DNA from: Candidatus Latescibacterota bacterium
Lineage (GTDB): Bacteria > Latescibacterota > UBA2968 > UBA8231
Direction: 5' to 3'
NCBI GenBank assembly: GCA_965204725.1
Contig: OZ242005.1
Location: 2,304,001 to 2,368,000 of the forward strand
Length of the DNA stretch: 64,000 bases
Shown here: piece after piece, positions 1 through 64,000 of the stretch
How the letters are laid out: each line of letters opens with the position of its first letter
Numbering within the stretch: position 1 is the stretch's first letter
Position numbers and translations under genes: made by a program
Notes under the pieces: model-generated
Databases searched by the model: none
The model's input: the letters and a program-made list of their open reading frames with translations, nothing else
What the model was told of the DNA's origin: nothing

Positions 1-2901
1 CGAGACAAAACCATCGGCGTAGGTCTGATAGCCGCGCCTGAGCACCATGACCAAGCCCGACAAAGCAACCGCAAAGGGCACGATGAACACCGAGATCCAG
101 AGAATGACCGCGCCCTGATTGCCGATTAGGTTGATGGGGTTAAAGGCGGGCTGCTTGTCGGCGATGGTCAGGCGGTCTTCGTCCTCGGTGAGCCAACGCA
201 CGTTGCCGAGAAACAGCTCGCCATTGGCCTGCTGAGCAAAGTACTGGTTGGAGGCAAAATCCGCGTCGCCGAAGACCACGAGGCGCGTCCGTCCCTCGGG
301 CGCTATGCTGGTATCAACGGCCGCGGAGACGGCCACGCCCAGCGACACCGGGCCGCGCATATCCACTTCCGGGTCGAATGCAACCTCGCCGCCCTCGCCC
401 GCGATGGGCGCTAGGTCGGTTTCGCCCCAACTGTTTTTGTGGGTGAACGCCAACGCGGCGATCTCTGGGTCTTTGAGCCGGTGTTCGGTTGGCTGCACCG
501 AGCGCACCAGCGGGAAGAAGGTCATCATCCCAGCGGACAGCTCTTGGGTGATCGGGTGGTCGCCGTAGTTGATGACCACCGGCACGGAGGCCTCCGCGCC
601 AAAAAGCTGGCCCAAGCCGCTCAGATCGACGACAAAGTTCTGCCCCAGCTCAACCGAGTACTCGTTCAACAGGGCTTCGAGCCCGGTCGGCTGGCCCGGA
701 TCGAGCAAAAACAATGCACTACCCCCGCCGGCCAAGTATTGCCGCAGCACGTCGGCTTCGGCCGCGGCAAAGCGCTCCTTGGGGCCTAAAACCACGACTA
801 ACGTGGCGTCGTCGGGCACTGGCTCAGCGAGCGTCAGCCCTTCCTCTACCGCAAAGTTTAGCTCCTTGAGCCGCCCCTTGAGGGTGGAATAGCCCTGCTC
901 ATCGACCTGATCTAGCTCGGCCTCACCGTGGCCGCTGGTGAAATAGGCCCTGAGTTCGCGGCCTTTGAGTGCCTTGAGAATGGCGTTGCTCAGCGCCTCT
1001 TCGCTCTGGGCGGTAATGCGCTCGGTGCGCACCTGCCCTTGGTCAATCACTTCGACAATCGAAGTCCCGCGCTCGCGGATGTTGTTCTGCTCGACGCGCA
1101 GCCGGTTTTTCTGCGGATCGAGCAGCTCGTAGTCGAAGTTGGGCGACACATAGCTGTACTCCCTTAATAGGTCCTCAAAGCGCACGTTCTCCATCTCGCT
1201 CATGAAGGTCTTGACTTGGACGTACTGGTCGTTGTCGGCGAGCGGCTCGAGGAGCCTGTGGGTGTCGCCCGACAGGGTAAAGAGCGCGTCGGCCGTCAGG
1301 TCTTGGCGGAAGTGATAGCGGTCGCCGAGGAAGTTGACCAGCGCGGCAATGCCGAGCGAAATCACAATGCCCAACCCGGCCGCGCTCAAGTCGGCCAAGC
1401 TCCAGCGCCCCTTGCGCGAGACGACCACAATGCCGACCAAGGCGATTAGCCCCGGATAGAGCACCACGCTGAGCCAGAAAATCCACTCGCTGTCGCTGTC
1501 GGTCAGGGCGATGGGGTTGTGGCCCGGCTCGCGGGGACGAATCGAGATCAGGGCCTCGTCCTCGGCCAGCCAGCTCAGCGCGTTGAGCACCAAGTCGCCG
1601 TTGCCTTGGACGCCGAAGTACTGGTTGGTGGCAAAGTCCGAATCCCCAAAGACCACCAAGCGGCCTCCGGCCTCGCGGTCTCGGGCCGCAACGGCCAAAG
1701 GCACCGGGCCGGGCTGATCGACGCCCTCGTCGAGCTTGACCGTCTGATTGCCCTCGCTGGTGAGGACGCTCAAGTCGGTTTCGGCCCAACCGGACTCCGA
1801 GGTCTGGACTAGGACGGCCCCCTCGCGGCCAGCCCCCTCGTCAAAATGTACTGAGCGACCGAGCTGGAAGAAGGTCATTAGGCCCTCGTGCTTGCGCGTG
1901 ACCGGATGGTCGCCGTAGGAGAGGGCGACCGGCGTGGTAAAATCAAGGCCAAACAGCGAGCCTATGCCGCTGGTGTCGATGACGAAGTCGTCGCCGACCG
2001 CCACGCCCCACTCGCCCAACAGGTCCGCTAAGCCGCTGTCGGCGAGCGGGTCCAGGAGCAAGAGCAAGGCACCGCCTTCTGCTAGGTATGCGCGGATGGC
2101 TTCGACCTCGCCCGGAAAGAAGGGGGTGCGCGGGCCAGCGACGACGAGCACGGCGCAATTTTGCGGCACCGCCCCGGCGCGGGCGAGGAAGAGCGAATCC
2201 TCGACCGCGTAGTCAATCTCGCCCAACTGGGCCTGCAACTGGGCCAACCCATCGGGTTGGTCGGCGAGTTGGCGCTCGCCGTGCCCCACCGTCAAGTAGA
2301 TCCGGTCTTGGCGCTCGCGCGTCAGTTTGAGCAACGAGTTGACTATTTCGCGCTCTTCGAGCTCGGTGATTTGCTGTTGGTTGTCGCCGCTTTCCAATAC
2401 CAGCGTGTCGTAGCGGCGGATGCCGTAGTCCTCAGTGCGGCTCGGGTCGCGGTCTGGGTCGATGAATTCGTAGCTGAAGCGGGTGTTGTACGTCTCCAAC
2501 TCGGCCAGCAGCAGTTCGAGCTCGGGGTTTTCTCCGCCCTCCATAAAGGCGAGGGCGTGGACATCCCGGTCTAGTGCCTTGAGCGTCTCGACCGTCAAGT
2601 CGGCGAGGCTGTGCAACTGGCCCTCGGTCAAGTCGAAGCGCTCGGGATAGCGGTTGCCCAAAAAATTGACCATGGCCACAATGCCGAACACCATGATGCC
2701 GCCCCAAAAGGCGTTGAGCCAGCGGCCGTACTGGCGGAAGAGCGCCGGGTTCAAAAGGCCGGCCGCAGCCACCATCAGGGCGCCGAGGGCCAAGTTGAAA
2801 AGGCCGACCGAGCCGCTCTCGGCATTGAGCAGATAGGCCAAGCCACCCGCGACCATCAGGGCCGCGCCGACCAAGCCCAAGGGCGTGGTATATGCCTTCA
2901 T
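1..2901 (-). CDS. GldG-family ABC-transporter auxiliary membrane protein with two tandem GldG units (3' end runs off the window)
   Basis: Manual translation from ATG at 2901 (MKAYTTPLG...) stays open to base 1 (967 codons); not in the ORF track. Motifs NFLG.RY..R.DLT, GHGE, VVFGD(S/A)DFA.NQYF and a following TM helix each occur twice. Confidence 0.85.
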   Translation of the reverse strand, partial: MKAYTTPLGLVGAALMVAGGLAYLLNAESGSVGLFNLALGALMVAAAGLLNPALFRQYGRWLNAFWGGIMVFGIVAMVNFLGNRYPERFDLTEGQLHSLADLTVETLKALDRDVHALAFMEGGENPELELLLAELETYNTRFSYEFIDPDRDPSRTEDYGIRRYDTLVLESGDNQQQITELEEREIVNSLLKLTRERQDRIYLTVGHGERQLADQPDGLAQLQAQLGEIDYAVEDSLFLARAGAVPQNCAVLVVAGPRTPFFPGEVEAIRAYLAEGGALLLLLDPLADSGLADLLGEWGVAVGDDFVIDTSGIGSLFGLDFTTPVALSYGDHPVTRKHEGLMTFFQLGRSVHFDEGAGREGAVLVQTSESGWAETDLSVLTSEGNQTVKLDEGVDQPGPVPLAVAARDREAGGRLVVFGDSDFATNQYFGVQGNGDLVLNALSWLAEDEALISIRPREPGHNPIALTDSDSEWIFWLSVVLYPGLIALVGIVVVSRKGRWSLADLSAAGLGIVISLGIAALVNFLGDRYHFRQDLTADALFTLSGDTHRLLEPLADNDQYVQVKTFMSEMENVRFEDLLREYSYVSPNFDYELLDPQKNRLRVEQNNIRERGTSIVEVIDQGQVRTERITAQSEEALSNAILKALKGRELRAYFTSGHGEAELDQVDEQGYSTLKGRLKELNFAVEEGLTLAEPVPDDATLVVVLGPKERFAAAEADVLRQYLAGGGSALFLLDPGQPTGLEALLNEYSVELGQNFVVDLSGLGQLFGAEASVPVVINYGDHPITQELSAGMMTFFPLVRSVQPTEHRLKDPEIAALAFTHKNSWGETDLAPIAGEGGEVAFDPEVDMRGPVSLGVAVSAAVDTSIAPEGRTRLVVFGDADFASNQYFAQQANGELFLGNVRWLTEDEDRLTIADKQPAFNPINLIGNQGAVILWISVFIVPFAVALSGLVMVLRRGYQTYADGFVS

Positions 2902-2903
2902 GC

Positions 2904-3686
2904 TCAGCGCCTCCATCGCCGCGATTCAATGACGCGCGTGGTTAAAAACAGGCAGAAAAAGGTAAAGCTCAGGTAGAACACCACATCCTTGGTGTCGATG
3001 ACTCCGCGCTGGAAGTCTTCGAGGTGGTCTATGAAGGAGAGGTACTGCAAAATTTTGGCGGCCGTTGGGCCGGCAAAGCTGGCCGACCAGTCAATGAGCC
3101 AGAACAGGAGCAACATGCCAAAGGTCAGCAGCACGGCGACGATTTGGTTTTCGGTCAGCGCCGAGGCCAAGATGCCCACGGCGATAAAGGTCGCGCCGAG
3201 GAACAAGTAGCCGAGGTAGCCGGAAAAAATCGGCCCCCAGTCGGGCGAGCCATACACTTCGAGAATGACGAAGTAAATCAGGGTCAGGCTGACGATGATG
3301 CCGTAGAGCGAAAAGCAGGCGAAGAACTTGCCCAGCATCACTTCGATGGTGCGTAGCGGCGAGGTCATCAGCAATTCGATGGTGCCGGATTTTTTCTCCT
3401 CGGCAAACAGCCGCATGGTCAGCATCGGGATGACCAAGAGCCATATAAAGTCCATGACTGCGAAGAATTGGGTGATGACCATCTCGTTGAGATTGAGCGC
3501 CGGCATCCCCCCCATGCCCATCTGGGCCCGCTGGCCAAACTGCAAGCACCAGAGGTTGAACTGCATCAGGATATTGCGAAACAGATACCCCGAGAGAAAC
3601 AGAAAGACGCCCGCGATCACATAGGCGACGGGCGAAACAAAATAGGAGCGCATCTCCTTGGTGTACACGGCGGCAAAATTACGCAT
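2904..3686 (-). CDS. ABC-2 permease, GldF-like
   Basis: KEMRSYFVSPVAYV, LTMRLFAEEKKSGTIELL, multiple TM segments. Confidence 0.9.
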   Translation of the reverse strand: MRNFAAVYTKEMRSYFVSPVAYVIAGVFLFLSGYLFRNILMQFNLWCLQFGQRAQMGMGGMPALNLNEMVITQFFAVMDFIWLLVIPMLTMRLFAEEKKSGTIELLMTSPLRTIEVMLGKFFACFSLYGIIVSLTLIYFVILEVYGSPDWGPIFSGYLGYLFLGATFIAVGILASALTENQIVAVLLTFGMLLLFWLIDWSASFAGPTAAKILQYLSFIDHLEDFQRGVIDTKDVVFYLSFTFFCLFLTTRVIESRRWRR

Positions 3687-3687
3687 G

Positions 3688-4620
3688 TTAAGCTGCTACC
3701 TCCTCGCTAGTCAGGCTCAGGAAAATGTCTTCAAGGGTCATGTCGAGCGGCCGCAATTCGCGGAGGCTGAAGCCGCTCTCCACCACCTTGCGGGTCAGGT
3801 CGTCGCGCACGTCGGCCCCGGGCGTGCTCGTCACTACGTACGTGCCCTCCTCGCCGCTCGCTTCGACTTCTAGGACGCCCTCGAGTTGGCCGATCATGCC
3901 CAGCACCTGCTCGCTGGGGCCGTCGATGTGAGCGCACAGGACCTCGCCCTCTTTGAGCTGGGCCATGAGGCTTTCGGGCGTCCCCTGACCGGCGATGCGG
4001 CCGTTGTTGATGATGGCCAGTTGCCCGCAGGTCATGCTCACCTCCGGCAGGATGTGGGTGCTGAGAATGACCGTGTGGTCGCCCCCCAGCCCCTTGATGA
4101 CCTCGCGGATTTCGATGATCTGCTTGGGGTCGAGGCCCACGGTCGGCTCGTCGAGGATGAGCACCTCTGGCTCGTGGACTAGGGCTTGGGCCAAACCGAC
4201 GCGCTGCCGATAGCCCTTGGATAGGTGGCCGATCACCGTGTGGCGGTGATGAGCGATGCCGGTCTTTTCCATGGTGTCGTCAATTCGGCTGTTGAGCGCG
4301 GCGCTGGGCACGCCCTTGATTTTGGCCACAAAGCGCAGATAGGCGTTGACCGTCATGTCGTGGTAGAGCGGTGGCTGCTCGGGCAGGTAGCCGATGCGCT
4401 TGCGCACCTCTATGGACTCTTCGACGACGTCGAAGCCAGCGACTTTGGCCTCGCCCTGCGAAGGGGGTAAATAACAGGTAAGCATCCGCATCGTCGTGGT
4501 CTTGCCCGCGCCATTCGGCCCGAGGAAACCGAGGATGACGCCCTTGTCAACGCTGAAGGAGACATTCTCCACGGCGACGACATCTCCGTAGTGTTTGGAC
4601 AGTTCGCGTACTTCAATCAC
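3688..4620 (-). CDS. ABC transporter ATP-binding protein, GldA-like
   Basis: Walker A GPNGAGKT, signature LSKGYRQR, Walker B ILDEP, H-loop STH. Confidence 0.93.
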   Translation of the reverse strand: MIEVRELSKHYGDVVAVENVSFSVDKGVILGFLGPNGAGKTTTMRMLTCYLPPSQGEAKVAGFDVVEESIEVRKRIGYLPEQPPLYHDMTVNAYLRFVAKIKGVPSAALNSRIDDTMEKTGIAHHRHTVIGHLSKGYRQRVGLAQALVHEPEVLILDEPTVGLDPKQIIEIREVIKGLGGDHTVILSTHILPEVSMTCGQLAIINNGRIAGQGTPESLMAQLKEGEVLCAHIDGPSEQVLGMIGQLEGVLEVEASGEEGTYVVTSTPGADVRDDLTRKVVESGFSLRELRPLDMTLEDIFLSLTSEEVAA

Positions 4621-4632
4621 CGCATTTCCTCC

Positions 4633-5508
4633 TTAGTGTCGCTGCATCCGCGTGCGAAAAAAGTGAATGAGGGGTTCGATGTATGGGCGCGACAGGTCAA
4701 TCGCGATTTGGTCGACGCCCGCTTTGTGCAATAGCGTGCTGCGGTGCTCGGCCGCGGCCCGCTGCTCGGCGGCGAAAAACGCGCGCACGCCCTCGTGGCC
4801 GCTATCGACGAGCACCTGTTGGCCGGTCTCGGCGTCTTGCAGGTTGATAAAACCAACATCCGGTAGGTCCCACTCGCGCGGGTCGCTCACCACCACGGCG
4901 ATCAGGTCGTGGCGCTGGCTCAAGTGCCGCAGCGCAGGCTCGTAGCCTTGGTCGAGAAAGTCGGAGAGGACAAAGACCACGCTGCGGCGGTGCAGGACGC
5001 GGCTGAGGTATTCCAAGGCCCCGGCAATGGAGGTCTTGCGCCCTTGCGGCTGAAAGTACAGCAGCTCGCGCAACACGCGCAGCACGTGCTTGCGCCCCTT
5101 TTTCGGGGGGACGAAAACCTCGACCTCGTCCGTGAAGATGAGCAGGCCCACTCGGTCGTTGTTCTTGATCGCGCTAAAGGCCAACAGCGCCGAGACCTCG
5201 ACCCCGACTTCCCCCTTCATCTGCTGCTGCGAGCCAAAGGCCCCCGACGCGCTGGCATCGACCACCAGCACGGCGGTCAGCTCGCGCTCCTCGTCGAATA
5301 TCTTGACGAAGGGCGCACCCACTCGCGCCGTCACGTTCCAGTCGATGTGGCGCACGTCGTCGCCGGGCTGGTATTCGCGCGCCTCGGCAAACTCCATCCC
5401 GCGCCCCTTGAACGCCGAATGGTATTCGCCGGCGAAGAGGTTGTTCACCATGCTGCGGGTGTGAATCTCAAGCAGGCGAACTTTGTCGAGTATCTCTTTG
5501 GGAATCAC
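4633..5508 (-). CDS. DUF58 (VWA-like) protein
   Basis: GEYHSAFKGRGMEF...REYQPGDDVRHIDWNVTAR; VVDASAS MIDAS-like motif. Confidence 0.9.
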   Translation of the reverse strand: MIPKEILDKVRLLEIHTRSMVNNLFAGEYHSAFKGRGMEFAEAREYQPGDDVRHIDWNVTARVGAPFVKIFDEERELTAVLVVDASASGAFGSQQQMKGEVGVEVSALLAFSAIKNNDRVGLLIFTDEVEVFVPPKKGRKHVLRVLRELLYFQPQGRKTSIAGALEYLSRVLHRRSVVFVLSDFLDQGYEPALRHLSQRHDLIAVVVSDPREWDLPDVGFINLQDAETGQQVLVDSGHEGVRAFFAAEQRAAAEHRSTLLHKAGVDQIAIDLSRPYIEPLIHFFRTRMQRH

Positions 5509-5527
5509 CGCTCGGCTCGCCTTGGCT

Positions 5528-6526
5528 TCAGGGAACTTCGATGTGGTCGAAGAGCTGCTGCACGATGTGATCGCTGTCGATTTCCTCGGCCTCGGCCTCG
5601 TACGAGACGATGATCCGATGCCTGAGCACGTCGGCCCCCACGGCCTTGACGTCTTCGGGGGTGACGTAGCCGCGCCGCTGGATGAAGGCGTGGGCGCGCG
5701 CCGTGCGGACGAGGAAAATAGCGGCCCGCGGCGAGGCCCCGTACTCGATCAGCGGGGCCATGTCGGCCAACCCGTAGTCGGCCGGGCGTCGGGTCGCTTG
5801 GACGAGATCGACGACGTAATCCTTGATCTTGTCGTCGATATAGACGATCTCCACCACCTCGCGCAGGCGGTGGATTTGGTCGATGCTCACCGCTTGCTCC
5901 ACCGCGATTGGGCTGTCGTTGGCCATGCGGTCCAATATGAGCCGCTCCTCGGTGCGCGACGGATAATCGACCTTCACTTTGAGCATGAAGCGATCGATTT
6001 GGGCCTCGGGCAGCGGGTACGTTCCCTCTTGATCAATCGGGTTTTGGGTGGCCATGACCAAGAACGGGTCGTCGAGTGAATAGGTTTCCTCGCCGATGGT
6101 CACCTGCCGCTCTTGCATGCACTCCAAAAGCGCGCTCTGCACTTTGGCTGGTGCGCGGTTGATTTCGTCGGCTAGGATCAAATGGGCGAAGATCGGGCCT
6201 TTCTTGGGTATAAACGCCCCTTGGTGCTGGTTGTAGATGGTGGTCCCGGTCAGATCGGCGGGCAACAGATCCGGGGTAAACTGGATCCGCTTGAACCGGG
6301 CCGCCACGATCCGCGCCAGCGTCGCCACCGTCAGGGTCTTGGCTAGCCCGGGCACTCCTTCGAGGAGGATGTGGCCGTTGCACAACAGCCCCATCAGAAT
6401 TCGCTCCACCATGGCGCGTTGGCCGACGATGACTCGGTCCATCTCCTGCAAGATGCGCTCTACCAGCGCGCTCTCGCGCTGGACCTGCTCGCTAATGGCG
6501 TGAATGTCTATGGTTGTTTGCGTCAT
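5528..6526 (-). CDS. MoxR-family AAA+ ATPase
   Basis: LLEGVPGLAKT, RIQFTPDLLPAD, DEINRAPAKVQSALLE, ATQNP, EGTYPLPEAQIDRF, GASPRA. Confidence 0.95.
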   Translation of the reverse strand: MTQTTIDIHAISEQVQRESALVERILQEMDRVIVGQRAMVERILMGLLCNGHILLEGVPGLAKTLTVATLARIVAARFKRIQFTPDLLPADLTGTTIYNQHQGAFIPKKGPIFAHLILADEINRAPAKVQSALLECMQERQVTIGEETYSLDDPFLVMATQNPIDQEGTYPLPEAQIDRFMLKVKVDYPSRTEERLILDRMANDSPIAVEQAVSIDQIHRLREVVEIVYIDDKIKDYVVDLVQATRRPADYGLADMAPLIEYGASPRAAIFLVRTARAHAFIQRRGYVTPEDVKAVGADVLRHRIIVSYEAEAEEIDSDHIVQQLFDHIEVP

Positions 6527-6570
6527 CAGTTGTGCTCTCTACATGCGCTAGGCGCTGGGCCTCAGCCAAT

Positions 6571-6601
6571 AAAAAACCGCCCTGCGGATTCGCAAGCGGC
6601 T
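6571..6601 (-). terminator. Intrinsic terminator between the TPR gene and moxR
   Basis: Minus strand GCCGCTTGCG-AATC-CGCAGGGCGG followed by a T6 run. Confidence 0.6.
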
Positions 6602-6644
6602 GGGCCCATCTGCCTCAAACCTTTATGGCAACTTCTCAGTGTAT

Positions 6645-7136
6645 TTAAGGAACGGCGGCCTCGTCCTGAAATTGGACCCATTCTTGGGGGGGGCGGCCGA
6701 CGTGGGGCAACAGGTGCTGGGCACTGGCCGCGAGATCGGAGTCGGGGTAGTTCTCAAGTACGCGCTGGTAGGCCCGCCGCGCTTTCTCTAGATCGCGGAT
6801 GTATTCTTCGTATATAAAGGCGATCATAAATTGGGCTTCGTCGCCGTGCTCGCTATCGGGATATTCGGCCAACACGCGCTCGTAATGCCCAATGGCCTCC
6901 TCCATCTTCCCTTGCTGCTGGGCCAAGCCGGCGAGTTTTCTCAGGGCCTCGGGTGCTTTGGGCGATTCGGCAAAGCGCTCGAGAAAATCCGTAAAGTGCG
7001 CGACCGCTTGGTCGGCCGTCGTCGGGTCGGCCGCGGCCGCCTCGCCGGCTGCGAACAGCTCCTCAGCGCTTTGTTGGGCGCAACCGCCTCCCCAAGACCC
7101 GACGACGAGAATTCCTAGTAGTATCCTCGACCACAT
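6645..7136 (-). CDS. TPR lipoprotein (BamD/CpoB-like repeats)
   Basis: Signal peptide ending GGGC; TPR repeats with YPDS turns. Confidence 0.75.
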   Translation of the reverse strand: MWSRILLGILVVGSWGGGCAQQSAEELFAAGEAAAADPTTADQAVAHFTDFLERFAESPKAPEALRKLAGLAQQQGKMEEAIGHYERVLAEYPDSEHGDEAQFMIAFIYEEYIRDLEKARRAYQRVLENYPDSDLAASAQHLLPHVGRPPQEWVQFQDEAAVP

Positions 7137-7170
7137 ATAATTTTAACCACGCATCGCGGGGGCAGGTTCC

Positions 7171-7464
7171 TCAATCGGCTTTGGCGACCTTGGCTTTCCC
7201 ATCGCTCTTTTTGTTTTTGGCCCCGGCCTCGCTCTTGCTGCTGTCTTTATCGGCCTTCGCGGCCTTTTGATAGCCATCGCTGCGATAGTCGGTTGTGTAA
7301 AAGCCCGTTCCCTTAAACAGCAGGCCGCCGCCAGCGCCGATGAGCCGCTTAACCGGGCCTGGACAATCTGCTGCTGAGCAGGTTTGGCGCGGCGCGGCCG
7401 TGATGGGCTGAAACTCTTCAAATCGGTGACCGCACTGCTGGCATTCGTATTCGTATGTGGGCAT
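7171..7464 (-). CDS. FmdB-family zinc-ribbon protein
   Basis: MPTYEYECQQCG...FKGTGFYTTDY, K/S-rich tail. Confidence 0.9.
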   Translation of the reverse strand: MPTYEYECQQCGHRFEEFQPITAAPRQTCSAADCPGPVKRLIGAGGGLLFKGTGFYTTDYRSDGYQKAAKADKDSSKSEAGAKNKKSDGKAKVAKAD

Positions 7465-7501
7465 GATTGGCTCTTGTTATAGCTAAAAATACGAACCTGA
7501 T

Positions 7502-7530
7502 AATATAGAATAGGTCAACTAGGGGCGCAA
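7502..7530 (-). promoter_or_regulatory. Putative sigma70 promoter for the FmdB/TPR genes
   Basis: TTGCGC-17 nt-TATATT on the minus strand. Confidence 0.45.
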
Positions 7531-7551
7531 TAGTTGGCGACGAGTCGGGCC

Positions 7552-9516
7552 TTACTCGGCGGCACCCATTTTCGGCAGATCGCCCGTGCCGAGGGAGCGC
7601 ACCTTGTCACGCTCGATTTTGAGCAGGGTCAATGCGCTGTTGGATCGCACCTCCGGCGACAGGGAGATGACGCCCGAGGCGCCTTCGTAGAACCGCACCG
7701 TGCCCAACCACTCAACCAGCGCGGCCGGGTCGCGGTGGCCCTGTTCCCATCCGTCAATGAGCAAGTGGGTGGCGTCGTACCCGACCGCCGCGTAGTGCGG
7801 GTCGCGGCGAAACTGCTTGCGGAAGGCGTTGACAAACGACCGCTCGGCTCTGGACTCGGCCTGCCGCACGGAAACAAAAATGACCCCGTCGAAATTCTTG
7901 CGCTCGCCCGGGGCCATCTGCCTAATGGCTTCGGGATCCCACCAGGCATCGTTGCCGAGGACTTGGGTCTGCAAGCGGTGAAAATGCACCTGCGGCGCGA
8001 TCGTCTTGGCGTCCGCAAAGCTCTCGGCCACGACCACCACCCCGTCGATGGTGTCGATAAACATATCCGCTACGAGCGTTTCCTCGACCACTTCGAGCGT
8101 GTCTGAGGGGAGCGGGGGCGGCCTCAGCGCAAAACCGGCATTGCGGATTTCCTCAAAGACGCGGCGAAAATCCTTGGTCTCGTTGGGGACATACCAATCG
8201 CCGTGGGCGATCTGGCCGCCGTTGCGCTCGGCAATGCGGGTGAACTCGTGCGTGAAATCCCAGCCGTAGTCGCTGAGCGGGGCAATGAGCACTAAGTGCT
8301 CCAATCCGAGGACCAGGGTCGCGTACTCGGCTAAGAGGCGCGCCTGTGTTTTTGGTACCGTGCTCAACTGAAAGACGCTGCGGCCGAGCGCGTCCAAGCC
8401 GCTTTGTTGGGCCAGCGGCACCAACAGGGGAACGCCGGCCCGCTCGGCGATCGCGGCCGCCACGACGCTAGAGCTGCTAAAGAGCGGACCGACGATGGCT
8501 ACCACTCCTCGATCGAGCAACTGCTGGGCGCTATTCGCCACGCGCAACAAACCACTGGCCGAACTTTCGCGGACGTCGCCGCCGCGATCCGTGCCGATGG
8601 GCAAGTTCCCGTAGTCAACTCCGGTGTCGGCGACTATCAGTTCAAAGGGACTGCCCGCTTCCCGATTGGCCAACTGCACCCCCTCGCGGAGCTCCTCGCC
8701 AATCCGGCGGTACGGCCCGGTCAACGGCAGCAGCAAGCCCAGCCGGGGCGGTCCAACGCGCTGACGCGGTGCGGGCTGACCGCTCCCCCGGACAGCGGCG
8801 ACCGACGCGAATATGCCGCTGGCAACGCTGTCGCGATAGGCCTGCATCGCCCGAGCCGCTTCCTCTTGCCAGCCGAGACGCTGAAACCAGCGCGCCCGAC
8901 CAAAGAACAGGGCCTCGCGCAGCCGCTCGGCCCCTACGGCCCGGCGCAGGCGCGTCAGGTCTTGCTCTTTTATCTGGCCATTCCAACGCATGGCGGCCAG
9001 CCGCTCGGCTGCTTGGGCTTGGACGATGAGTGGGGCTTGCGTGGCCAGCAAGCGGCCGTATTGGGACGCGGCCTCTGGGTAGTGCTGGCGGTTGAAAAAC
9101 GAGTCGCCGACCAACAGCCGAGCGTCGGGCAGGTAGCGGCTCATGGGAAATCGGCGCTGCAAGACCAAGGCCGCGTCGATGGCTTCGGCAAAGCGGCCTA
9201 GGCGGTACAGGCTCTTTCCCAAGAGGAGCTGACCGGCACTGGACCGCTGGTTGAGCGGGAACTCCGCGAGCTGCCGCAGGTGGTTGAGTGCCGCGTCAAA
9301 ACGCTCTTGTCGATAGGCCTCGAGCCCGTTGCCAAATATCGTTTCGGCGTCGGCCGAGTACGGCCACACGCGCGCCTGCCCTTGGGCCGAGGCCGGTGCC
9401 AGCACCACCGCGAGAACCACGCCAGCGTAGCAAGCCATCGGCGCGAAAAAGGTGCGAGGCCTAGGTTGTCCACATCTGAGAGGGCGAGTATATTTTTTAC
9501 GCCACCGCATTTCCAA
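7552..9516 (-). CDS. TPR plus type-I periplasmic-binding-fold protein (LpoA/LppC-like); start uncertain
   Basis: Signal-like ASAQG; N-terminal TPRs; LGLLLPLTG, AIVGPLFS and GYDA motifs of the LivJ/LppC fold. Confidence 0.7.
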   Translation of the reverse strand: MEMRWRKKYTRPLRCGQPRPRTFFAPMACYAGVVLAVVLAPASAQGQARVWPYSADAETIFGNGLEAYRQERFDAALNHLRQLAEFPLNQRSSAGQLLLGKSLYRLGRFAEAIDAALVLQRRFPMSRYLPDARLLVGDSFFNRQHYPEAASQYGRLLATQAPLIVQAQAAERLAAMRWNGQIKEQDLTRLRRAVGAERLREALFFGRARWFQRLGWQEEAARAMQAYRDSVASGIFASVAAVRGSGQPAPRQRVGPPRLGLLLPLTGPYRRIGEELREGVQLANREAGSPFELIVADTGVDYGNLPIGTDRGGDVRESSASGLLRVANSAQQLLDRGVVAIVGPLFSSSSVVAAAIAERAGVPLLVPLAQQSGLDALGRSVFQLSTVPKTQARLLAEYATLVLGLEHLVLIAPLSDYGWDFTHEFTRIAERNGGQIAHGDWYVPNETKDFRRVFEEIRNAGFALRPPPLPSDTLEVVEETLVADMFIDTIDGVVVVAESFADAKTIAPQVHFHRLQTQVLGNDAWWDPEAIRQMAPGERKNFDGVIFVSVRQAESRAERSFVNAFRKQFRRDPHYAAVGYDATHLLIDGWEQGHRDPAALVEWLGTVRFYEGASGVISLSPEVRSNSALTLLKIERDKVRSLGTGDLPKMGAAE

Positions 9517-9542
9517 CCTTTCCCTTTCCTTTAGGTTAATAT

Positions 9543-11045
9543 ATGCAACCGCGTGCTGAAAAGGTGGAGATCGACCCAGAAAAACTGCGCCGTCTCCTCG
9601 CTAGCCAAATCGAAGACCAAGACCAAGCACCCGCCCAACCCGAGGCTTCCGCCACCCAAGGCGACGGTACGCAAACGGTCGAGTCCGAGGCCATCCACTT
9701 CGACCTCAAACCAGAAGAATTAGAGGCCTATCTCGATCAATACGTCATCGAGCAGCAAGACGCCAAGGCCATTCTCGCCACCAAGATCTGCACGCATTTT
9801 AACCGCCTAAAACTGCCCCCCGAGGAGGACGAAGGGTTCGTCGGCAACATCAAGAACAACGTGCTGATGATCGGCCCTACCGGCGTGGGCAAAACCTATT
9901 TAATCCGCCTCATTGCCAGCAAAATCGGCGTCCCTTTCGTCAAGGGCGACGCCACCAAATTCAGCGAGACTGGCTACGTCGGCGGCGATGTCGAAGACTT
10001 GGTTCGCGACCTAGTCCGCGAGGCCAACGGCGACATCAATCGCGCCCAGTACGGCATCATATACATCGACGAAATCGACAAAATTGCCTCCGCGCAGGGG
10101 GTTCACGGCCCGGATGTCTCGCGCTCGGGCGTCCAGCGCAATTTGCTCAAGCTGATGGAGGAAACCGACGTCGATCTCAAAGCGCCGCACGACATTGCCT
10201 CGCAGATGGAATCCGTTATCCAGATGCAGCAGACGGGCAAGATCGAACGCCAGAAGGTCAACACCCGCAACATCCTCTTTATCGTCAGCGGCGCCTTTGC
10301 CGGGCTCAACGAAATCATTGGCCGCCGGCTCAACAAAGGCACCATGGGGTTTCGCTCCCAAGCCGACCCGGCCCCCAACGCCGATCGGCTCCTGTCCCAC
10401 GTGCGGGCCGAGGACCTCATCGCCTACGGGTTTGAGTCCGAGTTCATTGGCCGCTTGCCCGTCATCGCGGTACTGCACAACCTCGGGCCCGAAGATCTCC
10501 TCGAGATTTTGCGCAACCCCAAGAGCAGCGTCATTCTGTCCAAAAAGCGCGACTTCCGCGCCTACGACATTGAGGTCGAATTTGCCGACGAGGCCCTAGC
10601 CCTTTTAGCCGAGCGCGCCCACGCCGAACGCATCGGCGCCCGCGGCTTGGTCAGCGCCATTGAAAAGGTGTTGCTCAACTACGAAAAAAAGCTCCCTTCC
10701 GTCGGCATTGAGCGCTTTGTCGTTGCGGCCGATACCGTGCTCGACCCGGCGACCGGTCTGGAGCGCTTGCTGCAAGACACCTCGTTGCGTCGCTTTCTCG
10801 ATGGGTTTCAACGCGAACACGACATCGCCTTGGCGATCACCCCGGAAGCCTCCGCGCAAATCGAGGCCCTAGCCAGTACGCGGAACATGGCCCCAGGCGC
10901 ATTGTGCGAAGAAATGTTCAGCGACTACGGCCACGGTCTCAAGCTAGCCGGGTTGAGCCAGTTCTGCATTGACGCGGACGTGGTCGCCGCTCCTCAAGAG
11001 GCCCTCAACGCGCTCGTCAAATACCACTACAACCAGCGCAGCTAA
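9543..11045 (+). CDS. ClpX-like AAA+ unfoldase lacking the N-terminal C4 zinc-binding domain
   Basis: GPTGVGKT, DATKFSETGYVG, IYIDEIDKI, DVSRSGVQRNLLK, MGF loop, EFIGRLPV, GARGL. Confidence 0.85.
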   Translation: MQPRAEKVEIDPEKLRRLLASQIEDQDQAPAQPEASATQGDGTQTVESEAIHFDLKPEELEAYLDQYVIEQQDAKAILATKICTHFNRLKLPPEEDEGFVGNIKNNVLMIGPTGVGKTYLIRLIASKIGVPFVKGDATKFSETGYVGGDVEDLVRDLVREANGDINRAQYGIIYIDEIDKIASAQGVHGPDVSRSGVQRNLLKLMEETDVDLKAPHDIASQMESVIQMQQTGKIERQKVNTRNILFIVSGAFAGLNEIIGRRLNKGTMGFRSQADPAPNADRLLSHVRAEDLIAYGFESEFIGRLPVIAVLHNLGPEDLLEILRNPKSSVILSKKRDFRAYDIEVEFADEALALLAERAHAERIGARGLVSAIEKVLLNYEKKLPSVGIERFVVAADTVLDPATGLERLLQDTSLRRFLDGFQREHDIALAITPEASAQIEALASTRNMAPGALCEEMFSDYGHGLKLAGLSQFCIDADVVAAPQEALNALVKYHYNQRS

Positions 11046-12418
11046 AGCCGGCCGCCGCCGTATTGCTTTACCTTGCGGTAGAGCGTACTCAGGCCGATTT
11101 GCAGGACTTCGGCCGCCCGCCGCCGGTCGTCGCCAACGGCCTTTAGGGTCTCGGCAATGGCCATCTGCTCGATCTCGGCCATGCTCATGCCGACGCGAAA
11201 GCCCAACCCGGGAAAGACGCGTTCTTGGCGGTTTATGTAGCGCGGAACGTCCCCGACCTCTAGCACGCCTTCGCGGGCGCCCATGACGACCATGCCCTCG
11301 ATGCAGTTTTTCAATTCCCGCACATTGCCCGGCCAATCGTAATCGCGCAACACATCTAAGGCCCGTGGCCGGATACCCGCGACGCGCTTGTTGTTCTCGG
11401 CGGCGAACTGCCGGATGAAGGCGTCGGCCAGAATGGGTATGTCCTCGCGGCACTCGCGCAGGGGCGGCACTTCGATTTTGATCACGTTGAGCCGGTAGAA
11501 GAGGTCCGCCCGGAAGTTTCCCTCCTGTACCATAGCCTCGATGTCGCGATGGGTCGCCGCGATCAAGCGCACATCGACCCGCCGGGTCTGGGTGCCGCCG
11601 ATCCGCTCAAAGCGGCCATCCTGAATCACTCTCAGCAGCTTGACTTGCGTCGGCAGGGAAATGTCGCCGACTTCGTCGAGGAACAAAGTGCCTTGATCGG
11701 CCAGCTCAAAGCGCCCTTGGCGCGCGGCTATGGCCCCGGTGTAGGCCCCCTTCTCGTGGCCGAAAAGCTCGTTTTCGACCAAGCCTTCCGGCAGGGCGCC
11801 GCAGTTGATTTCGACGAAGGCGTTTTCCCGCCGGCGGCTCTGTTGGTGGATGGCCTTTGCCACCTCGCCCTTGCCCGTGCCGGTCTCGCCAGCGATCAGA
11901 ACGCTGGTCCGCGACTGAGCCACCTGTTCGATCTGGCGGTAAATGCGCTGCCAAGACGATGAGCGGCGGGCGATGTCGTTAAAGCGGTAGCGCTCGTCCA
12001 AGCGGCGCTGCAAATCTGAGACCTCCCCGACGAGCTGCTGGTAGCGCAGGCCCTTTTCCAACACCGCGCCGACTTTGGCCAAATTCAGCGGCTGGAGTTG
12101 GAAGTCGTATGCCCCTTGGCGCATGGCTTCAACGCCCAGCTCAATATCTTCAGACCCGGCGATGGCAATCGCGCAGATGGCTGGATTGCGCTTGTGGGCG
12201 AGTTGCTGGATCCGCAACCCGTCGATGCGCTTCTCGCGCAGGGCGTAGATCAGCGCGTCAATCGCATCGGCGTCGAGTAGGTCGTACGCGCTCTGCCCCT
12301 CGTGCGCCCAGAGCACTTCGTACGCTCGCTGTTCCAAATAGAAAATCAGCTCCCGGGCCTGCTGAGATTCAGGCAGCACGACCAAGAGCCGCGGCTGCGT
12401 ATGGCGTTTCTTGCTCAC
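11042..12418 (-). CDS. Sigma54-dependent Fis-family transcriptional activator with an atypical receiver domain
   Basis: GETGTGK, ELFGHEKGAYTGA, LFLDEV, FRADLFYRLNV, WPGNVREL, C-terminal HTH; GTG start after a GAGGAGG RBS. Confidence 0.9.
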   Translation of the reverse strand: MSKKRHTQPRLLVVLPESQQARELIFYLEQRAYEVLWAHEGQSAYDLLDADAIDALIYALREKRIDGLRIQQLAHKRNPAICAIAIAGSEDIELGVEAMRQGAYDFQLQPLNLAKVGAVLEKGLRYQQLVGEVSDLQRRLDERYRFNDIARRSSSWQRIYRQIEQVAQSRTSVLIAGETGTGKGEVAKAIHQQSRRRENAFVEINCGALPEGLVENELFGHEKGAYTGAIAARQGRFELADQGTLFLDEVGDISLPTQVKLLRVIQDGRFERIGGTQTRRVDVRLIAATHRDIEAMVQEGNFRADLFYRLNVIKIEVPPLRECREDIPILADAFIRQFAAENNKRVAGIRPRALDVLRDYDWPGNVRELKNCIEGMVVMGAREGVLEVGDVPRYINRQERVFPGLGFRVGMSMAEIEQMAIAETLKAVGDDRRRAAEVLQIGLSTLYRKVKQYGGGRL

Positions 12419-12458
12419 GGACCTCCTCGTTTCACGGGTCCCATTTCTAAAATACAAA

Positions 12459-12492
12459 TGGGGCAAGATGATAACTGACCATCTTGCCCCGT
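12459..12492 (-). terminator. Terminator hairpin after rplQ
   Basis: 11-bp GGGGCAAGATG/CATCTTGCCCC stem, T-rich tail on the minus strand. Confidence 0.65.
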
Positions 12493-12523
12493 CGGCACTA
12501 CTTTGGACGCCCCGTTTTGCGGC

Positions 12524-12934
12524 CTACTCAGCCTTTTCTGCGGCCTCGGCTGGCGGGGCTTCTTCGCCGGCCGCGTCAAGGCGATCCACGAGCTCGACGA
12601 TGCTCATAAAGGCCCCATCGCCGCGGCGCGGACCCAACTTGATCAGGCGCGTATAGCCGCCGTTGCGGCTTTTGTAGCGCGGCCCCAATTCGTCAAAGAG
12701 CTTGGCAACTACTTGCTTGTCGGCTATGACGCGCAACACTTGACGCCGGGCGTGCAGGTCGCCTTGCTTGGCGCACGTCAGCACTCGCTCGGCTACGCGC
12801 TTGAGCTCTTTGGCGCGCGTCTGGGTCGTGGTGACGCGCTCGTTGATAAAGAGCGAGGCCATCATGTTGGCCAACATGGCTTTGCGATGCGGCGCCGTGC
12901 GCCCCAGTTTGGCTATTTTTTTGCCGTGTCTCAT
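12524..12934 (-). CDS. rplQ: 50S ribosomal protein L17
   Basis: [13 protein letters not shown]...[10 protein letters not shown]. Confidence 0.97.
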
Positions 12935-12936
12935 GG

Positions 12937-13953
12937 CTAGAATTCTTCTGCCAGCGGGTTGTCCGCTTTTTGGTCGACCTCAATGCCGGCGTACGGAGTT
13001 AGATCCATGCCCCAGCTCAGATCGTTTTCCTCGAGTACTTTCTGCAACTCGTTGAGCGATTTGCGCCCGAAATTGCGATACTCAAGCATCTCGGCCTCCG
13101 TGCGCGACACCAAGTCCTTGAGATGGGTGATCCCGGCAGCTTTGAGGCAGTTGGCCGAACGCACCGTCAACTCAATTTCTTCGACGGGCATTTGCAAGAG
13201 CTGGGCAATTTTCTTCTCCCGCTCGTCAACCTTCTTTTCCTCGTCGCTTTCAGGCTCTTCTGAAAAGTGAATAAAAAGGCTTAGGTGGTTGCTCAGGAGC
13301 TGGGCGGCCTGAGACATGGCGTCCTCGGGATGCACTGAGCCGTTGGTCCAGACCTTCATAATCAGCTTGTCGTAGTCGGTGCGCCGCTCGACGCGCGTGT
13401 TCTCGATCTCGTAGTGAACCTTGAGAACCGGCGAATAGTTCGTATCAAGTGGAATCGCACCAATGGGCTGATCGGGGATTTTGTTCTCCTCGGCGAACTG
13501 ATAGCCGCGACCACAGCCGACCACCAGCTCCATTTTTAGGGAGGCCCCTTTATCCAAGGTGGCGATGTGCAGGTCGGGATTCATCACCTCGATGCTGGGA
13601 TCCACGGCTAGGGCCTTGGCCGACAAAGCCCCTGCGGTCGCGCATTCGACGAGCAGGACGCGATCCTCCTCGCCCCGATAGCGAATCGCCACTTCCTTGA
13701 AGTTGCGCACGATCTCCGGCACGTCCTCGCGGACCCCGGCAATCGTGGAAAACTCGTGATGCACACCTTCGATATGAACCTGCTTGATCGCGGCCCCTTG
13801 GATAAAAGACAGCAATACGCGGCGCAGGGCGTGCCCAATAGAAACGCCAAAGCCGCGCTCGAGCGGCTGGACGACAAACATGCCATACGTCTCGCTAAGG
13901 CTTTCTTTTTCGACCTCGGCCAGCTTCGGCATCTGGAGACCTTCTAATTTCAT
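12937..13953 (-). CDS. rpoA: RNA polymerase alpha subunit
   Basis: [43 protein letters not shown]. Confidence 0.97.
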
Positions 13954-13996
13954 ACTGTATCCTCTTGTCTCTTGATGGATTGGACGGAGTGAACCT

Positions 13997-14623
13997 TTAG
14001 ACGCGAGAATAAAACTCAATGACTAATTGTTCTTCGGCGACCGTGGGAATGTCTTCGCGGCCGGGGACCTCGGCCACGGTCCCAGTCAGGTTGACCTTGT
14101 CTATGGCCAGCCAAGGCACGGTATCGCGTGCGCGCCGCAGCGATTCGTGAATGGCCTCTAGCTGACGACTGCGCTCGGCAACCTGTACCACATCCCCCAT
14201 CCGGGTCAGGTAGGAAGGGATATTGACCCGGATGCCGTTTACCGCGATGTGGTTGTGGCGCACCAACTGGCGTGCGGCCTTGCGCGATGGCGCGAAACCG
14301 AGCCGATAGACGATGTTGTCGAGGCGACGCTCCAACAGGCGCAACAGGTTTTCGCCGCTGACGCCCGGCACCCGCGAGGCTTCCTTGTAATAGCCCCGGA
14401 ACTGGCCTTCGCGGATTCCGTAGAGCCGAGCGAGCTTCTGCTTAGCCCGCAGCTGGACGCTGTAGTCGGACTGCTTGCGCCGCAGCCCCTGGCCGTGTTG
14501 GCCCGGAGCATAGCTGCGCCGCTCAAAGGAGCATTTTTCGAGGCTGCAACGCTCGCCTTTCAGGAAGAGTTTGGCCCCTTCCCGGCGGCAGAAGCGACAG
14601 TTGGGACCGGTATGTCTGCTCAT
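13997..14623 (-). CDS. rpsD: 30S ribosomal protein S4 (cysteine-containing type)
   Basis: CRFCRREG, PGQHG, LERRLDNIVYRLGF. Confidence 0.97.
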   Translation of the reverse strand: MSRHTGPNCRFCRREGAKLFLKGERCSLEKCSFERRSYAPGQHGQGLRRKQSDYSVQLRAKQKLARLYGIREGQFRGYYKEASRVPGVSGENLLRLLERRLDNIVYRLGFAPSRKAARQLVRHNHIAVNGIRVNIPSYLTRMGDVVQVAERSRQLEAIHESLRRARDTVPWLAIDKVNLTGTVAEVPGREDIPTVAEEQLVIEFYSRV

Positions 14624-14639
14624 AACGTAGTTCGCTCCT

Positions 14640-15029
14640 CTAGACGCGGCGACGCTTAGGTGGCCGACAGCCGTTGTGCGGCATGGGCGTCACGTCGCGG
14701 ATGGCGGAAATTTCGAGCCCGGCGTTTTGCAGGGCGCGGATGGCGGACTCGCGCCCTACGCCCGGCCCCTTGACCCAGACCTCCACGCGGCGCAACCCCA
14801 TGTTCATGGCTTCTTGCGCGGCCTTTTCAGCGGCGAGCTGACCGGCAAAGGGCGTAGATTTGCGACTGCCCTTGATGCTCATTTTCCCTGGGGTCGCCCA
14901 AGAAATCACATTGCCCCTCGTATCGGTCAGGGTGATGATCGTATTGTTGAACGTGGCCAAAATGTGAGCCACGCCCACCGCTTCTACCTGTTTTGCTTTC
15001 TTGCGTCTCTTGCGTCTTTCGGGCGGCAA
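14640..15029 (-). CDS. rpsK: 30S ribosomal protein S11
   Basis: [27 protein letters not shown]. Confidence 0.97.
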
Positions 15030-15055
15030 AGGTCTATCTCTCCGTTGGGGTTGAG

Positions 15056-15436
15056 CTACTTGACGGGGGCCTTTTTCTTGCCGGCAATGGCTCGCCGCGG
15101 CCCCTTGCGCGTGCGGGCATTGGTCTTGGTGCGCTGGCCGTTGGCCGGCAGCCCGCGACGATGCCGCAACCCCCGATAGCAGCCGATGTCCATCAGCCGC
15201 TTGACATTCAGGGTGGTTTCGCCGCGCAGACTGCCTTCGACCTTGTGGCTGACCTCGATGATCGAGCGCAAACTGTTGACTTGGTCTTCGTTCAGCTCGT
15301 TGATGCGAGTTTGGGGGTCAATCCTCGCCTGCGAGGCGATGCGACCGGCTGTCGCATACCCAATGCCAAAGATATAGGTCAATGCGATAACGACCCGCTT
15401 GTCGCGGGGTAAATCTACACCTGCTATGCGTGCCAT
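15056..15436 (-). CDS. rpsM: 30S ribosomal protein S13
   Basis: [10 protein letters not shown]...[13 protein letters not shown]. Confidence 0.97.
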
Positions 15437-15572
15437 GGTGCTTGCCTCATGGTAAAGTGCTCGGGGGTCCAATCCTTCCTACGAGTGGGATTGGAGTGGA
15501 ATTTTTGTGAATGCTCTGCGCCGGTTGCGGCCGTTATGGGTGGAGAAGATAGCGGCTCCTGGGCGTACCGCC

Positions 15573-15689
15573 TCAGCCTTGTTTCTGCTTGTGGCGGGGA
15601 TTACGCCGGCATATCACGCGCACGACCCCGCGTCGACGGACGATCTTGCACTCGGAACAGCGCTTGCTGACAGAGGCTCTAACTTTCAC
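15573..15689 (-). CDS. rpmJ: 50S ribosomal protein L36
   Basis: Manual translation [38 protein letters not shown] (GTG start; below the ORF-track size cutoff). Confidence 0.95.
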
Positions 15690-15710
15690 GATACTCGCTC
15701 CAAGTGAGGT

Positions 15711-17054
15711 TTAGCCGCGACGGCCCTGAATTTTGCCCCGCTTCATAAAGCCCTCGTAGTGGCGGGTCATTAGCTGGGACTCGATCTGCTGCAAAGTGTC
15801 TAACGCCACGCCGACGACGATCAAAAGCCCGGTGCCGCCAAAAAATTGGGCAAAAGAAGGAGCCACGTTGAATTGCTGCGTGACGAAGAAGGGAAAAATC
15901 GCCACCAGCGCGAGGGCAATAGAACCCGGTAGGGTAATCCGCGTCATAATCCCGTCAATATATTGGGCGGTGCGCGGCCCGGGGCGAACCCCCGGAATGA
16001 AGCCGCCGTGCTTTTTCATGTTGTCGGCGAGTTGGTTGGGATCCATGACGATGGCAGTATAAAAATAAGTAAAGAAGATGATCATGAGCGCATAGACGAC
16101 CCAATAAAACAGGGATTCGGTCGAGAAAAACGAACCGATCGCCAGCATGAACTCATGGCCGGGGAACATCTGCGTGATCGTACCGGGCAAGAACATGATC
16201 GACTGGGCAAATATGATCGGAATTACGCCCGCCGTGTTGATCCGCAGTGGAATGTGGGTGGTCTGGCCGCCGTAAATGCGCCGCCCGACGACGCGCTTGG
16301 CGTATTGCACGGGAATTTTGCGTAGCCCCTGAGTCAGCAGGATCACAAAGGCCACGACGCCGAACATAAGCCCGACGAGCAGGATCTCTTCGATGATGTT
16401 CTTGCTGAAGCCGCGGTTAATGATAAAGAGATTGTACTCCTGATTGATCGCGTAGGGCAACTCGGCGATGATGCCGATGAAGATGATCAGAGAAATGCCG
16501 TTGCCAATGCCGCGCTCGGTGATCTGCTCGCCCAACCACATGATGAAGATCGTGCCGGTGGTAATCGTCAGCATAGTCGCCAACGTAAAGCCAAGACCCG
16601 GGTCGGCAACGGCCGGCTGGCCCGAGTACGGAGCCTTGATGCTGGTTATGAAGAAACTGACGCCGTAGGACTGAGCCGCCGCCAGAAAGACCGTGCCATA
16701 GCGCGTGTACTGGGTTATTTTCTTGCGCCCCTCTTCGCCTTCGCGCTGCAATTTTTGGAAGTAGGGAATAACCGCGCCCAGCAACTGCAAAATGATCGAG
16801 GCACTGATATAGGGCATAATGCCCAGCGCGAAGATCGTCCCCCGCGTAAAAGCACCGCCCACAAACATGTCGTACAGCCCAAAAAGGGTGTTGTTAGAGC
16901 TTTCAAAGAACTCTTTGAGCACGGCTAGCTCGACCCCGGGAACCGTGATCTGACCGCCGATGCGATAGACGACCAAAAGCCCTACCGTGAAGAGTATCCG
17001 ACGACGCAAATCGGGAATTTTGAAGCAGTTTTGAAAACTCTGCACCAATTGCAT
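15711..17054 (-). CDS. secY: Preprotein translocase SecY
   Basis: ALGIMPYISASII, WLGEQITERGIGNGISL, GGFIPGVRPG. Confidence 0.97.
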   Translation of the reverse strand: MQLVQSFQNCFKIPDLRRRILFTVGLLVVYRIGGQITVPGVELAVLKEFFESSNNTLFGLYDMFVGGAFTRGTIFALGIMPYISASIILQLLGAVIPYFQKLQREGEEGRKKITQYTRYGTVFLAAAQSYGVSFFITSIKAPYSGQPAVADPGLGFTLATMLTITTGTIFIMWLGEQITERGIGNGISLIIFIGIIAELPYAINQEYNLFIINRGFSKNIIEEILLVGLMFGVVAFVILLTQGLRKIPVQYAKRVVGRRIYGGQTTHIPLRINTAGVIPIIFAQSIMFLPGTITQMFPGHEFMLAIGSFFSTESLFYWVVYALMIIFFTYFYTAIVMDPNQLADNMKKHGGFIPGVRPGPRTAQYIDGIMTRITLPGSIALALVAIFPFFVTQQFNVAPSFAQFFGGTGLLIVVGVALDTLQQIESQLMTRHYEGFMKRGKIQGRRG

Positions 17055-17503
17055 CAAATCACCTCGGCCTGGCCGCCTGCTTTGACAATTTTCTCTGCGG
17101 CCGCAGTGGAGAATTTGTGCGCCTTAACCGTCAGGGGCTGACTCAGTTCCCCTTCGCCGAGGACCTTCAGCAGCCCGGACGCCTTGGCGATCAAACCGGC
17201 CGCAGCCAGTTCCTCTGGCCCGACTTCTCCGCTGAGGCCCCGCGCTTCGAGATCGCGCAGATTGACGATCTGATAGATCGTTTTGAATTTGTGATTGGAA
17301 AAACCCACCTTGGGAATGTGGCGGAACAGGGGCAGCGTACCGCCGGTAAACCCGACGCGGTTGCCGCGCCGAGCACCGGACCTAGCTCGCTGGCCTTTGT
17401 GGCCTTTGCCCGCGGTCTTGCCCGTCCCCGAGCCCGGCCCTTGTCCCAATCGCTTGCGGCTCCGCTTAGACCCCGGAGGGCATTTTATATTTTCTAGACG
17501 CAT
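17054..17503 (-). CDS. rplO: 50S ribosomal protein L15
   Basis: GSGTGKTAGKGHKGQRARSG. Confidence 0.95.
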   Translation of the reverse strand: MRLENIKCPPGSKRSRKRLGQGPGSGTGKTAGKGHKGQRARSGARRGNRVGFTGGTLPLFRHIPKVGFSNHKFKTIYQIVNLRDLEARGLSGEVGPEELAAAGLIAKASGLLKVLGEGELSQPLTVKAHKFSTAAAEKIVKAGGQAEVI

Positions 17504-17516
17504 GGCACGCTCTCGC

Positions 17517-17708
17517 TTACTCTTCTGCTTCCTCAACTTCCTCAACTGCGACCAGATGCTTGACTTTGGCGATCATTCCCCGGATCTGGGGCGTGTCGTT
17601 GTGTGCGACCTGTTGGTATAGGCGCTTGATTCCCAAAGCTGCGATCGTCGCCTTTTGATCTTTGGCGCGGCCAATGGCACTGCGCCGCTGCGTAATGACC
17701 AATTTCAT
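17517..17708 (-). CDS. rpmD: 50S ribosomal protein L30
   Basis: ITQRRSAIGR...TPQIRGMI. Confidence 0.93.
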   Translation of the reverse strand: MKLVITQRRSAIGRAKDQKATIAALGIKRLYQQVAHNDTPQIRGMIAKVKHLVAVEEVEEAEE

Positions 17709-17711
17709 GGG

Positions 17712-18245
17712 TTAATCCCAAGCGCGGAGCGATTCCACCGGAACCCCGCGCTCCCGGGCGATCATCTCGGCACTACGCAGTTGCGTCAGTGCTTTGACGG
17801 TCGCCTTTACTGAATTTTGCACATTGTTGGAGCCGAGGGATTTGGTCAGAATATCGTGGATGCCGGCCAGTTCCAGCACGATGCGGGTGCCACCGCTGGC
17901 GATGATTCCGGTGCCCGGAGTCGCCGGCTTAAAAAGGAGTTTGACCGCGCCGAAGACGCCGACGACCTCATGCGGTATGGTTCCGGCGGTGACCGGGACC
18001 TCGACGACGTTCTTTTTGGCCGCCTCGGCCCCCTTGCGGATGGCCTCGGCGATCTCACCGGCCTTGCCCGAACCAAACCCCACTCGACCCTTGCGGTCCC
18101 CAACGACAACCATCGCGCTAAAGCTGAAACGCCGCCCCCCCTTGCGCACATGCGAAACTCGCTTGATGCTGTTTTGGACGACCGCTTCGCTCAGCTCTGC
18201 ATCGCTGGAATCGGATTTCGCTCTGCTCGTATCTGCTTTCGCCAC
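17712..18245 (-). CDS. rpsE: 30S ribosomal protein S5
   Basis: [16 protein letters not shown]. Confidence 0.96.
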
Positions 18246-18256
18246 GCCGTTCTCCC

Positions 18257-18631
18257 TTAGAAATTCAAGCCGGCTTCCCGCGCCCCATCGGCCACGGCTT
18301 TGATCACCCCGTGATAGAGCAGGCCGCCGCGGTCAAAAACGACCTGCTTAATGCCTTTTTCGCACGCCTTAGCAGCGATTATTTTGCCGACTTCGTGCCC
18401 TTGGGACACTCGATTGTCAAACTGCCGTTCCCTCAGTTCCCGACACTGGGTGGAAAGCCCTAAAAGGGAATGACCCGCCACATCGTCGACTAGCTGCACC
18501 TCGATATGGCGCAGGGAACGATGCACCACCATGCGAGGCCGCTCGGACGTACCCGAGACAATTTTGCGCAGTCGGTGCCGCCGCCGATGCCGCCGATGCC
18601 TTTTCCCGGCCAAGTGTTTTTTGTCTTTCAT
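18257..18631 (-). CDS. rplR: 50S ribosomal protein L18
   Basis: [21 protein letters not shown]. Confidence 0.95.
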
Positions 18632-19188
18632 TAGCCTACTGCCGCCTTGCCTTGTTTCCAGTGAATGACCTCGTTCTCATAGCGGACCCCCTTGCCCTTG
18701 TAGGGCTCCGGGCGGCGCTTGAAGCGAATATCGGCCGCCACTTGGCCCACGAGCTGCTTGTCGATGCCCCTGACGGCGATGCGGGCTTGTGCGCCTTGAG
18801 TGCCGTCGGACACTTCGACTTGGATGCCTTCGGGGACCTCGTAGATCACCGGATGCGAATAACCTACGTGGAGCACGAGTTGGCGGCCTTGGACCTCCGC
18901 TCGATACCCTACGCCAAACACATCCAAGTTCTTAAAAAAACCCTTGGAGACCCCCTCAACCGCATTCGCGATCAAGGTGCGGGTCAATCCGTGTAGGGAA
19001 CGAGCCTGTTTGCTCTCGCCTTTGCGCGTCACAATTAAGGCACTGTCTTGCTGGGCCACGGCGAGATGCTCGGCGACAAACGGCACCTGCAACTGGCCTT
19101 TTGGCCCTTTTACGGAGACCTCGGCAGGAGCCAACGCGACTTCGACGCCCTGCGGTAGGGAAAGGGGTTTGCTGCCTATGCGCGACAA
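18631..19188 (-). CDS. rplF: 50S ribosomal protein L6
   Basis: MSRIG...PEPYKGKGVRY. Confidence 0.96.
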   Translation of the reverse strand: MSRIGSKPLSLPQGVEVALAPAEVSVKGPKGQLQVPFVAEHLAVAQQDSALIVTRKGESKQARSLHGLTRTLIANAVEGVSKGFFKNLDVFGVGYRAEVQGRQLVLHVGYSHPVIYEVPEGIQVEVSDGTQGAQARIAVRGIDKQLVGQVAADIRFKRRPEPYKGKGVRYENEVIHWKQGKAAVG

Positions 19189-19214
19189 TCTAACATTCTC
19201 CCAGTGGCTTTCAT

Positions 19215-19613
19215 TTACCAGACGCTACAGAGGATCTCGCCGCCTACGCCGTTTATCCTCGCTTCTTTATCGGTCATCACTCCCCTAGAGGTGGAGATGA
19301 TGGCGATGCCCAGCCCCCGGAGCACCCGCGGGATATTGGCTTTGCCCGCATATTGGCGCAACCCGGGCTTGCTGACGCGCTCTAGCCCGCGGATGATGCT
19401 GTTATCATGCTGATCGTAGCGCAGATAGAGCCGCAAAATGCCCTGCTTACCATCTTCGATAAAGGCGAAGTTGTCGATGAAGCGGGACTCGGCCAATACG
19501 CGCGCCACTTCTCGCTTCAGCTTTGAGGCGGGCACGTCGACCTTTGAGTGCTTGGCACTACAGGCGTTGCGAATGCGGGTCAACATGTCCGCGATGGGAT
19601 CCGTCATGCTCAT
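19215..19613 (-). CDS. rpsH: 30S ribosomal protein S8
   Basis: [21 protein letters not shown]. Confidence 0.97.
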
Positions 19614-19631
19614 TATTGATTCTCCAACTCG

Positions 19632-19817
19632 CTACCAACTCGCCTTGCTAACGCCCGGAATCTCGCCCTTGAGGGCCAACTCGCGAAAACAAATGCGGCA
19701 CAGGCCGAACTTGCGATATACTGCACGCGGGCGTCCACAGCGGTGACAGCGAGTATAGGCTCGCGAGGAAAACTTGGGTTTGCGCTGCGCTTTGGCTATC
19801 AAGCATTTCTTTGGCAT
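19632..19817 (-). CDS. rpsN: 30S ribosomal protein S14, short zinc-binding type
   Basis: 61 aa, RCHRCGR...LCRICFR...KASW. Confidence 0.95.
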
Positions 19818-19836
19818 TAGCGGGTTCTTTCTGGCC

Positions 19837-20382
19837 CTATTGACTGAAGGGCATGCCTAACAAACGGAGCAACTCTTGGCCTTCTTCGTCGCTTTTGGCT
19901 GAGGTGACAATGGTGATATTCATGCCCCGGACTTGGTCGATCATATCGTAGTTGATCTCGGGAAATATGATCTGTTCCTTGATGCCCAGATTGTAGTTCC
20001 CGCGTCCGTCGAAACTCTTGGGAGAAACGCCGCGAAAATCTCTCACCTGCGGCAAGGCGAAACTAATCAAGCGGTCGAGAAACTCGTACATGCGGGTGCC
20101 CCGCAAAGTGACCATGCAGCCGATGGGAACGCCGACGCGCAGTTTGAAGTTTGAGATCGCCTTCTTGGCTTGGCGGATGGCGGGCTTTTGGCCGGTGATC
20201 GCCGTCAACTCGGATACCGCGCCTTCGAGCACCTTGGGCTCTTGCACCGCCTCGCCAACGCCCATATTGACGACGACCTTTTGCAAGCGCGGCACCTGCA
20301 TGTCGTTCTCAAAGGCGAAGCGGGCCTTGAGTTGAGGCAACGCTTTTTCTCGATACTCTTTTTTTAGTCTGGCTTCGTACAT
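19837..20382 (-). CDS. rplE: 50S ribosomal protein L5
   Basis: ITGQKP, RDFRG, FDGRGNY. Confidence 0.97.
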
Positions 20383-20385
20383 GGC

Positions 20386-20703
20386 TTATTCTGGGTCGAT
20401 CATTTCGCCGCTGCGAACAGAGACTCGCACGTATTTGCCGTTGTCCAGCTTCTTGTGGCTGATGCGCGTCGGTTGGTCGGTCTTGGGGCAAACGATCATG
20501 ACATTGGAAACGTGAATGGGGGCCTCGCGCTCGACGATACCTCCTTGGGGATCGCGCGATGTCGGACGAGTGTGATGCTTGCGCATATTCACGCCTTCGA
20601 CGATGACTCGCCTCCGGTCTTTAAGCACGCTGAGGACGGTCGAGCGCCGACCTTTGTCGTTGCCGCTTATGACCTGCACTGTGTCGTTTTTGCGAATGTC
20701 CAT
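20386..20703 (-). CDS. rplX: 50S ribosomal protein L24
   Basis: VISGNDKG, VEGVN, EAPIHVSNV. Confidence 0.96.
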   Translation of the reverse strand: MDIRKNDTVQVISGNDKGRRSTVLSVLKDRRRVIVEGVNMRKHHTRPTSRDPQGGIVEREAPIHVSNVMIVCPKTDQPTRISHKKLDNGKYVRVSVRSGEMIDPE

Positions 20704-20714
20704 TATGCTCTTCC

Positions 20715-21083
20715 TCAGACCACCTCGGGTGCCAACGAGACAATGCGCATGTATTGCTTTTCGCGCAGCTCGCGGGCCACAGGCCCAAATATGCGAGTAC
20801 CCGTGGGCTCCTTGTCGTCGTTGACCAATACAGCGGCGTTGTCGTCAAAGCGGATATAAGAGCCATCGGGACGGCGATATTCCTTCTTGGTCCGCACAAC
20901 TACGGCCTTGACGACTTGCCCTTCCTCTAAAGGCCCGTTCGGCACTACGCCGTGGACAGCGACTACGATCAGGTCGCCAATGCTGGCATAGCGCTTGCGG
21001 GAGCCGCCCAGTACGCGAATGCAGCGGCCGGTGCGGGCCCCGGCGTTATCCGCCATTTTGACTACGCTGTATTCCCGAATCAT
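20715..21083 (-). CDS. rplN: 50S ribosomal protein L14
   Basis: [26 protein letters not shown]. Confidence 0.97.
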
Positions 21084-21110
21084 TTTGTTCCTGCAAGCTC
21101 AATTTTTGAT

Positions 21111-21368
21111 TTACGGCCGCTCTAATACATCGACGAGCCGCCAACGCTTGGTTTTGCTCATGGGCCGGCATTCCTCAATGCGCACGAGATCGCCAACTTG
21201 CGACTCTTCCCGCTCGTCGTGGGCCACAAACTTGGCAGTGCGGCGGATGACCCGGCCGTACAGGGCATGCGGAATGCGCTGTTCAACCGCCACAATCCGC
21301 GTCTTGATGTTACTGGCCTTGAGCACTCGACCTTCAGCCTGACGCCGGCCTCTCTTTTGTTTAGCCAT
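21111..21368 (-). CDS. rpsQ: 30S ribosomal protein S17
   Basis: AHDE...GDLVRIEECRPMSKTKRW. Confidence 0.94.
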   Translation of the reverse strand: MAKQKRGRRQAEGRVLKASNIKTRIVAVEQRIPHALYGRVIRRTAKFVAHDEREESQVGDLVRIEECRPMSKTKRWRLVDVLERP

Positions 21369-21375
21369 TTCCCAC

Positions 21376-21591
21376 CTATTTCCCACCGGCCAAGGGGCGG
21401 ATTCCGAGCGTGTGCTCTTTGAGCACGGTGTGTGCCTTGGCAATATCGCGCCGCACCTGTCGCAACCGAATGGGACTCGTCAACTGGCCGGCTACGTGCT
21501 GAAAACGCAGGTTGAAGAATTCCTCATGCAACTCTTCCAACCTGTTTTGCACTTCCTCTAAACTCAACTCGCGCAATTCGCTGACCTTCAT
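21376..21591 (-). CDS. rpmC: 50S ribosomal protein L29
   Basis: MKVSELREL...FNLRFQ...VRRDIA. Confidence 0.94.
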   Translation of the reverse strand: MKVSELRELSLEEVQNRLEELHEEFFNLRFQHVAGQLTSPIRLRQVRRDIAKAHTVLKEHTLGIRPLAGGK

Positions 21592-21595
21592 AGCC

Positions 21596-22006
21596 TCACG
21601 TAACTCGTTTGACGACCTTGGTCTTGATGGGCAGTTTGTGGCCAGCGCGGCGAAATGCCTCGCGGGCCATGGCTTCGGGCACCCCGGAAAGCTCAAACAT
21701 CACCCGCCCGGGTTTGACGACCGCAACCCATCCCTCGGGCGATCCCTTGCCTTTGCCCATGCGGGTTTCGGCCGGTTTCTTGGTGATCGGTTTGTCGGGA
21801 AAAATGCGGATCCACATCTTGCCCGTGCGGCTCATCGCCCGACTGATCGTCACGCGCACAGCCTCGATTTGGCGGCTGGTAACCCAACAAGGTTCGAGGG
21901 CTTTAAGGCCATATTCGCCGAAGGAGACCATGTCCCCGCCTTTGGTCTGGCCGCGCATGCGCCCCCGCGCTTGCTTCCTCCACTTGGATTTCTTGGGCAT
22001 TAACAT
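21596..22006 (-). CDS. rplP: 50S ribosomal protein L16
   Basis: [16 protein letters not shown]. Confidence 0.97.
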
Positions 22007-22025
22007 AGAGAGCGTCTCGCTGTAA

Positions 22026-22679
22026 TTAGACCGTCCGCACGGCCCCTTCTTCGGCCACGACTTCGCCGTGACAAATCCAAACCTTTACGCCCACAGTCCC
22101 CGATACGGTATAAGCCGTCGCCATGGCGTAGTCGATATCGGCGCGTAGCGTGTGCAAGGGGACCCGACCGGCTGGCTCGGAACGCTCGCGCCGTCCCATT
22201 TCCGAACCACCGATGCGCCCGGAACAGACGATGCGGATGCCTTCGGCCCCCATGCGCATCGACGAGGCGACAGATTTTTTCATGGCCCGGCGGAAAGAAA
22301 CGCGCTGCTCCAACTGGCGGGCAAGGTTGTCGGCCACTAGCTGAGCATCCAGTTCGGGCTTCTTGATCTCTTGGATATTGAGCGAGACATCCTTGCTGGT
22401 CAGTGCCTTGAGCTCGTCGCGAATTTTATCGACTTCGGCCCCCCGGCGCCCAATGGCAATACCGGGACGAGCGGTATGCACTTCAACGGTAACCCGCTTG
22501 GGCTGGCGCTCAATGTTGATCTGGGACACACCGGCTCGCTGTAGGCGCTGGCGCACGTAGCGCCGGAGCATGAGGTCTTCCTTGAGTAACTCGGAAAAAT
22601 CCTTTTCGGCGAACCAATTTGAACGCCAAGGCTTGATGACCCCGAGGCGGAAGCCGTATGGATGTGTTTTTTGGCCCAA
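22026..22679 (-). CDS. rpsC: 30S ribosomal protein S3
   Basis: [26 protein letters not shown]; TTG start. Confidence 0.96.
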
Positions 22680-22689
22680 GGAGCCCCCC

Positions 22690-23037
22690 TTAGTTGGCCT
22701 GGTCGCTGACGACGACCGTGAGATTGCAGTGGCGCTTGCGAATGCGATCGGCCGAGCCGCGGGCCCGCGGACGAATGCGCTTGAGATCGCGTCCTTCGTC
22801 GGCGAAGACACGCGTTACGTAGAGATCATCGGCGTCAACCGGATTTTCTTCATCCTGATTTATCCCATTGGCTATGGCCGAACGCAGGGTCTTTTCGACC
22901 AGCTTGGCCACGGGCCGAGGCGAAAACCGAAGAATGGTAAGGGCCTCGGCGACGGGCTTGCCGCGAATCAGGTCGATGAGCTGACGCACTTTAGTCGCCG
23001 GTACGCCGATTTGTTTGAGTACGGCTTGGGCTTCCAT
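22690..23037 (-). CDS. rplV: 50S ribosomal protein L22
   Basis: KRIRPRARG. Confidence 0.95.
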
Positions 23038-23038
23038 G

Positions 23039-23326
23039 CTATTGCACTCTCGTGCCGCGCTCGGTCAACCGGCCCCCATGGCCGCGAAAGGTGCGGGTTG
23101 GAGCGAACTCGCCGAGCTTGTGCCCGACCATGTTCTCTGTGATGTACACCGGAATGAACTTATTGCCGTTGTAAACAGCGAGTGTATGGCCAACGAAGTC
23201 GGGCGTAATGGTTGATCGCCGCGACCAAGTCCGTACGACCTGTTTGTCACCCGTGCGATTGAGGTGCTCAATTTTTTTTGTTAAATGCCCATCGATAAAA
23301 GGGCCTTTTTTAATCGATCGTGCCAT
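23039..23326 (-). CDS. rpsS: 30S ribosomal protein S19
   Basis: [23 protein letters not shown]. Confidence 0.97.
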
Positions 23327-23335
23327 AATCCCTCG

Positions 23336-24169
23336 CTACTTCGCGTTGCGCCGGCGTATGATCCACTGATTGCTTTGGTTTTTGCGCTTGCGCGTCTTGT
23401 ACCCCTTAGTCGGCTTGCCCCAAGGGGTGACCGGGTGCCGTCCACCCGAAGACCGGCCCTCGCCGCCCCCATGCGGGTGGTCGACCGGATTCATCACTAC
23501 GCCCCGCACCTTGGGTCTGTGCCCCAACCAACGAGCGCGACCCGCCTTGCCAATGACAATGTTGGCATGTTCTATATTGCCCACCTGCCCCAAGGTCGCC
23601 ATGCACTGGACGGGTACTTCGCGATTTTCCCCGGAAGGCAGGCGCAACTGCGCCCGACCACCATCGCGACCGAGAAGCTGTACTTCCGCTCCCGCGCTGC
23701 GTGCTAGCTGACCGCCGCGACCGGGATTGAGCTCGACATTGTGAATCGTCGCTCCCAAGGGAATGTTGGCCAACGGCAGGGCATTACCGACTTGGATTGG
23801 GGCATTGGGACCGGCGGCGATCTCGGCCCCGACTTTCAGGCCCAAAGGCGCGAGAATATAGCGCTTGTCGCCGTCGGCATAGACGACAAGAGCAATAAAT
23901 GCCGAGCGATTGGGATCGTATTCGATGGCGGCGACTCGGCCCGGGACACCGATCTTGGCCCGCTTGAAGTCGATGACGCGATAGCGCCGCTTGTGCCCCC
24001 CTCCGCGCCGACGCATGGTCAGACGCCCCTGATTGTTGCGTCCTCCCGACTTGCCAACGGCAGATGCGAGCAAGGACTTCTCGGGCTTGCTGCGCGTTAG
24101 GTCCGCAAAGGAGTTGACCGTCTTGTAGCGCAGCGTCGGGGTTGTGGGGCGGAATTTTTTAACGGCCAT
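23336..24169 (-). CDS. rplB: 50S ribosomal protein L2
   Basis: [21 protein letters not shown]. Confidence 0.98.
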
Positions 24170-24185
24170 CTCGAGAGCAACTTAG

Positions 24186-24470
24186 CTAGATGTTTTCTGC
24201 AAATTCAATGGAGTCGCCGGCTTGGAGTGTCACATAGGCCTTTTTCCAACCGGCACGCCGTCCCAAGTACATCCCTTGCCGCTTGGGCTTGCTGGGGACC
24301 TTGATGGTGCGAACGGATTCGACCTTGACTGAAAAAATGGATTCTACGGCCTGGCGGATCTGGAGTTTGTTGGCCTTGGGATGGACGCGAAAGGCGTATT
24401 TGTTGCCCTCGCGCAACATAGAGGCTTTTTCGGTGATCACCGGCTCCTGAATAATCGCTCGTGGGTTCAT
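24186..24470 (-). CDS. rplW: 50S ribosomal protein L23
   Basis: PVITEKA, WKKAYVTL. Confidence 0.95.
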   Translation of the reverse strand: MNPRAIIQEPVITEKASMLREGNKYAFRVHPKANKLQIRQAVESIFSVKVESVRTIKVPSKPKRQGMYLGRRAGWKKAYVTLQAGDSIEFAENI

Positions 24471-24473
24471 TTT

Positions 24474-25112
24474 TTAACCCCTTTGGCCGCACTTTTCTAC
24501 GAGCCGGTCAAAGGCTTGGCGAGCAAATAAAACCACATCTGTTGCCAGCAAGTCGTAGGTAGATAGCGACCCGAGATGGGTAGTTTTCACCTTGGGCAGA
24601 TTACGGCTCGATTTGAGCAACACCGGCGAGCTATCCACAGTGACAAACAGAACTTTCTGGCCTTCGAGACCGCATGCTTCGATGACCTTCTGAAAGGAAC
24701 GGGTACTAGGAGCGGGAAAGTTGAAATCGGTGACGACCTTGATCTGCCCTTCTGTACCTTTGACTGTGAGTGCCGAGCGGAATGCCAAACGCTTGAGGGA
24801 TTTGGGCAGCTTGGAAGCATAGGAGCGGGGGTGGGGCCCAAAGGCCACGCCGCCCCCACGCACCAACGGTGAGCGCAACGAACCCCGACGCGCCCAACCC
24901 GTGCCTTTCTGGCGATGGTGCTTCTTACCTGTGCGGGCTATTTCAGACCGGGTCTTGGCCGAGGCCGTCCCCTGCCGCTGATTCGCTTGGTTGGCGACGA
25001 TCGCTCGGTAGAGAGCGTATTCCGAAACCTCAATGCCGAACAAATCCTCGGGCAATTCCACAGAGCCATCGGCTTGTCCTGCGCTGTTTAGCACCTCTAC
25101 CTGCACACCCAT
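24474..25112 (-). CDS. rplD: 50S ribosomal protein L4
   Basis: RQGTASAKTRSE, QKGTGWARRGS, GGGVAFGP. Confidence 0.96.
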   Translation of the reverse strand: MGVQVEVLNSAGQADGSVELPEDLFGIEVSEYALYRAIVANQANQRQGTASAKTRSEIARTGKKHHRQKGTGWARRGSLRSPLVRGGGVAFGPHPRSYASKLPKSLKRLAFRSALTVKGTEGQIKVVTDFNFPAPSTRSFQKVIEACGLEGQKVLFVTVDSSPVLLKSSRNLPKVKTTHLGSLSTYDLLATDVVLFARQAFDRLVEKCGQRG

Positions 25113-25119
25113 CGTCCAA

Positions 25120-25428
25120 TCAAACCTTTATGTCAATGCCGATGCCCGCAGGCAGATCGAGCTTCATCAGAGCATCCACGGTCTGCGGCGTCGAATCATA
25201 AATGTCGATGAGGCGCTTGTGGATGCGCGTCTCAAACTGCTCGCGCGATTTCTTGTCCACATGTGGGGATCGCAGCACGGTATATATAGTACGAGCCGTC
25301 GGCAGCGGCACCGGGCCAGCGATGCGCGCCCCGCTCCGCTTGACCGTCTGGACTATCTCGTCCACAGACTTATCCAAAGCTATATGATCGTAGGCTTTGA
25401 GACGAATGCGTATTCTGTCAACTGCCAC
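25120..25428 (-). CDS. rpsJ: 30S ribosomal protein S10
   Basis: [31 protein letters not shown]; GTG start. Confidence 0.97.
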
Positions 25429-25456
25429 TGGCTCGTATCCCCCTAACGCGGTGGCC

Positions 25457-26647
25457 CTACTCGGAGACCTCGGTGACGACACCGGAGCCGATGGTCCGAC
25501 CGCCCTCGCGAATGGCAAAGCGCAACTGCGGCTCAATGGCTATAGGCTGGATTAGCTCTACTTCCATGTTGACGTTGTCGCCCGGCATGACCATCTCTGT
25601 GCCCTCAGGCAGAGCAATGGTCCCGGTGACGTCGGTGGTGCGAAAGAAAAACTGGGGCCGATAGCCAGAGAAAAAGGGCTTTTCGCGCCCTCCCTCCTTG
25701 GGGGTCAACACCACGACCTCGGCCCTAAACTTGGTGTGCGGCTGAACAGAAGCAGGCTTGCAGACGACCATTCCGCGCATGAGTTCAGCTTTCTCGACGC
25801 CGCGGAGCAGAAGGCCGACGTTGTCGCCCGCCTCGCCCTCGTTGAGCAGCTTGCGGAACATCTCGACGCCGGTGACTGTGGTCTTGCGCGTCTCCTTGAT
25901 GCCGACGATATCCACCTCTTCGCCGACCTTGATTCGACCGCGCTCGACGCGACCCGTGCCAACCGTGCCGCGTCCTTGGATCGTAAACACATCTTCGACC
26001 GGCATCAAGAAAGGCTGGTCGACATCGCGCACCGGGTCGGGAATGAACTCGTCAACCGCATTCATCAATTCGTCGATCGACTGAGTGCCAGTCGGCGAGT
26101 CCGTCCCTTCGAGTGCCTCAAGGGCCGAACCGCGGATCATCGGGGTATCGTCGCCATCAAAACCGTACTCGGATAGCAACTCGCGCGTCTCCAACTCGAC
26201 CAAGTCCAAAAGTTCTTCGTCATCTACTTGATCAACCTTGTTGAGATAGACGACAATGCTGGGCACGTTGACTTGGCGGGCCAATAGAATGTGTTCGCGG
26301 GTCTGGATCATCGGCCCGTCAGCAGCACTGACGACCAAAATCGAACCATCCATCTGGGCGGCACCGGTAATCATATTTTTGATGTAGTCGGCATGACCGG
26401 GGCAGTCAACGTGTGCATAGTGACGCTTATCGGTCTCGTACTCCTGATGGGACACATTGATCGTCACCCCGCGCGCCTTTTCTTCCGGGGCATTGTCGAT
26501 TTCATCGACGCCCTTAGCCTCGGCCAAACCCTTGTTGGCCAAGTGTAAGGTGATAGCCGCCGTCAAGGTGGTTTTGCCATGGTCGACGTGACCAATGGTG
26601 CCGATATTGACGTGCGGTTTATTGCGCTGAAACTGTTCCTTAGCCAT
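25457..26647 (-). CDS. tuf: Elongation factor Tu
   Basis: [21 protein letters not shown]. Confidence 0.99.
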
Positions 26648-26695
26648 TTCCTTAATCCTCTCCTTTCCTTAGTCCGTAGGAAGGCGGTTACAACT

Positions 26696-28773
26696 TTAAC
26701 CTCGAGTGCTATCGACGATTTCTTCGGTGATGTGCCTTGGGACGGCTTTGTATTTGGAGAACTGCATGGTAAAAAGTGCCCGTCCTTGGGTCAATGAACG
26801 CAGACGAGTGGCATAGCCAAAAGTCTCGCTCAGCGGCACGAAGGCTTTGACGACTTGGGCATCGGAACGGGGGTTGATGCCTTGGATCTCGCCACGGTGC
26901 GAATTGAGATCGCCCATTACGTCGCCTAGATATTGCTCGGGGACGACGACCTCCAACTCCATAATCGGCTCCATGAGATAGGGCGCCGCTTTTAGGGCAC
27001 CGCCTTTGAATGCCATAGAACCGGCAACCTTAAACGCGACTTCCGATGAGTCGACTTCGTGATGCGACCCATCTACCAGCGCGACTTTAACATCTTCGAT
27101 CGGATAACCGGCAACCGGGCCGCTGGTCATCGCTTCAATGATGCCCTCGCGCACTGGATTGATGTATTCCTTGGGGATGTTGCCGCCGATAATTTTCGAC
27201 TCAAAGACCAGCCCACTGCCAGGCTCGCCGGGCTCGATCTCCAACTCAACGTGCCCGTACTGGCCGCGGCCTCCGGTCTGTCGCACGAACCGACCCGAGC
27301 TCTCAACAGCCTTGCCCAGGCCTTCTTTGTAGGCCACTTGGGGCTTGCCGACATTGGCCTCAACCTTGAACTCGCGGAACAGCCGGTCAATGAGTATCTC
27401 TAGGTGTAGTTCACCCATGCCCGACATGATCGTCTGGCCTGTTTCGTCGTCGAGCTTGACCTGAAAGGTCGGATCTTCCTCACTGAGCTTGGACAGGGCA
27501 ATGTATAGCTGCTCTTGATCCGCCCGCGTCTTTGGCTCAATTGCCACATGGATCACCGGCTCGGCAAATTCGATCTTTTCCAAGACGATGGGGTGCTCAT
27601 CATCGCAAAGCGTATCGCCAGTAGTTGTGTTTTTGAGGCCAACCACAGCGACTATATCGCCAGCATAGGCACGAGATAGCTCGGTGCGATCGTTGGCGTG
27701 CATCTCCAGCAAGCGCGCAGTTCGCTCGCGGCGCTCCGTAGTCACATTGTAGAGATAAGTCCCCGAGCTTAGCACACCTGAATAGACGCGAACAAAAGTG
27801 AGACGCCCGACAAAAGGATCCGTCATAACCTTAAAGGCCAACCCGGAAAAAGGCGCGTCGTCGCGGGCGGGCGCACCGCTTCTGCGCTGGAATGGGGCAG
27901 CATGCCCTTGACTTGGCCGATGTCGGCTGGGGACGGAAGATAGTGCAGCACGGCGTCGAGCAAGCGCTGGACGCCTTTGTATTTGTACGCACTGCCACAC
28001 GTTACCGGCACGGCCTTCAGCGCGATGGTGGCTTGGCGCAACGCAGCTCGGATCTCGTCGGGATGAATTTCCTCCCCTTCTAGAAATTTTTCGAGCAGCC
28101 CATCGTCAAATTCGGCCACCGACTCGAGCAGCTTTTCGCGGTGTTGCAAGGCACTCTCCAGCAAGTCTGCGGGGATATCGTCCTCAAAAAACTTGACGCC
28201 CTGACTGGCCTCTTCGTAGGTAATGGCCTTCATCTCGACCAAGTCTATCAAGCCGTTGAAGGTCTCTCCAACGCCGATGGGCAACTGGACGGGCACAAAA
28301 TTGCTGTTCAATCGCTCTTGGAGCATGCTAAGGACCTGAAAAAAATCAGCCCCATTGCGATCCATCTTATTGACAAAAGCAATGCGCGGAACTTCGTATT
28401 TGTCGGCTTGGCGCCAGACGGTTTCGGACTGAGGTTCAACTCCGCCGACCGCACAGAAGACGCCTATGGCCCCGTCAAGGACGCGCAGCGAACGCTCAAC
28501 CTCGGCCGTAAAATCTACGTGCCCGGGCGTGTCGATGATATTGATGCGGTGATCTTTCCACTCGCAAGCGGTAGCTGCAGAGGTAATAGTAATTCCTCGC
28601 TCGCGCTCTTGCTCCATCCAATCCATCGTCGCCGTGCCCTCGTGGACCTCTCCCATGCGATGAACGCGACCCGTGTAGTAGAGGATTCGCTCGGTCGTAG
28701 TGGTCTTGCCGGCGTCAATGTGAGCCGCAATCCCGATGTTGCGCGTGTCTTGTTGGGCAAACTGTCGTACCAT
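26696..28773 (-). CDS. fusA: Elongation factor G, split by a 1-nt frameshift near 27863-27874
   Basis: N-part has [10 protein letters not shown] and DTPGHVDF; C-part has [27 protein letters not shown]. The span is 2078 nt, one base short of a 692-aa ORF. Confidence 0.9.
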
Positions 28774-28789
28774 TTCGCCTGAGATCTCC

Positions 28790-29260
28790 CTAAAATCTGT
28801 AGTGGGCGAAGGCCTTGTTTGCCTCGGCCATGCGGTGGACGTCTTCCTTCATGCGTACAGCCCCACCTTCCCCCCTTGAGGCAGCGATAAACTCGTTGGC
28901 CAACCGCTCAGCCATGGTGCGCTCAGAGCGCTCGCGGGCAAAGCGAATCAACCAGCGAATCGAACGCGCCGTGCGCTCGTCTGGTCGCATTTCGACCGGA
29001 ACCTGATACGTTTGGCCACCGACTCGACGCGATTTTACCATAACGATGGGCTTGGCATTTTCCAGTGCCTTCTGAAATACATCAATCCCGTCTTGGCCAC
29101 TGCGATCGGCAGCCAAGTCAATCGAGTCGTAGAATATGCGCTCGGCCACGCTCTTTTTGCCTTGTTTCATCAGCGAATTTACAAACCTCGCCGCCAAGAC
29201 ATTGTGGAATTTCGGGTCTGGCAGCAGCTTGCGTTTGATTGCTTTTTTACGACGCGACAT
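28790..29260 (-). CDS. rpsG: 30S ribosomal protein S7
   Basis: [25 protein letters not shown]. Confidence 0.98.
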
Positions 29261-29269
29261 TGCTTATAC

Positions 29270-29641
<372 letters not shown>

Positions 29642-29681
29642 ACGTTGTTGCTCCTCATTCCGTAATAAATAGCAAACTTAC

Positions 29682-29710
29682 AATGTAAATACAAATGGTA
29701 TAACTGTCAA
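29682..29710 (-). promoter_or_regulatory. sigma70 promoter of the str operon
   Basis: TTGACA-17 nt-TACATT between rpoC and rpsL. Confidence 0.75.
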
Positions 29711-29712
29711 TA

Positions 29713-32700
29713 CTACTCGCCTAAAACACCCGTTTCCGCAGTCGCAACTTCGGCCAACTCGGCTTTGCCATTACCTTCGGGCTCCAAGCTCTCATAGGTG
29801 ATATCTTGGTACGATGTAGTGCCCGTGCCGGCTGGGATCAAGCGGCCGATTATGACGTTTTCTTTGAGGCCCCGCAGATGGTCTATCTTGCCTTGTACGG
29901 CCGCCTCGGTCAACACGCGCGTCGTCTCTTGGAAAGAGGCGGCGGAGATAAAGCTATCCGTGCGCAGGGAGGCCCGAGTAATGCCCAGCAGGATCGGCTG
30001 GCAGGTGGCCGGGTCTCCTCCCTCGTAGAGGACTTTGTCATTCTCCCTGTTGAAGCGGATCTTATCCACTTCCTCCCCTTCGAGAAAATTCGTATCACCC
30101 GGGTCAATGATGCGCACCTTCTGCAACATCTGCTTGACGATCACTTCGATGTGTTTGTCGTTGATCTCCACGGCCTGTAAGCGATAGACATCCTGAATCT
30201 CGTTGACCAAATACTCCTGTACCTTATTCACACCCTGAACCCGCAAAATATCGTGCGGGTTGACCGAACCCTCGGAGAGACGCTCGCCAGCTTCGACTCG
30301 ATCTCCTTCGTGGACGCGAAGGTGCTTACCGTAGGGCACCGAGTATTTCTTTTTCTCGCCATCCAGCGGGGTAACGAACAATTCGCGGTTGCCGCGGACT
30401 AGGCCGCCGAAGCTCACAGTGCCGTCAATTTCCGATATTACCGCCGGTTCCTTGGGCCGGCGTGCCTCAAAGAGTTCAGCAACGCGCGGCAAACCACCAG
30501 TGATGTCGCGCGTCTTGGAACGCTCGCGCGGGATCTTGACCAACACCTGCCCCGGCTCAACTTGCTCTCCATCTTCGACTAAAAGACGGGCACCGACCGG
30601 AATGATATAGGAACGGGCCCCGGTTCGCTGCCCGTCTTCCTCGATTTCGATCTCGATCTGCGGGCTTAGCGAGCGGTCGCGCTGTTCGACGATGCCGCGG
30701 ACGCTCATGCCCGTGCTTTCGTCAAATTCCTCGCGCATAGTTACTCCGGCAATAATATCGTTGAACTTGATCCGGCCCGGGCGGTCGGTGAGGATCACAT
30801 TGTTGTATGGATCCCATTCGTACAGCACCTGCCCCATTTCGACTTGCTCGCCATCTTCAACCTTGAGCACCGCGCCATAAGGGACGTTGATAGACGAGCG
30901 CACTCGATTCTGTTCGTCGAGCAACCCGATTTCGCCATTGCGGCCGACGACCGTGACGCCGGCTGTCGGGTTTTGTACTGGATCAACATCGGAAAATTGG
31001 ACGCGGCCGGCCCGGCGAGCGGTGATCTGCGACTGCTCGGCAATGCGACTCGCCGTACCGCCGATGTGAAAAGTACGCAGCGTTAGCTGCGTACCCGGCT
31101 CACCAATACTCTGCGCGGCCACGACCCCAACGGCCTCGCCCACATTGACCACGCGGCCCGTAGCCATGTTGCGCCCGTAGCACTTGATGCACACGCCGCG
31201 CTCGGACTCGCAGGTGAGCACCGAGCGGATGAGAACTTCTTCAATGCCCGCTTGGGCAATGCGATTGGCGTCTTCCTCTTCCAACAGGGCACCCGCTCGG
31301 GCTACCACATTGTCGTCGGCGTCGAGAGCGTCCTCTTGCAACACGCGGCCGACGATGCGGTCGGCCAGCGGCTCGATGACCTCCTCGCCGTCCTTGAGAG
31401 CACCGGTATTCAGCCCTTGGCTAGTCATGCAGTCCTCTTCGCTAATCACCACGTCTTGGGCCACATCGACCATCCGACGAGTCAGATAGCCGGCTTCGGC
31501 CGTCTTCAGAGCCGTATCGGCCAACCCCTTGCGCGCTCCGTGGGTCGAGATGAAATACTCGAGCACCGACAGCCCCTCTTTGAAAGAGGCGATAATCGGC
31601 GTTTCGATAATTTCACCGACAGCCCCGGTCAGCTTTTTCTGCGGCTTGTTCATCAGGCCGCGCATGCCACCGAGCTGTTTGATCTGATCCTCGCTGCCAC
31701 GCGCCCCGGAATCCTTCATAACGTAAACCGAGTTAAAGCCCTCTTCGGCGTCCTCGAGCGTTTTCTGCACGGCGCGCGAGACCTCAGATGTGGCATGGGT
31801 CCAGATGTCGATGATTTTGTTATAGCGCTCGCCATCGGTGATGATGCCGTTGGCATACTGATCGCGGACTTTCTCCACTTCCTTGAGCGCTCCATCAATG
31901 AGCTTCGTTTTCGTAGGGGGCACGACTACGTCGTCAACGGCGATGGACACGCCGGCCAGCGTCGCGTAGTGGTAGCCCATATTTTTGAGCTGATCGACGA
32001 ACTCGGCCGTGCGCCTATTGCCCAACAGACGATGCACATCGGCGGTGATCTTTTTGATATCGCCCTTGTCAACCGTGCGGTTGATAAAGCCGATTTCCTC
32101 CGGGAGCACCTCGTTGAAAAGCAAGCGACCGACAGTCGTTTTCACCATCTCTCCCTCGATGCACACCACAATCGGCTGGTGCAAGGTAATGCGGCCCGCT
32201 TCAAAGGCCGCAACCGCCTCAGTCTTATTGGCAAAGTTGCGCTCGACCTCCCCTTTTTCGCTAAAGCGCGTCTTGGTCAGGTAGTAGCTGCCGAGCACGA
32301 TGTCTTGAGGGTTGTCCATAATTACCGGCTCGCCATCGGCCGGCTTGAGGATGTTGTTGGTAGAGAGCATTAAGAGCCGCGCCTCAATTTGGGACTCGAA
32401 TGAGAGCGGGACATGCACGGCCATCTGGTCGCCATCGAAGTCGGCATTAAAGGCGGCGCAAACCAGCGGGTGCAGGCGAATGGCTTTCCCCTCGACGAGA
32501 ATGGGCTGAAAAGCCTGAATGCCCAACTTGTGCAAGGTCGGCGCTCGATTGAGCAATACGCAGTGGTCGCGAATGATCTCCTCGAGAATGTCCCAGACTT
32601 CTGGGCGCTCGCGCTCGACCAACTTCTTGGCACTCTTGACGGTTTGCACCAGCCCTTTTTCTTCCAACTTTTTGATCACAAAGGGCTTAAATAGCTCCAA

Positions 32701-33813
32701 GGCCATTCCCTTGGGTAAGCCGCACTGGTACAGCTTGAGTTCGGGACCGACGACAATGACTGAGCGGCCCGAATAATCGACGCGCTTGCCCAGCAAGTTT
32801 TGGCGAAAACGGCCCTGCTTACCCTTGAGCAGATCACTGAGCGACTTGAGCGAGCGATTGCCGTCGCCGCGCACAGCCCGCGAGCGACGCCCGTTGTCGA
32901 AGAGGGCGTCAACGGCTTCTTGGAGCATCCTCTTCTCATTGCGCAGAATGACCTCGGGCGCCTTGATGTTGATCAGCTTCTTCAAGCGGTTGTTGCGATT
33001 GATGACCCGGCGGTAGAGGTCGTTGAGATCGGAAGTGGCGAAGCGACCGCCCTCTAAGGGCACCAAGGGGCGCAGATCCGGCGGAATGACCGGAATGTTG
33101 TCGAGAATCATCCACTCGGGCCGGTTTTCAGACTGGCGGAAGGCCTCGACGACCTTGAGGCGCTTGAGTGCTTCTTGCTTGCGTTGGATCGAACTCTCCA
33201 TCCTGACCAAGGTTCGCAATTCGGCCGAGAGCTCTTCGATATCGATCTGCTCTAAGAGGCGCTTGACTGCGGGTGCTCCCATCTCGACCTCGGGATCGCC
33301 GCCCGCTTCCTGTACCTCCATGAGCTCCTCTTCAGTCAAAAGCTGGAACTTCTCTACGGGTGCGTCCCGCGGATCGATGACAACATAGGACTCGTAGTAG
33401 AGGATGCGCTCTAGGTTGCGCATCGAGATGTCGAGTAGGGCCCCGATGCGCGAAGGCAGCGATTTGAAATACCAGATGTGGGAAACCTGTACGGCGAGCT
33501 CAATGTGGCCAAGGCGCTCGCGGCGAACCTTGACCTGCGTGACCTCAACGCCGCAACGATCGCATACTATGCCTCGATAGCGGATGCCCTTGTACTTGCC
33601 GCAGTGGCAATTCCAGTCCTTGACCGGACCGAAGATGCGTTCGCAGAACAACCCGTCGCGCTCCGGTTTGAAGGAGCGATAGTTGATCGTCTCAGGCTTA
33701 GTGACTTCACCTTGTGACCAGGCGCGAATGGTCTCGGGCGAAGCGAGCTGAATGCGGATGGAATCGAAATCAATCGGTTTGCGCGATGCATTGACAGTCT
33801 GTAACACGGGCAC
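29713..33813 (-). CDS. rpoC: RNA polymerase beta' subunit
   Basis: [31 protein letters not shown]. Confidence 0.99.
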
Positions 33814-33845
33814 CCCCTTTGCGCTTTATGCACATGCTCTGCGAT

Positions 33846-36800
33846 TCAATACGTCTCGACGATCCTGCTGTCTTCAAGGATCACATCCAGACACAAACTC
33901 TGTAGCTCCTTAACCAGCACATTGAACGATTCTGGAATGCCTGGTTCGGGTGGATTCTCTCCTTTCACAATGGCCTCGTATATCTTGGAACGCCCGGCGA
34001 CGTCGTCGGATTTGACAGTCAGCATCTCTTGCAGCGTGTAGGCTGAACCGTAGGCTTCCAAGGCCCACACTTCCATCTCGCCAAAGCGCTGGCCGCCAAA
34101 CTGGGCCTTGCCCCCCAAGGGCTGCTGCGTGACCAGCGAGTATGGCCCGATGGAGCGGGCGTGAATTTTGTCGGCGACCAAGTGCGACAGCTTTAACATG
34201 TATATGTAGCCCACGGTCACTCGCTTGTCTAGCTTGTTGCCGGTCCGCCCATCGTAGAGCACTTGTTTGCCGTCGTCGGGCATCCCAGCCTCGCCGAGCA
34301 TATCCCGGACCTCATCGAGGGATGCCCCGTCGAAAACCGGGGTCGCCACATGCATATTTAAGGCGTCGGCCGCCATGCCCAGATGGGTTTCAAATATCTG
34401 GCCCAAGTTCATGCGCGAAGGCACTCCCAAAGGGTTGAGGGCGATATCCACGGGCGTACCGTCCTCGAGAAAGGGCATATCCTCCTCCGGCGCGATGTAC
34501 GCGACGACCCCCTTGTTGCCGTGGCGGCCGGCCATCTTATCGCCGACCGAGAGCTTGCGCTTCTTGGCCACATAGACCTTGACGAGCTGCGCGATGCCCG
34601 GCGGCAGCTCATCGCCGCGCGTGATGCGCTCTAGTTGGCGCTCGGTTTGCTCGTCAACCAGCTTTAACTGCTCGTCGGCATAGCGCAAAAGTTCGGCGAC
34701 TTCGCCGCTGACTTTGGGGTCTGTGGTCCAGCCTTCTTCGGGTTGCAGCGTGGAGAAATCTTCACCCACCCGTTCGAGCAGCCGCTGGCTCAACTGAGTG
34801 CCTTTGCGGACCTTCAGCTCGCCGTCTTGGGAGTATAAGTTGCCCAACTTGACGTTCCCCACCACCTCCAGCAACCTAGCGTTGCGTTGGGCTATCAGGG
34901 TCTCCTTGCGCTCGGCCGATTCTTTCTCGCATGCGTCGATGCTCTCTCGACGCCGGGATGGATTGCCTCGCTCGCGGCGCGAGAAAACCTTGCGGTCAAT
35001 GACCACGCCCTCCATGCCGGGGGGCGCTTTCAGCGATGCATCGCGGACATCCCCGGCCTTCTCGCCGAAAATGGCCCGCAAGAGCCGCTCTTCGGGCGAT
35101 AGCTCGCTCTCGCCCTTAGGCGTCACTTTGCCGACTAGAATATCGCCGGGGCCGACCTCGGCTCCAATGCGAATAATACCCTCGTCATCGAGGTTGCGCA
35201 CCGCTCCTTCGCTGACGTTGGGAATCTCTCGGGTGATTTCCTCTTGACCGCGTTTGGTGTCGCGCACTTGGAGCTCAAATTCCTCAATGTGTACGGAAGT
35301 GAAAATGTCCTTTTTGAGGAGGCGCTCGCTGACGACGATGGCATCTTCAAAGTTGTAGCCATTCCAAGGCATGAAGGCAACCAAGACATTCACGCCTAGG
35401 GCCAAGTCGCCCCGATCCGTAGCAGCACCATCAGCCAAGGGCTGGCCGGTCTGTATCTTGTCGCCGACTTGGACCAAGGGCCGCTGATTGATGCAGCAGT
35501 CTTGGTTGGAGCGGGCGAACTTGATCAGCTTGTATTCGTCGGTGTCCGCAGAATCCAATGGGGTCAGCCGCGTACTGCGCTTCTTGTCGCGGCGCACGAC
35601 AATGCGCTTGGCATCAACGCTGACCACCGTGCCGGGGTTGCGGGCTACGATGATCGCGCCCGAATCGAGCGCGACCTTGCTCTCCATCCCGGTGCCGACA
35701 TAAGGGGCTTGAGTAAAAAGCAACGGCACTGCTTGGCGCTGCATGTTGGATCCCATGAGCGCTCGATTGGCGTCGTCGTGTTCGAGGAAGGGTATTAGGG
35801 CCGCGGCCCCACTGACGAGCTGATTGGGCGATACGTCCATGTAGTCGAGCTCGTCGGGGGTTACCATGGGATAATCATCCCGCTTGCGGGCTTTGACCAA
35901 TGGGTTTTTGAACTTGCCCTTGTCGTCGATGGGCGCATTGGCTTGGGCGATGATGTATCTGTCTTCTTCGGCCGCCGTCAGAAATTCGATCTCATTTGTC
36001 GCCTTGCCGTTTATCACCTTGCGGTACGGCGTCTCCAAAAAGCCGAAGGAATTGACTCGGGCATAGGTGCTCAACGAGGAGATTAGGCCGATGTTGGGGC
36101 CTTCGGGCGTCTCGATGGGGCATATCCGGCCGTAGTGCGTATAATGCACATCCCGCACTTCAAAACCAGCGCGGTCGCGGCTCAGGCCCCCCGGGCCGAG
36201 GGCACTAAGGCGGCGCTTGTGAGTCAACTCGTCGAGCGGATTGGTCTGTTGTATAAACTGCGAGAGTTGGCTCGAACCGAAGAACGCTTGGACCACGGTC
36301 GAAACCGTGCGCGCATTGACTAAGTCGTGCGGCGTGATCTGGTCCTCGTCGCGCAGATTCATGCGCTCGCGAATAGTCCGCGCCATGCGCGTCAGGCCGA
36401 TGCCCAACTGGTTGGCGAGTAATTCGCCGACCAAGCGCACGCGGCGATTACCCAAGTGATCGATATCGTCGGTATTGCCCTGCCCTACCCGCAATCCCAA
36501 TAGGTAGTGGATTATCGCCATGAAATCCTCTAGATGCAGCACCGTACTCTCGAAGGGAATTCCCACGTCCAACCGGCGGTTGATGCGATAGCGACCCACA
36601 TCGCCTAGGTTGTAGCGCTTGGCGTTGAAGAAGAGGCGATCGAGCAATTCGCGCACGGTGGCGATATTGGGCGGATCGCCGGGACGCAGCAGGTTGTAGA
36701 TGCGCGTGAGAGCATCTTCCTCGCCTTCGCTCGGGTCCTTTTCGAGCGTTTTTTCTATGACCCCGGGATCCTTATCCGACGGGGCGGCCAAAACCTTTAG

Positions 36801-37634
36801 CTTCTCGATATTGGCTTCCTGTAGCCCGGTTAGTTTTTCGCGGCTTATCTTATCGTAGGCATCCAATAAAATTTCGCCGCTATCTTCATCGACGATGTCC
36901 GCGCCACCGTTGTAGCGATCGAGCAACTCTTCGTCTAAAACCTCCTCGACCTCTTCGCGGAACAGACTGAGAATTTCGCCGTCTTTAGAGCAGCCAAGGG
37001 CCTTCAAGAGCGCGGTCACCGGCAGTTTGCGCCGCCGGTCAATATGCACGTACATGATGTCGTTGATGTCCATGCTGAACTCTAGCCACATCCCCTTGTT
37101 GTAGGGGAGGATCCGCGCCGAGAACAGCCGCTTGCCATTGGGGTGCAAGGTCTCGTCGAAGAACACCCCAGGCGAGCGATGCAACTGGCTGACGACTGCG
37201 CGTTCGGCCCCGTTGATAATAAACGTGCCCTCGCTGGTCATCAGGGGCAGTTCGCCCAGAAATACGGCCTGTTCGACCACGTCCTTGACCGGGCGGTCCT
37301 CGATTTCCTTGTCGCGGGTCACGAGGCGCAGAGTCGCCCGCAACGGGGCGGCGAAAGTCATATCCCGCTCGCGGCATTCCTCTTCGCTGTAGCGGGGGTT
37401 GCCAATGGAGTAGCTGACGTATTCGAGAGAGTATATTCCATGGACATCAGTGACCGGAAAAATACTCTGGAAGACTAGGTGCAAACCGCGCCGCTGGCGC
37501 TGATGGGGCTGGACGGAGAGTTGCAGGAAGTCCTCGAAGGAGTCAAGCTGAACTGAAAGCAGGTTGGGCATCTCTACGGCTTCTTTGATTTTGCCAAAAG
37601 AGTGCCGTTTAATACTGCCGTTCGTCTTTGCCAA
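33846..37634 (-). CDS. rpoB: RNA polymerase beta subunit
   Basis: [34 protein letters not shown]; TTG start after GAGGAG. Confidence 0.99.
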
Positions 37635-37670
37635 AGTCCAACTCCTCAATTTGTGGTTTAAGGCAAATAC

Positions 37671-37700
37671 TCATGGAGCTATCGGCCAATAGCTCCATGA
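37671..37700. terminator. Perfect hairpin between rplL and rpoB (possible attenuator)
   Basis: TCATGGAGCTAT-N6-ATAGCTCCATGA 12-bp stem with a weak U-tract. Confidence 0.5.
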
Positions 37701-37758
37701 ATGTGCGCTGCAAAAAAGCAGGTATGAATTAACGAGCTACTATATTCGCAGCAGTCTT

Positions 37759-38169
37759 CTATTGGAGTTCTACCGTGGCTCCGACATCCTGCAATCGGCT
37801 CTGAATTTCTTCGGCTTCTTCCTTGGTCACTCCTTCCTTGACGGGCTTGGGGGCCTCGTCGACTAGCGCTTTGGCCTCTTTCAGCCCTAGGCTGGTGATC
37901 TCGCGGACGACCTTAATGGCTTGAATTTTCTTCTCGCCGGCACTCGTGAGCACGACGTCAAAGGAATCCTTCACCTCAGCGGCCTCTTCGCCGCCGCCAT
38001 CGCCGGGCATTGCGCCAGCTATCATTACAGGTGCTGAGGCCGACACGCCGAACTTATCTTCGAGGGCTTTGACCAATTCGGCCAGCTCTAGGACGGTCAG
38101 GCCGCCGATGGTCTCAATGATTTCGCCTACCTTGCTGTTGGCGACGGTGGCAGTGGTTTCTTCGGTCAT
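37759..38169 (-). CDS. rplL: 50S ribosomal protein L7/L12
   Basis: [25 protein letters not shown]. Confidence 0.97.
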
Positions 38170-38227
38170 GGGATACAGCCTCCTATATCCGTATTTGATT
38201 TGAGTTTGTTAAAGGAACGAATGGGAA

Positions 38228-38761
38228 TCAGGCGTTTTCCCCGCCTTCTACCCGTTGCTTTTCGATAGCCGACAACGCGCCGACCAAGCCTCTGAGCAAC
38301 CCGCTCAAGACACCGCTCAGCCCGTAAAGCGGACTCTGGGCACTAGCGGCTACCTTGCCTAGCAATTCTTCCCTAGAGGGCAGCTTGGCTAATGCCTCGA
38401 CTCTATCGGCGGCGAGGACTTCGCCTTCCATAAAGCCGGTCTTGATCTGAATTTTGCCACCATCGGCGCCAAAATCTTGCAGAATTTTGGCTGGTGCGAT
38501 GGGATCTTCTTTTGAATAGGCTATCGCCGTAGGCCCGGTGAAATGCTCTTTGAGGCCGGCGATACCCACTTCCTCGGCCGCGCGAATGGCCAAGCGATTT
38601 TTGATCACTTGGTATTGAACCTCACCCTCGCGCAGCTTGTTGCGTAGCTCGGTCACTGCCGCTACGTCAATACCCGTAAAGTCGGCTAAATAAAAGCCCT
38701 TTGCCTCGGCCATAATGGCCTTCAACTCTTCTACTTTCGCTTCTTTCTCGGCCGTCGCCAT
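38228..38761 (-). CDS. rplJ: 50S ribosomal protein L10
   Basis: VIKNRLA, GPTAIA, LAKLPSREEL. Confidence 0.95.
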   Translation of the reverse strand: MATAEKEAKVEELKAIMAEAKGFYLADFTGIDVAAVTELRNKLREGEVQYQVIKNRLAIRAAEEVGIAGLKEHFTGPTAIAYSKEDPIAPAKILQDFGADGGKIQIKTGFMEGEVLAADRVEALAKLPSREELLGKVAASAQSPLYGLSGVLSGLLRGLVGALSAIEKQRVEGGENA

Positions 38762-38777
38762 AGTACAGGAGCTTTCT

Positions 38778-39476
38778 TTAGGCAGCGAACTGGGCGCGGT
38801 CGATCTTGATGCCCGGCCCGATTGCCGACGAGAGGACTAGCTTGCGAATGTACTGCCCTTTTGCCGCAGCCGGCTTGGCGCGCCAAATGGCATCGGTAAA
38901 CGCTTGGGCGTTTTCGATTAGTGCCTGCTCGGTAAAGGACAGCTTGCCGATGGGGCCTTGGGCGTTGTTGCCGGACTTGCTGTCGGCGCGGTATTCAATG
39001 CGGCCAGCCTTGGCCTCGCGGACGGCTTGAGCCACTTCGCGCGTTACCGTGCCGGTCTTGGGATTGGGCATCAAGCCTCGCGGCCCCAAGATCCTCCCCA
39101 GTTTACCTACCTGCCCCATCATATCTGGCGAGGCGATGACTAGGTCGAAATCGAGCCAACCGCCTTGGATTTCCTCGGCCATATCGGCTCCGCCGACAAA
39201 ATCGGCCCCGGCGTCTTGGGCCTCCTGCACGAGCGGCCCTTGGGTAATGACTAAGACCCGGAGTTCCTTCCCCGTGCCGTGGGGCAACATCACCGTGCCG
39301 CGCAGCGTTTGATCGGCTTGGCGACCATCGATCCCCAGATGGCAACAAAGCTCGATGGTCGGGTCGTAATTGCACGTTGGGAACCCCTTGAGGAGCTTGA
39401 TTCCCTCTCCCCACGAGTAGGCTTTGTCGCGGTCGAAAGACGCCAAGGCGTTCCTGTATTTTTTTCCTCTGGCCAT
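38778..39476 (-). CDS. rplA: 50S ribosomal protein L1
   Basis: LPHGTGK, LGPRGLMPNPKTGTV. Confidence 0.97.
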   Translation of the reverse strand: MARGKKYRNALASFDRDKAYSWGEGIKLLKGFPTCNYDPTIELCCHLGIDGRQADQTLRGTVMLPHGTGKELRVLVITQGPLVQEAQDAGADFVGGADMAEEIQGGWLDFDLVIASPDMMGQVGKLGRILGPRGLMPNPKTGTVTREVAQAVREAKAGRIEYRADSKSGNNAQGPIGKLSFTEQALIENAQAFTDAIWRAKPAAAKGQYIRKLVLSSAIGPGIKIDRAQFAA

Positions 39477-39514
39477 ATCCTAAACCTCATTATGAGGGTT
39501 GCGATGCGAAGCAA

Positions 39515-39937
39515 CTACTCGATTAAGATCCCCATGCTGCGGGCCGTCCCCGCGATCATCGACATCGCGGCTTCCATTGAGGCCGCGTTCAAATCGGGCA
39601 TTTTCAATTCGGCGATTTCGCGCACTTGGTCTATAGATACAACGCCGATGCGGTCCCTGTTGGGTACGCCCGACCCCTTGGGCTGTCCCGCAGCCCGCAA
39701 AAGTAGCACCGCAGCCGGCGGCGTCTTGGTGATAAACGAGAACGTGCGGTCGACGTACACCGTAATGATCACGGGAATAATCAACCCCTGCTGGTCTTGG
39801 GTCTGGGCATTGAAGGCCTTGCAGAATTCCATGATGTTGACGCCGTGTTGGCCTAGGGCCGGACCAACGGGTGGTGTTGGATTCGCCTGACCGGCTGGAA
39901 CCTGCAATTTAATTTGGGCTATTTCCTTTTTGGCCAT
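39515..39937 (-). CDS. rplK: 50S ribosomal protein L11
   Basis: [19 protein letters not shown]. Confidence 0.98.
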
Positions 39938-39958
39938 TTAGTTATATCCCTGTGAAAA

Positions 39959-40504
39959 TCAGCCGACCGTCTCTTGGACCGGCTCGACCTGCAACACGTC
40001 CAATTCCACTGATGTGCCGCGCCCAAAAATGCTCACCATAATTTTCAATCGGCGCTTCTCCGGCAGCACCTCCTGCACGGTGCCGATAAAATCCTTGAAC
40101 GCGCCATCGTTGACCTTGACCTGATCGTCAACGGCAAAGGGAATCTCTTCGAGCTCTTGGTCTTTGCGGCGGTCGGCGTGCCCCAAGATGCGATCGACTT
40201 CCTCCTGCCGCAGCGGTTGCGGCTTGCGCGCTGGGCCGACGAAATTGGTCACCCCGGGAATGTTGGTTACTTGGTACCAAGCGTCCTTGGACATTTCCAT
40301 TTCCACCAGCACATAACTAGGCAAAAAGCGCTTCCTAGTCTTGGTTTTCTTGCCGGCACGGAGTTCAACCACTTCCTCGGTCGGCACAACGACCTGAGCA
40401 ATTGCACCATTGGCAGCCCCCGACTCAATGAGCGACTCCAAGTAGGTCTTTACTTTATTTTCGTGCCCCGAATACGTATGTAAAGCGTACCAGCACTGTG
40501 CCAT
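39959..40504 (-). CDS. nusG: Transcription termination/antitermination factor NusG
   Basis: WYALHTYSGHE, PGVTNFVG, KOW motif, VSIFGR. Confidence 0.95.
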   Translation of the reverse strand: MAQCWYALHTYSGHENKVKTYLESLIESGAANGAIAQVVVPTEEVVELRAGKKTKTRKRFLPSYVLVEMEMSKDAWYQVTNIPGVTNFVGPARKPQPLRQEEVDRILGHADRRKDQELEEIPFAVDDQVKVNDGAFKDFIGTVQEVLPEKRRLKIMVSIFGRGTSVELDVLQVEPVQETVG

Positions 40505-40602
40505 GGCTTCAATCCGGTGTTGGCCCTCGTTTGCCGAGCGTAAACAAGGAAAAGAAGCGGTGCATGTATGCGCCGCTTCCCTTAGAAAGGCCCTAGCGAG
40601 AA

Positions 40603-40791
40603 TTACTGCCCTAAAAGTATTCCCCAAACAAAGGAGATAATCAGGTCGAACATGCCAATAAAAACCGCAAAGACCGCCGAAAAGACTAATACCACTCCAG
40701 TGGAACTGACCAAATCCTCGCGCGTAGGCCAACTCACTTTGGAGAATTCGGTCCGCACATCTTTGACGAAATTAGTAAGTTTATTCCACAT
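40603..40791 (-). CDS. secE: Preprotein translocase SecE
   Basis: EFSKVSWPT plus one TM helix; lies between tRNA-Trp and nusG. Confidence 0.93.
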   Translation of the reverse strand: MWNKLTNFVKDVRTEFSKVSWPTREDLVSSTGVVLVFSAVFAVFIGMFDLIISFVWGILLGQ

Positions 40792-40812
40792 CCGTTCCCT
40801 AATGCAGAAGCC

Positions 40813-40888
40813 TGGCAGGGCAGACAGGACTTGAACCTGCAACCGCCGGTTTTGGAGACCGGAGCTCTACCAATTGAGCTACTGCCCT
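40813..40888 (-). tRNA. tRNA-Trp (CCA)
   Basis: Cloverleaf AGGGCAG...CT-CCA-AA...GGTTCAAGT...CCA. Confidence 0.95.
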
Positions 40889-40892
40889 ATGC

Positions 40893-41045
40893 CTAGCGGG
40901 CTTCCTTGTGGGCCGTGTGCTTGTGGCAAAAGCGGCAATATTTTTTGTACTCCACGCGGCTTGGTTGGCTTCGTCTATTTTTAGTCGTTGTGTAATTTTG
41001 CTGGCTGCATACTTCGCACTCCAGCTTTATTTGATCTCTTGGCAT
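40893..41045 (-). CDS. rpmG: 50S ribosomal protein L33 (cysteine-containing type)
   Basis: Manual translation MPRDQIKLECEVC...NYTTTKN...KKYCRFCHKHTAHKEAR. Confidence 0.95.
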   Translation of the reverse strand: MPRDQIKLECEVCSQQNYTTTKNRRSQPSRVEYKKYCRFCHKHTAHKEAR

Positions 41046-41082
41046 CAGGAGTTGCCGTGTTTAGATGGAAGCACTAGGAAGG

Positions 41083-41158
<76 letters not shown>

Positions 41159-41176
41159 TGCAATTGTTTGGCGATC

Positions 41177-41253
41177 TGGAGCGGGAAACGGGACTCGAAC
41201 CCGCGACCCCGAGCTTGGAAGGCTCGCGCTCTAGCCAACTGAGCTATTCCCGC
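41177..41253 (-). tRNA. tRNA-Gly (TCC)
   Basis: GCGGGAATAGCTCAG...CT-TCC-AA...GGTTCGAGT...CCA. Confidence 0.95.
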
Positions 41254-41297
41254 TCGAGCCGGATTGATTGATGTCCGCGTTAATTTATAAGAGTTTG

Positions 41298-41326
41298 AAT
41301 ATATGACAGCTTTTTTAAGATGTCAA
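41298..41326 (-). promoter_or_regulatory. sigma70 promoter of the tRNA-rpmG-secE-nusG unit
   Basis: TTGACA-17 nt-TATATT. Confidence 0.75.
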
Positions 41327-41412
41327 GAAGCCTAGGCGCGGCTCCGAAACGCGAAACTCCCGCAGATGCGCGGGCCTTTTTGGGAATCGCCCAGTACGCT
41401 GAATACTTGCGT

Positions 41413-41883
41413 TCAGCGCGTGATTTTGACAATCCTGTAGTGTAGCTTGCCAACAGGCACTTCAATCTCGATTTCTTCCCCCACTTCGTGCCCGAGCAAC
41501 CCCCTGCCTATCGGCGAAACCGTGGAGATTTTCCCCGCTTCAAAATCCGCTTCCTCGGGAGCGACGAGCGTGTACGTAAGCTGTCGCGCCTTTGCAAGGT
41601 CCTCTAGCTCTACGGTAGCACCGATATAGACCTTGTCTTCTGGGATCGCCTCGTTTTCTAGCAGGCGGGCCCGGCTGAGTGTATCTTCGAGCTTGCCGAT
41701 GCGCTGCTCTAGGAAGAGCAACCTTTCTTTGGCTGCCGAATATTCGGCGTTCTCGGATAGGTCGCCAAATTCCCGCGCTCGCTGCAGCGCTTGGCGCACT
41801 GCCGGGCGTTCGGTCTCTTTGAGTCCCTTCAACTCGATCTGAAGTTTTTCGTAGCCTTCTCGCGAAAGATATACTTCACTCAT
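41413..41883 (-). CDS. greA: Transcription elongation factor GreA
   Basis: AREFGDLSENAEY, ISTVSPIGRGLLG. Confidence 0.95.
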   Translation of the reverse strand: MSEVYLSREGYEKLQIELKGLKETERPAVRQALQRAREFGDLSENAEYSAAKERLLFLEQRIGKLEDTLSRARLLENEAIPEDKVYIGATVELEDLAKARQLTYTLVAPEEADFEAGKISTVSPIGRGLLGHEVGEEIEIEVPVGKLHYRIVKITR

Positions 41884-41930
41884 TACCAAGCCTTTAGAGA
41901 AAACAACATGCGCCATGCGCTATTCAACAC

Positions 41931-41964
41931 AAAACAAAAGCGGAAGCGCACGACCGCTTCCGCT
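41931..41964 (-). terminator. Intrinsic terminator inside the greA leader
   Basis: AGCGGAAGCG-N6-CGCTTCCGCT stem followed by TTTGTTTT on the minus strand. Confidence 0.65.
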
Positions 41965-41977
41965 ACTCAAGTGAATT

Positions 41978-42006
41978 AATGTACAAAAAACGGTTCTCAG
42001 GTGCAA
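41978..42006 (-). promoter_or_regulatory. sigma70 promoter of greA
   Basis: TTGCAC-17 nt-TACATT. Confidence 0.6.
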
Positions 42007-42105
42007 GCTAAGGGACTTGCCCAAGTTCGTCACCCTCCTTTTAATAAATTTACGGATTTACAGACCGAGCCACCCCTTCCCAACCACAACGCACTCGCGC
42101 GTCTC

Positions 42106-43374
42106 ATGGCCTTGACACTCCTGCACTTTGCCGATCTGCATCTGGGCGTCGAAAACCACGGCGGCCTCGACCCAAGCACCGGCCTGCATTCGCGGGTTCA
42201 AGATTTTGCTGCCAGCCTAGAAGCCGTCTTCGACCTAGCCATTGAAAAGGCGGTTGATTTAGTCCTCTTCGCCGGCGACATGTACAAGAATTGCGATCCG
42301 ACCCCGACCCACCAGCGCGTCTTCGCCCGCCAGCTCCAGCGCCTGCAAGCGGCCCGCATCCCCATCGTGCTGGTGGTGGGCAACCACGACGCGCCGGGGG
42401 CTTTTGGCAAAGCCACTTCGGTTGACATTTTCAGCACCCTACAGCTAGAGAACACTCACGTCATCCGCCGCCCACAACTCCTGCGGATTGAGACGGCTCA
42501 CGGTCCCGTGCAAGTGGCCGGCCTGCCTTGGCCGACGCGCCATGCCCTACTCACCCGCGCTGAATACCGCGACCTGTCTATAGAGCAAATCCGCGCCGAG
42601 ATCCAAAAAATTTGCGCGGCCCAGATCGACGAGTATGCTCGGCAGCTCGACCCAAAGCTGCCGGGCATACTCGTCGCCCACCTCGCCGCGGCCGACGCCG
42701 TCTATTCTGGCGGCGAACGCACCGCTATCATCGGCCAAGACCCCGTTCTGCTCGCCAGCACTCTGGCCAATCCCGCCTACGACTACGTCGCCTTGGGGCA
42801 CATTCACAAATACCAAGACCTCAACTCCGGCCAACATCCACCCGTGATCTATTCGGGCAGCCTAGAGCGCATCGACTTCGGCGAGGAAGGCGAAGACAAG
42901 GGCTTCTGCCTCGTACGCATCGCCGAGGACGCGACCGCGCCGAGGGGTCGCACGACCACCTTTGAGTTCGTCCCCGTCCCGGCTCGGCGCTTTGCGACCA
43001 TCGAGCTAAAGGTGCTCGCTGGGCAAGACGCCACCGAGCGCATCGTCGCGGCCTGCGCCGGGGCCGATATAGCAGGCGCCGTAGTCCGCGTCCTCTACCA
43101 CCTGCCCGCTGGCTACGCCACACCAGTGGACTTACAACAGGTGCGGGAAGCACTCAAACCGGCCTTCCACGTCGCCTCCATCCAGCCGCGCTTTGCCCCG
43201 GAAAAGCTCCAACGCCGAGCTGAAATCAGCGAGGAGGCCGAGCTAGGCGACGCCCTCGACCGCTACATCGACAACAGCCCAGACCTGCAAGAACACCGGG
43301 CCGAGCTCAAAAACTACGCGCTCCGTCTAGAGCGCACGCTCGAATCGGGCCAACGCAACGGAGACGACGCATGA
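42106..43374 (+). CDS. sbcD: SbcD/Mre11 nuclease subunit
   Basis: HFADLHLG, AGDMY, VGNHD, LVAH, YVALGHIH, YSGS. Confidence 0.92.
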   Translation: MALTLLHFADLHLGVENHGGLDPSTGLHSRVQDFAASLEAVFDLAIEKAVDLVLFAGDMYKNCDPTPTHQRVFARQLQRLQAARIPIVLVVGNHDAPGAFGKATSVDIFSTLQLENTHVIRRPQLLRIETAHGPVQVAGLPWPTRHALLTRAEYRDLSIEQIRAEIQKICAAQIDEYARQLDPKLPGILVAHLAAADAVYSGGERTAIIGQDPVLLASTLANPAYDYVALGHIHKYQDLNSGQHPPVIYSGSLERIDFGEEGEDKGFCLVRIAEDATAPRGRTTTFEFVPVPARRFATIELKVLAGQDATERIVAACAGADIAGAVVRVLYHLPAGYATPVDLQQVREALKPAFHVASIQPRFAPEKLQRRAEISEEAELGDALDRYIDNSPDLQEHRAELKNYALRLERTLESGQRNGDDA

Positions 43375-46300
43375 TCCCCCTGTCCCTTTCGCTGCACAAC
43401 TTTCTCAGCTACGGCGAGGAGGTGCCGCCCCTCGACTTCACCCAGTTCCACGTCGCTTGCCTCACAGGCGGCAACGGCCACGGCAAGTCCGCCCTGCTCG
43501 ACGGGATTACCTACGCCTTATGGGGCCAAGCGCGCAAAAGCCGCAGCGACGAAGAAATGTGTCGGATCGGTGCCAAAGAGATGCGGGTTGACTTCGACTT
43601 CGCCCTCGGGGAAAAGCACTTCCGCGTCATCCGCAGTTGGCGTCGCACCAAGCGGGGCGTCCCGGCCCTAGACCTGCAAGTAGAAAGCGACGGCGTCTTC
43701 CGCACCCTCAGCGAAGGCGAGGGCATCAATCCCACCCAGCAGCGCATCAACGAGCTCCTATCTATGGACTACGACACCTTCGTCAACTCGGCCTTCATCG
43801 TCCAAGGACGCGCCGACGAGTTCACCCAGAAAAACGCACGGCAACGCAAGGAAGTCCTCGGGCGCATTCTCGGCCTAGAGCGCTACGACCAACTCCAAGG
43901 CATGGCTCGGGTCCGCTATCAAGAGCACCAGCGCCAGAGCGATACTCTGCGAACACGTCTCGGCGAGCTCGATGAAGAGTTGGCCCAGCGCGAAGGCTAC
44001 GAAGCCGATCTACGCGCCCTCGACGACCACCTCGCTTTACTCGGCCGCGAAATCAGCAGCCGCGAAAAAGCGCAAGCCGAGTTGGAGGCCCAACGCCTAG
44101 AACAAATGCAAATCCGCCAGCGCGTCGCCGAGCGGCAGCGGGAGCAGCAGCGCGTTGCCGAGCGGCAGCAGCAGGTCGCCACCGAACTCGAAAACCTGCG
44201 GGAGCAGCAGCGCCAAGACAGCAAAATCCTAGCGGCCGCCGAATCCATTGAGCGGGATTTTGCGGCCTATAACGAGCTCCGCGACCAAATCCACCTGCTC
44301 GAACAAAAGGCTCAGCAGCACGGCGAATTAGAGGCCCGCCGCAGCCAGCTAGAAGCGCGAATCGCCCAAGTGCGCCAAGAGGTGGAGCGCCAGCAAGAGC
44401 GCTGGGCGGCCACGCTCGACGAGCGCCAGCGTCAGCTCGACGAGCATCGAGCGTTGCTCAATCGAGAACAGACCATCGCCATCCGCTACGCCCAATTCAA
44501 CAGCCTCAGCGAGCAGGCCCAAGCCCTAGAGCAGGCCCGGATTCGCTACGAGGATCTCCTCCACCAGCGTCGCGGCCTCAAACACGAACTATCGCTTGCA
44601 GAAGAGCAGCGCAAAAGCCAACGCCAAGCACTAGCCAACCAATTGGCGCAAATCGACCGAGCCATGGCCGAAGGGGAAACCCTAACGGCCCACATCCGCC
44701 AGTTGCAAGCGCAACGGACCCAATTGCAGGCTAAAGCCGAGGAACGGGACCGCCTCGCGGACGAAGGCCGCGACCTCAAGGCCCAGATCAGTGAGCGGCA
44801 GCAGAAGCGACAGGCCGAAGAGGAAGAGTTGACCAACGAGCGCCAGCAGGCTCAGGTCTTGGCCCGTTCCGACGACGCCAACTGCCCATTGTGCGGCAGC
44901 GCGCTCGACGCCGAACACCGCCAGCGGGTCGCGGCCGAACTCGCGCAGCGGGAAGACCGCTGCCAAGAGCGCATCGCCGCCCTCGGCCGCGAGTTGGCCA
45001 CGCTCGGCGAGCAATTGCAAACGATGCGCACTCAGTACAAGGCACTCGACGAGGAAATCGCGCCCCTCCAGCAGGTTCACCAAAAACTGGCCGCCGAGGA
45101 GGCTCGGCTCGGGCAGTTGCGGGAATCGGCCTCAGCGGCCTCGTCGCTAGCCGAGCAACTAGCCGCCCTCGACCGCGAACTCAAAGACCAACTATACGCT
45201 CCCGGCACACGCGAACGCCTGCACAAGACAGCCGGGGAAATCGAGCTATTGGGGTACAGCAGTGCCGAACACGACGCCCTGCGCCAAAAGCTCGCCGAGT
45301 TGCGCCCGGTCGAGGCCGAGCACACCCGCTTGCAAGACGCCAAAAGTCAAGCCGACCGGCTCGAAAGCGAGCGGGCCGAAGTCCAAAGCCAACTTGAGCG
45401 GGCCAACCACCAGCTCGCCGCAGCCGACTATGCCCACGAGGAACGGGAGCAACTCGGCCAAGTTGAGCAGCAGCTCACAGACCTCGGCTACGACGGGGCC
45501 GAGCACCAGCGGGCGCGCCGGCAACAGGACGAGCTGCGCGACAGCCCGCTCCGATTTGAACGCCTGCAACACGCCCGCCAACGCCGCGCTTCGGCCGGTG
45601 AATCGCGGGCGCGCTACGAGGCCGAAGCCGCTGCGCTAGCCGAGCAATTGCAGACCATACAAGAAGAACGGGAACGGTTGCGCGAGCGGGCCGGCGCGTT
45701 GGAAGACGTCGACCGGCAGTTGGGTGAAAACCAAGTCCAACTAAAAAAGCTGCGGGCTGAACGGGATCCACTCCTCCAACGCCGGGGCAGCCTAGAGGCC
45801 CAATGCAGGCGTTGCGCCGAACTGGCGCAGGAACGGGATGCGTTACACCAAGACCTGCAAGACTCCCAGCGACAGGCCTGGATCTACCAACAGCTCGACA
45901 AGGCATTCGGCAAGGATGGGATCCAAGCGCTGATCATTGAAAACGCCGTGCCCCAGATCGCCGAAGAAGCCAACGCCATTCTCGCCCGCCTAACCGACAA
46001 CCGCATCCAAGTCGCCTTTGAGTCGTTGCGCGACCTCAAAAAGGGTGGCACCCGCGAAACCCTCGACGTCAAGATCGCCGACGAGGTGGGCGAGCGGTCC
46101 TATCACCTCTATTCCGGGGGGGAGGCCTTCCGCACCAATTTCGCCTTGCGTATCGCGCTCTCCAAGGTGCTGGCCATGCGCTCGGGCACCCGCCTTCACA
46201 CCCTCTTTATCGACGAGGGCTTCGGCACTCAAGACGAGCAGGGGCTGGAACAACTCATCGAAGCCATCCAAAAGGTCAGCGAGGATTTCAAAAAGGTGTT

Positions 46301-46406
46301 GATCGTCACCCATCTCGACCAACTCAAGGCGGCCTTTCCAGTGCAAATCGAGGTCGCCAAACACCCCGACGTCGGCTCGCGTTTCGCTATAACGCAACAC
46401 GCTTAG
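43371..46406 (+). CDS. sbcC: SbcC/Rad50 SMC-type ATPase
   Basis: Walker A GGNGHGKS, coiled coil, CPLC zinc hook, YSGGE signature, LFIDEGFG; ATGA overlap with sbcD. Confidence 0.93.
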   Translation: MIPLSLSLHNFLSYGEEVPPLDFTQFHVACLTGGNGHGKSALLDGITYALWGQARKSRSDEEMCRIGAKEMRVDFDFALGEKHFRVIRSWRRTKRGVPALDLQVESDGVFRTLSEGEGINPTQQRINELLSMDYDTFVNSAFIVQGRADEFTQKNARQRKEVLGRILGLERYDQLQGMARVRYQEHQRQSDTLRTRLGELDEELAQREGYEADLRALDDHLALLGREISSREKAQAELEAQRLEQMQIRQRVAERQREQQRVAERQQQVATELENLREQQRQDSKILAAAESIERDFAAYNELRDQIHLLEQKAQQHGELEARRSQLEARIAQVRQEVERQQERWAATLDERQRQLDEHRALLNREQTIAIRYAQFNSLSEQAQALEQARIRYEDLLHQRRGLKHELSLAEEQRKSQRQALANQLAQIDRAMAEGETLTAHIRQLQAQRTQLQAKAEERDRLADEGRDLKAQISERQQKRQAEEEELTNERQQAQVLARSDDANCPLCGSALDAEHRQRVAAELAQREDRCQERIAALGRELATLGEQLQTMRTQYKALDEEIAPLQQVHQKLAAEEARLGQLRESASAASSLAEQLAALDRELKDQLYAPGTRERLHKTAGEIELLGYSSAEHDALRQKLAELRPVEAEHTRLQDAKSQADRLESERAEVQSQLERANHQLAAADYAHEEREQLGQVEQQLTDLGYDGAEHQRARRQQDELRDSPLRFERLQHARQRRASAGESRARYEAEAAALAEQLQTIQEERERLRERAGALEDVDRQLGENQVQLKKLRAERDPLLQRRGSLEAQCRRCAELAQERDALHQDLQDSQRQAWIYQQLDKAFGKDGIQALIIENAVPQIAEEANAILARLTDNRIQVAFESLRDLKKGGTRETLDVKIADEVGERSYHLYSGGEAFRTNFALRIALSKVLAMRSGTRLHTLFIDEGFGTQDEQGLEQLIEAIQKVSEDFKKVLIVTHLDQLKAAFPVQIEVAKHPDVGSRFAITQHA

Positions 46407-46419
46407 CCCCTTGCCCGCT

Positions 46420-47382
46420 ATGGCCCATCACGACGAATACCAAGCCGCCCGCGCCGGCGTCGCCCTGCACGAGCAAGCCTCGTTTCGCTTGGACATGCGC
46501 GGCGCCGACCATCTCGATTTCCTCCACCGCATGACCTCCAACGACTTCCACAACCTGCAAATTGGGCACGGCCTCGAAGCGGTCTTTATCGAACACCGGG
46601 CGCGGATTCTCGACTTGGCCACCTGCTATCGCGGCCCGGACGCCACGGCCTTGATCCTGAGTCCCGATTCGCGCGCCGCAATCCCCGCTTGGTTGGATCG
46701 CTTTATCTTTGCCGAGGCTCTCGAATGGGCAGACCGCACCGACGAGACGGCCCTGTTTGAACTCGTCGGCCCACACGCCGCTCCGCTCGTCGCCCGCACC
46801 TTGGCTGCGGATCTAACTGAATTGCAGGATCACCAGTTACTCGACCCACAGGTCGCCGACGGCCTGTGGCTGGCGCGCACGGCCGGGCCGGGGTTGCGCG
46901 CCTTTGGGCCGCCCGCTGCCATAGAGGCCCTTTGGCAACGACTCGCCGCTGCCGGGGCGCGGCCAATAGGGGCGGCGACCGGGGAAATTTTGCGCGTCGA
47001 ACAGGGCCGGCCCCGGCTCGGGCGCGAGCTGACCCAAAGCTACAATCCTTGGGAAGCCGGGCTTGATCGCGCTATTCATCTAGATAAGGGCTGCTATATC
47101 GGCCAAGAAGTCATCGCCCGCCTAGATACCTACGACAAAGTCAAGCAGCACTTAGTGGGGCTGCGGCTTTCCACCGCCGAGTTGCCGGCAACCGAGCAAC
47201 CGCTACGCGATGGGGGACGCGAAGTCGGGCGCATCACTTCTGCGGTTCATTCCCCCCGCTTCGGCCCGATTGCCCTCGCCTATGTGCGGCGGCGTGCTTG
47301 CGCCGAGGGCACGGTGCTCGACGCGGGTGGAGCGCGAGCCACTGTAGTCGCCCTGCCTTTTTCAGCGCATGAGTCCTGCTAA
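46420..47382 (+). CDS. YgfZ/GcvT-family folate-binding protein
   Basis: KGCYIGQEVIAR signature. Confidence 0.88.
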   Translation: MAHHDEYQAARAGVALHEQASFRLDMRGADHLDFLHRMTSNDFHNLQIGHGLEAVFIEHRARILDLATCYRGPDATALILSPDSRAAIPAWLDRFIFAEALEWADRTDETALFELVGPHAAPLVARTLAADLTELQDHQLLDPQVADGLWLARTAGPGLRAFGPPAAIEALWQRLAAAGARPIGAATGEILRVEQGRPRLGRELTQSYNPWEAGLDRAIHLDKGCYIGQEVIARLDTYDKVKQHLVGLRLSTAELPATEQPLRDGGREVGRITSAVHSPRFGPIALAYVRRRACAEGTVLDAGGARATVVALPFSAHESC

Positions 47383-48280
47383 GGCCGGCCGACGCCGCAA
47401 GATAGTCCATATTGGGATTGATAGCGGCCCGCGCCACAACACCCGAACCTGCTCCGAATTCGCCGCGCTCCTGCGCGAATACACCGATTGGATCGAGTGG
47501 GGCGACGGCCATGCCATTCTCGACGTCACCGACAACAAGCTCGACATCCCCTTTGGAATGCGCGTCGCCAAGATGATCAAGAGCGATGTCAAGCGGCAGC
47601 TAGGCTGGGGCATTTCCGTGGGGTTGGCCCCCAGCAAGTTCTTGGCGCGGCTGGCCATGGAACGCCAGCGGCCCGATGGCCTAACAGTCGTGCTGCCCGA
47701 ACAGATCGGAGATTTTCTCGCCGACGTGCCCATTGACCAACTCCCCGGCGTGGGAGCTATCACGCGCCAGCAGCTCGCGGCCATGCAAATAGAGCGCGTG
47801 GGTTCGCTGGCTCGCGCCCCCCTGAACGAACTCGTGCGTCGCTTTGGCCAGCGGGGCCGCAGCTTTTGGCATCTCGCCCAAGGCCAAGACGACGACCCGG
47901 TCGCCGCGGCCGAGCCGCTCGGGCAAATCGGCGAGGAAGCCTCGTTTGCCGCCCCGCTATACACCCGCGAAGAAATGCGCGATGCCTTGCACACGCTAGC
48001 CGCCGCGCTCTGTGGACGCTTGCAGCGCCGGGGACTCCAAGCACACGACGTGAACCTAGCGGTGCGCTACCCAGATTTTCGCACCGCCACGCACACCGCA
48101 CGGTTGGCCTCCTTTACCGACCGCGCCCCGGTCGTCTTGGCCGCGGCCGAGGCGCTGTTAGACCGCACCGAGGCCGACGACTTGGGGGTGCGCTTGTTGG
48201 GCCTTGCATTGGGGGGATTTGCCGACGAAGCACTCGAACAGCTCGATCTGTTCGCTGGCGAAAGGTCGGTTGAGAATTAG
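47369..48280 (+). CDS. DinB-like Y-family polymerase homolog, finger domain deleted and catalytic residues lost
   Basis: RKIVHI, LDVT, SVGLAPSKFLARLA, KP-equivalent RPDG, HhH LPGVG, VRYPDF, VRLLG, QLDLF. Confidence 0.8.
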   Translation: MSPAKAGRRRKIVHIGIDSGPRHNTRTCSEFAALLREYTDWIEWGDGHAILDVTDNKLDIPFGMRVAKMIKSDVKRQLGWGISVGLAPSKFLARLAMERQRPDGLTVVLPEQIGDFLADVPIDQLPGVGAITRQQLAAMQIERVGSLARAPLNELVRRFGQRGRSFWHLAQGQDDDPVAAAEPLGQIGEEASFAAPLYTREEMRDALHTLAAALCGRLQRRGLQAHDVNLAVRYPDFRTATHTARLASFTDRAPVVLAAAEALLDRTEADDLGVRLLGLALGGFADEALEQLDLFAGERSVEN

Positions 48281-48332
48281 CATGGGACGCCCGTACCATG
48301 CCTAGCGAAAAACTCGCGAACCTAGCTTCTAA

Positions 48333-48419
48333 GAAGTAGGGGTCATTCCCGCGAAAGCGGGAATCCAGAAAAGGACCAAGCCGAATCAGAAACGGAAACC
48401 CTAATTTTCAGACCGCTTC
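48333..48419. repeat. MITE-like remnant: REP/dRS3-like palindrome (48342-48368) plus an IS5-type terminal repeat (48405-48419), TAA on both sides
   Basis: GTCATTCCCGCGAAAGCGGGAATCCAG; TTTTCAGACCGCTTC is the exact reverse complement of 63581-63595. Confidence 0.65.
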
Positions 48420-49345
48420 TAAGGCTTGGCGAACTCACTCACAAAGTTCCAGATCACCTCGTGGGTAGATACGCCGCGGATGGCGTCCGGCCATTCGTGC
48501 CCCACGCCACTCAGCCGATAGTGCTCCACGCGCACTCCCTCGTCGCAGGCGTCATGGACGATGTGAAGAGCCGAGTCCGACTGGGTTTCGCTCTCATTCT
48601 GGCAGTTGTATTGCTCACTCCAGAATCGGACGAGACTGGGAATGTCCCGCATCGTTCCGACGGAATCCCATGCCTTCCATTCCCATTCGCTGTCGTACGA
48701 GATGATCGGGTCATCCTGACCGTGAATGTGCATGATGGATACGTTTTCTACGAGCGCACAGGAATTGGGCGTCACCGGCATCGTGCCAGCTAAAGAGGCG
48801 ATTGCCGCGAACCGAGCGTTCAAATGACAGGCCAACTCGTAGGTGAACATCGAACCGAGGGAGTAGCCTGTTGCGTAGATGCGACTTGAATCCACGCAGT
48901 AGCGCGCGGACAGGTCGTCGATCAACGCCTCGACAAAGGCGATGTCTTGGGTGGAGCTTTCGCTGGTGTTGAGTTGCCACTCCCCTTCGTTGGGCGGCAC
49001 GAGTTCGGCCAATGGATAGACCGCGATCACGCCCTCTGCCTCCACCAACTCTTCAAATTCCCGCTGCTGTGGAAACGGATAGTCGCGGCCACTGCCACCG
49101 TGAAAGGCCATGAGCACTGGCAGCACCACCCCGGCGTCGGCTTGGGGGACCGATAGCCGGTATTGCCTCCGAACCCCGTTGACCATCAGTTCCGCAAGCG
49201 TCTGGCTCTCAGCCGCCGCCGGCGTGGCGCAAGCACCATTCAGCGAATCGCCGCCCTCACTCCCCGTAGCATTGCTGTCGCCATCCCCGCCGCAAGCGGC
49301 CAACAGAACCACAAGTCCATACTTCATGCCGCTCCGTACCATCAC
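48419..49345 (-). CDS. PHB-depolymerase/LpqP-family esterase, lipoprotein
   Basis: Lipobox LLAAC, FHGG, GYSLG nucleophile elbow, HGQDD, GHEW. Confidence 0.85.
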   Translation of the reverse strand: MMVRSGMKYGLVVLLAACGGDGDSNATGSEGGDSLNGACATPAAAESQTLAELMVNGVRRQYRLSVPQADAGVVLPVLMAFHGGSGRDYPFPQQREFEELVEAEGVIAVYPLAELVPPNEGEWQLNTSESSTQDIAFVEALIDDLSARYCVDSSRIYATGYSLGSMFTYELACHLNARFAAIASLAGTMPVTPNSCALVENVSIMHIHGQDDPIISYDSEWEWKAWDSVGTMRDIPSLVRFWSEQYNCQNESETQSDSALHIVHDACDEGVRVEHYRLSGVGHEWPDAIRGVSTHEVIWNFVSEFAKP

Positions 49346-49439
49346 GTTCTCCTTGTCAAAAGAAATTATTGCCGACCTACAAGAGGATGTTGCCGGACAT
49401 ACTCGGCCTCCTTACGACCCGACACCAGCCCTCCGCCTA

Positions 49440-49494
49440 CCTGGGATCGAGGGCATCTTGCCCTCGTTGAGGGCGGGACGCCCTCGATCCCGGG
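49440..49494. repeat. REP-like imperfect palindrome doublet
   Basis: CCTGGGATCGAGGGCATCTTGCCCTC-GTT-GAGGGCGGGACGCCCTCGATCCCGGG. Confidence 0.7.
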
Positions 49495-49555
49495 CGCAAC
49501 GACAACACCAGAAAATGCGTACTCAACGTAAGTGTCGCGTACTTAGCTCGGCCTC

Positions 49556-50818
49556 TTAGGCCACAGCCCGCGGCAACACCGAATCCCCATAGGGCATCGC
49601 CCAGATCCGGGCCTCGGGGCCAACGACCTCGTGCGCGACCGCCACGGCTTGGCCTAAGTCGTCAAAGGGCACTACCCCAACGCGGCCAATGGCCTCTGCC
49701 GCCAGCGACGAGACCAAATATACGCGGGCCTTTTTCAGCACCCCGGCAATGGCTGCGGCCTTGTGCCCGCCCAAGACGAATTCCCGCTCTATGCGTGCGA
49801 GCACCTCGTCGGCCGAATCCGCCTCCTGCAACCAAGCGGCAAAAGTCGCGCCCCCCAGCCCCTCTCGGCATTCGGCCACCCAGACGATGACGCCGCCTTC
49901 GCGCACCGCATGCACGGCGTTGTCGAGGGCCTTTTGCGCCTGATACATATTGACATCGAGCGGATAGCCGCCCGCGCTGACGAGCACCATATCAGCGCAT
50001 CGCGCAATGGGCACGGCCCCGCGCTCGGCCACCCACTCGCACCCCTTGCGGTGGGCATCGCGCACGTGCCCGGCAAAGGCGGCGACGATGCGGTGGCGAT
50101 CATCGACAATCGCATTGAGGATGAAGTCGATCCCCAGCATGGCCGCGCCTTCTTCCAGATCTTCGCGCACGGGATTGCCCGCCAAGCACCCGGTCGTCGC
50201 CCCGGGGCGGGTCATTAGACCGTGGTTGGCCGTTATCGTACTGGAGGAGGCACACCCGGGTACGACTGCCTTGGCCCCGCCGGAAAAGCCGGCGAAGTAG
50301 TGGAACTCCACGTTGCCCAAACAGAGCCGCACATCGGCCTCCACGAGGGGACGGAAAAGTTCCACCGGCGTACCGCGGGCGGTGACGCCCAGCCGCACCA
50401 CGTCTTGTAGATCGTGGTTGACGACCCGCACCCGCGCATAAACAGTCGGCCCCACTAAGGCCGCCAACTCAGCTTCGGTCTGCGCTCGATGCAGCCCCAA
50501 CGCCACGATCACGGTCACATCGGCGTCCGGGACGCCGGCCGCGGCGAGTTCCTCCAGCACCGGCGGCAACAGGCGGTCCGTCGGGCAAGGCCGAGTCATA
50601 TCGCTGACCACGATCGCGACCTGCTGACCGGGCCGCACCAGCGCACGCAATGCCGGTGTGCCCAACGGATGGGCCAAGGCTTGGCGCACCACGTCTTGCT
50701 CGGCTCGGTCGCCGTTGGTCGCGGCCTTGGGCCGCACAATGCCGAGCAGGTGCTCGGTGGACACGGCGATCGGCAGGTATCCGTCGCCATAGGGGAGCTT
50801 GAGTTCGGTCGCGGTCAT
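49556..50818 (-). CDS. LarA-family nickel-pincer-dependent racemase/epimerase
   Basis: SDMTRP, ALGLHR, HYFAGFSGGAK, NMYQAQKA; ATG at 50818 with an AGGAGG RBS. Confidence 0.88.
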   Translation of the reverse strand: MTATELKLPYGDGYLPIAVSTEHLLGIVRPKAATNGDRAEQDVVRQALAHPLGTPALRALVRPGQQVAIVVSDMTRPCPTDRLLPPVLEELAAAGVPDADVTVIVALGLHRAQTEAELAALVGPTVYARVRVVNHDLQDVVRLGVTARGTPVELFRPLVEADVRLCLGNVEFHYFAGFSGGAKAVVPGCASSSTITANHGLMTRPGATTGCLAGNPVREDLEEGAAMLGIDFILNAIVDDRHRIVAAFAGHVRDAHRKGCEWVAERGAVPIARCADMVLVSAGGYPLDVNMYQAQKALDNAVHAVREGGVIVWVAECREGLGGATFAAWLQEADSADEVLARIEREFVLGGHKAAAIAGVLKKARVYLVSSLAAEAIGRVGVVPFDDLGQAVAVAHEVVGPEARIWAMPYGDSVLPRAVA

Positions 50819-50863
50819 CGTTCCTCCTGATCTATTAGTCCTAAATGACTTGCAAGCATTGTA

Positions 50864-50948
50864 GAGATGCTTCGCTACGCTCAGCATGACACCGAGACGG
50901 GCGCTTCGTCCCCCACACCTTGTCATACTGAGCGCAGCGAAGTATCTC
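50864..50948. repeat. Inverted REP-like doublet
   Basis: GAGATGCTTCGCTACGCTCAGCATGACA ... TGTCATACTGAGCGCAGCGAAGTATCTC. Confidence 0.75.
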
Positions 50949-51000
50949 ATACCCAAAACGCCATGCACAACATCCCGTATGAATGATGTAGGATTGCTTA

Positions 51001-52506
51001 TCACCTAAGAAGCATGAAACTCGAAAGCGGCAAGCTGACGATTCGGGGGTCGTCAACCTTCCCGGAATGATCCTGCGTGATCAGCAAGCCAAAAGAGGCG
51101 TTGTTGACTGATTTTTCCACAAACGACCGAATACCGAGTGTATCCCGCAAGGGATCAATCCGGCGTTGATATTTGATTTCCACCGGCACGCGCTGTGCGC
51201 CGACCGTCAAGACGAAATCCACTTCGCGGTCCAAGCCGCGCTCGGGCAAGTGGGCGATGTCCAAGCCGTGAACGGTCAAGGCGACCGAGCCGAAAATGCT
51301 CTCCGCGAGATGGCCGGCCAGCGCGGTGAGTTCGGGCCGCTCGGCTAGGGCTTCAGCGGTCAATGGAATCTGCTCTTGGAGCCAACTGGCTCGCAGGCCG
51401 TGATCGACCAGACACAGTTTCGCGTTCCCGCGCTTTCTCTTGAGCCGAATCTCGAGCGGTGGAATCAAGCGAAGCAGCAGGGTGTCGGCGAGAAACCTCA
51501 AGTAGTGAGTCACCCGCTGACTGCCGATGTTCGCGCCGAGCGATTGACGAGCTTCGTCCGCCAGCGTCGAAACCGTCGGCGTCTGCCCGGCATAGCGGCA
51601 GGCCAAGCGGAAAAGCTCTTCAAGTAGCTGGGCATCTCGCTTCCGGCCGCGGTCGCCGACCCGAAGGTCGTGTTGGATAACCCGCTTGATCACGGTTTCG
51701 TTCAACTGGTCCGCGAGCAAGGGCCAGCCGACATCCTTTTGCTTGTGGACTATCGGATAGCCTCCCCGCTCGGAAAAATGCCGAAAGGCTTCATTCCGAA
51801 ACGCGGTGTGCTTCTCCCCATGGGCGCGCAACTCCTGCCAGAAACCCTTGTCAATCAGGAAGCTCAGGCCGTTGTCTGGCAGGAATGGTTGCGGCGGCCC
51901 CAGTGCGCGCAACGCGCCGATTTCGGTCAGCGAAAGCACCCCTGCCTCGACCGTGCTGATGCGCCCGGCCAAGCTGTCCCGCCCCCGTTCAATCCGCAGC
52001 GCGGAACTTCCCGTAACCATGACCTTTACCGCGGTGTTATCTACGAGAAACTTGAGCTGCGGTGCCCAAGCCTGAAGGTTCTGCACCTCGTCAAAAAAGA
52101 GGTATGCCTTCTGCCCGTCTTGCGCGAGCGCGTTGAAGTGCTTCTTGATTATCTGCCGCTCGAACCAATCGGCCACATCGAGAATCGGCTGTTGAGTGGT
52201 TTTCAGCGCGGGCAGTTCGTCAAACGGGACCCGGAGGATGCTCGTGGGCGACACGCCTTCTGCAATCAAATCTGCAATGACGTGAAGCTGCGCCGTGCTT
52301 TTTCCCACTTGCCGCGGACCGCGCACCGCGACAATCGGGGCGATCTCCGCGTCGAGGCGACAGCGAATCTGCGCGACGAGGTGGCGGCGCGTACGCGGCT
52401 GCGGAGGCATGGGGTTGTCTTCCCACCAAGGATTCAGACGACGCAGGACGCGGACGAACTCCGGCGACAACTCATAGTCGATAAAAGGCAAAGCCCGCTT
52501 GCTCAT
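51001..52506 (-). CDS. AAA_14 ATPase with DUF4143 / PD-(D/E)xK-like C-terminus
   Basis: GPRQVGKST, LFFDEVQ, TGSSAL, SLAGR, GGYP, EVDFVL...PVEIK. Confidence 0.85.
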   Translation of the reverse strand: MSKRALPFIDYELSPEFVRVLRRLNPWWEDNPMPPQPRTRRHLVAQIRCRLDAEIAPIVAVRGPRQVGKSTAQLHVIADLIAEGVSPTSILRVPFDELPALKTTQQPILDVADWFERQIIKKHFNALAQDGQKAYLFFDEVQNLQAWAPQLKFLVDNTAVKVMVTGSSALRIERGRDSLAGRISTVEAGVLSLTEIGALRALGPPQPFLPDNGLSFLIDKGFWQELRAHGEKHTAFRNEAFRHFSERGGYPIVHKQKDVGWPLLADQLNETVIKRVIQHDLRVGDRGRKRDAQLLEELFRLACRYAGQTPTVSTLADEARQSLGANIGSQRVTHYLRFLADTLLLRLIPPLEIRLKRKRGNAKLCLVDHGLRASWLQEQIPLTAEALAERPELTALAGHLAESIFGSVALTVHGLDIAHLPERGLDREVDFVLTVGAQRVPVEIKYQRRIDPLRDTLGIRSFVEKSVNNASFGLLITQDHSGKVDDPRIVSLPLSSFMLLR

Positions 52507-52557
52507 TCTCTTCCTTTCACGATGGGAGCTTGCTCGGGGAATGCGCTACATCTCCCC

Positions 52558-52600
52558 GTCAGGATCGCGGATTGGTGCGGATTAAAGGATGGCGCGGATT
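52558..52600 (+). repeat. 43-nt CGGATT-triplet repeat, left copy of an inverted pair
   Basis: GTCAGGATCGCGGATTGGTGCGGATTAAAGGATGGCGCGGATT. Confidence 0.7.
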
Positions 52601-53012
52601 AAAGACCGTTGGGTCGTCTGCGCTTGGGTTGTGAATGAACTAGTCTTTTGAACACTAAACTTTTCGACCCGAAATTGATTAACAAGCCCACTTCTAGCCG
52701 ATATGCCTTCAAATAATTTAAGGTCTGCGCTATGTGGGCATCTTCCAATACAGAAACCGCTTTCAATTCTACCAATACTTTTCCTTCAACGACAAAATCG
52801 GCGCGGCGCGTACCAATTGGCTTTGTCAATCCTTTGTAGAAAATGTGTTGCTCAATTTCACGCGCAAAAGCCAACCCCACCTGTGCCAGCTCAAACGCCA
52901 AGGCCCGCTGATAAATTACCTCTTGGAATCCATTGCCCAAAAATTTATGCACCTCGAAGGCCGCCCCGATGATTTTTTCGGTTATATCTCTGTGTTTTAG
53001 GTTATTGATCAT
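52599..53012 (-). CDS. GxxExxY protein (PD-(D/E)xK nuclease superfamily)
   Basis: GFQEVIY, RADFVVE, VELKA, QTLNYLK, GLLINFG. Confidence 0.92.
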   Translation of the reverse strand: MINNLKHRDITEKIIGAAFEVHKFLGNGFQEVIYQRALAFELAQVGLAFAREIEQHIFYKGLTKPIGTRRADFVVEGKVLVELKAVSVLEDAHIAQTLNYLKAYRLEVGLLINFGSKSLVFKRLVHSQPKRRRPNGL

Positions 53013-53080
53013 ACTTACTTTTCTTTCTCTACTGCGTCCTTCGACCCGTTTCAATGCCGGCGTGACCATGAGTGAATAGG

Positions 53081-53449
53081 TTATTTTGTTTCATGAGGTT
53101 CTTCTTTCTCAAACCACAGCGAGCCGGTGGGCACTCCATTAACAAGCCTAAATAGCCCGCTATATGTAAGACGTCCATAAAACCTACTTACTATATCGGA
53201 TGAAAATAATTGTTTCTCGCCGCCGATTAGCCAAAGAATATCTAATCCATTTTTGTTTAGCCATTCATCTAACTTTTGGCTATCCATCAAAGCATAACTC
53301 GGTCCGTATTGTTTGATACTCGGATCGCGGAAAATCACGCCATCATCATTCTCCCAAGATCCAAAATCATTGTCAGTTCTTCTTAAATCCAAACTTTCTA
53401 TCAACTCTTTTGTGGGAAGATAGAATGATAAAGAGTCATCAAGTGAGTA
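53081..53449 (-). pseudogene. Detached C-terminal fragment of the Avs-like STAND protein
   Basis: Frame YSLDDSLSFYLPTKELIESLDL...WLIGGEK; same low GC as the upstream gene; abuts the IS. Confidence 0.7.
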
Positions 53450-54293
53450 GAAGCTATCTCATAAATACCGTAGCAGTATGAGGATGCATCCGAGTTGTAC
53501 AAAGCCGAGGTAGTTTTCAGCATAGTATTCGTATCGAACCACGATGCGGCGGAAGTTATGCAACCAAGCAAACAGTCTTTCTATTTTCCAGCGTCTTTTG
53601 TAGCCCCGCAACCGCCGCCCGTCCTGGGTTTTGGCCTGCGTGCGATTGCGGCGATGCGGGGCGATCATCTCAATGCCTTGGTTGGCCAAGCTCGCATCCA
53701 ATCGATCCGAGTCGTAGGCTCGGTCCCCGATGAGTCGTTGCGGTCGGGGCTGGACCCATCGGTTTTCCAAGGTGGCTTCTACGAGGGTGACTTCGTGGGG
53801 CGAAGCACTTTGGATGAGTACGGCGATAGGAAGACCAGCGCGGTCTGCCACTGCCATGAGCTTCGTACCTTTGCCCCGCTTGGTCGGACCCACTCGGTCC
53901 CCCCTTTTTTCGCCGCGACAAACAGGCCATCGATGAAGCATTCGCTCACATCAAGGCCCCCGCGCTCATGCAAGTCGTGCGCGAGGGTGCGCAGAATATG
54001 TTCAAAGGTGCCATCAGACGACCACTGTTGGAATCGACGATGGCAGGTCTGGTAGGACGGATAGCGAGCAGGCAGGTCATGCCCAGGCGCCCCGGTGCGG
54101 AGAATCCACAGAATACCATTGAGCACCGCCCGGTTACAACGCCAGGGACGACCCCGACCATCGCGGCGTTTGGGACACGCCGGCAGCAGTGGGGACACTA
54201 TCGACCACTGTTCGTCTGTAAGATCCATAAGAGATACCTCCGAAAGGGAATACCACTAACGTAGCACAGCCAGACTATTTATGAGATAGCTTC
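53450..54293 (-). mobile_element. IS5-family (IS427-group-like) insertion sequence, 844 bp, TA at both ends; two-ORF transposase (53779-54228 and 53459-53941)
   Basis: Perfect IR (TA)GAAGCTATCTCATAAATA; MDLTDEQW...WILRTGAP; A6G6 slippery site (AKKGG); [18 protein letters not shown]. Confidence 0.92.
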
Positions 54294-57200
54294 TAGATGG
54301 GATGCTGATAATGTAAGGATCTGTGAGGCGTTTATTTTCGAGCTCTTCTTTTACAAGATCATAATCTTGCTTGCTAATAAAAACAGCGTTAATCCTAAAC
54401 CAACAATCTAATTTTGTTTCTCGACCTGATTTGCTCTGTTGTTCCATCCCTCTTAATACTATCCATTGATTCTGCTTACCAGGATCTTTTACTCGCAAAA
54501 GGTCTGAAAAATCGGGGATTATATCTTTATCCCAAAGAAACTCTTGCTGATCACGAATATCGTCACGGCCGGAAAAAGAGAATTTGTATGGCTGCCACCA
54601 TGTACTCTCTGAGTGATGGTCACCATTTTTTCTTATCCAAATAGTAGGATCAATATCTCGTTTGTACATTTGCCATGGGCCATAGTAATGTTTGTCTTCC
54701 ATGTCACTATAACCGCGATCTATCCAATGTACGTTATCGGATAAACGCGCAAGTATCTCATGAAACGCAATCCATTGATATTTCTTGCCGATCCTTTCCA
54801 TCTCTCCGCCGCTAGGCCCCTGATCTCGTCCATAGGAGCAATGTTCTTCAAACTTAGAAAAAAGTTCTTCTGTCCAACCAAACTCGTAGGAACGCTTACA
54901 CACCCACCTTTGTGCCCACTTACGACTAAACGCAGCCGGCCTATCATTATCCAAACCAGAAAGCCACCTATAGTATTCTCTATTTTCATCACTGCTAATT
55001 TGGGTTTTTATTTGGTCTTCCAACTCTTCCGGTCTCTTTTTTCTCTGGTCTCGTCTTTTTTCTTTTGATTTCCGTACATTTTTGTGTTTCTCAATGGCGT
55101 CGTTTTCTTTTTTAATTTCGTCAAAAGTTCGCATATTTTTTCTCACATCTACCTGTTTTAAGCGCATAGAAGATATATCAATCTTCTTAGAAGTGTTTTT
55201 AGATAGATTTGGGGCAATTTGTTTTAGATATTCTGCTTGAACCTTTCCGCGTAATAATTGTTCTGCAAATTTCTTTTTCAAATCATATCCCGTTTGGGGA
55301 GCAGGTTCGGATATAGGTGTTGGAGACCAGTTGTGAATGCAATTCATAGTGTACGTTCCAAAATCTCCTGGAAACCCCATAACAGAACTTTTTATTTTTG
55401 AGTATCCTTTGCTCTGTTGAAAAGGCTTATTTATTAGCTTGGTTCGCTCCATTATTCTATATAATATCGCAGGAGCAAGCTGTACAAGAAACTTAATCAT
55501 AGCCTCCTTAACTCTGCTTTTCAATAGAGCAATCTTTGAGTATCCTTTATTCTCAACTATGCTGTCAATTTCCTTTTGTGTAGGATTTTCTATTGGCCAT
55601 TCAGATTTGTACGGCGGTCGAAACAAGTCGATATTGACACCATCAGGAAGCAATTTTTTATATAGAGCCAACTCCAAAATACCTCTCGCATAATCTCTGA
55701 GAAGTATATGCGGTATAGGCTTGCCGTCTTTGAAGACGAGTTCAAAAACCAAAGTTGCTATACGAGAAATAATCTGTGGATCAGTAGTATTACAAACAAC
55801 TCCATAGGCAACAGCATATAGACGTTCAATCAAATAGAGATCGTTGACCAAATGAAATTCACGAAGCAAATCTGGCAAAAAAGAGGGATATTTTGACAGT
55901 ATTCTTACCAGCGATTTTGTCGCTCTATCACGTACCTTGCGATTCGATGTTGTAAGAAACCATAGCAATGTGATCGCACAAAGTTGTATCCTTTCTTTCT
56001 CAACTTCTTCTATATCTCCAAAGCATGACCATTCGATAAGATCTCTTACAATGGATTCAATCCCTTCATCTTCTTCTGATGTATAATTCAATGCCACATG
56101 AATCGACCAGAAATGGTCACGCTCAGCCATCTCTTTGCCTATTAAGTTGGTATGTATTAGCCTTGCGTTCCATGGGTGTGAGGGTTCTGTTGATAGCTTC
56201 AATAGTATATGCAATATTCGGTTAGAATATTTTATCCGATTAAGCAATTCCAGCGTTCTGTCCGAAAATGAACTTGGAGTTCTCCAAATAACTGTGTTGG
56301 AAAACATTTCAGTGGTTAGCCGTTCATCAATATCTGCATCACAAGGTAAAAGATCAATCAACTCTTTATTATATTTTTCTGCAATGATTATGGTCAAAGC
56401 CTCAAGTATTCCGGCATATCTATAATATCCGCGTTCTGCAACTGCCTTACCGAGAGGCTTATCAGGGGAAAAAATACTGTCAATATTTTCTGAGTTATAC
56501 TGCTCTATAATTTGTTGAGCAACAAAATGATCGCTGAATCTCTCATAGGTGAACCTGACTAAAGGTTTTCCTCCCTCATCAGGTTCATACGAAATATCAT
56601 CTGACAAGACACCTTCCTGCAATAATTCATTAAGAAAAGGCTTGCCTATATTTTCATTCGGATCGTGATCACGGAATAGTTTTCTAGCGTCTCCCGTGGG
56701 TATTCCAGTTAAATGTTCTGGAAATAATTTCGATGAGAATGCGATCAGAGCTTGTTTGACTATTTCTTCTCTGGGATTATAGTCTTTACGTTTAGCAATT
56801 ATTTTTTCAATGCTTTTAATATAGAAATCAAACAGACTCGTAACACCGCGTAAGCCTTTAGGGAAAGCGGTCATATTATTTGCTTTTAGAGCTTGGCAAC
56901 ATGTTTTTAAGAACAAAGGGTTAGTAAACTCTGGTGCCAATATAGGAGCACTGGGTTTTGAAATTCCTTGCTGAGATAGATACTTTTCTGCGGCACGATG
57001 CTCGTATCCTTGAAAGCCATAGTGCTTTATCTGAATAAGACGATCTTCATTTATGTGGTCAGGCAAGATATATGTTAAGAAAGTACTCCGACAGCTTAAC
57101 AAAACTGCGATATGATCAAATTTAGATATGTCTGATAAGAAGCTAATTATATGATACTGCCAGTCCTCTCTATGTAAACCTTCGTTGATAGCATCGATTA

Positions 57201-58482
57201 CGATAAGTGCCCTAGAACCGGAAGCCTCTCCTGCAGCGTTTATTGCCCCAAAAACCTGTGAATCACTATGTTCCCTCAAATCAATGGCATCTTTTATCAA
57301 TTCAATCGGATTGCCGCCGCCATATTGAGAGCCCAAAAGAAAAATTGTAGGTTGATTATTTTTTATTCGATGAAGGCTAATATCGCAGAGCAAATGAGAC
57401 TTCCCGATTCCAGCCTCGCCATATAAAAGGGCTGTCTTAATTTTTGCCGCTTTAACCTTTTCTCCTTTTAAGAAATAAGAAAAATCACTTATTATATAAA
57501 AGAAGTCATCAAAAATCCTACGTTCCTCATTGCGGTCAGGTCTCCCTTGACTGTTCCTGTTTTCCTTCGAGAGCATATCGTAATATTCTGAATATTCTGA
57601 TATTTTTTCAAAATGCTCTTGCACATCTTGAACATTGAATAGCACATCTTTTTGGTTCATCCCATCCGATAAGATGCGAGATACCACTAAATACAGTTCG
57701 TTTATCTTTGCGACTTTTTCTGAATCCAACAACTCTGATTTGTCTCCCATAAACTCCTTGAAAAACTTTTCTGCCTTTTCATTTAAGTCCGCTATTCTAG
57801 ACCCTAAGTCTTTCCACCATTGAGCATTCAGGCAAAGCCCATCAAAAACTTTAGCAATAGGTAAATCAACATGAAACTCGGGTGTATATCTATCTCCCAA
57901 AGCCTCCCGTGCTTTACCCGCTATGTCCTCGAGTTTTCCAAAATTCAATACTGGTTCGTTAAACCAATACAATGCTTTACCAGAGTACAAAGGATCGTTA
58001 ATAGTCAAAAATGATGTGATTTCATGCTTCCCCCAGTACTTAAACTCGACACTGCGTCCCTCATCTTGAGCCCTCTCTTTCCATTTTTTAACATAGATAT
58101 TCCATTCATCTTCAACAGATACTACTTTCTTGCCACCTCGTCCTTTTTTTCTGCTATCCGATTTGTCCAGAGGCAAACAGATGACATATTTCGTCAAATT
58201 AGGATGTCTCTCCAAGGCGGTAATAAAAGAATGATCCAATTGTTGCCAACGAGATTGATCCATTCCATCTGGAAAGTACTTCGCTTGCCAGCATATTTCT
58301 GAATTATCTTCTAGGACCCAATAGCACTCGACACCAGCATCACCACCAGCACCTTCCTTCCTCGTAAACCTCAATGCTTTTTGTGGTTTGCGGAGACGCG
58401 CAAGTTGACAAACCAGTTCTTCAAAGCCAGATGCTTGGCTTCCGTTATGTGCTCTAATAGTTGAAAAATCAATATTGTTCAT
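54256..58482 (-). pseudogene. AVAST/Avs2-like STAND NTPase with N-terminal nuclease, truncated by the IS
   Basis: N-terminal FEEL...GGDAGVE...WQAK (Mrr/PD-DExK-like); Walker A GEAGIGKS; IDAINE; NPLFLK; ERIGKKYQWIA. Subtype assigned from recalled motifs only. Confidence 0.7.
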
Positions 58483-58562
58483 CTGGTTAATCCTCCTTTT
58501 TTATCCTCTGCATCACTTGCGGCGTCTGTGTTTTCTGCACCCTCCACCCACCTGCACTGCCC

Positions 58563-58605
58563 AATCCGCGTCCTCTGCGTAATCCGTCTAATCCGCGATC
58601 CAGAC
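58563..58605 (-). repeat. 43-nt CGGATT-triplet repeat, right copy of the inverted pair
   Basis: Reverse complement GTCTGGATCGCGGATTAGACGGATTACGCAGAGGACGCGGATT. Confidence 0.7.
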
Positions 58606-58621
58606 ATCTTCCACCACCGTC

Positions 58622-58732
58622 TCATCCAACACTCCGCGCCCGCTGTTTCCGATTTTCGACCAACTCGGTTACGTCGGCATATACCAACTCGCGGTCGTCA
58701 GCGGTCAAGCCCAGTGCACCAACTTCATTCAT
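58622..58732 (-). pseudogene. 36-codon remnant ORF resembling the C-terminal helix of another RM methyltransferase
   Basis: MNEVGALGLTADDRELVYADVTELVENRKQRARSVG; overlaps the RM stop codon. Confidence 0.45.
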
Positions 58733-61700
58733 TATCAGCGTCCCGCATTTCTTCCAGCAACGCTTGCCCGATATATTCGTCGTGTCTTTCGCTGATGTTT
58801 GTAGCGTCAGAAGTCAATGTGCCTGCTAATGCTAGTAGGGGATCGCGTTCGGGCTGACGTTGGGCTTTCAGTTCCTCTTTACCCTCAATGGCGCGGATGA
58901 CCTCCAAGCTACCGAGAAAGAAAAGATTCTTCCGTACAGGATGTTTTCTCTCATAGAGTCGCTCAAAGATGGTGCGGAGTGCGGACATTTTATCGCCGGT
59001 GATTTCCTCGATAGAGTGCAACTGCTCGCCTTGCAACGGTTTGAAGAAGTACTTGTCAGCGCGATGCAGTTCATCGGTCAGGTAGATTTCATAAACCAGT
59101 CCGTCAACTATCCGCTCAAAAAACTTGACCATCAGGTAGTCCCGGGCATAAGCTAAATTTTTGCCGTCCGTAGATGGCTGATTCTTGAGGTAGATGATGT
59201 AATCGACGATAGTGGTGATGAGGGCGTTCTTATCGGCAGTAATCTTGGGAATGGGGATGCGTTCAACAGCGAATTTCTTCCACTGAGTAAGGCCCATTCC
59301 AGTCGTTAGGGCGGTATTCTTTATGAGCCAAGTAACAAGGGTACTGTTCAAAACCGCACAAAGGTATTTCAGCGATTTCCCCGTCATAAAAAACCCTTTG
59401 TCGTTGCAATACATTTCCGAATCAGAGTAGGCGAACCTTCCCTTGCTCGACATATCCATCCAGAACAGCTTTTCTTTAGCAAACTCTGCATGGTAGGCGC
59501 AGTTGCGAAGACTGTAAGGCGTCTGAACTCTGTCATACCGCTTTTCCAAGTTTGGATAGAACTTATCCAAGTGATTTTTGATGATCGGGTAATCGTCAAT
59601 GTTGATAGCCGGAACATCGTCATATCCGTTGTGCGTATCAATCAGCCAGACCCCTGCCCATTGCACTTGATAGCGTTGAATATCCCGGCCGCGCAACATG
59701 GGCTTGATAACCTCGGCAGACTTCGGGTCTGCGGCGACCAATTCCTTTTTGGTTGCATCGTCAATAATGAAGGCGTCGTTGAATCCAGTTGTTACGCCGC
59801 GATAGATAGACACATCCCAGTCTTTCAACGGCGTTCCAATCGCCTCCATCTTATCCATAATCGACTGCTCAATGGCCGACAGCGCACTCCACGGCTTTTC
59901 CCCTCTTGGACTCAACTGCCCCCAAAAATTGTCCTCCGGCGGGAAGGCTCTATCGGACAGGCGGTCCATATCCACCGCCTTGCAGACCGCATCGCTCTTG
60001 CCGCTACGCGCTAGCAAAATGTTGGTGTCAACAATAGCGTTTTCAAAAACATCCTTGCCCATTTCCAACAACTGCAACGGCGAGTGTTGCTCAGCAAAGT
60101 AGCGGCGTGTCGTCTTGCCGTATTCCGCCTTTAACCAACTGTTGGACGTGATATAAGCGAGTAGGCCGTGCTGGGACGCGAGCAGTTGGCAGCCCTTCTC
60201 GTAAAAAAGCTGATAGATGTCGCCCGTGCGGACGAAGGTGGCAAACCCGGCGTCCTTGTAGAGCCGCCCCAATTCCCCTCTATTTTTCTGCAACTGAATG
60301 TACGGCGGATTCCCAATCACCACGTCAAACCCATCGGCGACGCCGAACATATACTCCGCGTCGAACCAATCGGCACCAGCATTCTGGTCGTAGGGATCCC
60401 ATTGGGCGACTTGGTTCGCGGCGGCAGCACTCATACTGTTCTGCAACTCGGCGGCCAATTCTCTACGCAGCCGGGCATCCTGTCGGCGATACGCCAACTT
60501 CTCTTGGCGCGTGGTGGCGTGAAAGTGCCGCTCGCGGTTTTCGTTCAGTTCCTGTTCCAACCGATTCACCGCATCCGTTTGCCCGAGGCTCATTTGGGCT
60601 GGCTTGTCAAGGCTCAACAACGTATTCGCCGCGACAAAGCGCGTCTCCAAGTTCGGCAACGGCTTAATGCCAAAGTTGTCGGCGGTCTTGTTCACTTCCT
60701 GCTCTATCGCCAGCGAAATGAAAAAGCGCAACTTGGCGATCTGGCAGGCCACCGGCTGAATATCCACCCCAAAGATGCTGTTCTGAATCAGATACAGCTT
60801 GCGCCCAAAGTCGGAGTCCCGGTAGTGCTCAAAGGTCTCGCTGATTTCATCGAGTTCGGCTTTGCGTTCCCGTGGGTCTTGGGCGTCAAACGCCACATCC
60901 GCCTTAGCTAGGGCGCGTTCCTTTTGCAACTTCTCCCAGTGGGCGTTGTCGGGGTCAATCCGCCGCAAGGCCAAAGTGAGTTTATGCAATACACCCATGG
61001 GAAACGCGCCCGATCCGACCGCTGGGTCCAACACCTTGAGCTCCGCAATCGCCTGCACAAGACGTTCCGCTTCGACCTCCTCAAACAGTTCATTGGCGTC
61101 GTTGAACGCATCCTCATAGTCCAGCAAATAGCGCAACCGATCTTGCCAAAACCCAACATCGTCGTCTCTTGGCGAACACGCCTGAGCCAATGCCTCGACC
61201 AACGCCTCATCCACCATGTAATCCACCACCGGACGCGGCGTGTAGTACGAGCCAGTCTGCTCACGCACCGTCTCGCGTGTTTCGGGATTGTACGCGGCCA
61301 GCAAATTCTCGAACACCTTGCCGAGCAACTCCGGGTCAAGCGCGACCTCCTGTTCCGCAGGCGTGTTTTCCTCCACCGTGAACTTGTAGCGGTTGAACAG
61401 AGTAATCAGCCCATCGTCGTCAAAAAACAGGCGGTTGGGAAGGCTCAACTTGTGGTAGTGAACATCGGAAAAACAGTCAACGCGCCAGCCGCCTGATGTG
61501 GTAGATTCCTCACTGTCCAGACAATCGAACAAGCCGCCGTTGATAAAGGGCGTCTGGCTGAACAGACGCAACAGCGCATCCGGGTCGCTCATTTCTCTTT
61601 TGAAGCGATAGCGGGAAAAGTCGCGGTGAGTGACATTCTTCTTTTGGCTAAAACCGCGCTTTTCGATCTCGGTGTTGAGCGTAGCGAAAAACAGGTTTTG

Positions 61701-62633
61701 TAGCACCGTGCGGTAGTACGAATCGCCCGCGTCTTGGTCGTAATCCTTCAGCAGTTTGGCGATTCGCGCCTCAATGAACAGGGCGTCGGCGATGAGCCTC
61801 TTTTCCTTGATGAACCAGACGAATAGCAGGCGAGTAATGAGGCGGATGACGTGTTCTTCGGCGTGGAGGGAACGCGCTTCGCCGGTTGGAAACGTCGCCT
61901 CCTGAACCGCACGGTTGAACCAGCCAAACAAATCGCGGTAGAACCGCCGATTCAATTCTTCCGTATCCAGCGCGGCCAACCAAGCGGCCAACAAGCCATC
62001 GAAGTTGGGCAACGCGTCGTGGGCGTCCATCCACAGCAACCGCTGCCGCAACGATAAGTCGGCGAGGATGTCCAACTGGGCGCGGTGTGGCTCAGTGGGG
62101 TTAATCTCCCGAATCAGCGACACGTGGCCCAGCACATCGCGCTTGGGGTCGCGCTTGTGTTCACGGCGGTGAACAAAGGACAGAGTCAACCGATCATCAG
62201 CGGTCTTGAACAGCACCACAGTCGGCACGGTTATCCGCTTGTTGACCTCGCGGGTAAATTGGGCGTATTGCCCACGCGGATAGGTTTTGCCGTTCAGTTC
62301 AATAGCGGCGAACAAAAAACTCCGCGCATTGCCCTTGTCAAAGCCGTCAGTGGGCAACAACGTGCGCCGCACCACCGTAATTTCAGAATCGGTCACCTGA
62401 AAGAGAATCCGCACGGACCGGGCGTTGTCGCGGAAAAACCGTTCGGCCTGTGTGTTCTCGTTTAGCGCAGGAAATTGCCGAATAAAGTCATCCACCTTGC
62501 CCGAAAGCACTACGGTGCGCTCGCTCCGATAGCCCAACACATCGAGCAGATGAACGGCATTTTCACACCATTCGCCCGTTTGGCAACGCTGTATGGCTTC
62601 GGCTATGGCCTCTCTGTATGCTGTATCATTCAT
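58725..62633 (-). CDS. Type IIG (Eco57I/TaqI-C-like) restriction-modification N6-adenine methyltransferase
   Basis: PFINGGLF, LLGKVFENLL, GSYYTPR, VLDPAVGSGAF (motif I), VIGNPPY (motif IV), TaqI_C-like TRD. Confidence 0.9.
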   Translation of the reverse strand: MNDTAYREAIAEAIQRCQTGEWCENAVHLLDVLGYRSERTVVLSGKVDDFIRQFPALNENTQAERFFRDNARSVRILFQVTDSEITVVRRTLLPTDGFDKGNARSFLFAAIELNGKTYPRGQYAQFTREVNKRITVPTVVLFKTADDRLTLSFVHRREHKRDPKRDVLGHVSLIREINPTEPHRAQLDILADLSLRQRLLWMDAHDALPNFDGLLAAWLAALDTEELNRRFYRDLFGWFNRAVQEATFPTGEARSLHAEEHVIRLITRLLFVWFIKEKRLIADALFIEARIAKLLKDYDQDAGDSYYRTVLQNLFFATLNTEIEKRGFSQKKNVTHRDFSRYRFKREMSDPDALLRLFSQTPFINGGLFDCLDSEESTTSGGWRVDCFSDVHYHKLSLPNRLFFDDDGLITLFNRYKFTVEENTPAEQEVALDPELLGKVFENLLAAYNPETRETVREQTGSYYTPRPVVDYMVDEALVEALAQACSPRDDDVGFWQDRLRYLLDYEDAFNDANELFEEVEAERLVQAIAELKVLDPAVGSGAFPMGVLHKLTLALRRIDPDNAHWEKLQKERALAKADVAFDAQDPRERKAELDEISETFEHYRDSDFGRKLYLIQNSIFGVDIQPVACQIAKLRFFISLAIEQEVNKTADNFGIKPLPNLETRFVAANTLLSLDKPAQMSLGQTDAVNRLEQELNENRERHFHATTRQEKLAYRRQDARLRRELAAELQNSMSAAAANQVAQWDPYDQNAGADWFDAEYMFGVADGFDVVIGNPPYIQLQKNRGELGRLYKDAGFATFVRTGDIYQLFYEKGCQLLASQHGLLAYITSNSWLKAEYGKTTRRYFAEQHSPLQLLEMGKDVFENAIVDTNILLARSGKSDAVCKAVDMDRLSDRAFPPEDNFWGQLSPRGEKPWSALSAIEQSIMDKMEAIGTPLKDWDVSIYRGVTTGFNDAFIIDDATKKELVAADPKSAEVIKPMLRGRDIQRYQVQWAGVWLIDTHNGYDDVPAINIDDYPIIKNHLDKFYPNLEKRYDRVQTPYSLRNCAYHAEFAKEKLFWMDMSSKGRFAYSDSEMYCNDKGFFMTGKSLKYLCAVLNSTLVTWLIKNTALTTGMGLTQWKKFAVERIPIPKITADKNALITTIVDYIIYLKNQPSTDGKNLAYARDYLMVKFFERIVDGLVYEIYLTDELHRADKYFFKPLQGEQLHSIEEITGDKMSALRTIFERLYERKHPVRKNLFFLGSLEVIRAIEGKEELKAQRQPERDPLLALAGTLTSDATNISERHDEYIGQALLEEMRDADNE

Positions 62634-62648
62634 CTTTAGCAGTCCTCA

Positions 62649-63577
62649 GAGGCTGTCTGAAAACTCCATTTTCTATTTGATTCTTTTGAGTAACAGGTGG
62701 ATCATAGCAATCTGGATCAAGGCTTCGCTATGGCGGGTCAACACCTCATAATCTCGGGCATGACGGCGCGAGTTCATCACCCATGCCAAGGTACGCTCGA
62801 CGACCCAACGGCGTTTGAGTACGGTAAATCCGGGGCCTTGTTTGGCGACGACTTCCAAGTCAATCTTGTGCGTCTTTTTTAGGTTGGCCACCCATGTTCG
62901 GATCGCCTCGCCTCGATAGCCGCCATCGCCCCACAGTTTGCGTAACCGGGCTACGCCGGACGTCCCCAAGCGGGTCAACACCTGCTGCAAGCCGTCTCGA
63001 TCGGATACATCGGCGGCGGTGACCACCACCTGTCGAAGCAAGCCTGAGGCGTCGACCAGCAGATGCCGTTTTCGGCCTTGAACCTTCTTGCCCGCGTCGT
63101 AACCGGTTGTTTTACCATGGGTTGCCGTTTTGATGGTCTGACTATCGATACAGCCCGCCGAGGGCGTGGCCGGCCGGCCGTTGCGGCGGCGTTCCTGCTG
63201 GGTGAGCCGTTCCAACACCCGCGGCCAGACCCCGTGCCGGCTCCAGCGACGGAAGTAATCATACACCGTTTTCCACGGGCCAAAACAAGCCGGTAACAAC
63301 GCCCAAGGACACCCCGTCTTGTTCAGATACAAAAGCCCGTTGACGATCGGACGCCGATCCCGCGGCGGCCGACCCGGACCGTTGGGGCGCCACCGCGGAG
63401 CCGGCAGCAACGGTTCGATCTGCTGCCATTGCACATCGGTTACATCGGTTGCATATTGGCCACTGGGCGTACTCATCATACGAGCCTTTCTGTTCAGATT
63501 TTGTGGTGAAACCTGAATATGGCCTGATGAGTACGCCGATTCAAATACGACTACATAATGGGTTTTCAGACAGCCTC
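62649..63577 (-). mobile_element. IS5-family (IS1031-group-like) insertion sequence, 929 bp; transposase 62673-63479
   Basis: IR GAGGCTGTCTGAAAAC / GTTTTCAGACAGCCTC; YATDVTDVQW, IDSQTIK, GRKRHLLVD, GDGGY, RWVVERT. Confidence 0.93.
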
Positions 63578-63580
63578 TAA

Positions 63581-63700
63581 GAAGCGGTCTGAAAACTCTG
63601 GTGGTCGTCTCCCGGCTGGATTCCCGCGTTCGCGGGAATGACTTCTCAGAAGCTGCTTGAAACGCCAGCCTCCGTCATTCCCGCGCAAGCGGGAATCCAG
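63581..63700. repeat. Stacked IS5-type ends with two inverted REP/dRS3-like palindromes (63616-63642 and 63674-63700)
   Basis: GAAGCGGTCTGAAAACTC (16/18 to the IS IR); CTGGATTCCCGCGTTCGCGGGAATGAC; GTCATTCCCGCGCAAGCGGGAATCCAG. Confidence 0.75.
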
Positions 63701-63720
63701 TCTTGAATGATATGGGATTG

Positions 63721-64000
63721 CTATTTAATCACCAGCCACGTCACAAGTTCAAAATCCGTCGTTTCGCCGATCTGCTCATCGCGTCGCGGCAAGACGCCGC
63801 TGCGACTAGACAAAAGGGTGTCAATAGCCCGTTTCTGGTAGGTGCTACTCAAAGACTGCACCGCTTTTTCGAGCAGCTCATTGTAGAACGTCATGTTAGC
63901 ACCGTCGTCCGTCTGTTTATCGAACAGGGCGCACAATTCCTCATGCGGATCTTTCACCCCCGCACACAACAGACGGCACAGCTCTAGTATCTGCTTGGGT
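63721..64000 (-). CDS. 3' end of a probable SNF2-type helicase partner of the type IIG RM (partial)
   Basis: Terminal DFELVTWLVIK, recalled as typical of RM-associated helicases; position upstream of the MTase. Confidence 0.6.
   Translation of the reverse strand, partial: PKQILELCRLLCAGVKDPHEELCALFDKQTDDGANMTFYNELLEKAVQSLSSTYQKRAIDTLLSSRSGVLPRRDEQIGETTDFELVTWLVIK

Follow-up and report, generated by a model that had tools for sequence, protein, structure and literature searches.

The window, a stretch of 64,000 nucleotides of DNA from the Latescibacterota, a group of uncultured bacteria, carries an operon at positions 42106–48280 (+) that encodes sbcD, sbcC, a YgfZ-type folate-binding gene and then a 303-residue derivative of DinB. 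These had been described as four tightly coupled genes with two overlaps and a 13-nt gap, and the sequence agrees: the first and last junctions are overlaps of 4 and 14 nt, and the middle one is the 13-nt gap. The first gene, sbcD (42106..43374, +; ATG at 42106), encodes a 422-residue Mre11-type nuclease subunit that matches both Metallophos and TIGR00619 (165 bits against a cutoff of 77.65), and its start MALTLLHFADLHLG is common to 27/27 aligned loci. It overlaps sbcC (43371..46406, +) by 4 nt, whose product is a Rad50-type ATPase of 1011 residues with a zinc hook. The AAA_23, SbcC_Walker_B and Rad50_zn_hook matches lie above the Pfam cutoffs, while TIGR00618 is matched with E = 5.6e-94 yet falls below its cutoff (316 vs 478.5). 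The pair has the composition of SbcCD, a phosphoesterase followed by an SMC-like subunit with a zinc hook.

The third gene (46420..47382, +) begins at ATG 46420, with KGCYIGQEVIARL invariant in 33/33 aligned sequences; an alternative TTG start at 46411 would cut the gap from sbcC to 4 nt. Its product matches GCV_T and GCV_T_C as well as the YgfZ domain model TIGR03317 (86.7, cutoff 49), and it therefore combines the GcvT fold with the signature domain of the YgfZ/CAF17 family (COG0354), for which folate binding is predicted. The DinB-like gene (47369..48280, +) completes the operon and overlaps ygfZ by 14 nt. A Pfam scan of the window's 57 other ORFs revealed no imuA, no dnaE2 and no second Y-family gene, as the earlier note had stated for the first two, and PADLOC returned nothing meaningful for the operon proteins, only weak generic SMC-type (LmuB) matches to SbcC.

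Upstream of sbcD, a block that is kept in 27 aligned regions (GGGACTTGCCCAAGTTCG...TTTTAAT) contains a candidate operon promoter, TTGCCC-17 nt-TTTAAT (42018..42046, +), whose hexamers were read by eye and were not listed by a consensus scan. No LexA box or other regulator site was recognised in the same 27 regions. Directly past the operon lies a REP-like palindrome, ATTCCCGC-GAAA-GCGGGAAT (48343..48365, +), which is a possible terminator. It occurs three times in the window (48343-48365, 63619-63641 and 63675-63697) against 0.02 copies expected, two of the four pattern matches being both strands of one site, and no copy was found in 80 fetched loci. The suggestion that the window is rich in palindromic repeats fares poorly beyond this one three-copy element: it contains three perfect hairpins whose stems reach 10 bp or more, against a mean of 1.0 (range 0–3) in 20 simulated windows, and a permissive scan gave 22 inverted pairs.

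In the DinB derivative, neither the finger domain nor any of the three catalytic carboxylates is left, while the other parts of the polymerase are kept. Pfam recognises IMS_C and IMS_HHH_1, but only positions 76–148 of the 148-position IMS palm/finger model, and all nine Pol IV NCBIfam models score below cutoff and match from about profile position 89 onwards (the best, NF002677, gives 174.3 bits vs a cutoff of 256). When HMMER aligns the protein with E. coli Pol IV (4ir1), query residues 35–281 correspond to chain residues 91–337, an offset of 56 residues, and the nearest intact relatives are 360–370 residues long vs 303 here. Overall, about 56–65 residues are missing between the first palm strand and the next palm helix, close to the 60 or so that had been estimated. 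The finger domain, which in an active polymerase closes over the nascent base pair and binds dNTP, is replaced by a short variable linker (residues 20–27; 47426..47449, +). An AF2 model (mean pLDDT 86.9, falling to a mean of 62 in residues 21–30) retains the beta-alpha pattern of the palm, and among PDB entries it is matched best by Pol IV, Dpo4, Rev1, iota and kappa (E 1e-26 to 1e-17), with Pol IV and Dpo4 at the top of the Foldseek results (E 1e-26 to 1e-22). Together with the Pfam matches, these place the protein within the Y-family palm, thumb and little-finger fold.

In E. coli numbering, the three metal-binding carboxylates of DinB are D8, D103 and E104. What is left of palm strand beta-1 (RKIVHIGIDS, residues 10–19; 47396..47425, +; strand 12–19 in the AF2 model) aligns through KIVHIGID with KIIHVDMD of intact Pol IV, which places Gly16 at the first catalytic Asp. 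An alternative MAFFT run deletes this Asp rather than substituting it, so that it is absent either way, and Gly16 is invariant in the 16/16 aligned finger-less sequences. At the former metal-binding hairpin (IEWGDGHAILD, residues 42–52; 47492..47524, +; HMMER alignment to 4ir1), IEPLSLDEAYLD of E. coli Pol IV aligns with IE-WGDGHAILD, such that the Asp-Glu pair has become Gly47-His48. The substitutions reported in the earlier note, including the change from IIHVDMD to IVHIGID and the loss of the whole triad, are thus borne out, as is the persistence of palm, thumb, little finger and QLDLF. The thumb (47699..47908, +) contains a helix-hairpin-helix (HhH; IMS_HHH_1 at residues 124–174) with LPGVG at residues 125–129, of which G127 and G129 are invariant in 117/117 sequences. 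The little finger (47924..48220, +; IMS_C at residues 186–294, E = 2.6e-23) includes R275, which is equally invariant (117/117). Eight residues from the C-terminus is QLDLF (residues 291–295; 48239..48253, +), here within EQLDLF, which matches the beta-clamp-binding consensus QxxLF as given in section 16 of PMC12926913 and is predicted from sequence to bind the clamp.

This protein does not stand alone but belongs to a larger assemblage of dead DinB relatives, of which it is one branch. In a phylogenetic tree, all 32 finger-less rows group together in a single clade (SH-aLRT 100), which is nested in a larger clade (97) whose other eight members are full length and lack at least one catalytic residue, and the motif QL[D/C]LF is kept in 15/15 of the dead full-length relatives. 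The window protein descends from the DinB 'NKxDIPFG' clade. Among the finger-less proteins, the deep-branching L026–L030 still carry Asp at the second catalytic position (with Asp-Asp in L030), and therefore only the subclade to which the window protein belongs has lost the entire triad. The finger-less family has a single origin, after which it has persisted for a long time.

All 30/30 related finger-less Latescibacterota loci, and the window itself, have open genes for proteins of 294–314 residues, although these proteins differ by up to 50% in sequence between species. Pooled over 26 genomes, dN/dS for the finger-less DinB is 0.220 (bootstrap 0.177–0.268), similar to its neighbours ygfZ (0.182), sbcD (0.147) and sbcC (0.203). 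Constraint is distributed unevenly along the protein: values are 0.15 for the former active-site hairpin (residues 42–56), 0.11 for the rest of the palm, 0.23 for both the thumb and the little finger, and 0.65 for the scar linker, which like the N-terminal nine residues evolves nearly freely. In the clamp motif (residues 290–295), there are no nonsynonymous differences among the 26 genomes at a pS of 0.54. We conclude that purifying selection maintains the finger-less DinB as a conserved protein, and that it is not a decaying pseudogene, the search for homologues with the same deletion having returned open genes throughout and a dN/dS far from 1.

The setting of the gene is conserved as well, and its place in the operon is always the last. 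Directly upstream of the finger-less gene lies ygfZ in 30/30 loci; sbcC is present in 30/30 and sbcD in 27/30, the contig ending first in the other three, such that the proposed linkage to sbcCD holds wherever the contig reaches, and a flanking greA is common even to distant loci. The same operon slot is occupied by an intact DinB in two loci (L031 and L033) and, in a third (L049), by one of the full-length dead relatives, which still has its fingers. The linkage of sbcDC, ygfZ and dinB therefore predates the catalytic loss, and the operon alone is no argument for a newly evolved SbcCD adaptor; the link was inherited from an active ancestor and may have little bearing on the present role. Of the junctions, it is the one between ygfZ and dinB, and not one between sbcC and dinB, that is closest and varies least. 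The ygfZ and dinB genes overlap or directly adjoin each other in all forms of the locus, including the window, the 30/30 finger-less loci, L031 (6 nt apart), L033 (a 4-nt overlap) and L049, whereas the spacers between sbcC and ygfZ widen to approximately 70–340 nt in distant loci.

These observations bear directly on the idea, put forward in the earlier note, of the dead DinB as a physical adaptor, which would bind DNA and the beta clamp on the one hand and SbcC or SbcD on the other, and so bring the hairpin nuclease to forks. The strict conservation and tight spacing of the operon and the invariant clamp motif are as expected of such a protein; the dead Y-family protein ImuB acts as a clamp-binding scaffold according to PMC6511836, and a 2025 preprint describes direct binding of the clamp by RecBCD (10.1101/2025.08.20.671105). 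However, no new interface is implied by a link that already exists with intact and with finger-bearing dead DinB, the closest neighbour is ygfZ rather than sbcC, and a protein that ends eight residues past QLDLF has no spare domain or tail for a partner. We consider the adaptor unlikely on these grounds.

Less likely again is a partnership with YgfZ, in which a folate-dependent activity on DNA would have the dead DinB as the subunit that targets it to DNA and the clamp, and would handle, for example, one-carbon (formaldehyde-type) adducts or crosslinks, with SbcCD alongside to remove protein-blocked ends. Proteins of the GcvT fold work with tetrahydrofolate, and N2-guanine adducts are the lesions in which DinB-type polymerases specialise. 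The unfailing contact between the two genes would suit this scheme, as would the very strong conservation of YgfZ, with a mean column identity of 76% and an invariant KGCYIGQE block (33/33 sequences) which we take to be the family signature. The argument nevertheless comes from gene order and nothing else; a search of longer proteins for a fusion of YgfZ with DinB gave none (itself weak evidence), no paper connecting YgfZ and Pol IV was found in the literature, the one hit being unrelated, and YgfZ is generally linked to iron-sulfur cluster maintenance.

Residual catalysis, either as a minimal polymerase or nucleotidyl transferase that employs other acidic residues or as some other enzymatic role taken on by the remodelled palm, appears very improbable. 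Five acidic residues on or near the palm (D18, E37, D40, E43 and D52) are invariant in 16/16 sequences, the former active-site hairpin is strongly constrained, and one catalytic Asp survives in the deep finger-less branches. Against this, the entire dNTP-binding finger domain is gone, all 16 aligned members have Gly in place of the first Asp, and the Asp-Glu positions vary by subclade (G-H/Y, D-A, D-Q or D-D), unlike a conserved active site. Decay into a pseudogene, or an artefact of annotation or assembly, with a reading frame that simply happens still to be open, is scarcely credible: parts essential to the ancestral activity have been lost and the assembly has at least one apparent frameshift (in fusA), but this reading is contradicted by 31/31 open genes across such divergent species, by the upper bootstrap bound of 0.27 on dN/dS, by a clamp motif free of amino-acid changes at a pS of 0.54, and by the single origin and long persistence of the family.

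Comparison with known systems places the protein close to, but outside, the described groups. Inactive Y-family proteins are characterised in PMC6511836 and PMC12926913 as organising, clamp-binding subunits. Of these, ImuB is the obvious parallel, with a Y-family fold that lacks the catalytic carboxylates, a retained beta-clamp motif and a presumed organising, non-catalytic function (PMC6511836, PMC12926913). The window protein is likewise a Y-family homologue devoid of catalytic residues, but ImuB keeps its finger region, possesses a C-terminal domain and a RecA-NT-type motif, and sits with imuA and dnaE2, whereas the window protein has no fingers, only eight residues after QLDLF, no match to an ImuB-named NCBIfam model, and sbcDC and ygfZ as its neighbours in a window free of imuA and dnaE2. 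Other inactivated Y-family polymerases (iPolY, e.g. Streptomyces DinB2 with DnaE2B) resemble it in being nearer to ordinary DinB than ImuB is and in keeping the clamp motif; Timinskas and Venclovas (PMC12926913) remark that those other than ImuB are 'dispersed or form diffuse groups'. The iPolY proteins described there are full length, however, and are discussed with DnaE2, ImuB-C or RecA. Neither SbcC nor Latescibacter appears in the text of PMC6511836 or PMC12926913. Descent from active DinB (Pol IV) is clear: the window protein is 47–50% identical to intact relatives and has thumb, little finger and clamp motif in common with them, differing in the absent finger domain and catalytic triad and in scoring below all Pol IV equivalog cutoffs. 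A more distant analogy is provided by the noncanonical prokaryotic family X polymerases presented in PMC9226535, a repair polymerase lineage that has lost polymerisation and been kept for another role, although these belong to a different polymerase family and retain an enzymatic (exonuclease) activity, whereas no activity is evident here. Inactive Y-family proteins are already known, whereas our search of the literature found no description of a finger-less, dead DinB linked to sbcCD, in agreement with the earlier note, which had called the protein undescribed.

On balance, we think it probable that the finger-less DinB is a non-catalytic, clamp-tethered, DNA-binding pseudo-polymerase that is kept for SbcCD-linked repair and acts as a placeholder or brake at 3' ends. 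As a descendant of DinB (Pol IV) that has lost its finger domain and metal-binding carboxylates, it would be unable to bind dNTP or to catalyse synthesis. Selection has preserved what remains, namely the palm scaffold, a thumb (with its HhH) and a little finger by which duplex DNA would be gripped, and QLDLF as the predicted hook for the beta clamp. The protein would be produced together with SbcD, SbcC and the YgfZ-type protein from one conserved operon, in which older relatives have an active DinB. Most probably it would dock on clamps that remain at primer ends, at forks that are broken or stalled by hairpins, or at recombination intermediates, where, through its predicted contacts with DNA and clamp, it would hold the duplex beside the 3' end. 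Such a non-extending placeholder could deny polymerases access to the end for as long as the DNA is being processed by SbcCD and recombination proteins.

E. coli Pol IV is reported to work at RecB-dependent double-strand-break repair intermediates (PMC7470938), and this offers a rationale for an ancestral operon that joined sbcCD to an active dinB. In the Latescibacterota, the finger-less descendant of that polymerase is most likely a non-enzymatic DNA repair helper.

The window's DinB-like protein (303 aa) is encoded by the last of four plus-strand genes, sbcD (42106–43374), sbcC (43371–46406), a YgfZ-type gene (46420–47382, with an alternative TTG start at 46411) and the DinB-like gene itself (47369–48280). 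The earlier note had described these genes as tightly coupled, and their junctions are indeed a 4-nt overlap, a 13-nt gap and a 14-nt overlap. The ATG start assigned to sbcD gives MALTLLHFADLHLG, which is common to all 27 related loci aligned. In profile searches SbcD scores above the TIGR00619 cutoff, SbcC carries AAA_23, the SbcC Walker B region and the Rad50 zinc hook, and the third protein has a GcvT fold with the YgfZ domain model above cutoff. The region is core chromosome and not a mobile element: greA lies upstream on the opposite strand, a hydrolase and a LarA-like gene lie downstream, also on the opposite strand, and a large ribosomal-protein and RNA polymerase cluster is found farther upstream. 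No LexA-type palindrome was recognisable across the 27 aligned upstream regions, where conserved blocks and a hairpin were seen, and a GTAC-N8-GTTC element in the window is not conserved among them. The hairpin between greA and sbcD (GCGGAAGCG-loop-GCTTCCGC, 41939–41964) has a T-run after it on the minus strand. In 26 of the 27 aligned loci, distant ones included, the stem is kept and the loop varies; the hairpin is possibly a leader or attenuator of greA. The sbcD coding sequence contains a long near-perfect inverted repeat at 42627–42676, with 21-nt arms that are 95% complementary and a loop of 8 nt.

The DinB-like protein does not qualify as an active Pol IV. Pfam recognises a thumb (residues 124–174) and a little finger (residues 186–294), while only positions 76–148 of the 148 in the palm/finger model are matched; the protein falls below the cutoff of all nine Pol IV NCBIfam models, its match beginning at about position 89. 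Chain residues 91–337 of E. coli Pol IV (4ir1) align with residues 35–281, placing IEPLSLDEAYLD of 4ir1 opposite IE-WGDGHAILD, with Gly47-His48 at the position of the Asp-Glu pair. At the N-terminus, KIVHIGID stands opposite KIIHVDMD and puts Gly16 at the position of the first catalytic Asp; an alternative MAFFT run has this Asp deleted and not replaced, and it is absent in both alignments. The net loss of 56–65 residues corresponds to the finger domain, the boundaries of which we take to be those of Dpo4. An AlphaFold2 model built from 117 sequences (mean pLDDT 86.9) has one strand (12–19), a poorly defined short linker and then normal palm, thumb and little-finger elements, and its closest PDB matches are Pol IV, Dpo4, Rev1, iota and kappa. 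The protein ends in EQLDLFAGERSVEN, within which QLDLF fits the clamp-binding consensus QxxLF (PMC12926913). These results agree with the earlier note on the absence of the finger domain and of all three catalytic carboxylates, and on the presence of the C-terminal QLDLF.

A homologue search of 5.8 billion protein clusters, with 8000 candidates scored, gave 128 matches at E <= 0.001, 120 of which were listed. Among the matches listed, about 75 clusters of 193–353 aa at 50–92% identity are followed by intact DinBs of 360–370 aa at 46–50% identity. The identical deletion is present in 12 of 12 short homologues aligned residue by residue, the remaining short ones being compared by length and summary alignment only. 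A scan of one genome per species yielded 80 loci, and thirty of these (L001–L030, with record titles naming Candidatus Latescibacterota and in some cases Gemmatimonadetes or Gemmatimonadota) carry the finger-less form. The gene is open in all 30 and in the window, at 294–314 aa. Linkage to sbcCD is retained: ygfZ lies directly upstream of the finger-less gene in 30/30 loci, sbcC is present in 30/30 (cut by the contig end in three), and sbcD is found in 27, the remaining three contigs stopping short of it. In one of these loci (L023, 4001–6268) the sbcC frame is short, stopping after about 756 codons of the roughly 1011, possibly through a frameshift or an assembly error. The family is narrow, since all of it is a single representative (P0125) at 50% clustering, the only finger-less one in a profile search of 1.84 billion representatives. 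Eleven other listed matches were fetched. Seven of these (287–308 aa) were ruled out as finger-less DinBs; starting at an internal Met or mid-sequence in the finger region, and with the Asp-Glu pair still there (DEAYLD-type), they are truncated gene calls. The other four comprise two less truncated proteins (P0164, 316 aa, and P0139, 334 aa) and two of full length (P0129 and P0212). Caution is needed with annotation, as sources label finger-less proteins 'DNA polymerase-4' or 'hypothetical protein'.

The history of the gene can be followed in a single operon slot. In a quick IQ-TREE phylogeny of 61 sequences (LG+G4), the 32 finger-less rows form one clade (SH-aLRT 100), nested in a group supported at SH-aLRT 97. 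The eight members of this group outside the clade have full length and have lost at least one catalytic residue. A table of 31 sequences holds 15 full-length relatives without at least one of the three carboxylates, every one of which keeps QL[D/C]LF, alongside 13 intact proteins, one that is N-terminally cut and two finger-less ones. Which carboxylates are kept varies by branch: the first Asp in the representative protein P0128, the Asp-Glu pair in P0129, and the second Asp in the deep finger-less loci L026–L030. This variation suggests that catalysis stopped being required close to the base of the group, and was not abolished by one shared mutation. In locus L049, greA, sbcD, sbcC and ygfZ are followed in that order by a DinB that is dead but has its fingers; in L031, six bases separate ygfZ from an intact DinB of 369 aa; and L033, a Latescibacterota record, has sbcD-sbcC-ygfZ and then a DinB with a complete catalytic half. 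Because these intact-type and dead-with-fingers forms share the slot, the operon link is older than the loss of catalysis, and the one slot shows three successive states, namely intact, dead with fingers and dead without them. At 8657–10987 of L033, two transposase genes (DUF4096/DDE_Tnp_1 and DDE_5) interrupt the intact-type dinB within the little finger. No sbcD, sbcC or ygfZ was found near dinB in the other 46 loci (L034–L048 and L050–L080).

Pooled Nei-Gojobori estimates across 26 closely related genomes (L031, where the gene is intact, left out), a check called for in the earlier note, gave a dN/dS of 0.220 for the dead dinB (bootstrap 0.177–0.268), beside 0.182 for ygfZ, 0.147 for sbcD and 0.203 for sbcC by the same method. 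Within the gene, the clamp motif (290–295) has no nonsynonymous differences at a pS of 0.54. The ratio is 0.15 in the former active-site hairpin, 0.11 in the remainder of the palm and 0.23 in both the thumb and the little finger, rising to 0.65 in the linker that stands in place of the fingers and to about 1 in the first nine residues, which overlap ygfZ. No variation is seen at the HhH glycines or at little-finger Arg275 in any of 117 sequences, which include intact DinBs. With a dN/dS of 0.220 and a clamp motif without amino-acid change, we reject the reading of dead dinB as a decaying pseudogene. Conservation is strictest in the parts that remain, namely the clamp hook, the palm scaffold and both DNA-gripping domains; everything needed for dNTP binding and for the catalysis of synthesis is gone.

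Dead Y-family proteins as such are already known, and a finger-less dead DinB in an sbcCD operon would add a further form to them. Dead polymerases that serve as scaffolds are exemplified by ImuB and, in eukaryotes, by Rev1 in its largely non-catalytic role. Compared with Rev1 and ImuB, reduction goes further in the window protein, from which a whole domain is absent. It differs from ImuB also in being without the C-terminal domain and in its ancestry and, as the earlier note had observed, neither imuA nor dnaE2 is near it. The established dead proteins are ImuB and inactive PolY proteins linked to DnaE2, and proteins without catalytic residues are described as dispersed or in diffuse groups (PMC6511836, PMC12926913). 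The main text of these two papers has no mention of SbcC or Latescibacteria, and literature searches for operons that join SbcCD to DinB, for a link of YgfZ to Pol IV and for dead Y-family proteins without fingers returned nothing relevant.

The earlier note had also taken the window to be rich in palindromes. This did not hold up, with three perfect hairpins against about one expected and a sole repeated palindrome present in three copies. That palindrome is REP-like (TCATTCCCGCG-NNN-GCGGGAATC; 48343–48365, 63619–63641 and 63675–63697); the pattern is matched four times, at three sites of which one is counted on both strands, where 0.02 would be expected. A single copy directly follows the operon, and the other two flank an IS5 transposase at its end; none was found in the 80 related loci. 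The stretch at 52–60 kb is AT-rich (GC 0.38–0.51 against about 0.6 elsewhere), and within it 54256–62633 (minus strand) resembles a defence island. An ORF of 1408 aa there scores 1487 bits against Avs2 (STAND NTPase) models and has no Pfam match; a 1302-aa type IIG restriction-methylase follows it, and the IS5-type transposase (62673–63479) adjoins the island. At 51001–53069 (minus strand), an AAA_14/DUF4143 ATPase matching the PADLOC candidate system PDC-S01 (E 3e-34) adjoins a small PD-(D/E)XK nuclease. The sbcCD operon itself was rejected as a defence system: PADLOC matched neither SbcD nor YgfZ nor DinB, and the matches of SbcC, to LmuB/SMC, were weak and generic. The gene for elongation factor G (fusA, 26696–28773, minus strand) is split into two overlapping frames (27823–28773 and 26696–28000). 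This apparent frameshift in an essential gene is most likely an assembly indel, and single-base errors may therefore exist elsewhere in the window.

On the simplest reading of these sequences, the finger-less DinB is a putative clamp-tethered protein that binds duplex at a primer end without extension. It would dock at clamp-loaded DNA ends and hold the duplex there with no extension, and could so act as a placeholder or brake during DNA processing. RecB-dependent break-repair intermediates are a site of E. coli Pol IV action (PMC7470938), which would explain how an ancestral dinB could belong to one operon with SbcCD, a nuclease that processes ends and hairpins. A partnership with the YgfZ-type protein is a further possibility, to which two features of gene order point: ygfZ is the gene that always abuts dinB, and sbcC–ygfZ spacing is loose in distant loci. 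Co-folding of the two proteins with their own alignments scored 0.00 against a mark of 0.32, which speaks neither for nor against binding, and no YgfZ–DinB fusion was scored among the longer proteins, which is weak evidence. The adaptor idea of the earlier note, a stronger version of the placeholder reading in which dead DinB would contact SbcCD and recruit it to forks, is possible though unlikely, and the sbcCD–dinB linkage is itself inherited. We think it improbable that the lineage as a whole has converted its SbcCD-operon polymerase stepwise (active, then dead with fingers, then dead without them) into a dedicated clamp-docking adaptor, one that would load or hold either SbcCD or its co-translated YgfZ-type partner gene product at DNA ends marked by a clamp. 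If true, such a conversion would provide bacteria with a link from Mre11-Rad50 to the sliding clamp, not described so far. The three states in one orthologous slot are a clean natural experiment on the roles of Y-family polymerases besides polymerising, and they also point to DinB, the sliding clamp and the SbcCD-type processing of breaks or hairpins being tied in function, which a small, easily expressed protein makes testable.
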